A DNA stretch of 64,000 bases from Squalus acanthias. Lineage: Eukaryota. The first letter of the stretch is position 1. Each line of letters begins with the position of its first letter. The position numbers and the translations under genes were made by a program. Below the pieces are notes generated by a model. It had not been told where the DNA came from, searched no databases, and worked only from the letters and a program-made list of their open reading frames with translations. Shown piece by piece: positions 1-64,000 of the stretch. The stretch spans positions 19,964,001 through 20,028,000 of the forward strand of contig CM059438.1 in assembly GCA_030390025.1 (NCBI GenBank), in the 5' to 3' direction.

Positions 1-1627
1 AGGTAAATGACTGGAAATGTGGGCAATAGATTACATTTACAAATGGGGTAGCAGAAGTGTATTTTGATGATGCAAATAATACACTTGACAGCAACTAAGA
101 AAACAAAGTACATTGCAATTTTCTGTCTCAATAATAAATAGTTCACAGTTAATTTAGCCTCTTTTTTTTTACAGAAAAAACTTTGTCAGTAAAATTTTAA
201 ATAGTTTTCTGAATTTGCCTACATTACAGTGGCTACATTTCAAAATACTTCATTGGCTGTGAAGCGCTAGAGGACGTGAAAGGCACTACATAACTGCAAG
301 TTGATTTCTTTTTCATTTTGTGTACCCTTCTCTCAATTATATCAGAGCTGGCGCTTGTAAATCTGTTGTGCTAGGTCATTAAGGCTTGCGGCACTGTTGC
401 ATAACAGAGCTTCTTGCACTATCATTACCAAAGAGCTCAAAGAGGTAACAGACAGATGAATAAGTATTTAATACGGATTTTCATACGTATCACAACTGAA
501 ACCATCATGTCAGAGGATCCAATGGGCATGACAGACAAAAAGAAATATAACAATGAAAATCATTTTTAAACACTTGGAAATTACTTGTAAATATGTGATA
601 AATAAAATATGCGATTGGCATGTGTATGGGGTGGGAAAGGCTGAGGAATATATCCATGAGTGATCTGACCTAATTGGACAATCAGATAGCATAGGCGATC
701 ACGAGTCAATATTTAAAACAGCACCGATTGTGTCCATCAAAAACATTCATGCCGTCTTTTTGTTAAAGCTACCCAAGAAACCAAGCTAAAGGAACTTTCT
801 AGAGAATGATGAAAGACTGTCACATGGCTTAAGAATTAAAAAAATCAGAGATCGAAAGAGGGAAACGTTAAACAATTTATAAAAAGTGTAAGCTGGTAAC
901 CTTCTCCAGTATCTCTAATTCTGGTTTGTTAAATAAAGGTTTTTTCTTTAGTGCTTCTGCTTTAAGCTCATTTGACTGATCTTTGTGTTCATAAAAAAAA
1001 TGAACCACATTTGTCAGAGGGAGTTCTCTCCAAGTTCATGCCTCACGCATGGTAGTCAATATCATTAATTTATGTATCAGTGTTCTGCTGAACTGAGAGA
1101 GAGAGAACTCCCTCAACAGGCTGCGGAGAAGTTGGAACACCCTTGCAGGGTTAAAGGGAAAGAAGTTTAGAAGGTGTAATGAATGGAGCACCTGTCTTAG
1201 TATTCCATTACAATTGAACCTCAGAGGCCACACTAGCATCCTGTTACGATGTAATTAAAATGTCAATATTGTTCTGTTTTAGAATTTAAACACATTTGAC
1301 ATTGTCTTTTCCTCCTGATGATAGCATTCCATCCATAGAATCCTTTTTATTTCATAAATAATCTCTTTCAAACTGTCTTTCTTCACCTTCTCTTCTGAGG
1401 AATCCCACTCGGTGAAAGCTTAGAAATTCTTCACAGTTCTCCTGTGCTGGTCGCTGTTTTATTCCTTTCTTTAGTAGTCCCAATGTGTTGGTTTGCCCTT
1501 CCCGATTGTACAACGCCCACTCATTTACATACAGTTGTCATATGAGTTGTTCATTCGTGTTTTATTTTTTTCAGTTTCCTTTCTTCCCCCTTTCCCGTTT
1601 CCTCTGTGGCACTGAAGTTGAATCACA

Positions 1628-1660
1628 ATGGGAAATGAAAGCAGTTCTGTGGGTGACCAG
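1628..1660 (+). CDS. TACC2: First coding exon of TACC2 long isoform (exon about 1575-1660, CDS from ATG 1628): MGNESSSVGDQ
   Basis: Acceptor tttttttcag ends at 1574, ATG context cacaATGG, and 33 coding nt end at CAG|gtgcgt (phase 0). The peptide matches the human TACC2 N-terminus as I recall it (MGNENSTSDNQ, also 11 codons before an intron). Confidence 0.8.
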
Positions 1661-4149
1661 GTGCGTCTGTGCTGACCTTTATTCTGAAGACCGGGCGTGT
1701 GTCTGGAAGTTACAGTGTGTAGTAATCAGTAAGTAATGTCAAAAGACTTTGAGCTCTCATGGCAGTGTTCCTGCATTCCAAGCAGGAAAGTACGTTTGAT
1801 GCTCAGCAATCAGAGACAGCCTTAAATGTTTCACTTACTATTCAGTCAGATGTTACCTGTGATTTTTAAATAAGCATATTTCGGAGTTCTCATATTTCTG
1901 TGAGGACTTTCCGACTTCAATCTGAAGAGATCTTCAATGATAAAACCCTATTCACACAAGTGACTATTTTATTAAGACCATGGGGTACAACACAGCTTTT
2001 ACTGCTGGACCATAGTAAAATGATTTGTGTGTCTGAAAATAAGTTGTATGGAGAAAGCTGGGGGAGAAAATGAGTAGATTTTGCCAGGTTAAATACTTGC
2101 CTAAAGTGTCAGTAAAATGTGACCTTGGTTAAATAACTGCATGCACAAATATTCTGTCTTGGCAAATTTTACTGAGCCTTTATCCCTGCAAAAATAATTT
2201 GTGCTTTTATTGGGAGACACAATTGTTGTGTGAACAGGGTTTAAGACAATTTAGAGAGCTCTGAGTCTTTACATTATGTATCCAGGACATAGATTTACAC
2301 GAGCTAATCCTTTTATGTTGTGGTTATTATGTATATGGACTGTTGCATTACTTACCACTGTACTATAATGCTTGCATCCAGAACGTTAACATAGAATAGA
2401 TCACAATTGTTAATTGTTATAGAATTCTAATCTTATTCCTTTTTCAGTTTGGATAGTAGTGATAGGTTCAAAGTCAGAGATTTTGCATGATGCATCCAAT
2501 TGGAGAAAGTAGCAAGGTTTAGTATAATGAACGTTCCAGTTGTTACGTTAAAATAAGAGACCGAGGGGTAATTTTCCAAGTAGACGTTGGCGGTTGGGAA
2601 CCTCACCTGTCACCGGCACATACTGATGACTTTCTCATCAAGATGTGGCGAGGCTGACTGGTTTAATCAGTTCTGGGCCCTTATTCCAGGAGCTATTCAT
2701 TAAAGCCTTTATCAGATAAACTGACCCTTTAAGTTTTAAATTCATTTCAAATAAGGCAGCTTGTAGAATGCGGGACTTTAACATACACGAGTGCCCATTC
2801 TCTTCATAAATTGGATAACTTCTTTTTATTAATTTATCTGCTAAAATTTGGAAATTCATCATTATGCAACTCAGAAGTTAACCGAAATGGATGTCGGTCA
2901 CTTTTTTTGACTTTCCTTATTTTTCAGTTATTTCTGCTCATTGTCAGTTTTCCCTCTGCTGCCCCAAAACGATCAACAGATGATGTAGGCCCGGGTATCT
3001 GTCAATGCAGCCTGAAGCTATTTGGTAGGAGACTTGTGAAAACAGCCCAAGATAAGTTGGCCCCCATTTTCCCTAAACCCAATGTTGCTGATCCACTTCA
3101 CTTTCACTCAGCACCAGCAGACAAACTGAGACTGTGATCCAGTCTGGGCCCTTCCACTGCACTTTGCACAGGGCTGCACATAGCTCTCGCTCGTTTGCTG
3201 GTGAATCATGTTTTTCAGAACTTGTTTGTTTGCTTTGGGAGGGTGAAGAGCTAGAAAAGCATTAGTCACTTTTGTTACAATGGCACCATGGGCAAATGAT
3301 GTGATCATGCACATTAGTGGGATTTATCTGATTGTATTCATAAACAATCAAAAAAAAGCTCGTCAGACATCTTTTCATGAAGGTATGTGTCTTTTAAATT
3401 TTTGGTGTGACCTATTGAATTAAAATGGCGATTTCAACTCTTGAAATTCTACAGTTAATAAATAAAGTTTGTGTGGTACCAATGCTACAGTAGGTTTGGC
3501 TGGTCAAACCTGTTAGTTTATTTACATTTTGATTCATTTTTTTAGCCAAAAGACACAATCACCTCATTACCTCCAAATCAGGAGACTACACAGGTACTGT
3601 TATATGGTGTTTGGCTAAAAATAGTTGCTCGCTGTCACCTCATGTGCTGGACTGGAACTTTGCATGGCTTGCTGTTTCTCATGTGCAAATCTTTTTTTTT
3701 TACAGTGACTATCATCCAGACTTCTCGTATTTCAGAAGTTTATTAAGTGCATGCAACCTCACATAAAGAAGCTGTAAAGGAACAGTTGGTGTTAGTTGGA
3801 CCAGAGTGTAATATTTTTCTGATCCACTTACTCAAAGTAGCAGCAATGCAAAACTGTAAGCATCAGCTGATAATAAACAGACAGCAGTAACACAGACTAA
3901 AACCAAACAGATACTGCTCACGTCACCTGCAGAGTTGTGTGCTGATGCAATGCATGGACCAAATGTACAACTGCGCTTTAAAATTGTCCTCTGTTGTGAG
4001 ATGCACATGTTGCGTATCAGCTTCACGTGTCGCTTTTACCGCAAGTATGGACATGTTGGGCGACCAATAGCAAGAGTGTCAGGGGCGGGCGGAGGTCATG
4101 TGATGATACCTCCAGGGGTATGTCCAACCAGAGTTGGCAACCCTAAACT

Positions 4150-5140
4150 AAGCCATACAGATCAGGAAGGTTCCAGGTTTGATCTGTTCTCTGTGCTGAG
4201 TTAGATGATCTCAGCCAGTGGATAAGGTATGCTACAGTTGGCATCAATGCTCTGTGCTTGGAAGCAGAAAAAGTTCAGTCAGGGGCCTAGAAATTGGGCC
4301 ATTTTTGGGCACATGGGGGATGTAGTTTGTGGGCCTCCCCTGTGCCTGAATGGCGAGGCCCAGCACTCTCCAGATATTAGGCCTCAGATCACATTTCAAT
4401 ATTGCGGGCAAAGCATGAAGAGCCCGCTGGTGAAGAGGAGTCCAAGTTTAGGCTGCTGCTAGCATTGCAGCGGCCCTCAGGTAAGTGTTGGCGAGGATCG
4501 GGGCCTAGGTCGGGTGTCGGGGCCTGGGCCGGGGATCGGGGGTTGGGAGCAGAGGTGATTGAGACGGGGGTTAAATGTGGGGTCAGTAGGAGCAGGAGTG
4601 CTTATATTCAGATAAGTTACTTACCTTCTTTATTGTAGGCAAACCCTAGGGCTGGTTTCCCCGAGTGCAGCCTGCAATAGCGCTGGCTGCCTCAAGGCGA
4701 ACCAGTCCTGAGGAGGGGCCCTCTAACAGGTGTTAGGCTGCATAGTTGCATATGCAAAGGAACTAACGCCTGCTTCAGGCATGGGGAAAGGATGCCTCTG
4801 GTTTGTCCTTACCCAATATGGCGGGCAGTGCACTTCCAGCCGGAAATATGCAGACGCTTTCTGCCCACCATGTTGGGGCCTTAGTAGTCAAAGTAGCGCC
4901 CGAAAAATGGGAGCTGTGCAGACCAATTTCTAGGCTAATGTTCTTGATTCTGCTTACTGTTCAGTGACCCTGCTGGAAAGTGTGCCTGTGTGGACAGTCA
5001 TGAAGGCAGCGTCAGGTCAGCTGTGATGCACTCTTCAGTATAATAGCTTGGTGCCAATTACTGCCTGGGCTCACATAAGAAGAATGGTCACTTGAAGGTA
5101 TTAAAAGGCGGTCAGCACTTATGGAAGCGTGCCCAGTCAG
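4150..5140 (+). mobile_element. tRNA-head SINE-like repeat split by the MITE; related copy at about 56950-57290
   Basis: agatcaggaagg..ggtttgatc..tctgtgctgagttag and ttcagtgaccc.tgc shared between the two loci in the same order. Confidence 0.6.
4285..4935. mobile_element. Non-autonomous DNA transposon (MITE)
   Basis: Perfect 13-bp TIR gcctagaaattgg / ccaatttctaggc with a GC-rich interior. Confidence 0.8.
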
Positions 5141-5384
5141 TATCAGTATTTCCCTGCAGGACAAGAGTAGGGTTAACATTTGGGAAATATAATGAGAAGA
5201 GTTGTGTGTCAAACTGTGAAGAAGAACAGAGTAAAGACTGATGGCATGTGACTTATATATGTAGGGTTGACAGCTACCATGGAATTCACTGGGCTTACAG
5301 CCAGTATTTAAAAAAATAATTCTGACAACCTGTGTGCACACTGGATAAACTCAACTTTATAAGTGTAGAGCATCCAAATGATAA

Positions 5385-6080
5385 TGGCCCGGATTTTGTG
5401 GGGCCGATCGCGTACACCGTCATAAGTCCTCAGAATGGCCCCGCAAGTTCTGGGTTTCCGCATGAGCTGCACACGCGCGAAAACCCGGAACCTGCGATCG
5501 GTCAAGTTTCACATCGACAGATCCTTCACATCTGCTGCAAAAACACTTCGCTGGCGCAGAGTTGGGCTATTTGCAAGGCTTTCTTTTTCCAGCGTAAGGG
5601 TTAAAATAAATGTTACGATAACATTTTTAAAATGATTAAAACATACACATACATTTAAAATTAGTTTAGATAAATTTTGGCCCATTTTAAAATGTTGAAA
5701 TTTCGTTTCCAAAAAAATTAACTTTTTATTTTAGATGCTTAATTAAAGGGTCTTTTAATTAATTTTGAACCTGGGAACATTTATTTTCATTTAAGTGGTG
5801 TGAATTCTTATTTATTTGGGGATTTCTAATATGCTTATGTGGATTCCGTATGTAAATGGCATCCCCATAAGCATCATTGGAACCCCTCTTTTTGATTGGT
5901 TGACCGGGGCCCACGTGATCCCAGGGACGCGAGTGAACCGCCCGCGCCCCTGGGATCCGTGCGCCTTTACGCAGGCGCACGCCTACAGGCCCAGGACCCG
6001 AAGACTCCGAAGCTCCGGATTTTTTTTCCGATTCGGAAGCGTATTCCTCTGGTACGCCTCCAAACGCAAATTCCAGGGCC
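5385..6080. mobile_element. MITE with GC-rich ends and AT-rich core (copy 1)
   Basis: Imperfect TIR tggcccggattt / aaattccagggcca; collinear with 15460-16166. Confidence 0.78.
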
Positions 6081-7394
6081 AATAGATTTATGTTCACGGG
6101 CTGCGCAGTGCAGTTTAAGGCATTTACCACCAGTGGGCACTCCAACACAGAATGTTGCCTTTAAATCTGCCCTGCACCGTAAGAGTAGTTAAATTTGCAC
6201 TTCTCGCAGCAGATTTAAAAGGCGGTTTGCATTTGGCAAGAATGGATTCCAATGAATTTATTTATGTTTTAATGATGAGTACCAAACCAGAAGTATGAAT
6301 TTGAATGTGCTCAAATGGGCCTGAAATAAGGATATTTGGAAAAAATGTCTGGGTTTGGATTATTTTGTACTTGGATGAGCCTGTACCTCGAATAAAATGT
6401 TCATGCAGATGCTCAGAAGGATAAGGGTGTAATGGGGAAGTGGGGTAGGTGGGTGTCTGAATCTGGTGCAGTGGGAATGATCCATCAAGAGTGATGGTGG
6501 ATGAAGTTAGGCTCTTTCCCTTGTCACTACCATCACCTCAATAACTGAACTTCAGAATTAAAGAGTTGGAAAATCATGCGCAGTGCATGCCCAAATTTCC
6601 AAAATATGCTGCTGGTAAACAAGGTGAAAAATGACCCCTTCAGAGTCAGACGTCAGGAGCGGAGAGTCAGGAATCTGTGAGGATAATTTTTATGGATAGC
6701 AAACTTGTAAGCAAGTGTGGGAAGACTTCCTTCAGCTCGAGTGAAATCAGAAATGCATTTTATACCTTTATGATGTCGCTGCACGCAATCAGTGGAAAAG
6801 ATCGTCCCCACAGGGTAAGGAATTAGGAGTCATATCAGGACGCCAGTTCAATAATCAGAAGTCAGGTATCTGGAGTTAGGATTTCTTCTTGTAGTGAAAA
6901 ATAGAGAATGCCTACTTTTCCCACAATTAATGACGAATGAAATGTATGTGTGGCTTTGACACAGAGGACTCCTGAGGCTGCAATTGAATTAGTAGGTTTT
7001 TAATCACAAAGAAAACCAAGCAGTCTCTTGTTTTTTGTTCAAAGAGGAATTTCACCCCCAAGAGTTAGGGAGTCAGGAGAACTGAACTAATGTATTCTGC
7101 ATGGTGCTGGTGTGCTTGTGGAAGAAAGCCTGCTGGGAATAGAGCTTTGATCATGTTTCATCTGTTAACAACTGTGCTACGCTGGGGTGACGTGTTTTGA
7201 AAATATCACGGCTCATTTCAGAAAACTGTAATTTTTGTGCACACAAATAGCAAATGTGTTTTCTTCTTAAATGAACCCTTTACCCAACAACACTGATGAT
7301 AGTGGTTGAAAGTAGGCAGTGTGGAAACCAGCATCTGATCTGATCTTAGCTTTGCCACCTTTTTGGTTTTGGACCGGACGCTATGGTTTTTAAA

Positions 7395-7481
7395 ATAGAA
7401 ACAGAAAATTGCAGATCAGGCAACACCTGTGGAGAGAGAAACATAGGGTTACCGTTTCAGGCCGACGGCCTTTCATCCGAA
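7395..7481 (-). mobile_element. Penelope-like terminal fragment flanked by a 14-bp target-site duplication
   Basis: ctatggtttttaaa at 7381-7394 and 7482-7495. Related fragments occur at about 12370-12485, 39010-39090 and 63510-63700. Confidence 0.62.
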
Positions 7482-9115
7482 CTATGGTTTTTAAACAAAC
7501 TGTCCGGAATATAAACGAGATAAGAAGCCCATTTTTAATGTAGAAGGAATATTTTCTCACTTACTTCTGTGGAATCACCACATGCTCTGCCCCAGTGCTT
7601 TCTTGCTGTCACATAACCTAGGAGATAATGAAACTGTTCCCAGTCTCCTGATGTCCTATGGATGTTGGCCTGTGATTGCAGATTTTGAATTCACAGGCTT
7701 TGCTGCATTTTATGCCACCTTGAAGTGTGCATTTAAAGGTGACGATGTAGCAGGGATTGTGGAAATATTCAATTTTGGATTTTGTTGAAAAGTACCTCCA
7801 ATGGTGAACCAATGTTAGTTGTCCATTTTATTAGGTCCATTGGTGCTAGCCAAAAATGGGACAAATGATAAAAGTTAAATGCTTATTTTGGGGATTTATT
7901 AAAAAGCAGGACACTGGACTCTTAGCAGAAATGTTATAATGTTCTTCAATAAAAATGAGCATTTTTCCGTGCATACCTTAGTAATGCTGAAACCACCATT
8001 GCTGTCTTTAAAAAAAAATGACAGTCATTAAGGGGAGGGGAGAAATGAGTAAAAGAAAAGGCAAAACAAATGTTAACTGATCTCTAAGGCAGGGCTGTTT
8101 TTGCTTATCCCAAAACACTGCTGTATTTGGTTAGGCAGGCAGTGTTGTTCAATCTGTAATTTGATCCCTGACGCTGAAGAGATGACCTTTGGCCTGCTTC
8201 CCAGCATTCACCTGCCACAGATTGTTCTTAATCTTGTGATTCAGGAAGTTCTTTTTAAGTGTATGGACTGTGGGTGGCAAGCACTAGAGTTTGTTTTAGA
8301 AGTAGTGTGGAAGGGAATAAGAAGAAAAGGTAAGTGAACTTAAAACGGTCATTAAAAATGAAGGGGGGGGGGGTGAATCTGAAGTATGCTACGAAATCAG
8401 AAAGTGCCACTTTTTACTGAAGGCAGACTGCACGCAGTGTGTGTTCAGTCTGACTGAGCAGTGTGACATGTTGTAACAACCACCACTCAGGAATGTGTGT
8501 GTGTGTCTAACGAAGGAGTGGTATTTGTGATTAACCTGAACTTTACCAAGCTGGGAAATTGAACGGTAACATTTTCTTTATGAAATGTTTTTTTGTCGAC
8601 ATTCTATGTATAGAGTTTTGATAAATAATGCTTAGAGTGTAATCAGCGATCGGCTAACTCTTGCTCAAAAGGCAGATAATTCCGATGTGGGTCATGTCAG
8701 TATGTCAGCAGTGTTGGAATTCACTAAAGCGCTGTGGCACTGCTGTTGCTAAGGGTTGATGCCATTTGTTACTGTGAACAGCAAGCATCTGTTGCTCAAC
8801 TAACCCAACGTCTTCACAATAGAAAAGTTTTTTGTTTGGAATGAACAGTCGGTATCTTATGGCCAAGGAAGAAAACCAAAGTACAGAAAAGGAGATTATA
8901 TTTCAGTTCTGTGGAATCACACCATTCAGGTTCATACCATTTGAAGCCTGGTAATTGTTGTCAGTGAAATCTGTGCCTTTTATTGGACCCCTCTGCTGTC
9001 AAGTCCCAAAGATATTTTGCCACAATGAAATTATTAGATACACTTGTGAAATTATGACCCAGTTTCCCTCATCACTTTGCTCAACATTGTTACACTGTGA
9101 CCTTTAAACACACCA

Positions 9116-9762
9116 GGGTACAAATTAATATGCGATGCACCGGTTTTTCAGGCCTAAAATGGCGCAAAGCATATCAATTTAGCAGTGGGACAGCCTGTAC
9201 CCAATCTGCGCAGGCGTTGCTCACATTGCCAAATTCGTTGGGCCCATTTTTTTTTTTAAGATGTCCCAGGTGGACGCCCAACACATATGTAAATTTGGGG
9301 CCTAACACCTGTTAAAAGGACCCCTTCGACAAATTCGTGACCGATGAGTGGGTCAGGCGTTGGACCTCCCTCGCTTAGGATTCTTCAGTGGCCTCCCACC
9401 AAAGAAAAGTGTTTTTATTATTTATTTCAATAGCTTCCTATGGAGCCAAGTGGAGCAGGACTGCACCTCCGACTCGATTTGCGATAGGCCCCCCCCTCCA
9501 CCCCCGACCCACAGCCTGTTCCATTTCCCCTTCCCGGGACTTTGCATGGGAGCGGCTACTGGTTCGGCGGGTGGCCCGAAATCTCCGTCTCCCCTCAGGC
9601 GAGCTGCCTGTTGAGGTGCGATCGGAGCCGGCAGCTTGCCCCAGTTGTTGAGATGATCCTCGGGCCGCTTACTTTGGGCGCATGCTGCCTCTGCAATGCC
9701 GAGTCTGGGCCCGTTTTCTACCCCACCATTCCTTGCTGAACACTTTCCTGATCAATTTCGGA
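9116..9762. mobile_element. Probable MITE
   Basis: GC-rich island bounded by gggtacaaatt / aatttcggac; TIR is imperfect. Confidence 0.45.
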
Positions 9763-10704
9763 CTTTCATGTAGGTGCTGTGTTAATCAATTCATTGAGCA
9801 TAATCTTAAAAAAAAACTGTTGAAAGTTAACAATCAGGAGCAATCCAGCACGGACAACCAGCTGATAACTGCAGCCAAAGTTGAATGACTCTCTATGTAT
9901 TAATGTTACAACAAAGAAGCATTAATGCCAGGACAGATCCTGAAGCCTCGTCACAATGCGAACTATCAATGTTAAAATTATCCTGCAAGTAAGGAATTAT
10001 TCATGAAACATTTATGGTTTTAAAGCCTTAATACCCATTATCTGTTTTGAACATTTTCAATACTAATGGATATATAATGAAGAGAATGTTACAAATGGAC
10101 AGAAGGGTTAGCAAACAGATAAACAGATCAGCAATAGGAAATTTTAAAATATGAGATGCATAGAGTACACAATAAATTATTCCCCTAAAGCAGAGCAGGG
10201 CGGGGGAGGGGTTGCATCAATGTATGGAGATACCAATTACATCGAAATTCCCCATGGAAGCATGTCTGTAATTCGAGCATTTTCTTTCCAATACTTCTAA
10301 AATTAGCATAAACATATTTCAAAGAATGCCATGCATGCTTTATGTGGTTACCCAATGTAAGCTACCTTGATCCCTGCAACTGAAGTTTATAAACTTGTTA
10401 CAACGGATAGCTGCCCTGCCTTCTCCTGTCCTAATAATTCAGAACCAAAAAGACTATATATATATATATACACACACATTTTTTTTTTTTACAGTCTCAC
10501 CAAAACAAAACCTGTCAAAAAAGTTTTACCAAAAAAAACCTCACAAATGATTTCTTAAAAGTTGTTCCTTTCCTGCAATGAGTCAGAGTGGAGAACATCC
10601 ACGAGCCAGGGTGAAAGTGCCAGTCCCACCACCGCTCTTTCTCAAAACAGCTTTCACTGCTACCATCGCCCACGCAACCACTCCTCCTCCACTTTTGATT
10701 CATG

Positions 10705-10975
10705 CAACAACAACAACAACAACTTGCTTTTATCTAGCACTTTTAACACAGTAAAACGTCCCAAGGTACTTCACGGGAACGTTACCAAACAAAATTTGAC
10801 TCCAAGCCACATGAGAAGATATTAGGACAGGGGACAAAAGCTTGGCCAAAGAGGTAGGTTTTAAGGAGCATCTTAAAAGGAGGAGAGACAGGAAGAGGGG
10901 CAGAAAGGCTTGAGGAGGGTATTTCAGAGCCTAGGGTCCAGGCACGGCCACCATTTGGTGGAGCAATTAAAAGAT
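10705..10975 (-). mobile_element. L2 LINE 3' fragment
   Basis: (caa)n tail followed by sequence homologous to 16272-16560. Confidence 0.8.
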
Positions 10976-12627
10976 GCACAATCCACTCTGACCTGGACCA
11001 ACTAATCACCAATCACTGGTTATTCTAAATGCTTGTCATTTCCCCCCCCCCCCAGCCCCCGCTATCTGTTTTAAATGTCCTTTTCACTCATTTTGGTTCG
11101 TTTCCTCTGTTTCTACCCTTCCGGGTTACTTTCAAGTAACATTCTGGGTTTATGCTGCTGGTAGAATGCTACGTCGCTCAAAATCGTCTGGTGCCAAGGT
11201 TTCAACCAAAATTCAGGCTGCTGCTGTACAGATACCTGGTGTGTGTAGCTGCTCAAGCTTTACGTGTGTCAAGGTGCTCGGAGTTTTAGCTGAAACTAGA
11301 GCACACAGTGTGTACAGCCCACATTACACTGGTGCACACTTCTTCCGTTTAGTTCCTGGAGCCCGAGTGGGGAGGCAGGCGACAGAGGAGAAGGAAACGG
11401 TTGGACTCATCAATATCTAGGTTGACTGGAGTTCATTCACATTGTATTGGGTGCCACTGTTGCACTGGACCCGAGGCAAAAAGAACATGTCCTCAGACGA
11501 CCGTTTTTTAGTAGCAGTCGTTAAAATGGAGCGGGGAACTTACCCACCAGTCTTTTACTGCCCTGATCTGGCCGACTGCAATTTTACATTGCAGGCGCTA
11601 AGGACACCTGCCCCAGGCTGGCGGGGTCCTCTTTAAATATGCAGAGCAGGCTCTGATGATGTCTTTGGGGTGCGATTTGCTATTTTTACCCGAGGCCGGA
11701 GTTGGGGGCGCACAGATCAAGCAGAGTTGGGTTGCTTCCCCCACCAGGTCAAACCTGCCGGGAATGGGAGCCAGGGCCAAAAAGAGACCCAGCACGGTAA
11801 GTGTGTTACATTCGTTTTTGGTTCCTTGTGGGCCTGGAGGAGCAGAAATGCTACTCCAGACCCCACAAGGAAACCTTGGGCCTCCCCTGCCCCGGGCACC
11901 CCCCCTCTCTCTCAACCAAAATTCCCCTCGTAGAGCGCTTACCTCGTGCCGCGGAAGGTTCCCCGGTTCCCGGTGACGGTCTCTAGAAGTTTTGCGTGCA
12001 AGATGTTACCTCACTGCACAGTCCACTAACTTCAGTTGCCTTCTGTTTGACGTCAATCAGCTTTACAGCACTAGAAAGATTCAATTCACTTTATAATTAC
12101 ATTAATTTTATTGAACTTTCCTCCTTCCCCGTGATCACAATTTATATTTTTTGATATCAATTTCCAGTAACCCTGTGTCAGGAGCTTCCCTGTTTCATCT
12201 TCTTGAAAGAAGCATTTGGGAAACCCTTTTTCCTAATTTATTCGCGAGCACGCCATAATGTCAAAATGCAACATTGCATCAACTGCATGTAACAACACGA
12301 GGATAAAAATGGCTCTTGTTTGCATTAAATCAACTGCAGCGACAGATCAACCAAAAATCTGCACAAAAAGCAAAAAACTGTGGTTGCTGGAAATCTGCAA
12401 TAAAAACCTAGAATATAGGAAACACAGCAGGTCAGTCGGCATCTGTGGGGAAACAATGTTTTGGGTGTAGACCCTTCATCAAAACTGTAAAAATTTGCGC
12501 TCGTGTACTGGAAGATGTTTGAAGTCCAGTAGTGTTTTCATGTGCTGCAGATTCCGTTTTATATTTTTCAAACCATTTGGCCAACTAGGTGCAAGAAACT
12601 AATACTGAAGGCGGGGTGGTGGCAGGT

Positions 12628-12671
<44 letters not shown>
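12628..12671 (+). repeat. Poly-G homopolymer (44 nt)
   Basis: Direct observation. Confidence 0.95.
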
Positions 12672-12672
<1 letters not shown>

Positions 12673-12949
12673 GGTGCTGTGGTTTTAATCCAGAGCGGTT
12701 TTCTGGCAGTCAAGGGGTGGGCCAGTGTGAACCCACTTGCTGACCTACATTTAAGGGCCATGGCATTTTAACTTACTTGCATGTAAGTGGCGGTCAGCGG
12801 TCTCGGGAGGGTCTTGTGGGAGGGAAGGGGCAAGAGTCTGGGGCAGGGGAGGCCACGATTTGACGACTGGGGCCCTGAGGATTTAAAGTGCCATCGGGGT
12901 TCTAATGACCTTGAGTCAGACGGGAGCCCTCCTCCTGAACTATCTGTTC

Positions 12950-13215
12950 CTCCAATGTGACCACTGGTGCATCCCTCCACTTTGTCCCACCATTGGCAGC
13001 ATTGCCTTTGGAATTCTCTCCCTAAACCCCTCTGCCTCGACACCTGCATCTCCTCCTTTAACTCATTCCTTAAAACCAACACCTTTGACCAAGCTTTTGG
13101 TCACCTGTCCTAATATCTCTTTTGGCTCAGCATCCATTTTTTCCCCTTATGCCTCTTTGAAGTGTCTTGGGATGTTTTTCTATGTTAAACGCGCTGTATT
13201 AAATGCAAGTTGTCG
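12950..13215 (+). mobile_element. L2 LINE 3' fragment
   Basis: cttaaaaccaacacctttgaccaagcttttggtcacctg...aaatgcaagttg, the same family as the other copies. Confidence 0.78.
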
Positions 13216-13743
13216 TTTCTGTCCCTTCACTCCTTGGACTCCACAGACTCTGGACTGTACAGATTTTCCAATTTGCAGCGAGGGGACATGAGTAAGTAGG
13301 TAGCTGGAGAATTGGCTCTAAAATTAGTGGAGCACTCCGCTTAATGGAAACATCCCCAAACCAAAGTACCCCTAGTGGACTGCACCGTATTTATATGAAT
13401 GACATACTGGCTCTGTGCATTGCCAATGTTAATAAATTATTGAGATGCATCTCAGCTCACTGACAATTTTATGCCCATTTATATGGAGATTAACTGAAGT
13501 GATTGCGTTTGACATGTCTGTTATAAGGAATGTTCTTTCCTGGGATCAAATACATGTTCATTTTCACTACAGTAACATCGTTAGATTCCAAAGGTCCATT
13601 TGAATGGCTGTCACGCTGGTAGCTTCCAAAGTGGTGCGATTGTGTTTTTAAATACTGAAATTACGATTGTGAAGTCTAGGAACAAATGTAATTTTATTCG
13701 AAGGATATAACGGCACATTGGCTTTCTTCCTGTTCAACTGTAG

Positions 13744-13952
13744 GATACTTCAAAGGCACATAAAAAGAAGAAAGGCCCTCTAAGTGGATCGCGTTCAAGT
13801 AAATACAGTAAAAGTGAGCAGAATGTGAATGAAGAGCTGCCAGGCTTAAAGAGTACAGGAACGGCCAGTGATCAGGCCAATACGTCCCACACACATCCTG
13901 CCCCCGGTCTTCAGGGAGATAATATTGCTGCACCGGCTGCACAGCGTGTAAG
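13744..13952 (+). CDS. TACC2: Internal coding exon, 209 bp, phase 0 to 2: DTSKAHKKKKGPLSGSRSSKYSKSEQNVNEELPGLKSTGTASDQANTSHTHPAPGLQGDNIAAPAAQRV
   Basis: Pyrimidine tract ctttcttcctgttcaactgtag|, stop-free frame with low-complexity composition, donor AAG|gtagga. It supplies exactly the phase change needed between the first exon and the downstream phase-2 exons. Confidence 0.72.
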
Positions 13953-14262
13953 GTAGGAAATGGGAATGTGGAATTGCTTTTAATAGGACAATGCATGAAT
14001 TCATCATTTTTCAGAGCACATGATGAATGGTGCACACCCTTTGACCTGCTGATTCAATGGAAAAAAATACTGTTTGTTCATTTTGCTTTTATTGCCTATT
14101 TTTATCCTGGTAGTGAGTGGCCATGTTTAATCTTAAACACATGCTGTAACTCATTGTCAGCGCTCGTGATCTATCAGATCTCAGCTAATGAACTGGGCTC
14201 TCAGGGTGCCTGGACACTACAACTGCGGTGTCGGTTTGCTTTTGCACCAAGGCTTCAGATAT

Positions 14263-14778
14263 GGGGTAGAAATTGGATCTCGTTATGCCCGTAAAAGGGG
14301 CACAACGAGCCCCAATTTAGGGGACTGATGTCCTGCGCCCCAAGGACGCCTGAAAAACATCCGATCCAAAATTGGATCAGGCCACTTTCGGGTGTCCCTG
14401 GCGGCTGCCTAAAGCAGGCTTTATGAGCCTTAAATATGTAAAGGAGGGGCCTGACGCCCATTTTAAGTCCCCTCACATAACCTTCCTGTGGAGCCAGGAG
14501 GAGCAGAGTGTTCCCCCGATTCCACAGTCATCATGATGGCCTCCCTCCCCCTCCGTCGCCCGCTTCAACCCCACCCGTCCTGGGACTTGCCTTCGAGCCA
14601 CTGTCAGTGAAGTGATCGGCCCGACATTTGTGCTCCTCAAATACATGAGCTGCCTGTAAAGGCGAAACAGACGCCGACAGCTCGCGCATAAAATGTCAAT
14701 GAGGCCCAAGACCCAAATTCGGGCCGTCCCATTGGGGTGCGCGCTGCTGAAAACGGGCCCAGATGAATTTCTAGCCCC
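14263..14778. mobile_element. MITE
   Basis: TIR ggggtagaaatt / aatttctagcccc. Confidence 0.72.
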
Positions 14779-15249
14779 TCGTGTAAATGCAACCCTGCAC
14801 ATGTCTTCTCCCAGCGGTTAAATTTTAAGTGCTTCTACAGTGCATGCAGCAGTGTCAACATTCTAGTTAATTGCAAGTTCAAGGGCACTTTTACACCCAG
14901 TTTGACACTGCACTGGAATCACACCCCATGCCGGGACATGCCAAAGTGCAGTGTAACAACCCCCTCCACGGAGCCTCACACTGCTTCACTTTGGATCAGG
15001 TTGTTTTGTTACTCCAGATTTTCACTGCAGCTTTAGCATCAATCTGAGTGCCAATAATTGCCGCCTTCATGATTTGCGGGACAGGGATTTGAAAAAAAAG
15101 TTTAAAATCACTGAGCTGGGAGGGCGTTGTCCTTAAAAAAGCAAGACAATGGATAAAATGCCTCCTGCTGTTTGAGATTGTAGTCTCCCAACTTGATCAT
15201 ACACTAAGAACGGCTTGATTTGGGCTTTAAATGTTAGGGTTACTATTAG

Positions 15250-15397
15250 TGGGATAATTTTCAACTTCACCACTGGGGCAGAGCAGATTGCCTGTCCATG
15301 ATAGAACTCGCCCGATCTTTATCCCGTTGAAATCAATGGCTGGGCGACCTGTTCCGCCAGGTAACTGCCCAAGTGGCGAAGTTGAAAATTAACCCCC
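15250..15397. mobile_element. Short fold-back (hairpin) MITE
   Basis: gggataattttcaacttcaccactggggcag pairs with ctgcccaagtggcgaagttgaaaattaaccc. Confidence 0.72.
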
Positions 15398-15459
15398 GTG
15401 TCTCAAAACCACGCTCATAAATAGCAGGTAGCTTCCTCAGCAAGTGTTCTTAAATTATA

Positions 15460-16166
15460 ATGGCCCGTATTTTATGGTGCCTACGCGCCTGTAAGGGCCC
15501 CGCAAGTTCCGGGTTTTTGTGCGCGAAACCCCGGAACTTGCACTTTGTCATCTTCTTGACAGATCGTAGCCATCCCCAGGGAAAAGGGCATCTGCGGGCG
15601 GAGAGTTGCGCTATTTGCCCTACTTCTGCCCAGCGAATGCCCGTGAAATTCTTACGCCTGGTATAAGTAAGCTTAAGGCCTGCTTTTACCAGTGTAAGAG
15701 TTTAAATGAATATAACATTTTTTTCAATTATTTAAACATTAAAACACATGTAAAATAAGTTACGGTTATTTTTAGCCCCGTTAAAACATTCAAATTTATT
15801 TTTCAAAAAACTACATTTTTGTTTTAAATGTTTAATTAAATTGTATTTTAATTACTTTTAAATATGTAATTTTTTAAAATTTATTCGGTGTGTAAATGTT
15901 TTTTATGTGATCCCCATTCATGCTTATGGGAGTTCCGTACATACGCAATCCCCATGAGCATGAATGGGGATCCCCTTCTTTCATTGGTTGGGCCGACCCA
16001 CATGATCTCAGGGGCGCTTGCGCCCCGGGATATGTGGGCCTCTACGCAGGCCTACGAGTAGAGGCCCAGGAGCGCGAGTCTTCGTGGATCGCAGAAGGTG
16101 CGGATTTTATTTGCAGATCGGATGCATTTCCCGGCAGGAAGCCTCCGACCGTAAATTCAGGCCCAA
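15460..16166. mobile_element. MITE, same family as 5385-6080 (copy 2)
   Basis: Shared ggccccgcaagttc.ggg, gcgcgaaa.cccggaac and ggattccgta/gagttccgta blocks; TIR tggcccgtattt / aaattcaggccca. Confidence 0.78.
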
Positions 16167-16271
16167 TATATATGAGATCTGACTACCCCCCCAAATGTTC
16201 CCCTTCGGATACTTTACAGAACCCGATTCACATGATAACTGAAAATTAGATTAGCTGCAGAGTGACAGATA

Positions 16272-16690
16272 CAACAGCAACAACAACAACTTTAATTTAT
16301 AATGCAGTAAAACATCCCAAGGCGCTTCACAGGAGCATTATTAAACAAAATTTGACACCGAGCCACATAAGGAGATATTAGGGCAGGCGACCAAAAGCTT
16401 GGTCAAAAAAGTAGGTTTTAAGGAGCGTCTTAAAGGAGGGGAGAGAGGTAGAGAGGCGGAGAGGTTTAGGGAGGGAATTCCAGAACTTAGGGCCTCGGCA
16501 GCTGAAGGCACGGCCGCCAATGGTGGAGCGATTAAAATCGGGGATGCACAAGAGGCCAGAATTAGAGTAATGGAGAGATCTCGGAGGTTTGTAGGGCTGG
16601 AGGAGGTTACAGAGATAGGGAGGAGCGAGGCCATGAAGGGATTTGAAAACAAGGGTGAGTATTTTAAAATCGAAGCGTTGCCGGACCGGT
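16272..16690 (-). mobile_element. L2 LINE 3' fragment with (TTG)n tail
   Basis: FKILTLVFKSLHGLAPPYL...GGRAFS..PKFWNSLP..FKTLLKTY, plus (caa)n at 16272-16290. Confidence 0.88.
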
Positions 16691-16719
16691 GATCCAGAAA
16701 GCAAAGTTAAGGATGTTGT

Positions 16720-19700
16720 AAACAATCTGTGACAAGTGTCTGCTGCTACAGGAACTCCAGCTCCGTGTTGATGAGCTGGAGTCTGAGCTTCAGACACTGC
16801 GACACATCAGGGAGGGGGAGAAGTACCTGGACTCTGTGTTTCAGGAGGTGGTCACACCTATGAAGTTAATTAATTCAGATGTAGCCCATGGTCAGGGACA
16901 GGAGGGTGTGACTACGAGTGAGGCAGGTACGGGGATCCAGGAGGTAGTGTTGGAGGAGCCGCAGCCCTTGCTCTTGTCCAACAGGTTCGAGGTTCTTACT
17001 CCCTGTGGGGACAGGAGCAGGGACTGCAGGGAGGATGAGCAACCTGGCCACAGCACCGTGGAACGGGGGGCCATTCAAGAGGGGGGAGTAAATAGAAATG
17101 TTGTAGTGGTAGGGGATAGTATTATTAGGGGGATAGATAGAGTTCTCTGCAGCCGAGAGCGAGAGTCCCGTAGGCTGTGTTGCCTGCCCGGTGCCAGGGT
17201 TAAGGACATCTCCTCTGGGCTGGAAAGAAACTTGCAGTGGGAGGGGGTGGATCCAGTTGTCGTGGTCCATGTTGGTACAAACGACGTAGATAGGACAAGG
17301 AAGCCGGTTCTGTTAAAGGAGTATGAGCAGCTAGGGGTCAAATTAAAAAACAGAACCTCAAGGGTAATAATCTCTGGATTATTACCTGAGCCATGAGCGA
17401 ATTTGGCTAGGACAAATAAAATTAGAGAGTTAAATGAGTGGCTCAAAGACTGGTGTGGGAGAAATGGGTTTTGCTTCCTGGGACACTGGCACCAGTACTG
17501 GGACAGGAGAGCTGTTCCATTGGGACGGGCTTCACTTGGCCAGTGCTGGGACTAGAGTCCTGGCGGATCATATAACTAGGGCTGTAGAGAGGGCTTTAAA
17601 CTAACTAGTGGGGGGGAGGTTCCTAGAGAGCAAATAATAAAAATGACAACAGAGAAGGTCATAGACTTAGGTAGCAGTGGGGAAATTAAAAACCAGACTG
17701 TGTCAGGAAGGGACAGAAGGTATGGAGTAAAAGGTAAAGTAATAAAAAGGGCAAAAGCAGGAACTAAGTGTCACAAAACATATTTGAAAGTTCTCTATCT
17801 GAATGCACGTAGCATTCGTAACAAAATAGACGAGTTAATGGCACAAATAACTACATATGGGTATGATCTTGTGGCCATCACAGAAACATGGCTGCAGGGT
17901 GACAATGCCTGGGAATTAAACATACCAGGTTATTTAACGATCAGGAAGGACAGGCAGGAAAGAAGGGGAGGTGGGGTGGCTATGTTAATAAAGGAAGGAA
18001 TCACTGTAATACAGAGAAATGATATTGGGTCAAAAGATCAGGATAATGAAACAGTTTGGGTGGAGATAAGGAATAATAAGGGGGAAAAAAACACTAGTGG
18101 GCGTAGTCTATAGGCCTCCGAATAGTTGCAACTCTGTTGGACGGAGTATCAATCAGGAAATAGTTGAGGTATGTAATAAGGGAACATCTATAATTATGGG
18201 GGATTTTAACTGTCATATTAATTGGACAAATCAAATTGGGCAGGGCTGTCTTGAGGATGAGTTCATTCAGTGTATTAGGGATGGGTTTCTTGAGCAGTAT
18301 GTAACTGAACCGACCAGGGGGCAAGCAACCTTAGATCTGGTCCTGTGTAACGAGACAGGATTAATTAAAAATGTCCTAGTAAAGGATCCCCTTGGAATGA
18401 GTGACCATAACATGGTTGAATTCCATATTCAATTAGAGGGTGAGAAGGTTGGATCTCAAACAAGCGTGCTAAGCTTGAATAAAGAAGACTATGAAGGTAT
18501 GCGAGCGGAATTGAGTAGAGTGGATTGGGAAAATAGATTAAAGGGTAAGACGATACTTGATCAGTGGTGTACATTTAAGGAGTTATTTTACAACTTCCAA
18601 AAAAAATATATTCCACTGAGAAGAAAAGGGTGTAAAAGAAAAGACAGTCATCCGTGGCTAAGTAAAGAAATTAAGGATCGTATTCGACTAAAAACAAGGG
18701 CTTTTAAGGTAGCCAAATCTAGTGGGAGGATAGAGGATTGGGAAAACTTTAAAAGACAGCAAAAAATAACAAAAAGCTTGATTAAGAAAAGGAAGATAGA
18801 TTATGAAAGTAAATTAGCAAAAAATATAAAAACAGATAGTAAGAGTTTTTATAGTTATATAAAAAGAAAAAGGGTGGCTAAAGTAAATGTTGGTCCCTTA
18901 GAGGATGAGACCGGGAAATTAATGGTGGGAAATATGGAGATGGCAAATACACTGAATGAATATTTTGTATCAGTCATTACAGTAGAGGACACTAAGAATA
19001 TCCCAACACTGGACAAACAGGGGGCTATAGGGGGGGAGGAGCTAAACACGATCAAAATCACTAAGGAAGTGGTACTCGGTAAAATAATGGGACTCAAGGC
19101 GGATAAATCACCTGGACCTGATGGCTTACATCCTAGGGTCTTGAGGGAAGTGGCGGTAGGGATTGTGGATGCATTGGTAATAATTTTCCAAAACTCCCTG
19201 GACTCAGCAAAGATCCCGGCAGACTGGAAAACTGCTAATGTAACACCCTTATTTAAAAAGGGCAGTAGACAGAAGGCTGGAAACTATAGACCGGTTAGCC
19301 TAACATCTGTGGTAGGTAAAATTTTGGAGTCCATTATTAAGGAGACAGTAACGGGACATTTGGATAATCATAATTTAATAGGACAAAGTCAGCATGGCTT
19401 TATGAAGGGGAAGTCATGTTTGACAAATTTGCTGGAGTTCTTTGAGGAAGTAACATACAGGGTGGATAAAGGGGAACCAGTGGATGTGGTGTATTTAGAC
19501 TTCCAAAAGGCATTTGACAAGGTGCCACACAAAAGATTATTGCTTAAGATAAAAAATCACGGGATTGGGGGTAATATTCTGGCATGGATAGAGGATTGGC
19601 TATCTAACAGAAGGCAGAGAGTTGGGATAAATGGTTCATTCTCAGACTGGCAATCAGTAACTAGTGGTGTTCCACAGGGGTCAGTGCTGGGTCCCCAACT

Positions 19701-20822
19701 CTTTACAATCTATATTAACGATTTGGAGGAGGGGATCGAGTGTAACATATCAAAGTTTGCAGATGATACTAAGATGGGAGGGAAAGTAGTGAGTGAGGAG
19801 GACATAAAAAATCTGCAAGGGGACATAGACAGGCTAAGTAAGTGGGCAGAGATTTGGCAGATGGAATACAATACTGGAAAGTGTGAGGTTATGCACTTTG
19901 GCAGGAAAAATAGTAGAGCAAGTTATTATCTTAATGGCAAGAAACTGGAAAGTACTGAAGTACAAAGGGATCTGGGGGTCCTGGTGCACGAAACTCAAAA
20001 GGTTAGTATGCAGGTGCAGCAAGTGATTAAGAAGGCCAATGGAATGTTGGCTTTCATTGCTAGGGGGATAGAATATAAAAATAGGGAGGTGAAGCTTCAG
20101 TTGTACAAGGTATTGGTGAGACCGCACCTGGAATACTGCATACAGTTTTGGTGTCCATACTTAAGAAAAGACATACTTGCTCTCGAGTCAGTACAAAGAA
20201 GGTTCACTTGGTTAATCCCGGGGATGAGGGGATGGACATATGAGGAGAGGTTGGGTAGATTGGGACTCTACTCATTGGAGTTCAGAAGAATGAGAGGCGA
20301 TCTTATTGAAACATATAAGATTGCGAAGGGGTTGGATGCGGGGAGGATGTTCCCGATGACGGGTGAGACGAGAACTAGGGGACATAGTCTTAGAATAAGG
20401 GGCTGCTCTTTCAAAACTGAGATGAGAAGGAACTACTTCACTCAGAGGGTGGTAGGTCCATGGAATATGCTGCCCCAAAAAGCTGTAGAAGCTACATCAT
20501 TACATAAATTTAAAACAGAAATAGACAGTTTCCTAGAAGTAAAGGGAATTAAAGGTTACGGGGAGCGGGCAGGAATTTGGACATGAGTCTAGCTTCGGAT
20601 CGGTCATGGCCCTGTGGGTAGCGTAGCGGGCCCAGGGGCCGTGTAGCCTGATCCTGCTCCTATTTTGTGTGTCCAATTCTGTTAGGTTCAGGAGATGGTT
20701 CTGTGATAGTAGATTGGTGGTTAGGATCAGATCAGCCATGATCTTATTGAATGGCGGAGCAGGCGCGAGGGGCCAATTGGCCTACTCCTGCTCCTATTTC
20801 TTATGTTCTTATGTTCTTATGT
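16720..20822 (+). mobile_element. CR1-clade LINE, 5'-truncated but near full length (ORF1 with esterase, ORF2 EN+RT)
   Basis: ORF1 shows CDKC plus a zipper, GDSIIRG, HVGTND and DGLHL (SGNH esterase), with a stop at 17394 and a later frameshift. ORF2 shows [30 protein letters not shown] and KFADD. The 3' UTR hairpin and ttcttatg tandem tail are present. Confidence 0.95.
17643..20586 (+). pseudogene. CR1 ORF2 (AP endonuclease + reverse transcriptase) with a single +1 frameshift at the G/A run 18080-18091
   Basis: ORFs 17643-18113 and 18097-20586 join into a contiguous EN-RT protein. Confidence 0.9.
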
Positions 20823-21469
20823 ATCCTGATCCATTAATGACACTATTAAAGGAACATTGCCACTTTTCAGGGAGTAACCTTAGTTTTTCCAGAGCTCTTT
20901 ATTGTCTTTGGGATGGCTTGTTCGGTCTGAGATGCGAAATTTATAGCACAAACTTCTTTGTGCAGTTTGTGGATGGTATTAATTTTGTTAATGTCGTTTT
21001 AAAAATAATTACATTTTTTGGTGCAGACACACATCATGATGGATATGACATCAAGATATCATGATGATTTAATGATTTCATGCGCAAAAAGAAAACAGTG
21101 AAAAGCTTGTGTAACAACTCGTCAATGGTCACAGTACTCCTTGAGCATTCCAGTGGCTTTGGCTCTCCGTTTATTCTGACTTGCTATAATGATATCAAGG
21201 ATACAGGAAAGAAAAGACATCGAATCTTCCAGAACATACACAGTGTAATTCTGTGAAACCTATAAATCTGTCACACCTTCAGTTTAAATAGTGACTCATT
21301 ACAAGTGAATTTTACAATCATACAAATGTGATGACTGGCCAAGGGATTGTTTCAGTATCTAGCAATGACTGTGGTCTGAAGAACAACTCATTTGAAAAGG
21401 CATCAATGGTAACATAACCTTTCAAACTCTCATTCTTGTATTGCTATTGGTTTAACGTTAATAGTCAAA

Positions 21470-21890
21470 TAAAGAAAAAGCTTGCATTTATATAATGCCT
21501 TTCGCATCCTCAGAACGTCTGGAAGCGCTTTACAGCAGTGAATTACTTTCGAATTGAATTCACTGTTGTTTTGTAAGGAAATATGGCAGCCAATTGGCAC
21601 ACAGCAAGGTTCCACAAACAGTAATGAGATGAATGATCTGTTAATCTGATTTTGGTGGTGTTGGTTGAGGTGTAAATGTTAAGTAGCTCTTCTTAAAATA
21701 GTCTTTGTCAACCTAAGAGGGCAGACAGGGCATCAGTTTAATATCTTATCTGAGAGACAGCACCTCTGTCAATGCAGTACTCCCTCAATACTGCACTGAA
21801 GTGTCAGCCTAGGTCAAGTGCTTAAGTCCCATAGTGGAGCTTGAACTCACAACCCTCTGACTTAGAAGTGGGAGCGCTACCACTGAGCTA
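21470..21890 (-). mobile_element. Deu-domain SINE (SacSINE1-like) with tRNA-like head and L2-type tail
   Basis: Reverse strand carries box-A/box-B-like head (tagctcagtggtagc...ggttgtgagttcaagc), Deu core (gtgcagtattgagggagtactgca) and tail tataaatgcaag. Confidence 0.78.
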
Positions 21891-21924
21891 AAGCAAAAGG
21901 AAGTTACCTCACAATTCTGGCTGA

Positions 21925-22947
21925 CTGGGAGGTGTTTGTGTGATTGATAGCTGCATGCAGTTCATTAAAATGGCCGAACAATGAAGAACGCATGTTATGA
22001 AGCTCTGAAGTTTTTTCTTGTTTGTTACTGAAGAATCTAAATAACAAACGTGACATAGTGCCAGAAGCATCATTCTTGTCAACCAGCACAGCACACCCAG
22101 TGAAATACTGGACAATTCACCAACTCAAAGAGCAGCCGAACCAAGATACTCCTCTCTACAGTGAGCTGACTTCCGAAACCGTGGCTAGCAAGCGATGTGA
22201 AAGAGACCTGATTGTACAATAAAGGTACCAAAAAGCTTGCTAAACTTGGAGAAGACGTTGGTCAGAATTCAGCCAATAGGAACAGGGAAATGGTTGGCAA
22301 GCGCAACAGCAAGTAGATATCAGATCCTACAATGGAAGAACTGAAAATGGAAGGATCTTTCAGAGGGGTCGGACAAGCCTGCAGAAAACAGAACCATCAT
22401 TTGTGGAGCGAGCAGAGTATCCAGTTACACACTCCGTGACACATGTGAAGCTACCCAGCCAGTCCACAGTAAACAAATCACAGCCACAACAACAGAGCAC
22501 AAGAGAAGAAAAGATTGTGGCTGGTATTCAACTAAATGGTAAGCCAGTGCAGCAACTGGAACCACTGCTGGAGAAGGCTCCCATCCACACGACCTTAACA
22601 ACAAGAAGTAGTAGAGTCATGTGAAAGCTACATAGTGGTTTTATCTAATCGATGACTTTGTTTGAACTGGAACTGTTGGACTTTATAGTTGCTACATATT
22701 TTATCATTGTTGTTTATAAAGTGTTCTTATTTAAAAGTTTACTTTCTTTTGAGGAGGGAGATATATTGATATTGGTAAAGCTTTGTATCCATGGTCAAGT
22801 ACAGAAAGTTTCCTATTTGTTGGATTGAAATGTTTGATTGAAAGCTGCATATAGTTACTGAAACTGGCTGAGCAATAATCAGCACAGGTATTTAAGCTCT
22901 GAAGTTTTTGCTAGTTTGTTACACTGAATTTAATAATAAACATTACA
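21925..22947 (+). mobile_element. Degenerate, internally deleted Gypsy-like LTR element
   Basis: Two related LTR segments end ...aaacgtgaca (22055) and ...aaacattaca (22947). PBS-like tagtgccagaag at 22056-22067, integrase C-terminal relic (YNKGTKKL, IRSY..RTENGRIF, TTRSSRV), and PPT gaggagggaga at 22751-22761. Confidence 0.7.
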
Positions 22948-23479
22948 ATTGTCTTTTATGTTTTATCAACCTTATTGTTTGAAATTGTGCCACACACAAA
23001 GCAAACAACAATAAAAGGTTCAAAGGTTATATTACTGTTGATGCCTTTTGAAATAAATTCTTCCTCAAATCACAATTTATCTCCAATGAATAAGTGAAGT
23101 TATCCACGTGGGAGTGTTTTGATCGTTCGGTCCAGTTAGCCTGCATGATTCAATAGAACTGCAACCAGAATAGATTCAAAATAACAGACATCTAATAGCA
23201 GTTTAGGGTTTGTGAAACTATTCTTTTAAAGTGTTCACAGTGTCAAAATGTTAATTTTTAACAGGATGTGCAAATAATATGGAATAATAGTCTTAAATAT
23301 CTGGAATGGGACTGAAGCTTTTTTGCAGGATGCCCTCTGTTCATGCAGTGCCGCAATATTTGAGTGACATGTGCTTAGAACTTGGAGACTGTGGACTGTG
23401 GTCCATGCACTTAATGGGTTTGATTTACTATTGTGTATTGTCCTAATGTTCATCTTATGCTGGATTGGAAAAAGAACAC

Positions 23480-24300
23480 ACACACACACGCATTTCCCGA
23501 TGACAAAATTTGAAACCCTCTCTCCACCACTGTGTATTAAACCACACAATGACCTATCTAATCTCTTTCTTTCTAATAGATCCAGGGCTAGAACTTCGTC
23601 TGGGCCCTTTGTTGGGATTATTACCCAAAGATTACTACCACGGAATTCCTTTTCTTCAATCTTTTACTCAGCTTCTGAAAGCTGCTTTCTAGGACCTCCA
23701 TACTACATCTACTCTCCCATTACAGTCAAATTCTGAACCTTGGCACCAGGGAAGAAACATAACATTTTGAACTCTCGGATATACTTGCAAAAGATTCTCT
23801 TTACAACCATAATGTTACCTTTAACCTTATCTGTCCTTGTTTCCCTTGAGCAACTACTTGCTGTATTGTGCCATTAGCTTGCTTGTGGCTGCCGCCCTCT
23901 GCCATTCCATCCTTGTCCCACTGCAGTGCTGAAAATCTGTTGGGACAACTCTTGTTTCAAAGTCTCCCTCTGTTTCTGCCTACTCTGTGTACGTGCCCTG
24001 GGTGCTGCCATCTGGATGTTACTGTTTGCTGCACAATCCCTATGTCTCAGTGGTGACAACCTCATGGAAAGTATCTTCCAGATGCTTCTCCTCCTCGCGC
24101 AAACTGTGGCTTTTTGGTCCTCGAGCTTGACAATTCAGTTTTTGAGGGACTCAATTAGTGAACACTTCATGAAAGTGTCGTCCTCCTGGATTCCTTTGTG
24201 GATTCAGTGTGACCCACATCCTGCATGTGACAATAAGCTTGGCATCTACAACAGCCACGTCAATTCAGGTGTGTGACAGAGTGCTTGATTTTAATTTTTT
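23480..24300 (-). mobile_element. Old CR1 5' fragment (ORF1 zipper and esterase relic)
   Basis: Reverse strand reads KCSLIESL..IVKLEDQ, GEKHLEDTFHEVVT, LCFFPGAKVQNL and KLSKRLKKRNSVVVIFG, collinear with ORF1 of the 16.7-kb element. Confidence 0.7.
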
Positions 24301-24589
24301 TTAGACTGTATCTTCAGAGACTAACTGCTCCTCAGCTCTACCTTCCTCTTTTTCACTCCCTTAAATAAGAAAATTACTTTTCATACTCAAAGGTTTGCTC
24401 TGCGGTACAGTATCTTCAAATATAATAACAAATACATAAAACTTAAACTTACAATGCACAGCTAAATAATTACAAACAGCCTCGAGGGCCTGTCTGGAGG
24501 AGAAGCTGAACTTCTATGTAAAAAAGTAATCAAAAGAAATTCAAATTCGAGCTCCAACTATACACAGTGGCACGAAGCCACTTTAAAAA

Positions 24590-25062
24590 ATTTTTTTATT
24601 CGCTTATGAGATCTGGGCGTCGCTGGCAAGGCCAGCATTTATTGCCCATCTCCCTAGTTGCCCTTGAGAAGGTGGTGGTGAGCCATCTTCTTGAACCGTT
24701 GCAGTCTGTGTGGTGAAGATACTCCCACAGTGCTGTTAGGGAGGGAGTTCCAGGATTTTGTCCCAGCGACGATGAAGGAACGGTGATATACTTCTAAGTC
24801 AGGATGGTGTGTGACTTGGAGGGGAACTTGGAGGTGGTGGTGTTCCCATGCGCCTGCTGCCCTTGTCCTTCTAGGTGGAAGAGATCACGGGTTTGGGAGG
24901 TGCTGCCGAAGAAGCCTTGGTGAGTTGCTGCAGTGCATCTTGTAGATGGTATACACTGCAGCCACGGTACGCCAGTGGTGGAGGGAGCGAATGTTTAAGG
25001 TGGTGGGTGGGGTGCCAATCAAACGGGCTGCTTTGTCCTGGATGGTGTCGAGCTTCTTGAGT
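24590..25062 (-). mobile_element. 3' end of a second CR1/L2-clade LINE family
   Basis: LDTIQDKAARLIG...LHHWRTVAAVYTIYKMH is a typical RT C-terminus, and the element ends in an A-rich tail (T-run at about 24590). Confidence 0.8.
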
Positions 25063-25682
25063 TCCACAATGACAGTTAAAGTTTAAACTATCGCTGAAGT
25101 GTATTTAATCTTCCCTCCCCTTACTCTAGGTGCCTCGTACCAGATGTCTCAAAAATTGGTACACTCTGTGCCTTAAATGTTAAATATCTGATGAATGAAA
25201 TACCACTTTAACAGGTGCTAAACTGCAAAGGTTCAACACCTCCACCAAACACTATTCCTCTGTACGCCACGAAACAAAGCCCTATAGAAATCTGTCCTTT
25301 TCTTCAATGTCTTTCCCTCTGTCTCCAGTCCTCCAGTGTATTTCTCCTCTTCAGATATTCCAACCACAAATATGAGAAAATAAACTTTCAGAATTCCAGT
25401 TGTAGCAATGATCTGCCAAGCAGCACTGAAACATCACTGTTAATAATTGGTGGTCAGGCATCCTCAGATTCTGCTCCAGTTAAAATTATTTCATTATGCC
25501 TATTAATATGAAAATACATTTGTACAATTGCAGTTGAATGTGGAGAATACAGCTTACATTTCATTTTCTTTATTTGTGATGAGTGTATTGTCCAAGGAAG
25601 AGGACACTGCTTTATATATTCACACACACTATATGATTAATTATTCAAACAATTGTTTCTTTGTCAATGTTTTTATTGACAG

Positions 25683-25766
25683 CCTTGCCAGTGAAAGCAT
25701 CCCAACAGATCTTCAGGTAAAGCAGTGTGACTCTATTCAGGCTACAGCTGGACCTGTTGTTCCTGG
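25683..25766 (+). CDS. TACC2: Candidate symmetric (phase 2-2) 84-bp coding exon: (S)LASESIPTDLQVKQCDSIQATAGPVVP(G)
   Basis: Acceptor ttttattgacag|, donor GG|gtatgt, length divisible by 3 and open in the phase required by the neighbouring exons. An alternative donor CAG|gtaaag lies inside it. Confidence 0.55.
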
Positions 25767-26044
25767 GTATGTAAGCTAGTTGCCTGGGTGTGTGGTTTAA
25801 TAAAATAAATAATGCACGAACCTTCTATAGAATTTACTTTGTGACTGCAGTTTTATAGATTGATAAATGGAGTGGTCCATTGGTGTATCTCAACCTGTGA
25901 TTCATCCTCATTGTTGGAATGTCACTGTGGTTGCATACATTACTCTGTGCATGAACATTATGGAGTGGTTTTTTGCATATGTTATAAATATAAAATATAA
26001 AGATTGAAAATAATTTCCCCTGAAAGACCAAAGCTTAACTTAAT

Positions 26045-27085
26045 TAATGGGCAGCTACTCTAATTGGCAGGATGTGACTTGTGGTGTCCCACAAGGATCT
26101 GTGTTGGGGCCTCAACTATTCACCATATTTATTAATGATTTAGATGATGGGATAAAAAACCCCCACATATCCAAGTTTGCCGATGACACAAAAATAGGCG
26201 GCATTGTAAGCAGTGTAGATGGAAGCATGAAATTACAAAAAGATATTAATAGATTAAGTGAATGGGCAAAATTGTGGCAAATGGATTTCAATGTAGGGAA
26301 ATATGAAGTCATCCACTTTGGACCTAAAAAGGATAGAACAGAGTACTTTCTAAATGATGAAAAGCTAGAAACAGTGGAGGTCCAAAGAGACTTGGGGGTC
26401 CAGGTACATAGATCATTAAGATGCCATGGACAGGTACAGAAAATAATCAAAATGGCTAATGGAATGCTGGCCTTTATATTTAGAGGATTAGAATACAAGG
26501 GGGTAGAAGTTATGCTGCAGCTGTACAAAACTCTGGCAAGACCACACCTGGAGCACTGTGAGCAGTTCTGGGCACCACACCTTAGGAAGGATATATTGGC
26601 CCTGGAGGGAGTGCAGCGTAGGTTTACCAGAATGATACCTGGACTTCAAGGGTTAAGTTACAAGGAGAGATTACACAAATTAGGGTTGTATTCCCTGGAA
26701 TTTAGAAGGTTAAGGGGTGATTTGATCGAAGTTTTCAAGATTTTAAGGAGAACTGGTAGGGTCGATAGAGAGAAACTGTTTCCGCTGGTTGGGAGTCTAG
26801 GACTAGGGGGCTAAAAAATAGAGCCAGGTCTTTCAGGAGTGAAGTTAGGAAACACTTCTACACGCAAAGGGTGGTAGAAGTTTGGAACTCTCTTCTGCAA
26901 ATGGTAATTGATGCTAGATCAATTGTTAAATCTGAGATTGACAGATTTTTACTAACCAAAGGTATTAAGGAATATGGGAAAAGGCGGGTATGTGGAGTTA
27001 GGTCACAGATCAGCCTTGATCTCATTGAATGGCAGAACAGGCTTGAGGGGCTAAATGGCCTACTCCTGTTCCTATATTCCTATGT
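26045..27085 (+). mobile_element. 5'-truncated CR1 LINE (RT C-terminal half and 3' tail)
   Basis: [20 protein letters not shown] and RRLRGDLIE motifs; tail ggcctactcctgttcctatattcctatgt. Confidence 0.93.
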
Positions 27086-28016
27086 TTTGGAAGTAAAAAT
27101 GTGCAGTTTCAATAAAGTTGAGTTGTGCTGACTGAATCTACAGGGACTACAGAACGCATGATCATTTTGAAAATTGGTTGTTGCATCAGGGACTGGTGTG
27201 GTGTGAGTGAACAGCTACATTAACCATGACCATGTACTGTGCGATGGAATAGAGGACAGGCTGCTCTACTGTAGGACTCAGTTCCATAGTACAGTGAGCA
27301 TACATGGCTATTATTGCTGCAAGATAGAGGGTAGTGTCTTCATCTTTCATTTTGAGTGGTGGAAAGCTCTTACACAGCACCCTCTGTTCCCATATTCATG
27401 CAGGATGCTTGGGGTCAGTAACATTGTAAAGTTCGACATTTGCATGACAGCTCATCACTTAGTTTTCAGCTAACTCGATGTTCTGTACATAGGATGTTTT
27501 GAGCAGAGGTTTTGTGTCAGCATTTACCGTATGTAGAGTGTCTGACAGATTACAATTGAGCCTTGAAACTACAGCTTTTATTAATTCAGTTATTTGGAAC
27601 ATACTGCCATTTAGTTGATTATTGAAATTACTGCATTTGATTGGTTAATAAGCCCTTGATACAGATTCCAAACAACCTATCTACTAATGTGTAAGTGTTC
27701 CAGTCATCAGAATCTATATTCAGATTTCTTAATTACAAGTGGCTCAATAGATCACATCATGTGTGAGCTACCTGTCTGAGCTGGAACAATTTGGATACAT
27801 TTTAAATAGATTCAAATTGTGCCCACACATTGGAAGGTGCCACCACCAGCATTAGTCTCACTTACTATAAAGGCAGCAAAAACATTGAGATGGAAATTGC
27901 TGAAAATTATGATCCTTAAATTTCTATTAGTTCAGTGTTTTAATGGCCACCTTTATCATCATAAAGGGGCCAGCAGCATTTTTCATTGCTTTTCAATTTG
28001 TACATGTAGACACAAT

Positions 28017-28506
28017 GGGGCCAATTTTCAACTCTGGTGCAAATCAAGCACGCGGTGGGCGGTCTTACGCCTGCTTGATGGCACCAGCAGGAGGCCAGAA
28101 ACATGTTCATGCTCAGACCTCATCTCCATAGTGGCGAGCTGCTATTGAAGGGACGGGGCATTCATGCTGCTCCCGGGCAAACAGAAACCATGTAGAAAAA
28201 CCTTACCTGTGCTGTTTCCAGAGTGGCCTCCAGCAAACCCTTCAAGGATCACTGATTAAGCTGCTCCATGTCCAGTACCAATGGGAAGCCTGCTCCGCCC
28301 ATTGGTACCTGAAGATTGTCTGGAGGTCCTGCAACTGGCGTGGGACCCTGATTTAAATAGCTGCCCATTTCAAGGCCCGATCAAAAATTGAGTCATGCAG
28401 GCCTCGGGTGGCCAGTGGGCGGGAGACTTTATTTTACAATTTTCATCTGCCTGCTGCCCCATTTTCAGCGTGAACGAGTAAGCAAGGCAGACGTAAACCG
28501 CCCCCA
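28017..28506. mobile_element. Probable old MITE
   Basis: Starts ggggccaatttt, ends aaaccgccccc, internal atttaaat core as in the other copies. Confidence 0.42.
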
Positions 28507-29194
28507 ATAGGGTAAAACACTCTGAAGTTAAATCATTCTGTTTCAGTAATGTGTACAGCAACTCAAGAAGCACATTTTTTTTTGTTTAACAAGTGAATTG
28601 TTAGTTTTCTGTGGGGCATGTATCAGACTGAGTCGGTAGAGCCGACAAACAGAGCAAGTTTGACCCTATCTTGAGCCAAGCACTTTATACTTCTGAGAAG
28701 TTACATCTACAGTTAATGGAAGTACACTCTACTTATTTTGTGTATCTGGAGCACATGAACACAAGAAGGTTGTTTTTGCAGCTGCAGCTTAACACAAGCC
28801 GTGGCATTTCTCTAAAGAGCAGTAACATGTTGAGGCAGGTGTTTGAGGCCTATGTGGACTAATTTGCATTTGGCATATCAGAGGTCAAGTGATGTCAGCA
28901 AATACCCCAGGCCTGCAATTTAATTACAGGCTTGTAAAAGTAAGGTACGTGTGACACATGCTAAGTAATTTCTTCTTTACAGCACATTGTAGCATTTAAA
29001 TAGCTATCATTTTTTTTTGCTTGTTCTTGCCATAGGAATGGTTTAGGTTTTAATTAAACTTGAAAATATCTTTAGTAAATATTAACTCATTATATGCCAC
29101 AAGTGAAAATTAAAATAATGCTGTCAAATTGTTATACTCTAACACACTGTACAGTGATCTTCAAGGCATTACAGATACTTATTTCAAGAAACAG

Positions 29195-29650
29195 TGGAAG
29201 TAAATTTCCTCACAGTGTGTTGTGCGCCAGCCAGTTGTTTGGAGAGGCAGTTGCATGAGAATTTCCTGGGTCAGCTCTTTTGCCTATATACTGATGTAGT
29301 CATTGGCGTAAATCCCGTGTAAAATGGGCATAATTAGCTGGAGTGCATGGAAACTGGAGTGAATTCTTTAAAAAGACAGTTTAGCTGCACACTTTAGCAT
29401 CAGACTGGGGGACAACAAGGTCAGGAAGGAGCGGTGCTTGGCTCACTCACTAGACTTAGACAACTTCACTCCAAGTCTCACCAATCTTTTCATCATACTT
29501 TTTGAGTATTATGTCGACAGGAAGAGTACTTGTACCAAACAGCCAGACAAGGCAGCAGGGCATGGCACCAAGAAGGAGAAGAACCCAGAACTGTACTGAC
29601 TCAGACCTCCATGGCCAACTGGAGGAAACTGAAGTTAGGAGGCAACAGAC
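29195..29650 (+). mobile_element. Harbinger-like left end with the start of a Myb/SANT-like ORF
   Basis: MAPRRRRTQNCTDSDLHGQLEETEVRR resembles the first helix of the same domain (R.pNFs..el..L.eev..r). Confidence 0.45.
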
Positions 29651-30454
29651 TCTTTTAAACTATGGAATTGAATATTGCTCAGCCACTGACGCCTCTGATT
29701 CCCGACTAACCTCCTTCAGCTGCACACTTACTCTTGCACCCTATGCACTTTTAATGCTGGTTTACATCTTGTTCTCCACTCCTTCTGCTCCTCCATCCCC
29801 TGCTGCTCCTTCACCCATTGCGCCCAGAATTCTGGAACTTCCTCCATAAATTGGTCCACCTTGCCACTTCCCTCCCTTCTCTCAAAACCACCTCCCAAAC
29901 CCGCAACCTCCACCAGCTAGAAGGACAAGGGCAGCAAGTGCATGGGATATCCACTATGTCTCCAATCAATGTGGAAGTTGGAAAATATCACACTGTTGGG
30001 CCATGTTCCAGAGGCTAAACTACTGTCAAGATTTATTTACAAATAAAATGGTTCATCGGTCGGACGGTATGCAATCAGTAATATAACTATGTTAACTGTT
30101 TGAAAGAGGTTGTAGTTCTTCCAGCTTCTCTCAGCAAACTCTTAAAAAGATAGTGGTGCATACATAAGAGCTACTTATGCAGCTCGATCTGTATTAACAT
30201 GGTGAACAGGAACTAGAGTGAGCTAAAGGGTACATGGATTATATTTTGTTTGAAGTGCAAGCAATTTCTTTGCAGAAATTTCGATTACATTGAGCATCAA
30301 AGCAACAATGGAGTTTACCCCATTACAGTGACACTAATCTTCAACCCCGATTTATTGTGTGCTTTTTAAATTTATGATGCGCTGTACCTGTTTTGGGTGT
30401 ATTTGATGGGACAGTGCAGAGGGAACTTGACTTTGTATCTAACCCGCTGCATTT

Positions 30455-30628
30455 AAGGGGAAGCTGATGCATTTAAGATGAAGCTAGATAAACACTTGAG
30501 GGAGCAAAGAATAGAAGGTTAAGCTGATAGGGTTAGATGAAGACGGGTGTAGAGCATAAACACCGGCATGGACCAATTGGACCGAATGACCTGTTTCTGT
30601 GCTGTACATTCTATGTAATTCTATGTAA
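30455..30628 (+). mobile_element. CR1-type 3' end fragment
   Basis: gcatttaag...ctagataaa...ggaccgaatgacctgtttctgtgctgta followed by (attctatgt)2. Confidence 0.65.
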
Positions 30629-30894
30629 TATAAGGTGGCTCCATTTGCTCAGCTAGATTGAAATCTTCTAGAGCTCCTTAGTTTCTGTTCATTGCATTAT
30701 TATGCATGGGGATGGATAGAGCTGTGTACTACCAGAGGCTGTCTTTTTAAAGTCTGCTGAGAGAAGCTGGAAGAACAATAACATCTTTCAAACAGTAAGT
30801 ATAATTGTATTTACAGTAAATTACTGATTGTATGTAGCTTGTCTATGGTTTTGTTTCTGTGAATCATTTTATTTGTAAAAACAGTTGTATGATT

Positions 30895-31082
30895 CCGCCT
30901 GTCTCTCCTCCTTTAAGATGCCCCTTAAAACCTACCTCTTTGACCATGCTTTTGGTGATCTGTCCTGATAGCTCCTTCTGTGGCTCAGTGCCAAAAATGT
31001 TTTTATTGATATCGCTCTTTTTAAGCGCCTTGGGACATTTTGCTATGTTAAATGCGCGATGTAAATGTAACTTGTTGTTGTC
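30895..31082 (+). mobile_element. L2 LINE 3' fragment
   Basis: cttaaaacctacctctttgacc...ttgttgttg tail. Confidence 0.75.
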
Positions 31083-31312
31083 AATTCACTTACATTGGAA
31101 TACCCTCCCAACTAATATATTGGCACAATCCAACTTAGTTGAAATGTGACCTAGGAAAATTGTGCTATGTTTTCAGCCACAATAATTGCAGACACCATTC
31201 CTGTCTGAGACACTGGCTCTCAATTGGTCTCACATTTTATTACAGAAGCACAGCTCTAATTAAGAAACATATCACGATATGCCCTCCTCTACATTACTTA
31301 CATTACCAGGTG

Positions 31313-31916
31313 GGGGGACAGCTGAAATGACCCGCGAGACTTAACCGCACTTCTGAGCAGGCGGAAGGGTTACCTGACAGAAACTGACTTCTTTAAATGT
31401 GCAGATCAGGCTCCAATGACATCACTGGGGCCCGACTGCCATTTTAACCGAAGGCCTGCACGAGGCAGCCGTTGTCCCTTCCCTGCCAGTCCAACCCAAT
31501 GGGAAGAGGCGATAGGGCTAGAAGAGGCTGAGACAGGTAAATGGTTTTATTTTTTTTTCTTGTGTGCCAGGAGGAGCAGGTGTGTCCCCTGAGCCCCACA
31601 AGGAAAGCTAAGGCCTCACCTGCATTGGGCTTCCCCAGCTTCCCCGACCACGAGACCCTCCCGACTCCCCTCCCAACCACTTACCTGAGTGCCATGGGCA
31701 GTTCCTTCAGGTCCCCGGCGGGGGCCTCTTGCCACCTGACGTTCCTCTCTCGCTCGTTGGTCAGCTGCCGTCTCCCGGCGGGTTCGGGCGGGAGATCTGT
31801 GCAGGTGAGGACCGTGAATTAAAATCTCCCAGGCTCCACTCTGAGGAGCTCCAGCAGGTTCGCTGTCTGCATTGGCCGCCATCACACGAGTCCTGCCCTC
31901 GGTTAAAATTGTCCCT
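31313..31916. mobile_element. MITE-like GC-rich element; related partial copies at about 11500-11985 and 38487-38990
   Basis: Shared core tttaaat.tgcaga.caggctc..atga..tc..tgggg...ga.t.gc.atttta.ccga.g.c and gccaggag.agcagg; ends ggggaca / aattgtccc. Confidence 0.62.
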
Positions 31917-32514
31917 TTAATCGCAACTGCATTACTTTCATCTAGTAATTAAGTTATATCCTGATAGGTTCCAATAAATCTGTATTTCATAACCCATGCA
32001 TTGGATTTATTGTCTGTAATCTTACTAGATGGCCTTTAACTGCTTTCTGTATAATAGACTCTCGAGATATTTATCAAAGGAAATGCCAAGCTTCGAGGCA
32101 CATAATTCCCTGGGTCATACTTCGATTTTTTTTAAAAAACGATTGTAATCATAATGCTATTTTCGAGGTTTCAAGCCCTTTTTCAGAGTGACAGTGTCAA
32201 CATGAGTTAGGACTATAAGGCCAAGTCTGAAAGGTTGTGTTACACATACAGTGTCTCCAAGTGAGGCCATAACCACTGAGCTGGACAAAGGAGTAGAGAC
32301 ATTGCATGAGGTCGACTGTGTCAAAGGCTGCAGAGAAATCGAGGAGGGATAATGCGCCACTATCACAGTCAGAGAATATCAGTTGTGTTTTTGGTTGGGG
32401 CCATTTCAGTGCCAAGGGTGGGGGAGGAACCTGATTGAGAGATTCAAACAGCCAATAAGCAGGAAAGACAGGCATGGGTCAGTGAGGAGACAACAGCTAA
32501 TCTGCCGCTCATCC

Positions 32515-33040
32515 TCTCACCCAAGCCTTTGTCACCTCCAATTACTAAATTACTCCAATACTTTCCTGGCCGGCCTTCCATCCTTCACCCTCTGTAAACT
32601 TCAGTTCATCCAAAATTTAGGATTCTGTACCTAGCATGCACTGCTCACCCATCACCCATGCCCCTCATGGCCTACATTGACCCGTGGTCTCCCAACACCT
32701 CAAAATTCTCATCCTTATGTTTAAGTCTCTCCATGAACTTGCCCATCCTTTTCTCCTTATGTGTTACAACCCCACCCGCCTCTTGAACTCTCTGTTCCTC
32801 TGACTGGCCTCTTGCCCATCCCTTACTTTCGCCCCATCACTGGTGGTCATGCCTTTAGTCGTCTAGGCCTATACTCGGGAATTCCCTCCCTAAAGCCCTC
32901 TGCTTCTTCACCTCCCTCTCTTCCTTTAAGCCTGTCCATAAAAACCACATCTTCCCCCGTCCTAAATTCTCCTTTGACTTGGCATCCATTTTTCCACATT
33001 AGAAGTGTGATATAAATGCAAGTTGTTGTTGCTGTTGTTG
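32515..33040 (+). mobile_element. L2 LINE 3' fragment; an inverted L2 RT piece lies at about 32225-32375
   Basis: Degenerate L2 C-terminal coding region and (ttg)n tail. The upstream minus-strand piece reads LLDFSAAFDTVD. Confidence 0.72.
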
Positions 33041-33213
33041 TTCCCTGAATACTGTCAATTCAAGGCTGTATTTATACTGCTGCCATTGGTCTTAGACCAG
33101 TAGCTACAGAATTGACTCTGTCCCAGTAGTACCTTGTTTATACTGTCTGGCTCAGAATTGAACTCTCAGGAGTTGAATGTGCTAGCGCTCCACGCCCGTT
33201 TGTTAAATTTGAG

Positions 33214-33898
33214 GGGGGGAAAATTGAGTCGCACCCCCTTTGGGGCGCTAACTTCGCCGGGGCGCTACACCCGAAAAAATTAGCACCCCCGTGGCCGAAG
33301 TTCACCGGTAGCACCCCAAGAGGGAAGCGGGGCGCTACTGGAAGCGAGGGAATATCACAGCGCTACGTGCCGCTGCGCCACACGCTGCGGCACATCACGC
33401 CGCGGTACTGCAGGCCTTCCTCCCCTTCTTAAAGGGGAGGGGCCTAGCGCAGCACGACCCGGGGCCCAGCTGGGCCACCAGGGATTGGAGTGCCGGCAAA
33501 AGAGCCGGCACCCCGCGGGGGGGGGCTTCTGAGGAGGCTGGGGACGGGTGCAGAGGCAGGTGCTGGTAGGCGGCCAGCAAAAAAAATGGCTGCCCGGCAC
33601 CTCGCCTTTAATTAGCCGCCCCGGCCGCAGGTAGGCCCCCCTGACCCCATCGGACATAGCGTCCGGTGGTAAGTCAGGGGGCGATACCGAAGATCGCGGC
33701 TGGGGCGCGAGCGAGGCGCTGCGCACGGCGATGATGTCATCGCTGGCGACGCAGCGCCACGGGGCGCTAACAGTTACCGCCGCCGCTAACCTCCCGCTGA
33801 ATTTCGCGGGAGGCGTTGGCAGCGCCGCGCCCGGGCAATAGTTCTTTTGCGCCCCGTTAGCGCCCTCAGGAGGCGCAAAGCAACCGAATTTTTCCCCC
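33214..33898. mobile_element. CpG-rich MITE
   Basis: TIR gggggaaaatt / aatttttccccc, with multiple subterminal ggggcgcta motifs in both orientations. Confidence 0.78.
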
Positions 33899-35284
33899 AA
33901 AATGTTTTGAGAGGGTGGGTGGGAGCATTCCCATTTTAAGAACATTTATTAAGTGTCCAGGACATCCAAGCAACCCTCCTGAAAACATTTCAAAGCAGAT
34001 GTTCTCAAAGCCATGTGTGTGAGGTGATTCCCTTGAGGGTATCTCACACCACCCCATTCTGGACTCCAGAGTTATACTGTCAGTTTCATGTCATCGTGGA
34101 GCAGCTATGATGTGATCCAAAGTGATGGTATAACTGCATCCTGAAGCAGTTCAGTGTGGCTGTTTCAATTGTTCAATATGTTCTATAAAACTTGGGTTTC
34201 GTTAATTTTACTTGCCTTTCCTCCTTTCCACCCTGAAGTATTGTAAAATTTACCTGACTCAGGCGTGTTAGGGTGCATTTAGGAAGCTGTGTACATTCAT
34301 GGTGGGTGGCAGGGCGGTGGGGGGGTGGGGGGGGGGGATAATTTTGACTGTGATAGTGAATCAACATCCCGTTTTACATCTCTTCCGATTTTTATTTCCA
34401 TTGAGATGTAAAATGGGCTGCAGATTCGCTTCCACCCATTTTATAATATTGTACAATGTTAAAATTACCTCCATTATGATATATTTCATATAATTTATAA
34501 TTAATTTGTATTTGTCGCACCACTTTTTCAAACCGTTCTTCTTGCTTTCATTGCAATTCATTGGTCGTGAAGCACTTTGGGACATCCTGAGCATATGAAA
34601 GGAATATGTTAAAGCAAGTTCCTTCCTTGCCCTTTTCTCTCATTTTCTACTATCTATCTGAATAACATATAATCACATTCAGTAACCTTAAGTAGGCTGT
34701 GCTCTACATACTATTCAGATGCATAGTCTGTAGGTTGATTTAATGTCGCTAATTTGTTAATTGTTTTCATGTACAAAATGAGTTAGATCAACTAAAGTAC
34801 ATTATAACTGCCAAAATTATACAGCACACTAATGTGGTGCTTAGTGTTTGAAATCTAATTTTGTGACCAAGCATTTGAATTTTCCATGGCAGCAGTGCTC
34901 ACATCTGCTGAACGGAATACAGCATTCGTCACTGCCCTGCATGAGCTAACATCATCAGTGTCTGCACATCACTGAATATTGATTTATGAACACAATCACT
35001 AGCAGCACTGCAGTTCTTTAGTGTAATGACACAAGTACCCCCTAGTTTAATGTACCCCTGAGGCTACACTTATTAGTTTTTTAGCTTTATGGTACATATG
35101 TACTGGACCATCTGACTGACCTGCTCAGTACGAATGGCCTTAGAAATTGTTTTCTTTAAGCACTTGGGAATTGAAAGGCAACATCACCCTTCAAAGCAAT
35201 GTACACCTCTTTTCTCTCACATAACACTGGAATCTTTGACACCTGTGTCTTATTCTATTGGCTGTGGTGAGTATAAAAGAAAGG

Positions 35285-37095
35285 TTTGCATTTATACAGC
35301 GCCTTTATCACATCTTTGAGAACCATCTCAAAGTGCTTCACACAAATGATTTTTGAAATGCAATCGCTTTTGTCGTGTTGGCAAACGTGGCAGCCAATTT
35401 GCACACAGCGAAGACTCACAAACAGTAATGAGATGAATGATTACTTAATCTGCTTCAGGTGGTGTTGGTCGAGGGAACAATGTTGGCTAGGACACTTCAA
35501 ACAGTGCCATGGGTTCATTAATATCCACCTGAATGGTTTAACTTTTCAACTGAAGAACGGCAAATGTAACGCCCCTATTCAAGGAAGGAGGGAGACAGAA
35601 AGCAGGAAACTACAGGCCACTTAGCCTAACATCTGTCATTGGGAAAATGCTGGAATTCATTATTAATGAAGTAGAAGCAGGACATTTAGAAAATCATAAT
35701 ACAATCAAGCAGCGTCAACATGGGTTTATGAAAGGGAAATCGTGTTTGGCAAATTTATTAGAGTTCTTTGAGGATGTAACGAGCAAGGTGGATAAAGGGG
35801 AACCAGAAGATATAGTCTATTTGGATTTCCAAAAGGCATTCGATAAGGTGCCACATAAAAGGTTACTGCATAAGGTAAGAGCTCATGGTGTTGGGGTAAT
35901 ATATTAGCATGGATAGAGGATTGGCTAACTAACAGAAAACAGAGAGTCGGGATAAATGGGTCATTTTCAGGTTGGCAAACTAACTAGTGGGGTGCCACAG
36001 GGATCAGTGCTGGGGCCTCAACTATTTACAATCTATATTAATGACTTGGATGAAGGGACCGAGTGTACTGTAGGCAAACTTGCTGACGATACAAAGATAG
36101 GTGGGAAAGCAAATTGTGATGAGTCTGCAAAGGGATATAGATAGGTTAAGTGAGTGGGCAAAAATTTGGCAGATGAAGTATAATGTGGGAAAATGTGAGG
36201 TTATCCACTTTGGTGGGAAGAATAGAAAAGCAAAATATTATTTAAATGGAGAAAGACTACAGAATGCTGCAGTACAGAGGGATCTAGGTGTCCTCGTACA
36301 TGAAACATAAAAAGTTAGCATACAGGTACAGCAAATAATTACGAAGGCAAATGGAATGTTGGCCTTTATTGCAAGGGGGATGGAGTATAAAAGTAGGGAA
36401 GTCTTGCTACAACTGTACAGGGCGTTGGTGAGATCACACCTAGAGTACTGCATACAGTTTTGGTCTCCTTATTTAAGGAGGGATATACTTGTATTGGAGG
36501 CAGTTCAGAGAAGGTTCACCAGGTTGATTCCTGGGATGAAGGGGTTTTCTTATGAAGAAAGGTTGAGCAGGCTGGGCCTATACTCATTGGAGTTTAGAAG
36601 AATGAGAGGTGAACTTATAGAAACATATAGGATTCTGAGGGGGCTCGACAGGGTAGATGCTGAGAGGATGTTTCCCCTCATGGGGGAATCTAGAACTAGG
36701 GGGCACAGTTTCAGAATAAGGGATCGCCCATTTAAGACAGAGATGAGGAGAATTTCTTCTCTCAGAGGGTCATGAAACTTTGGAATTCTCTACCCCAGAG
36801 AGCTGTGGAGGCTGAGTCATTGAATATATTTAAGGCTGAGATAGACAGATTTTTGAACTACAGGGGAAGCAAGGGTTATGGGGAACAGGCAGAAAAGTGG
36901 GGTTGAGGCCAAGATCAGATCAGCCATGATCTTATTGAATGGCGGAGCAGGCTCGAGGGGCTGAATGGCCTACTCCTGTACCTGTTTCTTATGTTCTTAT
37001 GTTCTTACGGCACCTCTGACAGTGCAACGCTCCCTGAGTACTACACTGCATTGTTAGTTTAGATTATATGTTGAAATCCTGGAGTGGAATTTGGT
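35285..37095 (-). mobile_element. Deu-SINE split by the CR1 insertion (halves 35285-35562 and 37007-37095)
   Basis: The two halves are collinear with the 21470-21890 copy. Confidence 0.72.
35557..37006 (+). mobile_element. 5'-truncated degenerate CR1 LINE nested in a Deu-SINE
   Basis: Fragmented RT ORFs ([30 protein letters not shown]) and (ttcttatg)n tail ending near 37006. Confidence 0.93.
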
Positions 37096-38138
37096 ACAGT
37101 CCTTTTAGAAAGGAATTGACAAATTCCTGAGGGGAAGAGGACATTCGGTCATATTGGAAGTATATGTTTGGCTAGTGATGTGTCATGGAAATCAAATCTT
37201 CTGAATCTAAATCCTGAATTGAAAATGATCCAATATATAAGAGTGAGGGTCTCCACTGGGAGTTCAGCACAAGACAGCAAAGAACTGGATGTGTATATTT
37301 CATTTGGAATACCATTAGATCACTTGGGTACAGAATACATACAGCCCATCAGACAGCCAGCTGCATTGCCAGGGAATTAAGACACATACTTGTGCCAAAG
37401 AAATGCCAGTGTGAGTCCAGTTTCATATTCCACCTAGATACCTAGGACCTGAGATGCTGGGGCCAGGGATGGTGGGTTAGTGGTGTACTGGAAGTAAATG
37501 CCGTGAATTCCAGGCACCCAGCATTGTTAGGGCCATGGGTTGGGAGGGGGATAGTTTGAAAGCTTTAATTTTTGCAATAAAATTAGTTGCAGGGCAATTG
37601 CTGAAACTAGCACAAGAAGGGACAACAGTCTATTTTTGCTGCCCTAGTGGAAACCTGCAGATCTGCTAACAATGCGGCAAATTGCCACAGCAATAGTCCT
37701 TCCGCCCCCCCGCCCCCACTCGGCAGGGTGGCCCCAGTTGTGTCGAAAATGGTGTGGACGTCCACCCAAGATATCCAAATTGGCCTGATCCCAAGATTTC
37801 AGATGGGGCCAGAGACATTGCCATTTGGCAGGCTCCACCGAGACCCACCTCCTCTGGAATATTGGCAAGCCTGAATCTGACATACAATCCACCCTAATCA
37901 ATCTGTGAACAGTAAATCACTCGGAATTTTACTGTGGAAAATTTATACCATCGTGGCTTTGGCCACAGAGCTTGGCTCTGAATAAATCTAAGCGAAATCA
38001 ACTGGAGATATACAGGGGACCTGTGTATGTACATTTACTGTTGCACATAGTAACATTTTATTGAGTCTCTAAATCCAAAATGATCCAAATTTGATTTTTC
38101 AGCAATGAATGCTAGATTTTAATTTAGAGGAACAAATT

Positions 38139-38322
38139 GGGGGTGAAATTCAGCTTGGCTGCCAGTGCAAAATGGGCGATAGCGAATCGGTAGCCCCTTT
38201 TACACACTGGCCGATTTTCTTTTCTATTGAAGTCTGGAAGTGAGAATTGGGCGGAGTGTAAAACGAGCTGCCGATTTGCTAGTGCCTGTTTTTCACTACT
38301 GTCCAAGACGAACTTCACCTCC
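38139..38322. mobile_element. Short fold-back MITE; a similar one at about 34333-34472
   Basis: ggggtgaaattc / gaacttcacctcc ends with arms pairing along most of the length. Confidence 0.68.
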
Positions 38323-39512
38323 ATTCTATCTGATGGTCATCCATTATTATTATGTAGTTAATATTGTCTATACAGTATTACACTGGAACCGTGAAAGCAA
38401 AAGCCACTGTAAAACATAGCGTAGGACATCTTTGTGTTCCATTGAAATATGACAGACATGATGAGGTTGATATTAACCCACCATGATGGGCTAGAGAGGG
38501 CCCGTGGGGTGGGGGGGGGGCGGGTGCGGGAAGGGGTAAACGTGACCCCAACCTGCCGCGTACATGCCTGCTGCCATTTTTACGGCGGCGGGTTGTATGA
38601 CCTGCCTGTGTCTCGTCTTGGAGAGACTGAACACTTCATTACAATATTTAAATCAGGCTCCCGCAGTGCAGTCGGGAGCCTGATTTAAATTTAACGGTTT
38701 GCGGCCGGGTTTCCCAGGGCTCGGGAAACCTAGCAGCTAAATGGAGACGGGAGCAGCTGGCTGCAGAACGTAAGTGCTTTTTAGAGCATTCCTTGTGAGC
38801 CAGGAGTAGCAGGAGTTCTCCCCCCAGCCCCTCAAGCAAACCTTCTGCCGATCGTGGCCTCTCCTCGCTGCCGTGATCTGCCTTAACCCGTGATCTTTCC
38901 GTCCCTCCCTCCCGATTGCCAGTCTGAATCCCCCTTCTACGACGTGATCTTTCCCTCCTTCCCTCCCGATTGCCAGTTTGACCCCCCATTTCCAACCCTG
39001 GAGATGGGAAGTAGGGTTAACTTTTCAGGTCGATGACCTGGGTTCGGACATAACCCTACTTTCCAGCATTTTCTGTTTTTATTGCAGAATATCAAATGTT
39101 TAGGCTTTCCCTCTTTCACTCTCTTTCTCTTATACTGGAAGAAAAGAGAGAGATGGAGTGGCAGCTTACATATAGGATGTGGCAAAAAAGTCATTTTGGG
39201 ATCGTTTTAATGTTGAACCAAAATTTGTGTGATACTTTGTTGTTATAATTTTCTGCTTGCAATAAGACCATTGATATTCATTGTCTTACACTGATTGCCA
39301 TGAGATAGCAGGACCGTCCTTTGATGCTGATTACGGTATAGAGGGAGTTCTTAACTTAATATCAAACTGATCACTGAATTAATGCATGCAGTGCTTGGCT
39401 TCAGCACGTTAATTCTGCTGCATGTGGACTGAATGAGCTACCGCCCGTTTGTGTGTCAGAGTTAATCTTGGTATTTTAGTGTGTAATTTTCAAACTTTTG
39501 CACTATTAACAG

Positions 39513-42500
39513 CCCCAAAACAAGTGACAATGATGTCCACTCTCCTGAAACTAATACTGAAAACAACCTGAATTCAACATCTCAAGAAATCCTGGTGGGA
39601 CAAAATGATGCATCACCAGAATGCAAAGGAAAAGCAAATCTTCAAATCACGGCAGATCCAAAGTCCCCTTTATTAGCTGAAAATAAAAATAGCTTATGGT
39701 CTTTACCGGAAGATACTGCATTTAAAGGAGATGCCTTGAAAGTAAATAATATATTCGGTGAGACAAAAACTACCGGGGCAGCAGATACTGGTCACGGCCT
39801 GAAAGCCAGTTCCTTACCAGTACAAGGAAATACTCCAGCGAGTGCAGCCGAGGAAAGGTTGTCAGATCTATTGCATCATGGCGAGCAGCTGGACGAAACA
39901 GATGAGCAGGGCTCTTACCCTTCACCTCAGGGCACAGTTGGGAGAGATCAGTTACCTGCCCAAGAGACTGAGTGCGACCTAGTGTTGCAAGTCTCAGGAT
40001 GCAAAGAATCCATCATAGAAGAAAATCCTGCAAAAAGCACAGATGGCAAAAGCGGTCTGTTCATGGTAGAAATCCAAGACCCAAAGTATCTGACGCCAGC
40101 GAGTTTAGAAAAACATGCTGAGTATGTGACAATTGCAGGTCACAATGTTATCAGTCATTCACAAGTCAAAGTTGAAAATGAGCAGCTCACTGAAGAAGTG
40201 GTCACTGATCAAGAAGAAAAGTGCGTTTTGCCAAAGGAAGGTTCTATTTCAGTCTCAGAATCTGCGCTAAATTTGTCTGAGGGAGTGGCACTCGAGGGGA
40301 ATGAGTTGAGTTTGAGTTGTGATACTGATCACCATCAAACATCTAACGGTGAAGAAAACGATTGCAGTCTTCTGACGGGTACAGAAAATCAAAGAAGCCC
40401 TGCAAAAATGGAGTTACTCAACATCCGCGCATCAGATCTTGATACTGCTAAACTGAATGTGACACTGTTAGCAGTCGGTGATAAGCAACAGAAAACACAC
40501 AACACCAAAGAACAAGAAAATATCTCCACGGAAAATGTCTCCAGCCTTGTAGCTCGGATGGAGAATATTCCAGAAACCGTCGTGCTGTCCTCAATCCAGC
40601 AGAATCCCAGTACTGGGAGAACACAAGAAAAACTAATGGGTTTCAGTTGCGACAGTGAACAGGGTCAAATATGCGATCAGGAAACAAAAACGACTGCTGG
40701 CAAAGGAGATTTGGGCAGTCTTGAAATGCAAATCGAAAATATCGTACTTCCAATCAACCCTCAAAACCTTGCTGCATTGGAGCCGAAAGAGACAGCATTT
40801 GTTGTCAAAAGCGAACAGCAGATATGTCGCAGTGAATCAAAAGGAAAGGTTTGTGAAGACAATGTGTGGAATCTTCAGGAATCCACCAAGTCAGCACTGA
40901 GTTATCAGGATACTTATTCAGAGAAAGCACGAAATGAGCCGCTGGGTTGCTGCTGTGACAGTAACCAGCAAACACGAGGCAGTGAGAAGCAAGCAAAAGC
41001 TTCCGAAGAAAAATTATCCAGTGTGCAGATTGACACAGAGAACTATTCTTTCCCAGAAACGTCCGAACTGACACTATGTCAGGACTTGGACTTAGTGGAA
41101 GTAAAAGAAATGTTACTGGGTTTCCAAAGCGACCAGCAAGTCTGCAGCACTGAAAAACAAGATGGCAGACCCGAGAAAAGCGGGCGCACCCTTCAAACTG
41201 GTCTGGAAAATGGGCTGTTGTCAGATCGAATGGGACTGTCTTCTAGCTCTCAGAATCCTGATTCGATGGAAGTGAAAGGAAAAATACTGAATTTAACCTC
41301 TCCTAGCGAACAGCAAGAAGACACCAGTGAGATACAAAATCAAGTCTGTGAGGAGGGGTTGTCTGAGGAGGGGCTGTCCTGCTTGCAAAAGGACATGGTT
41401 CTAGAAAGCAAGATGTTTCCAGACGCGTTTGAGCTGACCCGAAGCTCTCAGACTCCTGACACATTGGGTGTAAATGAGGTATCGGTTTTCAGTACTGAGC
41501 AACAGCAGGCAGGTAACAGCCTGACAAAAGAAAACATTTGTGAAGGAATTGTGTGTAGCCTTCACACTGTATGTGCGGAATCACCACCTAGCTCACAGAT
41601 TCCTGGTACAGTTATACCAAAAGAGACACTATTATCTGTCACTAATACACAGCAAGCATGTAGCAGCGAAAAGAAAGAGAAGGCTTCTAAAGAAAACCAG
41701 TATGACTTGCAGACTAGGTTGGAAAGTTCCACATTCCCAGAAAGCAGTGAATTATTGCTTAACCTTCAAAACTGTGGTTCAAAAGAAGCAACAAAGGAGA
41801 AACTATCAGATTTCAGACATTTCACTGGACAAACATCGACATGCACTACAGAAACACTCTGTCAAGAAGATCTGAGCAACATTCAGATGATAAAAAATAT
41901 TATAATCCCAGCAGCCATGCAGCTGCCAGCTGGCTCGGACCTTCGTGGTACAGCTGAAGTGAAAGAGTCATTAATGTCTGTCAGTAGTGAACAGACATGC
42001 AGCAGTGAAAAGCAAGAGAAAGTGTCTGAAGGAAATGTGTACAGCCCTCCAGCTACTATGGAAAGTACTTTGTTTTCAGAAACGGCAGATTTACCACTTG
42101 CTCCTCAGAATATTGGCTCAGCAGGCACAGAAAATGAACAGTCGCGTTTGAGCCACGGCAGTGTACAGCAAACAGCAGAGAGAGAAATCAAAGAACATCC
42201 CGATAAAGGAGAAGTGTGCAGCCTTCAGATTGATCGGCGAGATATGATTTCAGAAAGAGTGGAATCATTGCTGGCCTCTCAGCATATTGCTGGCGCTGGA
42301 GTGAAAGAGGCATCACTGACCTTGAGTGGTGAACAACTACAACTGTTCATCAGTGAAGAACAGCAAAAGGATTATGAGGGGGACGTACGCAGCCTCCAGG
42401 AAGGTCCTGAAGATACTGTACCGTCAACAAGCACAGAATTAGCACTGAACCCTCAGGATGCTACAAGTAAAGAAGAGTTGTTGGAGGGATTTGCTCATGA

Positions 42501-45500
42501 GCAACAGCAAATGTGTGACAGTGAGTTCAAAGTGGGCCTCTATAAAATGGATTCAGACAGCCCTCAGATGCCTGTAGAAAATATTATCACTCCAGAAGTC
42601 ACTAAATTACCACTTAGCACGCAGAATCCTAATGCAGTGGAACATGGAGAGTTATTAATGGGATTTAGCAACGAACAGCAGCAGGCAGGCAGTGAGATAG
42701 CCAAAGAAAAAGACTGTGAAGAAAACGTACAGAACCTTCAGACTGACACCGAGAAGGTCGTGGATTTGTCACCCAGCTCCGCGATTCCTGGTATTGATGA
42801 ACTAACAGAAACGTTGTTTAGCCAGAGAGAACAGCAAATATGTGACAAAGAAAAACAAGAAAAGGTGTCTGAAGACAAAATTTACAACTTCCCAATTGGT
42901 ACAGAAACCAGTTTGTTCCAACTTACCGAGGAGTTACCTCCTACCACTCAGAATATTGGTTCAATAGCTACAGAAAATGAACTGTTGCCTTTGAGTTATG
43001 ATAGCGGACAGGAAACAGCACATGGGGAAATAGAAGAAAATCTCTCTAAAGAAAAATTGTTCAGCTTTCCGACTGATCGAGGAGGTATGATCCCAGAAAG
43101 AGCGGTACTGCTGCCTGCCTCTCAGCATACTGCTGGCGCTGGAGTGAATGAGGCATTACTGACCTTGAGTGGTGAACAAGTACAAACATTCGTTAGCGAA
43201 CAACAGCAAAAGGATTATGAGGGGGATGTGTGCAGTCTCCAGGAAGGTCCTGAAGATACTGTACTGTCAGCAAGCACAGAATTAGCACTGAATCCTCAGG
43301 ATGCTACAAGTAAAGAAGAAACATCAGAGGGTTTTGATTGTTCTGCTGAGCAACAGCAAATGCGTGACACTGAATTCAAGCATGGACTCCCTAAAAAGAA
43401 TTTAGACAAGTCTCAAATATCTTTGGAAAACATCTTTCCTCAAGAATCCATAAAGTTGTCAATCGACGTAGAGAATCCTGATGTAGAGGAACAAAGCAAT
43501 AAATTACTGGGAGACAGTGAGATAAAAGAAAACATATTTGAAGCAAATGAGCAAAACCTTCAGACTGAGGCTGGACACATTTCAACCCCAGAAGTACTGA
43601 AATCACCAGCCAGCTGCCTGGATCCTGATACTACAAAACTGAAAGAAACAATAATTGGATTCAGTAGTGAACATCAGCAAGTAGATGACAATAGGAAACA
43701 AGAAGTGACTGAAGAAAATCTGTGCTGCTTTCACACTGCTACAGAAAGTATGGACAATATTTTGATCCCGAAAGCTATGGAATTGGCAAAAGACCTTCAG
43801 GATTCCGGTACGAATGAAATGAAAGAGGAACTTTTGGGCTTTGGCATTGATAGAAAGCAGCAACAAATAGCCACAAAAGTAATAGAAGACAACTACTATG
43901 AAGAAAATGTAGGTTGTCTTCAACAAGGTGAAGAAAATATTCCAGAACCCGCAACCACAGAATGCACTGCTCAGTATCCTAATACTGAGGCATTGAAAGA
44001 GAGATTGATGAATTTCAATGGTGATGTGGAACATCAGCAAACGTGTGGGAGTGCAACAAAAGTAAATATTTGTGCTGAAGGTATGAGCAGTCTTCAGGTG
44101 GGTATGGAAACCACCCTTCCAGAATCCATCACATTGACACAGAGTCCTCCCATTCCTCAGGCACTTGAAGAAAATGATATATCTCTGGAATTCAGCAATG
44201 AACAACACCAAATCTACAGTAGTCCAACAGAAGAAAAAATCTATGAGGACAATGTGTGCAGTCTTCTGAGCATTATTGAAAATGTAGCTGCACCGACTAT
44301 AGAATTGTCAGCTGGCCCAGAGAATCAGCGCATAGAGGAGGCAACGGAAAACACACTGGGGTTCAGCTGTGAAAATGACCAGCAGGAAAAATGCAGTGAT
44401 GAAACGAAAGAGAAAACTTGTGAAGAAAATGTACACAGCTTCCAAATGGATACAGCAGACGCCCTCCCAGAAACCATAGAACAGATTCCCACCGTAGTGA
44501 CTCATAGTACGGCAGAAGTGAAAGAAGCATTACCTGGTTTTATTAATGAACAACAGCAAATATGTATCATTGAGGCAAAAGAAAATGTCTGTGAAGAAAA
44601 CCTTTGTAGGCTTCAGATGGTTAAAGACAATATTGTACTTTCAGAAGTCTTTGAACTGACTCCTGGCTCACAGAGTCCTGACACATCCAAAGAAACTTTA
44701 TTGGCAGTTGTTAGTGAACAACTGCAAACAGGTGTCAGTGTAATGAAAGACAACGTTCCTGAAGACAATATGTGGAGCCTTCAGACAGGTACTGAGCATA
44801 CTGTACCCGCAGGAACCATGGAACTGACAGCTAGCCTTCAGAATCATGATGAAGAGAAAGGAAAAGAGACGTTACTGAGATTTCGTGGGGATCTAAAACA
44901 AGAACTCATACTCAACAATGAATCAAAAGAAAATCTTCATGAAGAGAATATGCAGGTGTCAAAAACAAGTACAGAAGACATTAAGCTCTCAGTGAGCAAG
45001 GAATTGACAGATTGCACACAGGACCTTAATACTGCTGTCCTGCCAGAGAACGTAATGGGTTTCAGTGGTGAACATCAAGCAGAAAGCATGGACAGCCTCC
45101 AAGTTGGCAATGCAAATAATTTGTTTCCAGAAACCATCAAATTGATACCTGGTATTCAGATTCCTGATGGAGTGAATGAGGCATTACTGACCTTGAGTGG
45201 TGAACAAGTACAAACATTCGTTAGTGAAGAACAGCAAAAGGATTATGAGGGGGATGTGTGCAGTCTCCAGGAAGGTCCTGAAGATACTGTACCGTCAGCA
45301 AGCACAGAATTAGCACTGAATCCTCAGGTTGCTACAAGTAAAGAAGAAACATCAGAGGGTTTTGATTGTTCTGCTGAGCAACAGCAAATGCGTGACACTG
45401 AATTCAAGCATGGACTCCCTAAAAAGAATTTAGACAAGTCTCAAATATCTTTGGAAAACATCTTTCCTCAAGAATCCATAAAGTTGTCAATCGACGTAGA

Positions 45501-48500
45501 GAATCCTGATGTAGAGGAACAAAGCAATAAATTACTGGGAGACAGTGAGATAAAAGAAAACATATTTGGAGCAAATGAGCCAAACCTTCAGACTGAGGCT
45601 GGACACATTTCAACCCCAGAAGTACTGAAATCACCAGCCAGCTGCCTGGATCCTGATACTACAAAACTGAAAGAAACAATAATTGGATTCAGTAGTGAAC
45701 ATCAGCAAGTAGATGACAATAGGAAACAAGAAGTGACTGAAGAAAATCTGTGCTGCTTTCACACTGCTACAGAAAGTATGGACAATATTTTGATCCCGAA
45801 AGCTATGGAATTGGCAAAAGACCTTCAGGATTCCGGTACGAATGAAATGAAAGAGGAACTTTTGGGCTTTGGCATTGATAGAAAGCAACAACAAATAACC
45901 ACAAAAGGAATAGAAGACAACTACTATGAAGAAAATGTAGGTTGTCTTCAACAAGGTGAAGAAAATATTCCAGAACCCGCAACCACAGAATGCACTGCTC
46001 AGTATCCTAATACTGAGGTATTGAAAGAGAGATTGATGAATTTCAATGGTGATGTGGAACATCAGCAAACATGTGGGAGTGCAACAAAAGTAAATATTTG
46101 TGCTGAAGGTATGAGCAGTCTTCAGGTGGGTATGGAAACCACCCTTCCAGAATCCATCACATTGACGCAGAGTCCTCCCATTCCTCAGGCACTTGAAGAA
46201 AATGATATATCTCTGGAATTCAGCAATGAACAACATCAAATCTACAGTAGTCCAACAGAAGAAAAAATCTATGAGGACAATGTGTGCAGTCTTCTGAGCA
46301 TTATTGAAAATGTAGCTGCACCGACTATAGAATTGTCAGCTGGCCCAGAGAATCAGCACATAGAGGAGGCAACGGAAAACACACTGGGATTCAGCTGTGA
46401 AAATGACCAGCAGGAAAAATGCAGTGATGAAATGAAAGAGAAAACTTGTGAAGAAAATGTACACAGCTTCCAATTGGATACAGCAGACGCCCCCCCAGAA
46501 ACCATAGAACAGATTCCCACCGTAGTGACTCATAGTACGGCAGAAGTGAAAGAAGCATTACCTGGTTTTATTAATGAACAACAGCAGATATGTATCATTG
46601 AGGCAAAAGAAAATGTCTGTGAAGAAAATCTTTGTAGGCTTCAGATGGTTAAAGACAATATTGTACTTTCAGAAGTCTTTGAACTGACTCCTGGCTCACA
46701 GAGTCCTGACACATCCAAAGAAACTTTATTGGCAGTTGTTAGTGAACAACTGCAAACAGATGTCAGTGTAATGAAAGACAACGTTCCTGAAGACAATATG
46801 TGGAGCCTTCAGACAGGTACTGAGCATACTGTACCCGCAGGAACCATGGAACTGACAGCTAGCCTTCAGAATCATGATGAAGAGAAAGGAAAAGAGACGT
46901 TACTGAGATTTCGTGGGGATCTAAAACAAGAACTCATACTCGACAATGAATCAAAAGAAAATCTTCATGAAGAGAATATGGAGGTGTCAAAAACAAGTAC
47001 AGAAGACATTAAGCTCTCAGTGAGCAAGGAATTGACAGATTGCACACAGGACCTTAATACTGCTGTCCTGCCAGAGAACGTAATGGGTTTCAGTGGTGAA
47101 CATCAAGCAGAAAGCATGGACAGCCTCCAAGTTGGCAATGCAAATAATTTGTTTCCAGAAACCATCAAATTGATACCTGGTATTCAGATTCCTGATGGAG
47201 TGAACGAGGCATTACTGACCTTGAGTGGTGAACAAGTACAAACATTCGTTAGTGAAGAACAGCAAAAGGATTATGAGGGGATGTGTGCAGTCTCCAGGAA
47301 GGTCCTGAAGATACTGTACCGTCAGCAAGCACAGAATTAGCACTGAATCCTCAGGTTGCTACAAGTAAAGAAGAAATATCAGAGGGTTTTGATTGTTCTG
47401 CTGAACAACAGCAAATGCGTGACACTGAATTCAAGCATGGACTCCCTAAAAAGAATTTAGACAAGTCTCAAATATCTTTGGAAAACATCTTTCCTCAAGA
47501 ATCCATAAAGTTGTCAATCGACGTAGAGAATCCTGATGTAGAGGAACAAAGCAATAAATTACTGGGAGATAGTGAGATAAAAGAAAACATATTTGGAGCA
47601 AATGAGCAAAACCTTCAGACTGAGGCTGGACACATTTCAACCCCAGAAGTACTGAAATCACCAGCCAGCTGCCTGGATCCTGATACTACAAAACTGAAAG
47701 AAACAATAATTGGATTCAGTAGTGAACATCAGCAAGTAGATGACAATAGGAAACAAGAAGTGACTGAAGAAAATCTGTGCTGCTTTCACACTGCTACAGA
47801 AAGTATGGACAATATTTTGACCCCGAAAGCTATGGAATTGGCAAAAGACCTTCAGGATTCCGGTACGAATGAAATGAAAGAGGAACTTTTGGGCTTTGGC
47901 ATTGATAGAAAGCAACAACAAATAGCCACAAAAGTAATAGAAGACAACTACTATGAAGAAAATGTAGGTTGTCTTCAACAAGGTGAAGAAAGTATTCCAG
48001 AACCCACAACCACAGAATGCACTGCTCAGTATCCTAATACTGAGGCATTGAAAGAGAGATTGATGAATTTCAATGTTGATGTGGAACATCAGCAAACGTG
48101 TGGGAGTGCAACAAAAGTAAATATTTGTGCTGAAGGTATGAGCAGTCTTCAGGTGGGTATGGAAACCACCCTTCCAGAATCCATCACATTGACACAGAGT
48201 CCTCCCATTCCTCAGGCACGTGAAGAAAATGATATATCTCTGGAATTCAGCAATGAACAACACCAAATCTACAGTAGTCCAACAGAAGAAAAAATCTATG
48301 AGGACAATGTGTGCAGTCTTCTGAGCATTATTGAAAATGTAGCTGCACCGACTATAGAATTGTCAGCTGGCCCAGAGAATCAGCACATAGAGGAGGCAAC
48401 GGAAAACACACTGGGGTTCAGCTGTGAAAATGACCAGCAGGAAAAATGCAGTGATGAAACGAAAGAGAAAACTTGTGAAGAAAATGTACACAGCTTCCAA

Positions 48501-51154
48501 TTGGATACAGCAGACGCCCTCCCAGAAACCATAGAACAGATTCCCACCGTAGTGACTCATAGTACGGCAGAAGTGAAAGAAGCATTACCTGGTTTTATTA
48601 ATGAACAACAGCAAATATGTATCATTGAGGCAAAAGAAAATGTCTGTGAAGAAAACCTTTGTAGGCTTCAGATGGTTAAAGACAATATTGTACTTTCAGA
48701 AGTCTTTGAACTGACTTCTGGCTCACAGAGTCCTGACACATCCAAAGAAACTTTATTGGCAGTTGTTAGTGAACAACTGCAAACAGGTGTCAGTGTAATG
48801 AAAGACAACGTTTCTGAAGACAATATGTGGAGTCTTCAGACAGGTACTGAGCATACTGTACCCGCAGGAACCATGGAACTGACAGCTAGCCTTCAGAATC
48901 ATGATGAAGAGAAAGGAAAAGAGACGTTACTGAGATTTCGTGGGGATCTAAAACAAGAACTCATACTCGACAATGAATCAAAAGAAAATCTTCATGAAGA
49001 GAATATGCAGGTGTCAAAAACAAGTACAGAAGACATTAAGCTCTCAGTGAGCAAGGAATTGACAGATTGCACACAGGACCTTAATACTGCTGTCCTGCCA
49101 GAGAACGTAATGGGTTTCAGTGGTGAACATCAAGCAGAAAGCATGGACAGCCTCCAAGTTGGCAATGCAAATAATTTGTTTCCAGAAACCATCAAATTGA
49201 TACCCGGTATTCAGATTCCTGATGCAAAGGATGTGAATGTCATATCGATTTTAACTAGTGAGCAACAGCAGATGTGCAGCAGTGTAATTAAAGAGGAAGA
49301 AGCATATGGAAAAGCTGTACATATCTCGCAGAGCGCTGTGGAAAATATTATTATCCCTGAAAGTATGAAATTGGCATCAACACCTCAGGATTCTGACACC
49401 TCTGAACTGATGGCTTTCAGTAATGAGCATCAGCAGATATGTAGCAGTGGAATGAAAACAGAAACCTGTAAAGAAGATGATTATATAAAAAATAACTTAT
49501 ATCCAGACATCACCATGATATTACCATCTAGCCCTCCAAAAAAGGATAAAATGGACTTTAGGGAGAAGCTATCAGATGTCAGTTGGAATACTGAACAGCA
49601 ACATTGGAACATTGAAGTACACGACGACATCTCAGAAATGAACATGTTAAAATTAAAGGCCAATACAGAAATCGCCACACCCTCAGAAGCAATAAAATTG
49701 CCATCCAACTTGCAGATTCATGAGCTGGAGAATGGAAAAGATTATTTATTGGCTTTCACTTTTGATGGTGACAAGAGTCAAATTTCCAGCGGAGAACCAA
49801 AAGAAAAACTCTTTAAAGAAGATGTGAGCAGCCTGAAGATGGGTGGAGAAAGTATAATCCCAGAAGCCAATAAACCGACAGCCATGCCTCAGGACCCTGA
49901 AGAAGTAGAGCTGAAGGGAACATCATTGGACTTTGAGAACGAACAACAGCAGACCTGCAACACTGAAAGCAAAGAAGTGAGCAACCTTCTAACTGACACT
50001 GATAATATTTCAACCCAAGAAACTATGGAACTGCTATCTAACTCCCAGAAATGTGATACTGAGAAAGATGAAGATAAATTATTGGGTTTCAGCCATGACA
50101 CTGAACAACAGACATGCGATGGCGAAACAAAAATAAATATCTTCAAAGAAAATGCATGCATCGATAAGATGGGTATAGAAAACTCTGTTCATCCAGAAAG
50201 TGTGAAATTGTTATCTAGCTCTGATATTGCTACTGAACTGCAAGAGACTACAAACAATTTTCTTAGTGAAGTTCAGCAAATATCCACCACTGAAACAAAA
50301 GAAAACTTCTGTGTTGAAAATGTACATAGTCTTGAAAATATAATTCCAGAATCCAATGAGCTATCTTCCAGTTCCTTGCATTCTGACGCAACAATAAAAG
50401 AGGATATTTTAAGGCAAAGGCATGACAGTGAGGAACAACAGACCCTGAACATGAGTGGAAAAGAAAGTGTTTACGCAAATGGTGTTGAGAGCATGGAAAA
50501 AGGCATGACTTTTGGAATAGATCCCGAGATAAAGTTTCCTCTTTGCACTCCGACTGTTTCTGAAGCTGTGGAAATAAACCAGTTATTGGCTGCAACATCA
50601 GATAGTGAGCATCAACAGAGAAATGACAATCTAATTTCACATAGTACCTGCGAAGAGAAAGTAAGTTTGGAGATGGATTTTGCTTTCGGAAGTGATAAGC
50701 TCCCAGAGGCAGTGGAGAAAGAGACCACCTCTGCAGGAGGCACAGACTATAAAAACTATGCTGCCTCTCAGGAAACTCAGCTTACAAAATCCATGACAAC
50801 TAAAAGCAAGGAACCCAGCAGCTCAACCGAACACCTGCTCTTGTTGCGCACAAGAGATGCAACAGAAAGTTGCTTAGAAATTGATGTCAAAGAACAGGAA
50901 AACATTGTGGGTGTTCTACCAACAGGGAATTTTGCTGGAATAGATCAAACTTCCATTAAAAAAGAGTCCTGTATGTCTGATACTGAATTTGGAAATGAGT
51001 TCTTATTTGCAATAGAACCAACAGCCAGACCAGAAGGCAGATCCCCGCACACATTAGCAGATGTAAAGGAAGAGGGGGTTTTGCCAGCTGCATGTGAAAA
51101 CACTGAAGTCAGAAAAACTGAAACAGGACTTAAAGAAGGATTAAAGACTGAAAG
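39513..51154 (+). CDS. TACC2: Giant coding exon (11642 bp, or 11643 bp = 3881 codons if one G is restored) encoding an acidic, repetitive, probably disordered region
   Basis: Acceptor cactattaacag| at 39512, with the frame open from there (PKTSDNDVHSPETNTENN...). Covers ORFs 39595-47340 and 47283-51221, joined by one 1-bp frameshift. Donor AAG|gtacat at 51155, phase 2-2. Position and phase match the ~5 kb giant exon of mammalian TACC2 as recalled. Confidence 0.85.
43141..49223 (+). repeat. Coding tandem repeat: 3 x 2028 bp (676 aa); copies start at 43141, 45169 and 47197
   Basis: ggagtgaa(t/c)gaggcattactgacc recurs at exact 2028-bp spacing, translations are nearly identical, and the third copy is 1 bp short. 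Confidence 0.97.
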
Positions 51155-51275
51155 GTACATAGGTCCTTGCTTCTATACTTTACCACATAAATGTATTTAT
51201 ATTGTTATCAAACGGTTGTAATAAGAGTATTCCATTTTTCTAACTGTTCTTTTTCCTGCTCTCTGTTGACTGTAG

Positions 51276-51386
51276 TCCTTCTCCTGAATCTGCCTCTTCT
51301 TCACCTTCTGCACTTGGAAAGGATGCTGTGGCTGTAATTGGCACAGTAACAACAGGTGCACTGGATAAAGGCATCATGACCACAAG
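51276..51386 (+). CDS. TACC2: 111-bp symmetric exon after the giant exon: (S)PSPESASSSPSALGKDAVAVIGTVTTGALDKGIMTT
   Basis: Strong pyrimidine tract and tgtag|, donor AAG|gtagaa, 121-bp upstream intron. The pattern PSxxxKDAxxVxxxVT matches the recalled human TACC2 post-giant-exon peptide PSVPKKDAPRVMDKVT. Confidence 0.75.
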
Positions 51387-51454
51387 GTAGAAAAAGACAG
51401 TAATAGTTGGACAAACTGGCATCCAGCCTAAATTAATGAATCTTTGTACATAGT

Positions 51455-51770
51455 TAGAACCATAGATGTTTACAGCACAGAAAGAGGCCCTTTGGCCCAT
51501 TGTGTCTGTGCCTGCTCTTGGCTGGATCAAACTAATTCTAATCCCACTGCCCGGCTCCCTCCCCATATCCCTGCATCTTTCTCTGCTTCAAAATGTATCC
51601 GTTTTTCCCATAAATGATACACTAGTCTCGGCTTCAACTGCTCTCTGTGGCAACGCATTCCATGCTCCAACAAGTGCAAAGACATTTCTCTTCACCTCTC
51701 TCCTCACTCTCTTAGTGACAATTTTAAATTGGTGATTCCTCATCACTGTCGCCCCCAACCAGAGGAAATA
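51455..51770 (-). mobile_element. Old CR1 3' fragment
   Basis: catagatgtttacagcacagaaagaggcccttttggccc-type tail and degenerate RT end. Confidence 0.55.
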
Positions 51771-53409
51771 TTCATATCTGATTCATTTTTATTAAAAACC
51801 ATCATTAATTTTGTTACATACAGGAGCTATAAAGTGTGTAACTAACTGTCAACTATGTGCACATATTCAATGGATATTGGGACAGCCTCATAAGAGTTAG
51901 AGATTTTCTGCCTGTTGAAAATGATCATCTTTAATCATAATTTTATGTAAAATTATAGTCATTTTCAATAATTTAAAACCATATAAAAACTTCAAGAATT
52001 TAAAAAAAAATCAAAGTATGTGTTTTCTTTTGCGGGCTCCAAGATTGGAGCAGGTGGAGTAAGGCTTATTCTTCTCTCCCCTTTGCATGTACAAGTACCT
52101 CCTTTAGTTGTTGTCTCTGCATTCATGCAAGATGTGAAATTTGATCATATGCAGAAAGTTCTCATTGATGTTTATATCTTGTTAAAAGTAACTGATACAA
52201 AAAACTTTTATTTATTGATACATGCTGCTGGTTATGGACTCGAAAATGGGCCATAAGCAATTTCTACCCCATTGTTTGTGCAGAGTTAAGGGCACCTAAT
52301 TCTGCATCTGTTTGCTCTGTACCTGACCTGGGAGTTCGAGATGCTGACAATGAGTGCCAAAATGAAAAAAATGTTTTATTCTCAGGCATTAACATCGCAC
52401 AATGTTTTTTAAAATATTAGATCTCCCATGGGTAGTACAGGATCTAGAGAACGGTTTTCGATGCTTACTGTAGGCCTGCTGCAGCCTAAACACAGTTGTT
52501 CACCTATTGCTGTAATATAGCAACATATCACATAACTGATGAGGTAGAACAGTGCTTACTTTAGGGATACTGAAAGATATAGATGTAAGATTTGCAATAC
52601 TATATTTACTTCCCACTCTACAAAATTATATAAGATGGAAATAACTATTATTCCTACATAGTTCCTCTTATTTCCAGTTATAATTTCTTTTGCTCTAACC
52701 CCCATGGTGGATTTGCAGTATTTGCTTAAGATACTTTATTTGTTTGTTTATTCTGCACTCCTTAAAACATTTCTTCTTTTTCTGAGTTATTCACATAATT
52801 TTCAAAGGTATTTCTTCCCTTACCTCCCACAGTGGATTTGTGGTTCTTCCTGGACCTACAGTTGGTGTAGCACTGTCACAGGGAAGTTTTCCCAGCCGAG
52901 TGTCTAGTGACCAGCACCTAACCAGGTGATTATTCAGGTCTGGCAGAATAAGTGACTCTAGCCTCAATGTCCAACGTCAGCATCAAAATGCCTCATAAAC
53001 ATCCCCCTCTTGTCCTGGCATAAAGATCGGTTTCCCTGAGCAACACAAAAAAGCTGTGCCATTTTTCCAGCCTGGATAGGGCAGGCCAACTCCTCTGACT
53101 ACTTAAATGACCCGTCCCCATGATTTGAGATGGGGTCCATATTCTTGGTTACAGGTGGACATGGGTCCCAGATCTGTCACACTTCTGCTGGCAAAGCAGA
53201 GACTCTGTCATTTTAGGGCTCTTATTTATAGTACTAAATCCTTAGCTTCGTGAGAAAGCAAAATACCAGATGAAAAGATTTGCGAGAAATATTTTGAGGG
53301 ATTTCATTGATCCTATTCTCCTTCTTGCTGATTTATTGTTGGATATTTGCTTACTGCTGATTTAGACCAGTACTTTTCATACATCCTTAAGTAGTGCTTT
53401 ATTAGTATT

Positions 53410-53705
53410 TCCAGCCCTACAACCCTCCGAAATCTCTGTGCTCCACCATTGGCGGCCGTGCCTTCAGCTGCCAAGGCCCTAAGCTCTGGAATTCCCTCCC
53501 TAAACCTCTCCGTCTCGCTATCTCTCTCTCTGCCTTTAAGACACTCCTTAAAACCTACCATTTTGACCAAGCTTTTGGTCATCTGCCCTAATATCTCCTT
53601 ATGTGGCTTGGTGTCAAATTTTGTTTGATAACGCTCGTGTGTAGCGCCTTGGGACGTTTTACTACGTTAAAGGTGCTATATAAATGCAAATTGTTGTTGT
53701 TGTTG
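53410..53705 (+). mobile_element. L2 LINE 3' fragment
   Basis: Reverse complement of the 16272-16620 family, ending aaatgcaaattgttgttgttgttg. Confidence 0.85.
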
Positions 53706-54034
53706 GTGGTCGTCTTTGCACCTGCTTTTGATTGGTACTTTTGTTACCTTTTTACAGTCGTGATTTATTGAAATCGAATTGACACAGAAACTTGTGACAT
53801 GCATGATGGACAAAATGTGTGCTGTGTGCAAAACTTTTACTTATAGATCGGAACACAGGAAATTAGGACCGGAAAAGACTGCAATCTCTCTGACCAGTGA
53901 CATACAGTGTAAGCAGAATGCAACAGTGACATTCTATGCAAGATATATGTAGAGAGAATCATACATTATGTATACATTGTTCTACATAGAAATAATAAGT
54001 TAAATTAGGGCAATCACCGAACACTGCCTCTCCC

Positions 54035-54240
54035 CTTACCTAGGCCCTTCTGCTGTTGAAACCCCTCCACATGCTGTTGTCACCTCCAGACTTGACTGCA
54101 CTAATGCTCTCCTTGCTGACCTTCCATCCTCCACCCTGCAGAGACTACAACTTGTGCAGAACTCTGCCGCGCTTATCCTGTCCTGCACTAAGTCCGACTT
54201 ATCCCTCACTCCTGTCCTCGAAGCTCTATATTGGCTCCCT
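54035..54240 (+). mobile_element. L2 RT C-terminal fragment
   Basis: Relic reading ETLH..VTSRLD...LQLVQNSAA...LEALYWLP. Confidence 0.6.
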
Positions 54241-55198
54241 AATGTACATTTTTTGTGGTTGGATATTTCTCTGTATTGGCAGCTGCTTAGCTCCTATCCT
54301 TGTCATCTCACCAACCTCTTTAGCTTATTTCAAAGGCAGAAAAACAGTTGGAAATAACTAGCTTTCTTTCCCTTTTTGTGTTTTTTTTAATGATTGTTCA
54401 GCTATAATTCGTTGGAGTTTTTATACAAAGTGTGACATCTGGAGTGTGATGGATAATCCCCCAAACTTTCAAATAAATCAATACATTTTACTGGCATTTT
54501 AAATGTGCAAAACGTACAACAGAAAAGATGCAAAGAGAATTAATCATATTTTACGGTAGGTTAGACATTGAGTTGTTGTACTGGTGCAGACAGTAATATA
54601 AAAAAGTTGAGTTTGCTGACTTACAGACTAACAGATTTTATATCACTCTCGAGATACCACAAGAAGTCAGTGACATTCAGCTGTCATCAGAACTCAGTAA
54701 GATTGATAAATGTCATTAAACAATGGCCTACAATTTCAGCGTGCTTTAATAGTGTTAACAGCTTTGTGGCACTTATTGCTACTGCAGATGGAGGGTTAGC
54801 GTTAGTAGCTGTTTCCAAGACCATTTCACTGTCTTGAAAGAAAATCTAATCAAGATGTTCGGGCCACTACATATTTTAAAGCAGCCCATCTGGTGTATTA
54901 ATGATTTGGACACTTCTCAGATGAAATGTAGAAACACAATTGAAAAAGTTAAAGAAAACCGGAGGAAGGCACAGATCGCAGAGCTGCATTTACATCCAGT
55001 CTTTCTATTGATTCACACTGAACATAGTGGCTGAAGTAGAACAGAAGCTCTGTTTTTATTCCGTAACCTAATTTATATCTTACTGAAAACGACAGCTCGG
55101 GTATTAGTTTAAGTGTAAGACATTTGCATTACAGCACTTCCCCATGAAGGTGATAAGTAGATACAGAATTTTTTAATGAACATCTGAGCAAACGTAGC

Positions 55199-56850
55199 CG
55201 CGATTTCCCCTACCTCGGCGGGTCTGGTGTGGCCGGGGTCGGTGGCGGGGTGCGACCCTGCTGCTGGCTCCAGCCCGCTGTCCAAAGTGATCTTACGCTG
55301 CTTGGGCTTAAGGTCGCCCAGCGCGTTTACCGGCCAATTGAAGGAAGCGGGTCTGATGACGTCACTTGATGATGTGGAATCAGCCGGTTTCCTTAAAGGG
55401 ACCATGCGCAAATTGATTTTGACAGTCGTGCTGTCAGCGTTCGACAGCATTGAGGTGCTGCAAACACTGACAAGCACTGCACAGAGGTGCACGGCTGCAC
55501 CCAGGCTCTCCCAACACTCCCTCCATATGCTTATGGAGGGAGTCACAGCATGCTGGGAGGTCCTCTTCCCTTCCAATGGGTGGAAGAGACCTCCCCAGGA
55601 GACCAACGCAGCCTGGTTGCACATTGCACAGGAGGATACAAGCAGGAATGTCATTAGGAGGACCAGGCTGCAGTGACGCAAACCATTCAATGATCTCATT
55701 AGATTACGAAATGTTACTGCAAAGTCACACTCAACCTCATCCTGCTGTGCCACTCATCACATCCCCATCACTCTGCCTTCCCTACCCTACTCCTGCACAT
55801 CCTTACTCACACCAACTTACCTTGTACCTCCACCCATCCCTCTCTATCTACATTATCACTTCCCCATCTCACTAGCCACCCCTCACACGCGCCCTCATCC
55901 TGGTCCAATCATACCAACCAACAACACACAAGGGTAGGCACTTGGGTGTTTTATCCAATGTTCATGTGAAGTTTCTGTTAATGTGCTGTCAAACATTGAA
56001 ATCTTTATTATCAACACTTTGCGTTCTTGGACAGATTTGTGTGCACCTTTGGAAGTGGCTTAGTGAGTTGTAGTGAATGGTGAGACATAACAGTACCCCC
56101 CGCAATAGTGATGAGTGTGAAAGGAATGGCTTGGGCATTCTAGGGATGCTTTATGGTGTTGGTGTGGAGTGGTGCCAACCTAGCACATCATGTGGCAGCC
56201 AGGGTGTACAACATCAAGTGAAGTAAATCTGGCCATGGTGAGGCCATCCCTGGTGTCCTGGGCAGCAATGTGGTTGGTTGTTAATGCCCTGTGTCCTGTG
56301 CAGCAGGTGAGGTTGAGATGACAGAATAGATGGCAGGTGAGGTTGAGATGACAGAAGCAATCTGTCAATGGTGAGAGAGGTTGTTCCAATGAGGTGACAC
56401 TGGATACAGAGTTTGCTCCAAACGCTTGCAAGCTGCATAAAGCTCAATCTGTCTTCCAAATGCAGTAAGCAACAGCTTCTGACCTTGGAAAGTGAACAGC
56501 TATGAAATGGGAGCTTTTATAGAACATTTGCAGCTGTCAAATTAAGAAATGACCCCATGCTGACACAACATCCGACCTCCTTACCTGACGTGATCCCCGA
56601 GCAGCCGAGAAACCGTGGGCGAATTCTTAAAATCTAAAGATGAGCTTAAAATAGTTTTTACATGCCTGTTAACAAGCTCTTAATCATCTAAATTGCCTCC
56701 CCCGTCGCTTGGTCTTGGGTCTGTTCAGCGATGACAGACCTGACATCTGGGAAACTAGCGTGGCGGCGGGTTGACAGTGGGTTCCCTACCCGCTGTCAAC
56801 ATTTTTTTTCCCCACCTGGCCCGCCCGCTGACCCCCTGAAAAATCCCTCC
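55199..56850 (+). mobile_element. PIF/Harbinger-derived DNA transposon relic with Myb/SANT-like exon
   Basis: 55485-55700 encodes APRLSQHSLHMLMEGVTACWEVLFP..NAAWLHIAQE..RRTRLQ*RKPFNDL, a NAIF1/MSANTD-type trihelix pattern. The ends are GC-rich with subterminal cccgcc motifs. Confidence 0.7.
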
Positions 56851-58859
56851 CCCCACCCCATGTCTCTGCTGAATAATTATTTCTAAAGTGATCACATCTG
56901 CACCCCAGTGACTCAATGATTTTATCCAGCAAATAATTATCCAGCAAACTCAGATCAGGAAGGCCCGGGTTTGATCCCTTGTCTGTGCTGAGTTATCCCT
57001 GCTAGGTCAGCGATCACTATAACTGGCTTCCGTGCCTGAGTTAGAGTGGGTTCCCGTGCCTGAGTTAGAGTGGGTTCCCGTGCCTGATTGTTATTCAGTG
57101 ACCCCTGCATGAAATAACTGTGCACAGATGTATTGTGAGGACAGGATTGGGCTTAGTTGTGATGCCCTATACAGCCAAATAGCCTACTGTCATTAACTAT
57201 CAAGACACGTATGTGAATAATTGCCACTTGCGTGAGGTCCTGGAGGACGCCCAGTGCTAGTGAAACCATACACCAGCAAGGAGTCAGGGGAGTAGAGAAA
57301 ATTACTGGAGAGAATTAGTGAGAATTTCCTTTAAATGAAATGCTGACATCTTTTAATTCTTTGTTTCAGTTATTCAACTGAGTTTATCTTTAAAGTCCAT
57401 AATACGAGATTTTACATAATTTGGTCTTTTTAGTTTGTTCCTGAGTGAACAACACAGTTCCTCAGGACACATTGGGCAAGGGGGGCAAATACTTTGACAG
57501 CCCACAATTTTGAAGGAAAAGCCAAGGATTCTGTCCAAGTTTCTTTTACCTTGAAATTAGATCCTTTGAATATTAACATTGAAATTCTTAGTATATTCAT
57601 ATGAAGTTTCTCTGTGTGCGATTTTAAAGGAGGCAATAATCTATTTGGACTAGTGAATCTGTTAAAATAATGGATTAAAAAATTTCTTATGAACACGTTA
57701 AGCATTTGTACACTAATATTCAGAAAGCCTAATTTCAAGACATGCAATCTTTCAGTGCAAAGGGATTGTTATCAGAAAGTCCAGTGAACATTCTACTTGA
57801 ATTCTGAATTTCAAAAAGAAGCAGCCTTGTTTATGGCTTGAAGTAGCTTTAAAGCCAAATGTCTTTGCCAGAATAAGGATAACGGGTTAAAGTCTCCAGC
57901 ATTGTTTTTTTAAGAGTTAATGTGAAAGTGTGCTTAGCAGAGAATGAAGAAACTGGATTAATGATAAAGCCTTGAATTGGATTGAATCGTCAGTTAAATA
58001 TTACAAAATGCTCATAGATGTTGCCTGAAAAATGTACATTACACAGATTAGTCTGTACAGTTATCCATCAGATAACCTCAGATAGAAGTAATTTGACAGT
58101 GTTTTAGAAATAAGTCCCTGCTCAATATTTTGCTGTACTGACACCAACAGATAAAGGGATGTTTTCCTTACTGGTTTCAAGAAACAGTTCACACATGAGT
58201 TTAACTCAGAGTTCAGAGTCTTAATAATTCAAAAACTTGATCCTTCCCTTCTATACTGAACAAATTTCATAGACCTTCTAAGAGTAAATTGGCCGTCTAA
58301 AACCTGCCAGAATAACTGCTTATTGAAAACAGCAAAATGTGCTTTCCACCTTGCACTTTTTAAAGTTACGACGCAGGGTTGTGTCAGTCATGAAAAAGAT
58401 CTGAACTAAGCAGTGCCAGAATGTCCTGTGTTTTTCATCTTTCTGTTGCAATGAGGTTATTCTTATAATCTCCCAGCGGCACTTTGTTCACTTCTACTGT
58501 AAACCTGGAATTAATTTAACCCTTTCCATCATTCAATATCCGCATATCTTTTCGATCATAAAACATCTGCAGTTTTGTTTGGTCTAACAAAAGCTCTGAA
58601 ACAGAACTGGAGACAAGAAATATTTCTTAAAATCAAGCCATTCTTGGAATAAACAACTCAGTTGCAATCTTGAGCGGCGGCGTTCAGTGATAACCTGCCC
58701 TCCAATTTTCCCACCCCTCGCTTCTCGCGGCGAGATGTCTGGTCTCCACTTAGCACCGACCCAGTAAAACACAGCTGAGATCAGACCTCAGTGCCATGAA
58801 GACTGAGCCTGTGCCCCACCATTAATGTAGCATGATGCACTGCTGATCCAACATGATAG

Positions 58860-59145
58860 ATCATAGAAACATAGAAACATAGAATCTAGGAGCAGGAGTA
58901 GGCCATTCGGCCCATCGAGCCTGCTCCGCCATTCAATACGATCATGGCTGATCATCCAAATCCAGTACCCTATCCCTGCTTTAATCCCCACAGTACACAT
59001 ATCCCACCCTACCCCCGTAACCCCACGTATTTAATTCCCCCTAACATATCCTATCCTATCCCCATAACCCCACATATTTAATCCCCCCTAACACTAAGGG
59101 TCAATTTATCATAGCCAAATCAACCTAACCCACACATTTTTTGCA
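58860..59145 (-). mobile_element. CR1-type 3' tail joined to a V-SINE/HE1-like segment
   Basis: (catagaaa)n tail and CR1 hairpin (aggagtaggccattcggccc..gagcctgctccgcc), then gggtcaatttatcatagccaa.tcaacctaacc. Confidence 0.6.
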
Positions 59146-60876
59146 CTTTTTGCCATTGTTCATTTTAATCAGTGAGAATTTTATTTTAGAAGGTACAAAG
59201 ATAAAAGCAATGAAAACCATTTACAAATTGTCATGCATCACCATACTAGATCAAATCAAATAGGCACATTGAGACAATTGTAAAATAATTCCTGTTGAGT
59301 ACTAAGAGGGTGAAAGGTACAAACATACAGAACAGTAAATGCTGTGACTGTAATTCGAGAGCCTTACATCACACTGGAAATGCAGGCTTTTCATCTGAAT
59401 CTTCAGCTGTGAATTGTAAATTGAAATGGGTGGGCCCACTGTATGAGTACTATATGGACTTGTATCCAGCTGACCCCCAGCAGTTTCAAATGTCTGAAGA
59501 GCACTTGTTGGTTGTCAGTCAGATGCTGACCTTTCCTGACAATGCAATAGGGGAGGAGCCTCCGCAGGAAGGCTACAGTTTTATAGCCAGTGGCCTTTTG
59601 TGTGAGTCACTCTTCAATGCACTTCATTCAAGAATTGTGGCTTCAAATGTGGCTTCAAATGTGGACTCCACTAACTGTTAATTGGCTGACTGTAAGTGTT
59701 CCTCGCCGTCATTTATAGCAGCGATACACTTACAGATTGTTACAGTATTCGCTGTTGGGATTCATTACAGTTTGTGGGCAATATACTGTGAGATCCACAG
59801 CATCCTAACTGTGTGTCCATTGTGAAAAGACTTAACTTCAAATGCAACGTATCTGGCTTACTTGCCACTAGGTAAGTAGAATGAGATTTTCTGCATGTCT
59901 GGTAATGAAGCTTTAAACTGAAAAAACAGAATTACAGCATGTTGCTATATAAAAGGATTTGTTATACTTCAGTACTCTTCAGTAAGTTAGTCCCAGTGGT
60001 GCTATGTGGCAGATCATGTTATGGGAAACAGTCTTGCTGTTCAGTTAAGCATGAAGTCGTAACTGCAGACAGAAATAGGTCTTGCATACATTTCACAGAG
60101 ACTCGAGAATTGGCCACTTTAGGTTGCCTGGGTCAATAAACCTGCAATAAAGAGTTACCAGAATGGATAACTCTTTAGAGACGTAGTACAATGTGCTTTT
60201 CTTTTACTATGTGAGGTGTTCTGCCTTTATTGGTGATAATAACATGAGCAAAAGACTTGTAAATTCTATAGCCCTTACATCAGCCTGCAAGTTGGAGACA
60301 TACCTGATAGTACACGAGGGGAAAAGCACAATATTTATGTAAACATTCTGAAAGGGAGGCAGACTGCATGTTGGTGGCACAGTAGGATGTTTGGAAAAGA
60401 ACAGCAAAGCTGGCAAAGATTCATTTTGTTTATATTTCTTGTTTTCTGAATGAATAGGATACGACTGCAGAGTTTAATTAAAAGATCTGTGGGAGTTTTG
60501 GACATCTAACCACCCCCCCTCTCCATTGTTCTTGTCTGAACAGTAAAAGTAGCAGTGATTACATGACTGAAAGATTTTAGGACTGAGGGTCCCTGCTACT
60601 TCTGTATAGAAGGAACCAAGTGAATGAATGAAAGCTGCTCTGATATGTTTCCCTTGCAGTGTCATCTCTAGGTTTTCAGTAGAGCGTAATGGTGGGTGTG
60701 TGAATGACTTTTACTGCAGTCTACTCCTGATTCAGTTGTCTTTTGCTGTAAAAAATAGATTATCCATAACTTGTATCAGTCAATGTAAATAACACAGAAA
60801 CGAGGGAATTTAGTGCTAAAAATATGAATGATCAGATAATTAGAATTAAACAACTTTGAATTTAAGAAGAAATCAT

Positions 60877-61060
60877 TTGCATTTATACAGCACTTTTCAT
60901 GACCTCAGGTCGTCCCAAAATGCTTCACAGTCAGTGAAGTACTTCTGATTTGTAGTCTCTGTTGTAGCAGAGGGAAACACAGCATTCAATTTACACACAA
61001 GGTTCCACGTACAGCAATGAGATAAATGACCAGATAATCTGTTTTAGTGATGTTGGTTAA
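60877..61060 (-). mobile_element. Deu-SINE 3' fragment
   Basis: ttgcatttatacagcacttttcatgacctcagg...gaccagataatctgttttagtgatgttgg. Confidence 0.72.
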
Positions 61061-62639
61061 AAGTAGACTGTAAACCCACTTGAACTGAAAACAATCGGGC
61101 AGTACAATTAGACATTTTTTCTTCCAAACTCGTGTCTGCAGAGAGCATTTTGAGCTTGTAGAGGTGATTTTATTTTATGCGAGTACCATTGATGGCTGCC
61201 GCAGTTTTCCCGCCATTGATGTCACTTGCTGAAGGCAAACGGCCCAACCTCTGTCGAGCTGACAGCACCATAGGCACGAGGGCTAATTTTACAAATGTGC
61301 CCGCCCAGCAAGTTGCCCCATCCACACGGAGTGCAAATTAGAAACTACAGGCACATGCTCCACCATTTTCCACCATCGATTTTCATGGATCCTGCATTCT
61401 GGTGTTGGAATACCTGGATCCCCTGTGGCCTGATAAATACATTGAATTGATTCATGGGTCAGTATGCTTGGGTCAGAATAGTATCATGAGGCAAGCATGT
61501 TGATATAGATGTGCAGAAGATTGAATATCCATCTTCCGAGACAGCTTCCAACAGGATTATATGGGAATAGGAGCAAGCAATAATATAGCCACAAGAGAGT
61601 GGTGCATAGAGGTCATTTGACCATGCTCTTTTGCAAACAATATATAAAGTAAAGGGTCTCAACACAAGGGTAAAGTGCTAGTGGTTACAATTCTGATATT
61701 GGTTCAGGTATGGGGGATCGCTTTGCGATGAACAATTTAAAGTACAAGAAGGATTTCACAATGTGCATTGACTTGAGAATGATTTCTCCTGTAGTGCATT
61801 GGCGCCAATAAATAAGCCCGGTGAGAACACTGTCTTGCATCATGGTGTTTGATCACATGAAGTTGAAAACCACAAGCTGTTAGATGGAAGCGATTTTCTA
61901 ATTAATTATAGATCCACAGTTTTGGAATAATATTGATGCCAGAGGAGCTACAAATAAAGTTGGCTGTAGCTTCAGTGTTAGTTGGCTGTTTTGGTTCTGA
62001 ATTCGAGATAATTACAGTACGTGGTTGGATTGTTCCAAAAACAGAAATTTCTGGATTGAATGGTCACCTGCTGTTTCTTGTTGTGACTGCATAAATTATC
62101 TCGTTGTGAGTGTCGGATGACTCTTTTAAAAAAAAAAGGGTCGGAGCCAAACATTGTTTGTTACAGCTTCAGAAACACCCCTGGCCTCTTGTTCCTCTCG
62201 CCACTGCAAACCCTTCCCAATGGATGTGATTGAAACCTCTCAGGGAACATAGCAGGGGTTCCCAAGATTCTCAAAAGCAATTTCGCTGAATCCTCTCCAG
62301 GCGAAAAATGTTTTTTTTTTTGTGTGATGGAAAAGCTCCAAGAGATCAGCTTAGAAGCTGGGTGAAAAAACTGAATAGGGAGTCTCTTCTGGACAATTAA
62401 CCGACTTGCACTGCACAATTATAACAAACACTCGACACAAGAATCTGAACGGCTTGTGGCCTGCAATCTTTGACCATCAGCGTTTACCCAAACCACCTGA
62501 TCAGACAGGCGGAATCTCAGTTTAACATCTCAAACAAAAGACATCACCTCCAACCACGCTGTACCCCCGAGGAGTGTGAGCCTAGATTGGAAGCCATTAC
62601 ATAAAACTTTAAAGTAAAGAGATGAAAGGGAAAGAAGAA

Positions 62640-63235
62640 AGAAAGAACTTGCATTTATATAGCACCTTTCATATCCTCAGTGCATCCTAAAGCACTTTAC
62701 AGTCCATGAAGTACTTTTAAAGTGCACTTTCTGTTGTAATGCAGGGAAATGCAGCAGCCAATTTACCCAGAGCAAGGTCCCACAAACCGCAATGTGATAA
62801 GTGACCATATAATCTGTTTTAGTGATGTTGTTAAGGGATAAATATTGGCCAGACACTGGGAGAACTCCCCTGCTCTACTTGGAACAGTGCCAGTGCATCT
62901 TTTCCGTCCATCTGACAGAGCAAACAGGGCTTTGATTTAACAGCTCATCCAAATGACAGCGGGGCGATTTTAAAGTAGCACCTGAAACGGGCACAATGTC
63001 AGTGGAGTGGCGCTGCCCACTTGTTGTGCAAGTGTGAGGCCTGGACCTTAATAACATGCCACCAGCACAAAGCAGTCATCCTGCTGCAGCTCATCAGTTC
63101 TGGGAGGGCAGGAAATCGGCTGGCTCCCAAGCTGAAATGCCAAACTAGATTATGTGCTCAAGTGTCAGGAGTGGTGCTTGAACCGACACCCCATCTGACT
63201 TAGCAGCAAGAATGCTAACTACTGAGCCAAGTCTG
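62640..63235 (-). mobile_element. Deu-SINE, interrupted at about 62960-63140 by a GC-richer insert
   Basis: Tail and body at 62647-62958; head at 63146-63230 (ctagattatgtgctcaag...cttgaacc...actgagcca). Confidence 0.72.
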
Positions 63236-64000
63236 ATACCTGGGTAAAGTGGCATCTCAGAGTCTCCTGTATTCCTTAGATCAAACCTCTGCTCATCCAG
63301 ACCCTGACATTTCTCGGGGCTTAAAAGCAGCCTGCATCCCCAGCCTGTTTAGCTGGAAACATGGTTCGCCTTGCAGTTTGAGCACTTGGCATAACATTTT
63401 TCCTCAGGTTGGAAGGTCCACAAAATGCTGGATGGATTACAGCGTGTGTAACGGAAATGTTAAAATGTATTGTGGTCAAATGTGATCACAAGTTATATAG
63501 AGAGATGAAAAAACCTGCAAGTAACGTTAACCTGAAATTTAAAAAATGTTAGAAATGGGCAGCAGGCCGATCAGAATTTGAAGGGGAACGAGGTTAATAT
63601 TTTGGATGAGATCCATCCAGCAGAAACATTGCCCTGTGTTTTTCTTTCCGATGCTGTTCAACCTGCTGTGCATTTCCATCTTTTCCTGTTTTATTTATAA
63701 GATATGCTTTAGCTCACTGTAAAAGTTGATTTGAAAATGATTGTTAAAGTGACCATTTATATGAGCTATAGTTTTGATGATACAGTAAATTTGTTCTCAT
63801 AGCTAAACTACATGAACGTTTATCCTGACACATCTCTGTATCTGTGTTTACCAGTGATTCCTTGTAAGGTATCAATATACAACTTTTACAAAACTTAAAC
63901 TTGAAGCTGAGAAGATTGTTCAGCCACAGTGGGTTATTTTAGAACGCACAGTCCCTAATCTCTTCTGAATAGAGTTCAGTCTGTTCCATGTTCATGATAA

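Follow-up and report, generated by a model that had tools for sequence, protein, structure and literature searches.

A giant TACC2 coding exon of Squalus acanthias built from degenerate acidic monomers, with a triplicated 12-monomer block

The stretch of DNA that was analyzed (the window) comprises 64,000 nt of the Squalus acanthias contig CM059438.1 (GCA_030390025.1; 19,964,001..20,028,000, forward strand), and contains a giant symmetric (phase 2-2) TACC2 coding exon at 39513..51154 on the plus strand. The exon is bounded by AG and GT splice sites, RNA-like contigs end at both of its limits (the RNA-like run starts at 39511 and ends at 51152-51154), and orthologs support the assignment. An upstream TACC2 coding exon at 13744..13952 (+), which ends in phase 2 at a GT donor, was located by tblastn with the Heptranchias, Pristiophorus, and skate orthologs (69-88% identity). 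An 84-nt symmetric exon at 25683..25766 (+) is present in some ortholog models and missing from others, and the next coding exon, of 111 nt, lies at 51276..51386 (+), after a 121-nt intron.

The preliminary description had named the gene as TACC2, and the present results bear this out. The closest protein homologs are chondrichthyan TACC2 proteins, and comparison of the flanking exons with orthologs, proposed earlier as a check, revealed collinear matches on the plus strand, from the window to TACC_C exons ~170-176 kb beyond the giant exon. These TACC_C (PF05010) exons, at 20.184-20.190 Mb on C14, the same contig and strand as the giant exon, also answer the earlier question of whether a TACC domain is encoded downstream. 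The genome holds three TACC loci. Searches with the annotated TACC2 of skate, elephant shark, coelacanth, lizard, and monkey (n=5) showed that the giant-exon locus is nearest to annotated TACC2 (76-100% vs 42-86%) and is the best match at each exon for the TACC2 domains with 5/5 queries, in a comparison that was made without labelled TACC1 or TACC3 sequences or a tree. On the minus strand, an ATE_C gene is found ~200 kb upstream (C14, 19.756-19.771 Mb), in keeping with the ATE1-TACC2 synteny of the human gene order. Ortholog gene models hold both the giant exon and the TACC exons in linear isoforms. No linear junction from the giant exon to a downstream exon was found in the contigs examined (6 of the 24 listed read runs), and the full-length protein, with array and TACC domain, thus rests on the ortholog models. 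The X1 contigs do not cover 51276-51386, and X8, like X1 a presumed RNA run, barely covers the donor; neither was counted as evidence.

As assembled, the exon is 11,642 nt long and is not one open frame, because copy 3 of an internal 2028-bp block has 4 G at 47277..47280 (+), where copies 1 and 2 have 5 G. Frame 0 is open from 39487 to 47337 (2617 aa) and stops at 47338, and the remainder is read in another frame (47277-51218). The missing G is present in contigs of 4/4 independent runs (X1, X6, X12, X22), so the frameshift is likely an assembly slip (a homopolymer error), and the true state of the exon is likely 11,643 nt, or ~3880 codons (3881 with the G restored). A single exon of ~3880 codons had been described earlier; its limits and likely true length hold, but the assembled frame is interrupted and the correction had gone unstated. 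Left uncorrected, the frameshift would truncate the gene model in annotation. Indels of 6 and 27 nt were seen in reads within the exon. Contig joints that resembled exon skips were rejected, as they arise from repeats at 39060-39093 and 51455-51731.

Downstream of a non-repeat N-terminal part (39514..40290, +), which includes a stretch of ~80 aa homologous to amniote TACC2, the exon consists largely of an array of 60 degenerate ~57-aa (~170-bp) monomers at 40291..50399 (+), 36 of them distinct and ancestral, as defined by a monomer HMM, ortholog labelling, and the k-mer spectrum. The monomer period claimed earlier is borne out by a mean spacing of 168.5 bp (median 171 bp) and by 8-mer distances, which, once the 2028-bp block is collapsed to one copy, peak at 150-179, 330-359, 480-509, and 660-689 bp (z 5.0-9.9 relative to 100 codon shuffles). 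The monomers are 22-46% identical to the first, and no invariant column was found among 33 of them; Tandem Repeats Finder did not detect the ~170-bp monomer in the giant exon, and Pfam revealed no family there. Matches to the array across the genome all fall inside the giant exon (5/5 for DNA, 19/19 for protein). Satellite DNA proper was ruled out, since the array is coding and its genomic matches are confined to this exon. The organization is nevertheless that of a satellite-type higher-order repeat, with diverged monomers in a fixed order and a 12-monomer block present three times at far higher identity.

Two layers of duplication are superimposed on the monomers, as the preliminary description had stated. 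The older, an 843-bp (5-monomer) duplication at 42007..43493 (+), pairs 42007-42644 with 42850-43493 at 75% identity (dS 0.50, dN/dS 0.50); monomers 13 and 18 are still 83-90% alike in DNA, and ortholog labelling places the event before the shark-ray split. The younger is the 2028-bp block of 12 monomers, repeated three times across 43139-49224 with 98.7-98.9% identity between copies. Self-comparison of the sequence places copy 1 (monomers 18-29, also delimited by the monomer HMM) at 43139..45166, copy 2 at 45167..47194, and copy 3, which lacks one base in the assembly, at 47195..49224, all on the plus strand. Each copy carries 9-14 private substitutions, and dN/dS among copies is 0.37-0.54, based on 7-11 synonymous changes. 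The new junction coincides with a monomer boundary, preserves the frame, and shows 2 bp of microhomology.

Read evidence was taken from contigs of 6 of the 24 listed runs, in which contig depth does not equal copy number. In runs of organisms A and B, contigs are interrupted at the block ends and depth is raised, and the relatives C and F cross the block as a single copy. Contigs stop at the ends of the block in X1 (depth 70-95 vs 17-38), X2 (8.6 vs 2-4), and X6 (29-35 vs 11-21), X12 and X22 each have one contig through the block at flat depth, and the leftover depth at the block junction is ~52 in X1, ~9 in X6, and 0 in X12 and X22. The X6 depth looks nearer to two block copies than to three. 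The triplication and the 11.6-kb length might have been produced by the assembly, the real exon having one block and ~7.6 kb: at least one base error is likely within copy 3, no contig covers more than one block, and a single copy is found in C, F, and most sharks. However, three copies with private substitutions of their own are incompatible with two single-copy haplotypes, and in independent runs from three studies the block ends coincide with contig breaks or higher depth, and copy-private alleles occur, which makes an artefact very improbable. Even less credible is a real frameshift allele that breaks the exon in this animal and truncates the long isoform. The assembled frame does stop, and a four-G allele could be hidden, since rare variants are lost in contigs and the three copies are collapsed together; but the five-G form was recovered in 4/4 runs (X1, X6, X12, X22), no listed four-G contig bridges the site, and the 1291 codons past the frameshift are open.

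Ortholog labelling revealed monomers 1-36 in identical order in full-length shark orthologs; in rays and elephant shark the series is interrupted by gaps. By this sequence comparison the 36-monomer array is ancestral to sharks and rays. On that basis the S. acanthias lineage added 4 kb (2 x 676 aa, about +53%) and did not double the exon. The earlier view that this lineage more than doubled it was not sustained, as the homologous span already measures ~2300-2570 aa (2293-2571) in 7/10 measured cartilaginous fishes. Nor is the architecture unique to the lineage: in other sharks the span attains 2813, 3327, and 3686 aa through the multiplication of different blocks, and four of 15 other cartilaginous fishes have 3- or 5-monomer multiplications of their own. 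By ortholog labelling, monomers 13-17 occur twice in Pristiophorus and five times in Heptranchias, and monomers 26-28 six times in Cetorhinus and three or more times in Carcharodon. The multiplied units are 91-100% alike within species and 71-73% alike between Pristiophorus and Heptranchias, and these expansions always involve whole monomers, in frame.

The monomer was not detected in bony-vertebrate TACC2 (0/106 proteins above 8 bits). A shark profile of the non-repeat N-terminal part of the exon scored >15 bits in 46/106 of these proteins (reversed controls, 0/106), and the ~80-aa stretch is still alignable to turtles and crocodilians. In a model-free tile test, the window scored 0.92, three other cartilaginous fishes 0.33-0.56, coelacanth 0.40, and nine amniotes 0-0.30; the coelacanth score is ambiguous, and this species was not counted as periodic. 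Against 1.84 billion representatives, the monomer profile found four strong matches, all chondrichthyan TACC2. Two weak matches (E ~2e-4) were discarded: neither matches the TACC C-terminus, and one is an ankyrin/CCDC144C protein that has repeats of its own. A word-indexed search among proteins of 117-2000 aa gave P0013 as its sole match.

The encoded stretch is acidic (net charge -440), as described earlier. A structure model of five monomers (16 orthologs, alignment 17 deep) showed one short helix with pLDDT 39.7 and pTM 0.10 and no confident repeating fold of solenoid or bead type; the disorder result is not final, since the alignment is just 17 deep. The model of a monomer by itself was one long helix (pLDDT 75, pTM 0.37), which we read as the probable usual behavior of short E/Q-rich peptides. 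Composition and predicted disorder suggest that the array is likely a long disordered spacer before the microtubule-associated TACC coiled coil. Among the literature matches listed, none established a function for the long TACC2 isoform. The monomer may instead be a functional module, such as a recurring docking motif or a unit whose folding is induced by binding, so that block multiplication adds binding sites under selection. The retention of monomer order across sharks and rays and the single-monomer helix are in its favor, as is the greater conservation across orthologs of consensus-matching residues for 13/14 residue types, although this test is biased because consensus residues are more often ancestral. 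We consider this reading unlikely: the monomers lack an invariant column and are undetectable in the bony-vertebrate proteins, conservation across orthologs is lower in the array (0.53) than in the non-repeat exon ends (0.60, 0.58), and the block that multiplied differs by lineage.

The sole X1 contig through the donor at 51154 (51154..51154, +) runs unbroken into the exon's own acceptor, joining it in frame to the first 27 nt of the exon (39513-39539). This back-splice-type junction was seen in one contig of one run (X1, presumed RNA) with 27 nt on its short side; it is absent from the 264 kb of genome examined, and the DNA runs X6, X12, and X22 continue past 51154 into the intron. A splice from a canonical donor back to a canonical acceptor upstream, in a sequence absent from the genomic stretch examined, is one hallmark of an exonic circRNA, and the junction likely reflects a putative circular RNA of ~11.6 kb. 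In one frame, the predicted circle of 11,643 nt has no stop codon and 82 Met. The circle could even be what the exon mainly yields, perhaps serving rolling-circle translation of a repeat polyprotein, with the linear giant isoform minor. According to PMC6376117 and PMC4479058, long exons circularize preferentially, and PMC11724312 indicates that circles without a stop can undergo several rounds of translation. However, any symmetric coding exon yields a stop-free circle, the flanking introns hold two short inverted matches (80-87 bp) among 8, the downstream intron is very short, and ortholog models place the exon in linear isoforms. With the narrow basis of the junction itself, this makes a predominant circle improbable, and we hold equally doubtful the combined proposal of an evolvable ruler, lengthened by whole-monomer blocks, that also yields an abundant stop-free circRNA of ~11.6 kb, the template for a giant acidic repeat polyprotein made by rolling-circle translation.

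The mammalian TACC2 giant exon is ~5 kb long. Bony-vertebrate long isoforms share with the shark proteins the TACC_C C-terminus, a long acidic N-terminal region, and the ~80-aa alignable stretch, but lack the monomer and are shorter (2340-3287 aa in the listed proteins vs ~3600-5150 aa in full-length cartilaginous-fish models). Giant repeat exons or regions are known from Ki-67, filaggrin, AHNAK, spidroins, and Balbiani-ring genes, and as super-repeats from nebulin; their in-frame repeats are degenerate, often disordered, often copy-variable, and in some cases hierarchical. The shark exon resembles these in its very large size and degenerate in-frame repeats. No sequence relation of the monomer to any of them was found by Pfam or profile search, and the shark exon differs in that its monomer order is frozen in sharks and rays, and the sub-block that expands varies from lineage to lineage. 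Coding higher-order repeats as such are already known: NBPF/Olduvai (DUF1220) triplets have been described in satellite higher-order terms, with diverged coding monomers multiplied as near-identical blocks to lineage-specific counts (PMC11675761). There, the units are ~1.6 kb, contain introns, and occur in several genes, whereas the shark monomer is ~170 bp, in one exon of a single-copy gene, with a lineage-dependent block size (3, 5, or 12). The candidate circle shares with single-exon, infinite-ORF circles such as circEGFR the joint between an exon's own donor and acceptor, a length divisible by 3, and freedom from stops. Single-exon circles average 404-709 nt (PMC6376117) and circEGFR has 249 nt (PMC11724312), compared with ~11.6 kb for the shark circle, whose circularity is putative and whose downstream intron has 121 nt. 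The shark exon was not described among the literature matches listed for TACC2, shark circRNA, and giant exons or tandem repeats.

Taken together, we favor, with a probability of about 0.72, the reading that the giant TACC2 exon is an ancient 36-unit acidic array, likely a disordered spacer, that likely grows by in-register unequal recombination, with monomers 18-29 tripled here. The best reading is a length-tolerant disordered acidic spacer that is also a recurrent hot spot of in-register recombination. The array and its monomer order are common to sharks and rays, and the new junction, at a monomer boundary and in frame with its microhomology, marks the first duplication in this lineage; the resulting ~99% identical blocks could then have misaligned to give the third copy. 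Different blocks, again whole monomers in frame, have multiplied in other sharks. Selection may hold the frame and the acidic, disordered character while length is tolerated; constraint is suggested by the dN/dS values among the copies and for the old duplication and by the 6- and 27-nt indels. The exon may also be back-spliced onto itself, as one run suggests, the stop-free circle being most likely a by-product of its size.

If the back-splice is true, the circle would be far larger than the single-exon circles reported in PMC6376117 and PMC11724312, and would directly probe how exon length relates to circularization. The exon offers a clean natural series for the evolution of coding higher-order repeats, with 36 recognizable monomers frozen in sharks and rays and at least five species with 3-, 5-, or 12-monomer multiplications, one of them recent and missing in relatives just 3-5% diverged. 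How far a disordered region tolerates changes in length, and where the breakpoints come from, can be tested across genomes.

The giant exon lies on contig C14 of a 3.7-Gb genome, at window positions 39513-51154 on the forward strand, bounded by an acceptor AG and a donor GT in phase 2-2. The three nested repeat layers claimed in the preliminary description were recovered by self-comparison, a monomer HMM and an 8-mer spectrum. Self-comparison of the window gave diagonals of 4058 bp (98.7% identity) at an offset of 2028 bp, 2030 bp (98.9%) at twice that offset, and 644 bp (75%) at 843 bp. The iterated HMM counted 12 monomers in each 2028-bp block and 60 in all, the array running from 40291 to 50399; it found zero in shuffled or reversed control sequences. 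Once the block was collapsed, 8-mer distances showed a ~170-bp periodicity, with peak z values of 5.0-9.9 against 100 codon shuffles. A single open exon was also described; as assembled, it is split over two frames (39487-47337 and 47277-51218), and is stop-free, at 11,643 nt, once one G is restored to the block's five-G run, which is one G short in copy 3. A private four-G allele might account for the shorter run, rare variants being dropped from contigs, but an extra G behind 47276 is present in contigs of four sequencing runs (X1, X6, X12 and X22), and we read the missing G as an assembly slip. Six nucleotides of the assembly (50411-50416), an in-frame indel, are missing in X1, X2, X6 and X8 and kept in X12 and X22, and a 44-G run at 12628-12671 is possibly an assembly artefact.

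The triplication of the block (43139-45166, 45167-47194 and 47195-49224) is a real feature. Each copy carries 9-14 private substitutions, and the block junction falls on a monomer boundary, with TG common to both sides. The block was tested in six of 24 runs. In X1 (organism A, presumed RNA) and in X2 and X6 (organism B, presumed DNA), contigs end at or near the block limits (43169, 45169 and 49195/49224) and depth within the block is raised; X8 showed no clear rise. X12, from organism C, and X22, from organism F, show 133 and 217 differences, respectively, over ~4.1 kb; in each, one contig spans the right block end at flat depth. A block-to-block contig was inferred from summed junction-bin depth beyond the listed contigs (~52 in X1, ~9 in X6, 0 in X12 and X22). 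Depth indicates about three copies in X1 and about two in X6, a weak hint of copy-number variation. At 47196-47280, X22 has a depth of 41, versus 11.6, on a contig running into monomer 13/18, hinting at a 5-monomer block multiplication of organism F's own.

The giant exon belongs to TACC2, which in humans is a centrosome- and microtubule-associated protein with a C-terminal TACC domain, as a passage of PMC12669629 describes. Its first 1200 residues matched 13 proteins, 11 of which contain TACC_C; those that carry names belong to cartilaginous fishes. The best match, to Pristiophorus at 81%, suggests a squalomorph shark. TACC_C exons lie on the same contig and strand (C14 20.184-20.190 Mb, +), ortholog exons map in order in between, and annotated TACC2 domains from five vertebrates matched this locus better than two other TACC loci. 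ATE_C lies ~200 kb upstream; a second match is on a different contig (G000:C22:34322138-34322299). The Pristiophorus model P0001, named 'titin homolog isoform X2', is TACC2 and stops shortly past the giant exon, without the TACC domain; P0009 and P0016, labelled 'futsch-like', are TACC2 as well. A second TACC2 expansion site, at exon level, is L015 (C14:20028386-20032442), with three near-identical 147-nt symmetric exons at 64386-64532, 67632-67778 and 68296-68442, counted on from the window. These sit within local duplications with splice sites intact, 63865-64691 (827 bp) being 98.9% identical to 67775-68601; at this position other sharks have 47-49-aa repeats in varying number. Open frames of endonuclease/reverse-transcriptase type in TACC2 introns (18070-20583, 16722-17393 and 26044-26811) resemble CR1-like LINE copies.

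Ortholog spans and monomer labels were taken from gene-model proteins, each monomer being labelled by its best match to monomers 1-36. Full-length shark orthologs carry monomers 1-36 in identical order, and rays and elephant shark a series with gaps or uncertain labels. Seven of the ten species measured have a homologous span of 2293-2571 aa; longer spans belong to Pristiophorus (2813 aa), Cetorhinus (3327 aa) and Heptranchias (3686 aa). The window's, minus its extra blocks, is 2528 aa. Clean block multiplications occur in 4/15 other species (monomers 13-17 two- and fivefold; 26-28 sixfold and at least threefold), which makes the expansion less peculiar to this lineage than had been claimed. 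Multiplied units are 91-100% alike within a species and 90% alike between the two lamniforms, while those of Pristiophorus are 71-73% alike to those of Heptranchias; they may therefore be either independent or homogenised following a common origin. Monomers 13 and 18 are still 83-90% alike in DNA, a likely seed of the 5-monomer events. Narcine has an 11-aa micro-repeat inside the array (P0009, residues ~1290-1440). In a full HMMER scan covering 1.84 billion representatives, the only strong monomer matches were four chondrichthyan TACC2 proteins. Because the exon's N-terminal part matches 46 of 106 bony-vertebrate TACC2 proteins and the monomer exceeds 8 bits in none (the 106 being the best listed of 637 matches, from coelacanth and amniotes only), the exon is probably a homologue of the amniote TACC2 region, and the array would be either specific to the shark lineage or eroded past detection elsewhere.

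The encoded protein is 13% Glu, with a net charge of -440 and 93 Cys, and a Pfam search of the exon returned no family. One monomer is predicted as a single helix (pLDDT 75, pTM 0.37) and five monomers fold at pLDDT 39.7. Between block copies dN/dS is 0.37-0.54, estimated from few changes, and the old duplication gives 0.50; conservation of the array is slightly below that of the exon's ends. These properties fit a disordered, length-tolerant spacer as the putative function. The exon is organised like a higher-order repeat, yet is not satellite DNA, since every genome match of the repeat falls within it. The Olduvai triplets, presented in PMC11675761, were already a known coding higher-order repeat. 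Other examples exist besides them.

X1 contigs begin and end at the exon's splice sites, and one, crossing the donor, continues with 27 letters identical to the exon's own first 27, whereas past the donor the DNA runs continue into the intron. The donor-to-own-acceptor junction is absent from the 264 kb of genome examined and is in frame, the closed exon being stop-free in that frame. Back-splicing, at a probability of about 0.7, is the simplest reading of this one contig from one run. Less likely alternatives are trans-splicing, a library artefact or duplication of the whole exon in organism A. Long exons favour circularisation, according to passages of PMC6376117 and PMC4479058, and circles without a stop are translatable, according to one of PMC11724312. 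Arguing against a dedicated circular RNA from the exon, the downstream intron is just 121 nt and the flanking introns hold only two short inverted matches among eight matches; longer inverted matches lie further out. The exon was undescribed in the literature searched, mostly as listings, and the available passages of PMC8087818 treat short human TACC2 isoforms and mention no circle. As the search excluded circRNA databases, supplements and most subscription papers, a human TACC2 circle may already be catalogued. The candidate giant circle and the recurrent expansions extend beyond the view of the giant exon taken in the preliminary description, to which the circle was not visible.

What the first reader, a model, noticed from the sequence alone, without database searches (positions are those of the whole stretch)
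40290..50680. Uncharacterised ~56-aa protein repeat in roughly 60 copies
Across the exon a monomer recurs with approximate consensus KExLLGFSxEQQQxCxxExKExxxEENVxSLQxxxENxxxPExxELxxxxQxPxxxE. Examples: EMLLGFQSDQQVC, ELLMGFSNEQQQ, EALPGFINEQQQIC, DKLLGFSHDTEQQTC. By eye there are about 17 monomers before the triplicated block, 36 within it and about 9 after. Hydrophobic anchors (LLGF, VxSL, PExxEL) and frequent cysteines persist despite heavy divergence. Inference: this could be an array of short linear binding motifs, or simply the fossil of old amplifications.
Basis: partly seen in the sequence, partly recalled or inferred. Interest (0 to 1): 0.75.

Follow-up and report, generated by a model that had tools for sequence, protein, structure and literature searches.

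The report
Ancient repeat in shark TACC2 exon
The giant middle exon of the shark TACC2 gene is built from about 62 worn copies of a 57-amino-acid unit missing from Pfam; the copies are slowly decaying rather than kept as binding motifs, which suggests that this floppy acidic region began as an old tandem amplification.

Summary
The repeat is real. An 11.6-kb coding exon (39513-51154) of a shark TACC2 gene holds 62 monomers of about 57 aa: 17, then a 12-monomer block in three copies, then 9. It has no Pfam, PDB or Atlas match and no predicted fold. The same monomer order occurs in sharks, skates and rays, and less cleanly in chimaera. A faint trace survives in coelacanth, so the array probably predates the shark/bony-fish split. 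Several shark lineages show their own in-register block duplications. The frame and acidic composition are conserved (dN/dS about 0.5). Best reading: a decaying amplification that serves as a long acidic disordered arm. The frameshift at 47277-47280 is probably an assembly error. One probable RNA run from a related organism joins the exon's end to its own start, a back-splice that would give an in-frame, stop-free circle. The scan had not noted this before.

The parts
1628..1660 (+). First coding exon of TACC2 (11 codons, then a GT donor)
   Evidence: Motif scan; matches the N-terminus of shark TACC2 models
3546..3593 (+). Small optional exon (5' edge read from the AG in the sequence)
   Evidence: tblastn with P0123 and P0014; sequence
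13744..13952 (+). Coding exon of 209 nt, ends in phase 2
   Evidence: tblastn 76-88% identity; splice ends
25683..25766 (+). Optional 84-nt symmetric exon
   Evidence: tblastn; ends; absent from model P0123, present in P0014 and P0003
39513..51154 (+). Giant internal coding exon, phase 2-2; 11642 nt as assembled, 11643 nt (3881 codons) with the base that the public runs carry
   Evidence: ORFs; AG/GT ends; collinear orthologues; both ends used as splice sites in a probable RNA contig
40303..43149 (+). Repeat monomers 1-17; monomers 11-14 and 16-19 are an older duplication (75% DNA identity)
43140..49224 (+). Recent triplication of a 2028-bp block (monomers 18-29), 36 monomers
   Evidence: raised word depth and junction-sized contigs in public runs
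47277..47280 (+). One-base shortfall in a G run of block copy 3 that shifts the frame; probable assembly error
   Evidence: Copies 1 and 2 have one more G; in 4 of 4 runs the listed contig that spans the run has the extra G
49236..50732 (+). Last nine monomers (30-36, one weak copy at 50403-50576, and 37)
51276..51386 (+). Next small coding exon (111 nt); the rest of the gene, with the TACC coiled coil, lies beyond the window
   Evidence: tblastn; orthologues carry PF05010; no later exon found in the window with P0014 and P0123 as queries

Best explanation
The array is the surviving trace of how the giant alternative exon of TACC2 was built. A unit of about 171 bp was amplified in frame to about 38 copies, mostly in one burst. 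This happened before the chimaera/shark split and probably before the split from bony fishes. Since then the copies have drifted almost uniformly, and selection keeps the reading frame and the bulk character (acidic, E/Q-rich, poor in aromatics and Arg) rather than a motif per copy. The product is a disordered acidic arm of about 3900 aa in front of the C-terminal TACC coiled coil. It most likely acts as a long spacer or charge brush that sets reach, spacing or condensate behaviour of the long isoform. The old homology between copies still seeds unequal crossing-over, so blocks of 3, 5 or 12 monomers re-amplify in separate shark lineages. Shown: the repeat, collinearity, decay, purifying selection at the protein level, no predicted fold, in-register duplications. 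Inferred: the burst timing, unequal crossing-over as the mechanism, equivalence to human exon 4, and the spacer role.
For: Monomer types 1-37 are collinear in full-length shark and batoid models and, less cleanly, in Callorhinchus. The paralogue tree is nearly a star, with internal branches 20% of its length. Match to consensus at anchors falls from 0.58 in the window to 0.41-0.43 in batoids, tracking root-to-tip length (rho -0.93, 13 sequences). Site-rate variation is low (gamma alpha 5.2 under JTT; 18 under an exon-derived matrix). The anchor excess matches a position-blind simulation. F, P and G are not protected while E and Q are the slowest residues, unlike a folded domain. AlphaFold gives pLDDT 35 for a trimer alone and 50, pTM 0.17, for a dimer with 15 aligned rows. 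Charge-hydropathy falls on the disordered side. dN/dS is 0.48 for the older duplication (Fisher p 5e-5). Net charge per residue stays at -0.07 to -0.12 in all 19 sequences tabulated, from sharks to mammals. The coelacanth exon scores 72.8 bits against at most 23.2 in about 195 shuffles per setting (16.0 against at most 10.6 with the bias correction), and two neighbouring hit spacings are 58 and 116 aa.
Against: Columns differ among paralogues more than position-blind decay predicts: column SD 0.193 against 0.12-0.15, and alpha 13.9 against 22.8 or more, in 12 of 12 simulations. Anchor leucines are retained better than expected (+0.122 against +0.02 to +0.03, SD 0.05-0.06). Changes toward the consensus are 1.27 times chance against 1.09-1.13 (SD about 0.09) in simulations. 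The trace in amniotes is doubtful: forward beats reversed in 91 of 106 related proteins without the bias correction but in only 30 of 106 with it, and profile-profile comparison is not significant. The coelacanth exon does not align to the shark exon profile as a whole. No cross-species dN/dS was possible. The spacer role has no direct test.
Confidence: 0.68

Rival explanations
1. The array is a multivalent string of weak binding sites: each monomer offers a low-affinity Leu/Gln-centred site for one partner. Redundancy lets single copies decay, while avidity favours gains in copy number.
For: Residual column heterogeneity among paralogues. Leucine anchor excess of about 1.9 SD. A slight excess of changes toward the consensus. 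Repeated whole-monomer amplifications in several sharks.
Against: No column passes family-wise correction (best p 0.21). Substituted hydrophobic anchors are not replaced by hydrophobics significantly more often (p 0.10). LC8, clathrin-box and FFAT patterns have 0 matches and LIR is depleted; patterns recalled. The consensus decays with branch length, and the signal is nearly gone in bony vertebrates.
Confidence: 0.22
2. Each monomer is a small folded or fold-on-binding unit (a helical or beta-zipper repeat), and the array forms a rod.
For: Hydrophobic positions recur at fixed spacing; low-confidence models draw helices.
Against: pLDDT 35-50 and pTM 0.17-0.24. Frequent indels, with lengths of 44-65 aa. 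Aromatic, Gly and Pro positions are not protected. No PDB or Pfam relative. The alignment used for folding was shallow, so this is weak evidence.
Confidence: 0.05
3. The exon matters mainly as RNA: it is back-spliced into a circle, and protein-level constraint is secondary.
For: A contig of run X6 ends exactly at the exon donor (51154) and continues with the first 27 bases of the exon (39513-39539). No X6 contig lies on the next exon. Inverted repeats flank the region.
Against: One contig in one run of a related organism, and the run is RNA only by guess; X8 has no cover there. Long single exons are known to circularise as a class (PMC6376117, passages). dN/dS of about 0.5 and the intact frame in 15 orthologues point to selection on protein.
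Confidence: 0.05

Closest known systems
TACC2 long isoform (human 5.3-kb exon 4; TACC_C, PF05010)
   Same: Same gene: N-terminal exons match and orthologues carry PF05010. Human TACC2 has isoforms with and without a 5.3-kb fourth exon (PMC8087818, Introduction). The bulk acidic composition is similar.
   Different: The shark exon is 11.6 kb and visibly repeated. Mammalian TACC2 proteins gave no domain hit with the profile. Equivalence to exon 4 is inferred from position and length, not from alignment.
Giant alternatively spliced exons encoding disordered regions (giant ankyrins, titin PEVK, MAP long forms; recalled, giant ankyrin-B seen only in a search listing)
   Same: One very long internal exon that adds thousands of disordered residues to a cytoskeletal adaptor. 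Database names such as 'titin homolog' and 'futsch-like' for shark TACC2 models probably reflect this bulk likeness.
   Different: No sequence relation: the monomer profile finds only chondrichthyan TACC2 among 1.84 billion representatives, apart from two weak primate ANKRD30 repeat hits at E 8e-5 and 5e-4.
Multivalent motif arrays in disordered proteins (LC8-binding TQT arrays, clathrin-box arrays, Ki-67 repeats; recalled)
   Same: Regularly spaced short hydrophobic and Gln-centred words in an acidic disordered chain.
   Different: The canonical patterns are absent, and the anchors are barely more conserved than spacers.
Single-exon circular RNAs from long exons
   Same: Exact donor-to-own-acceptor junction; a long exon with a long upstream intron, as described for the class (PMC6376117, passages).
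   Different: At about 11.6 kb it is far longer than the reported averages of 404-709 nt; the downstream intron is only 121 nt; the circle would be in frame with no stop codon. Circularity itself was not tested.

Membership tests
TACC2 orthologue | C-terminal TACC coiled coil (PF05010) | not testable with these tools
   It lies beyond the window and no genome is held; 11 of 11 proteins matching the exon carry PF05010
TACC2 orthologue | TACC2-type N-terminal exons and collinearity with annotated TACC2 | tested here: met
   Amblyraja and Callorhinchus hits are named TACC2 by their sources
Described protein repeat family (Pfam/PDB) | Match to a curated model or solved chain | tested here: not met
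   0 of 33 monomers gave a credible family; best E 0.0015 to an unrelated enzyme in a single member. Whole ORFs below all cut-offs. PDB 0 hits. Atlas no usable hit
Short linear motif array | Motif positions clearly more conserved across species than spacers | tested here: not met
   An anchor rate of 0.85-1.0 of the spacer rate fits; 0.7 is disfavoured; 0.5 is rejected
Short linear motif array | A partner that binds the motif | not testable with these tools
LC8/DYNLL-binding array | [KR]xTQT-type anchors (pattern recalled) | tested here: not met
   0 strict matches; 2 loose against 5.6 expected; columns 30-32 show no conservation excess
Folded tandem-repeat (solenoid) protein | Confident fold and a protected hydrophobic core | tested here: not met
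   the alignment was shallow (15 rows)
Intrinsically disordered acidic region | Low hydropathy, net charge, few aromatics, no confident fold | tested here: met
   Hydropathy 0.424 below the boundary 0.452, net charge -0.107; aromatics 3.5%. Prediction only
Single-exon circRNA | Back-splice junction at canonical splice sites | tested here: met
   One contig of run X6 in a related organism
Single-exon circRNA | Covalently closed, RNase R-resistant RNA, and no tandem genomic copy of the exon | not testable with these tools
   Only assembled contigs were available; the run is RNA by guess

The most novel reading that the evidence does not exclude
The 57-aa unit is an undescribed low-affinity binding module whose copy number is tuned by selection in sharks (37 to 62 copies). 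The exon that holds it is also released as an 11.6-kb stop-free, in-frame circular RNA that can be translated round and round into an open-ended acidic repeat polymer. The human 5.3-kb TACC2 exon would be the worn descendant of this module array.
Probability: 0.06. Interest if true: 0.85.

Novelty: new member of a known kind. Interest (0 to 1): 0.42.

Why it matters
It gives a concrete origin for a giant vertebrate exon of unknown use: in-frame tandem amplification, still legible in slowly evolving cartilaginous fishes, faint in coelacanth and not detectable in mammals. It is a natural data set for how a disordered region keeps charge and length while losing sequence, with about 38 paralogous and 13-15 orthologous versions of each position. 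It corrects misleading database names ('titin homolog', 'futsch-like') and a probable frameshift error in the assembly. The back-splice lead makes a very large, stop-free circle directly testable.

Tried and rejected
Known family: Pfam on both ORFs and on 33 monomers, PDB with the monomer profile, and two ESM Atlas look-ups gave nothing usable. The two ANKRD30 hits among 1.84 billion representatives are weak (36-38 bits summed over 4-9 stretches) and I read them as compositional. LC8, clathrin-box, LIR, FFAT, SIM, SUMO and TRAF6 patterns (recalled) are not enriched; SxIP (6 against 2.3 +/- 1.5) and acidic dileucine (9 against 5.0 +/- 2.4) are mildly high among 14 patterns tried and were not pursued. 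Special role for cysteines: not retained above other positions. Pseudogene reading of the frameshift: rejected because 4 of 4 runs carry the extra base. The first 'toward consensus' test (p 0.0005) shrank to about 2 SD once a simulation showed the bias in it. A homologue search with the coelacanth exon returned only itself, so gar, bichir, lungfish and amphibians were not examined. Profile-profile comparison with 31 sauropsid and 15 mammal exons was not significant. The first trimer alignment was out of register and was not used. No RNA holder is on record for this stretch; this is no evidence on expression. Literature: nine searches listed no paper on a repeat in this exon or on a TACC2 circle; most were seen as listings only. 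The 2004 paper on TACC gene evolution was not held and the 2003 TACC2 cloning paper was seen only as a citation; either could mention repeats. No supplements were read.
Full report
THE GENE. The window holds the 5' part of a TACC2 gene on the + strand. Short coding exons lie at 1628-1660, 3546-3593, 13744-13952 and 25683-25766. A giant exon runs from 39513 to 51154, and a 111-nt exon follows at 51276-51386. All 11 proteins found with the exon are chondrichthyan and carry the TACC coiled coil PF05010. I did not determine the species. The best-scoring relative in the profile search was a Pristiophorus model. Human TACC2 has three isoforms with a 5.3-kb fourth exon and five without it (PMC8087818, Introduction read). 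I take the shark exon to be its equivalent by position and length only.

An iterated profile finds 61 monomers at 40306-50732, and a weak 62nd lies at 50403-50576. The median unit is 57 aa (range 44-65, first 29 spacings). In a hold-out test 37 of 37 monomer types beat all 200 shuffles. Monomer types are 27% identical on average. Monomers 18-29 form a 2028-bp block in three copies at about 98.8% identity.

ASSEMBLY CHECKS. Copy 3 lacks one G at 47277-47280, which breaks the frame. I laid 4 of the 22 listed runs on 47170-51450. In 4 of 4, the listed contig that spans the G run has the extra base, so the break is probably an assembly error; contigs drop rare variants, so a private allele is not excluded. 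Word depth over the block is 37.6 against 14.2 on the single-copy tail in X1, 29-35 against 11-21 in X2, and 70-95 against 17-23 in X6. Short contigs sit on the 29-to-18 junction in X1 and X6. This fits a real multi-copy block. The tool warns that depth is not copy number, these contigs are too short to count as bridging, and X1 or X2 may be the window's own source.

NOT A DESCRIBED FAMILY. Pfam gave nothing credible for the two ORFs or for 33 monomers (near-duplicate and weak types were left out of the 33). PDB gave 0 hits and the Atlas no usable hit. The monomer profile run over 1.84 billion representatives returned 6 proteins: 4 chondrichthyan TACC2 models and 2 weak primate ANKRD30 repeats. 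Nine literature searches listed no description of this repeat (mostly listings). The 2004 paper on TACC evolution was not held.

HISTORY OF THE ARRAY. All 14 chondrichthyan proteins scanned hold 19-57 monomers; reversed and shuffled controls gave 0. Monomer types run in the same order 1-37 in full-length shark models, with some types missed in batoids and many uncertain calls in Callorhinchus. The paralogue tree is nearly a star (internal branches 5.6 of 28.2), apart from the older duplication of 11-14 to 16-19 (75% DNA identity). Recent block amplifications, all in register with the monomer, are: window 18-29 x3, Heptranchias 14-18 x5, Pristiophorus 14-18 x2, Cetorhinus 26-28 x6, and Carcharodon 26-28 about x4 in a partial model. 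Copies within those four other species are mostly 91-100% identical. Two Scyliorhinus models have 2-3 extra monomers. Heterodontus (partial model), Mustelus, Chiloscyllium, Stegostoma and four batoids show no block amplification. I did not check the other species' assemblies. Unequal crossing-over between homologous monomers is my inference.

Among 106 bony-vertebrate TACC2 proteins, Latimeria gave 3 domain hits, two others gave 1 each, and one shuffled control gave 1. The Latimeria exon scores 72.8 bits against a shuffle maximum of 23.2, or 16.0 against 10.6 with the bias correction. Two neighbouring hit spacings are 58 and 116 aa; five others are 153-249. The amniote signal depends on the bias correction (91 of 106 against 30 of 106 forward over reverse; the sequences are not independent), and profile-profile comparison was not significant. 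So the array certainly predates the chimaera split and probably the split from bony fishes.

ARE THE ANCHORS CONSTRAINED? I aligned 13 sequences without using the repeat profile, on a species tree written from recall, with extra block copies left out. Site rates are nearly uniform (alpha 5.2). Anchors run at 0.986, spacers at 1.036 and the non-repeat ends of the exon at 0.938. Matching residue types, anchors are retained 4.7 points better (permutation p 0.014; second contrast p 0.063). A position-blind simulation already gives 3.5-4.2 points (SD about 2) because of how sites are conditioned. With the rate matrix taken from non-anchor sites, the data fit anchors at 0.85-1.0 of the spacer rate, disfavour 0.7 and reject 0.5. 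Match to consensus falls steadily with branch length, from 0.58 to about 0.42 (rho -0.93), although chimaera stays at 0.42 despite the longest branch. No column passes correction (best p 0.21). Results against pure decay: anchor leucines are about 1.9 SD above the null, changes toward consensus about 2 SD above, and paralogue columns are more uneven than in 12 of 12 simulations. Indels and alignment to the profile could cause the last; mild or early constraint could too. Ancestral states were not inferred, so the direction of single changes is open.

WHAT IS UNDER SELECTION. The coding frame has 0 stops over 7.7 kb against 229 and 145 in the other frames. The older duplication has dS 0.58 and dN 0.28, ratio 0.48 (p 5e-5). 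The recent copies have 11 silent changes of 33, against 20% expected (p 0.055). E and Q are the slowest residues (0.59, 0.52), while F, P and G are not protected and R is fastest. Net charge per residue is -0.07 to -0.12 in all 19 sequences tabulated, from sharks to rat. AlphaFold finds no fold. In Xenopus the C-terminal region alone drives microtubule plus-end tracking (PMC5063610, passages; that study used a 1168-aa form), so the giant exon is an add-on to a working core. The simplest reading is a long acidic disordered arm that sets reach or spacing for the long isoform. That role is inferred, not shown.

A SIDE FINDING: BACK-SPLICING. In run X6 (a related organism, RNA by guess) one contig ends at the exon's donor, 51154, and continues with 27 bases identical to the exon's first bases, 39513-39539. 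With 31-base words, a break after 27 bases is what a competing linear junction from the 13744-13952 exon would cause, since the two upstream ends share three bases (inference). X6 has no contig on the intron or on the next exon. X8 has no cover at that end. The exon is phase 2-2 and 11643 nt with the extra base, so the circle would be in frame and free of stops. Inverted repeats pair the upstream introns with the downstream one (230 nt at 91%; 86 nt at 86%), but they also bracket the small next exon. Long single exons are known to circularise (PMC6376117, passages). A cardiac circRNA paper did not mention TACC2 in its main text (PMC7407233, passages). This is one contig, and circularity was not tested.

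VERDICT. The repeat is real and absent from the libraries and searches I could run. It belongs to a known kind, the degenerate tandem repeat in a giant disordered exon. The motif-array idea is weakly supported at best. The value lies in the evolutionary record, the recurrent block amplification and the testable circle. No earlier finding of this scan covers it.

Noticed in passing
window 51154 joined to 39513 (run X6, contig 24): Exact back-splice junction of the whole giant exon; the circle would be 11643 nt, in frame, with no stop codon.
   Followed up: partly
window 47277-47280: One-base shortfall in a G run breaks the ORF; all four laid runs carry the extra base, so it is probably an assembly error.
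   Followed up: yes
window 50411-50416: All four laid runs lack 6 bases that the window has (an in-frame indel in the weak monomer); several substitutions at 50551-50757 are also shared by the runs that cover them.
   Followed up: no
window 16690-20820: A near full-length LINE-like element with ORF1-like and endonuclease/reverse-transcriptase-like frames (838-aa frame at 18070-20586); CR1/L2 type by recall. Shorter copies at about 26044-26814 and 35560-37010.
   Followed up: no
window 16300-16529 with 53440-53669; 36918-37003 with 58868-58953; 30565-30606 with 51471-51512: Inverted interspersed repeats that bracket the giant exon and could favour back-splicing.
   Followed up: partly
P0014, P0003, P0015, P0123: Other sharks show their own near-identical block amplifications of 5 or 3 monomers; their models are named 'futsch-like', 'titin homolog' or 'uncharacterized' although they are TACC2. 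The Pristiophorus model stops before the coiled coil.
   Followed up: partly
P0026 1466-1495, with matches in P0019 and P0020: One short stretch resembling the head of the repeat is shared by turtle, alligator and bird TACC2; it may be a conserved motif or the last surviving monomer (profile-profile E 0.04, not significant).
   Followed up: partly
window 39513-51154: The exon is A-rich on the sense strand (36% A; 35% A at four-fold sites against 28% in introns) and has three times the intron density of GAAGAA, which may help define so long an exon.
   Followed up: no
window 12628-12671: A run of 44 G in the intron, possibly an assembly artefact.
   Followed up: no
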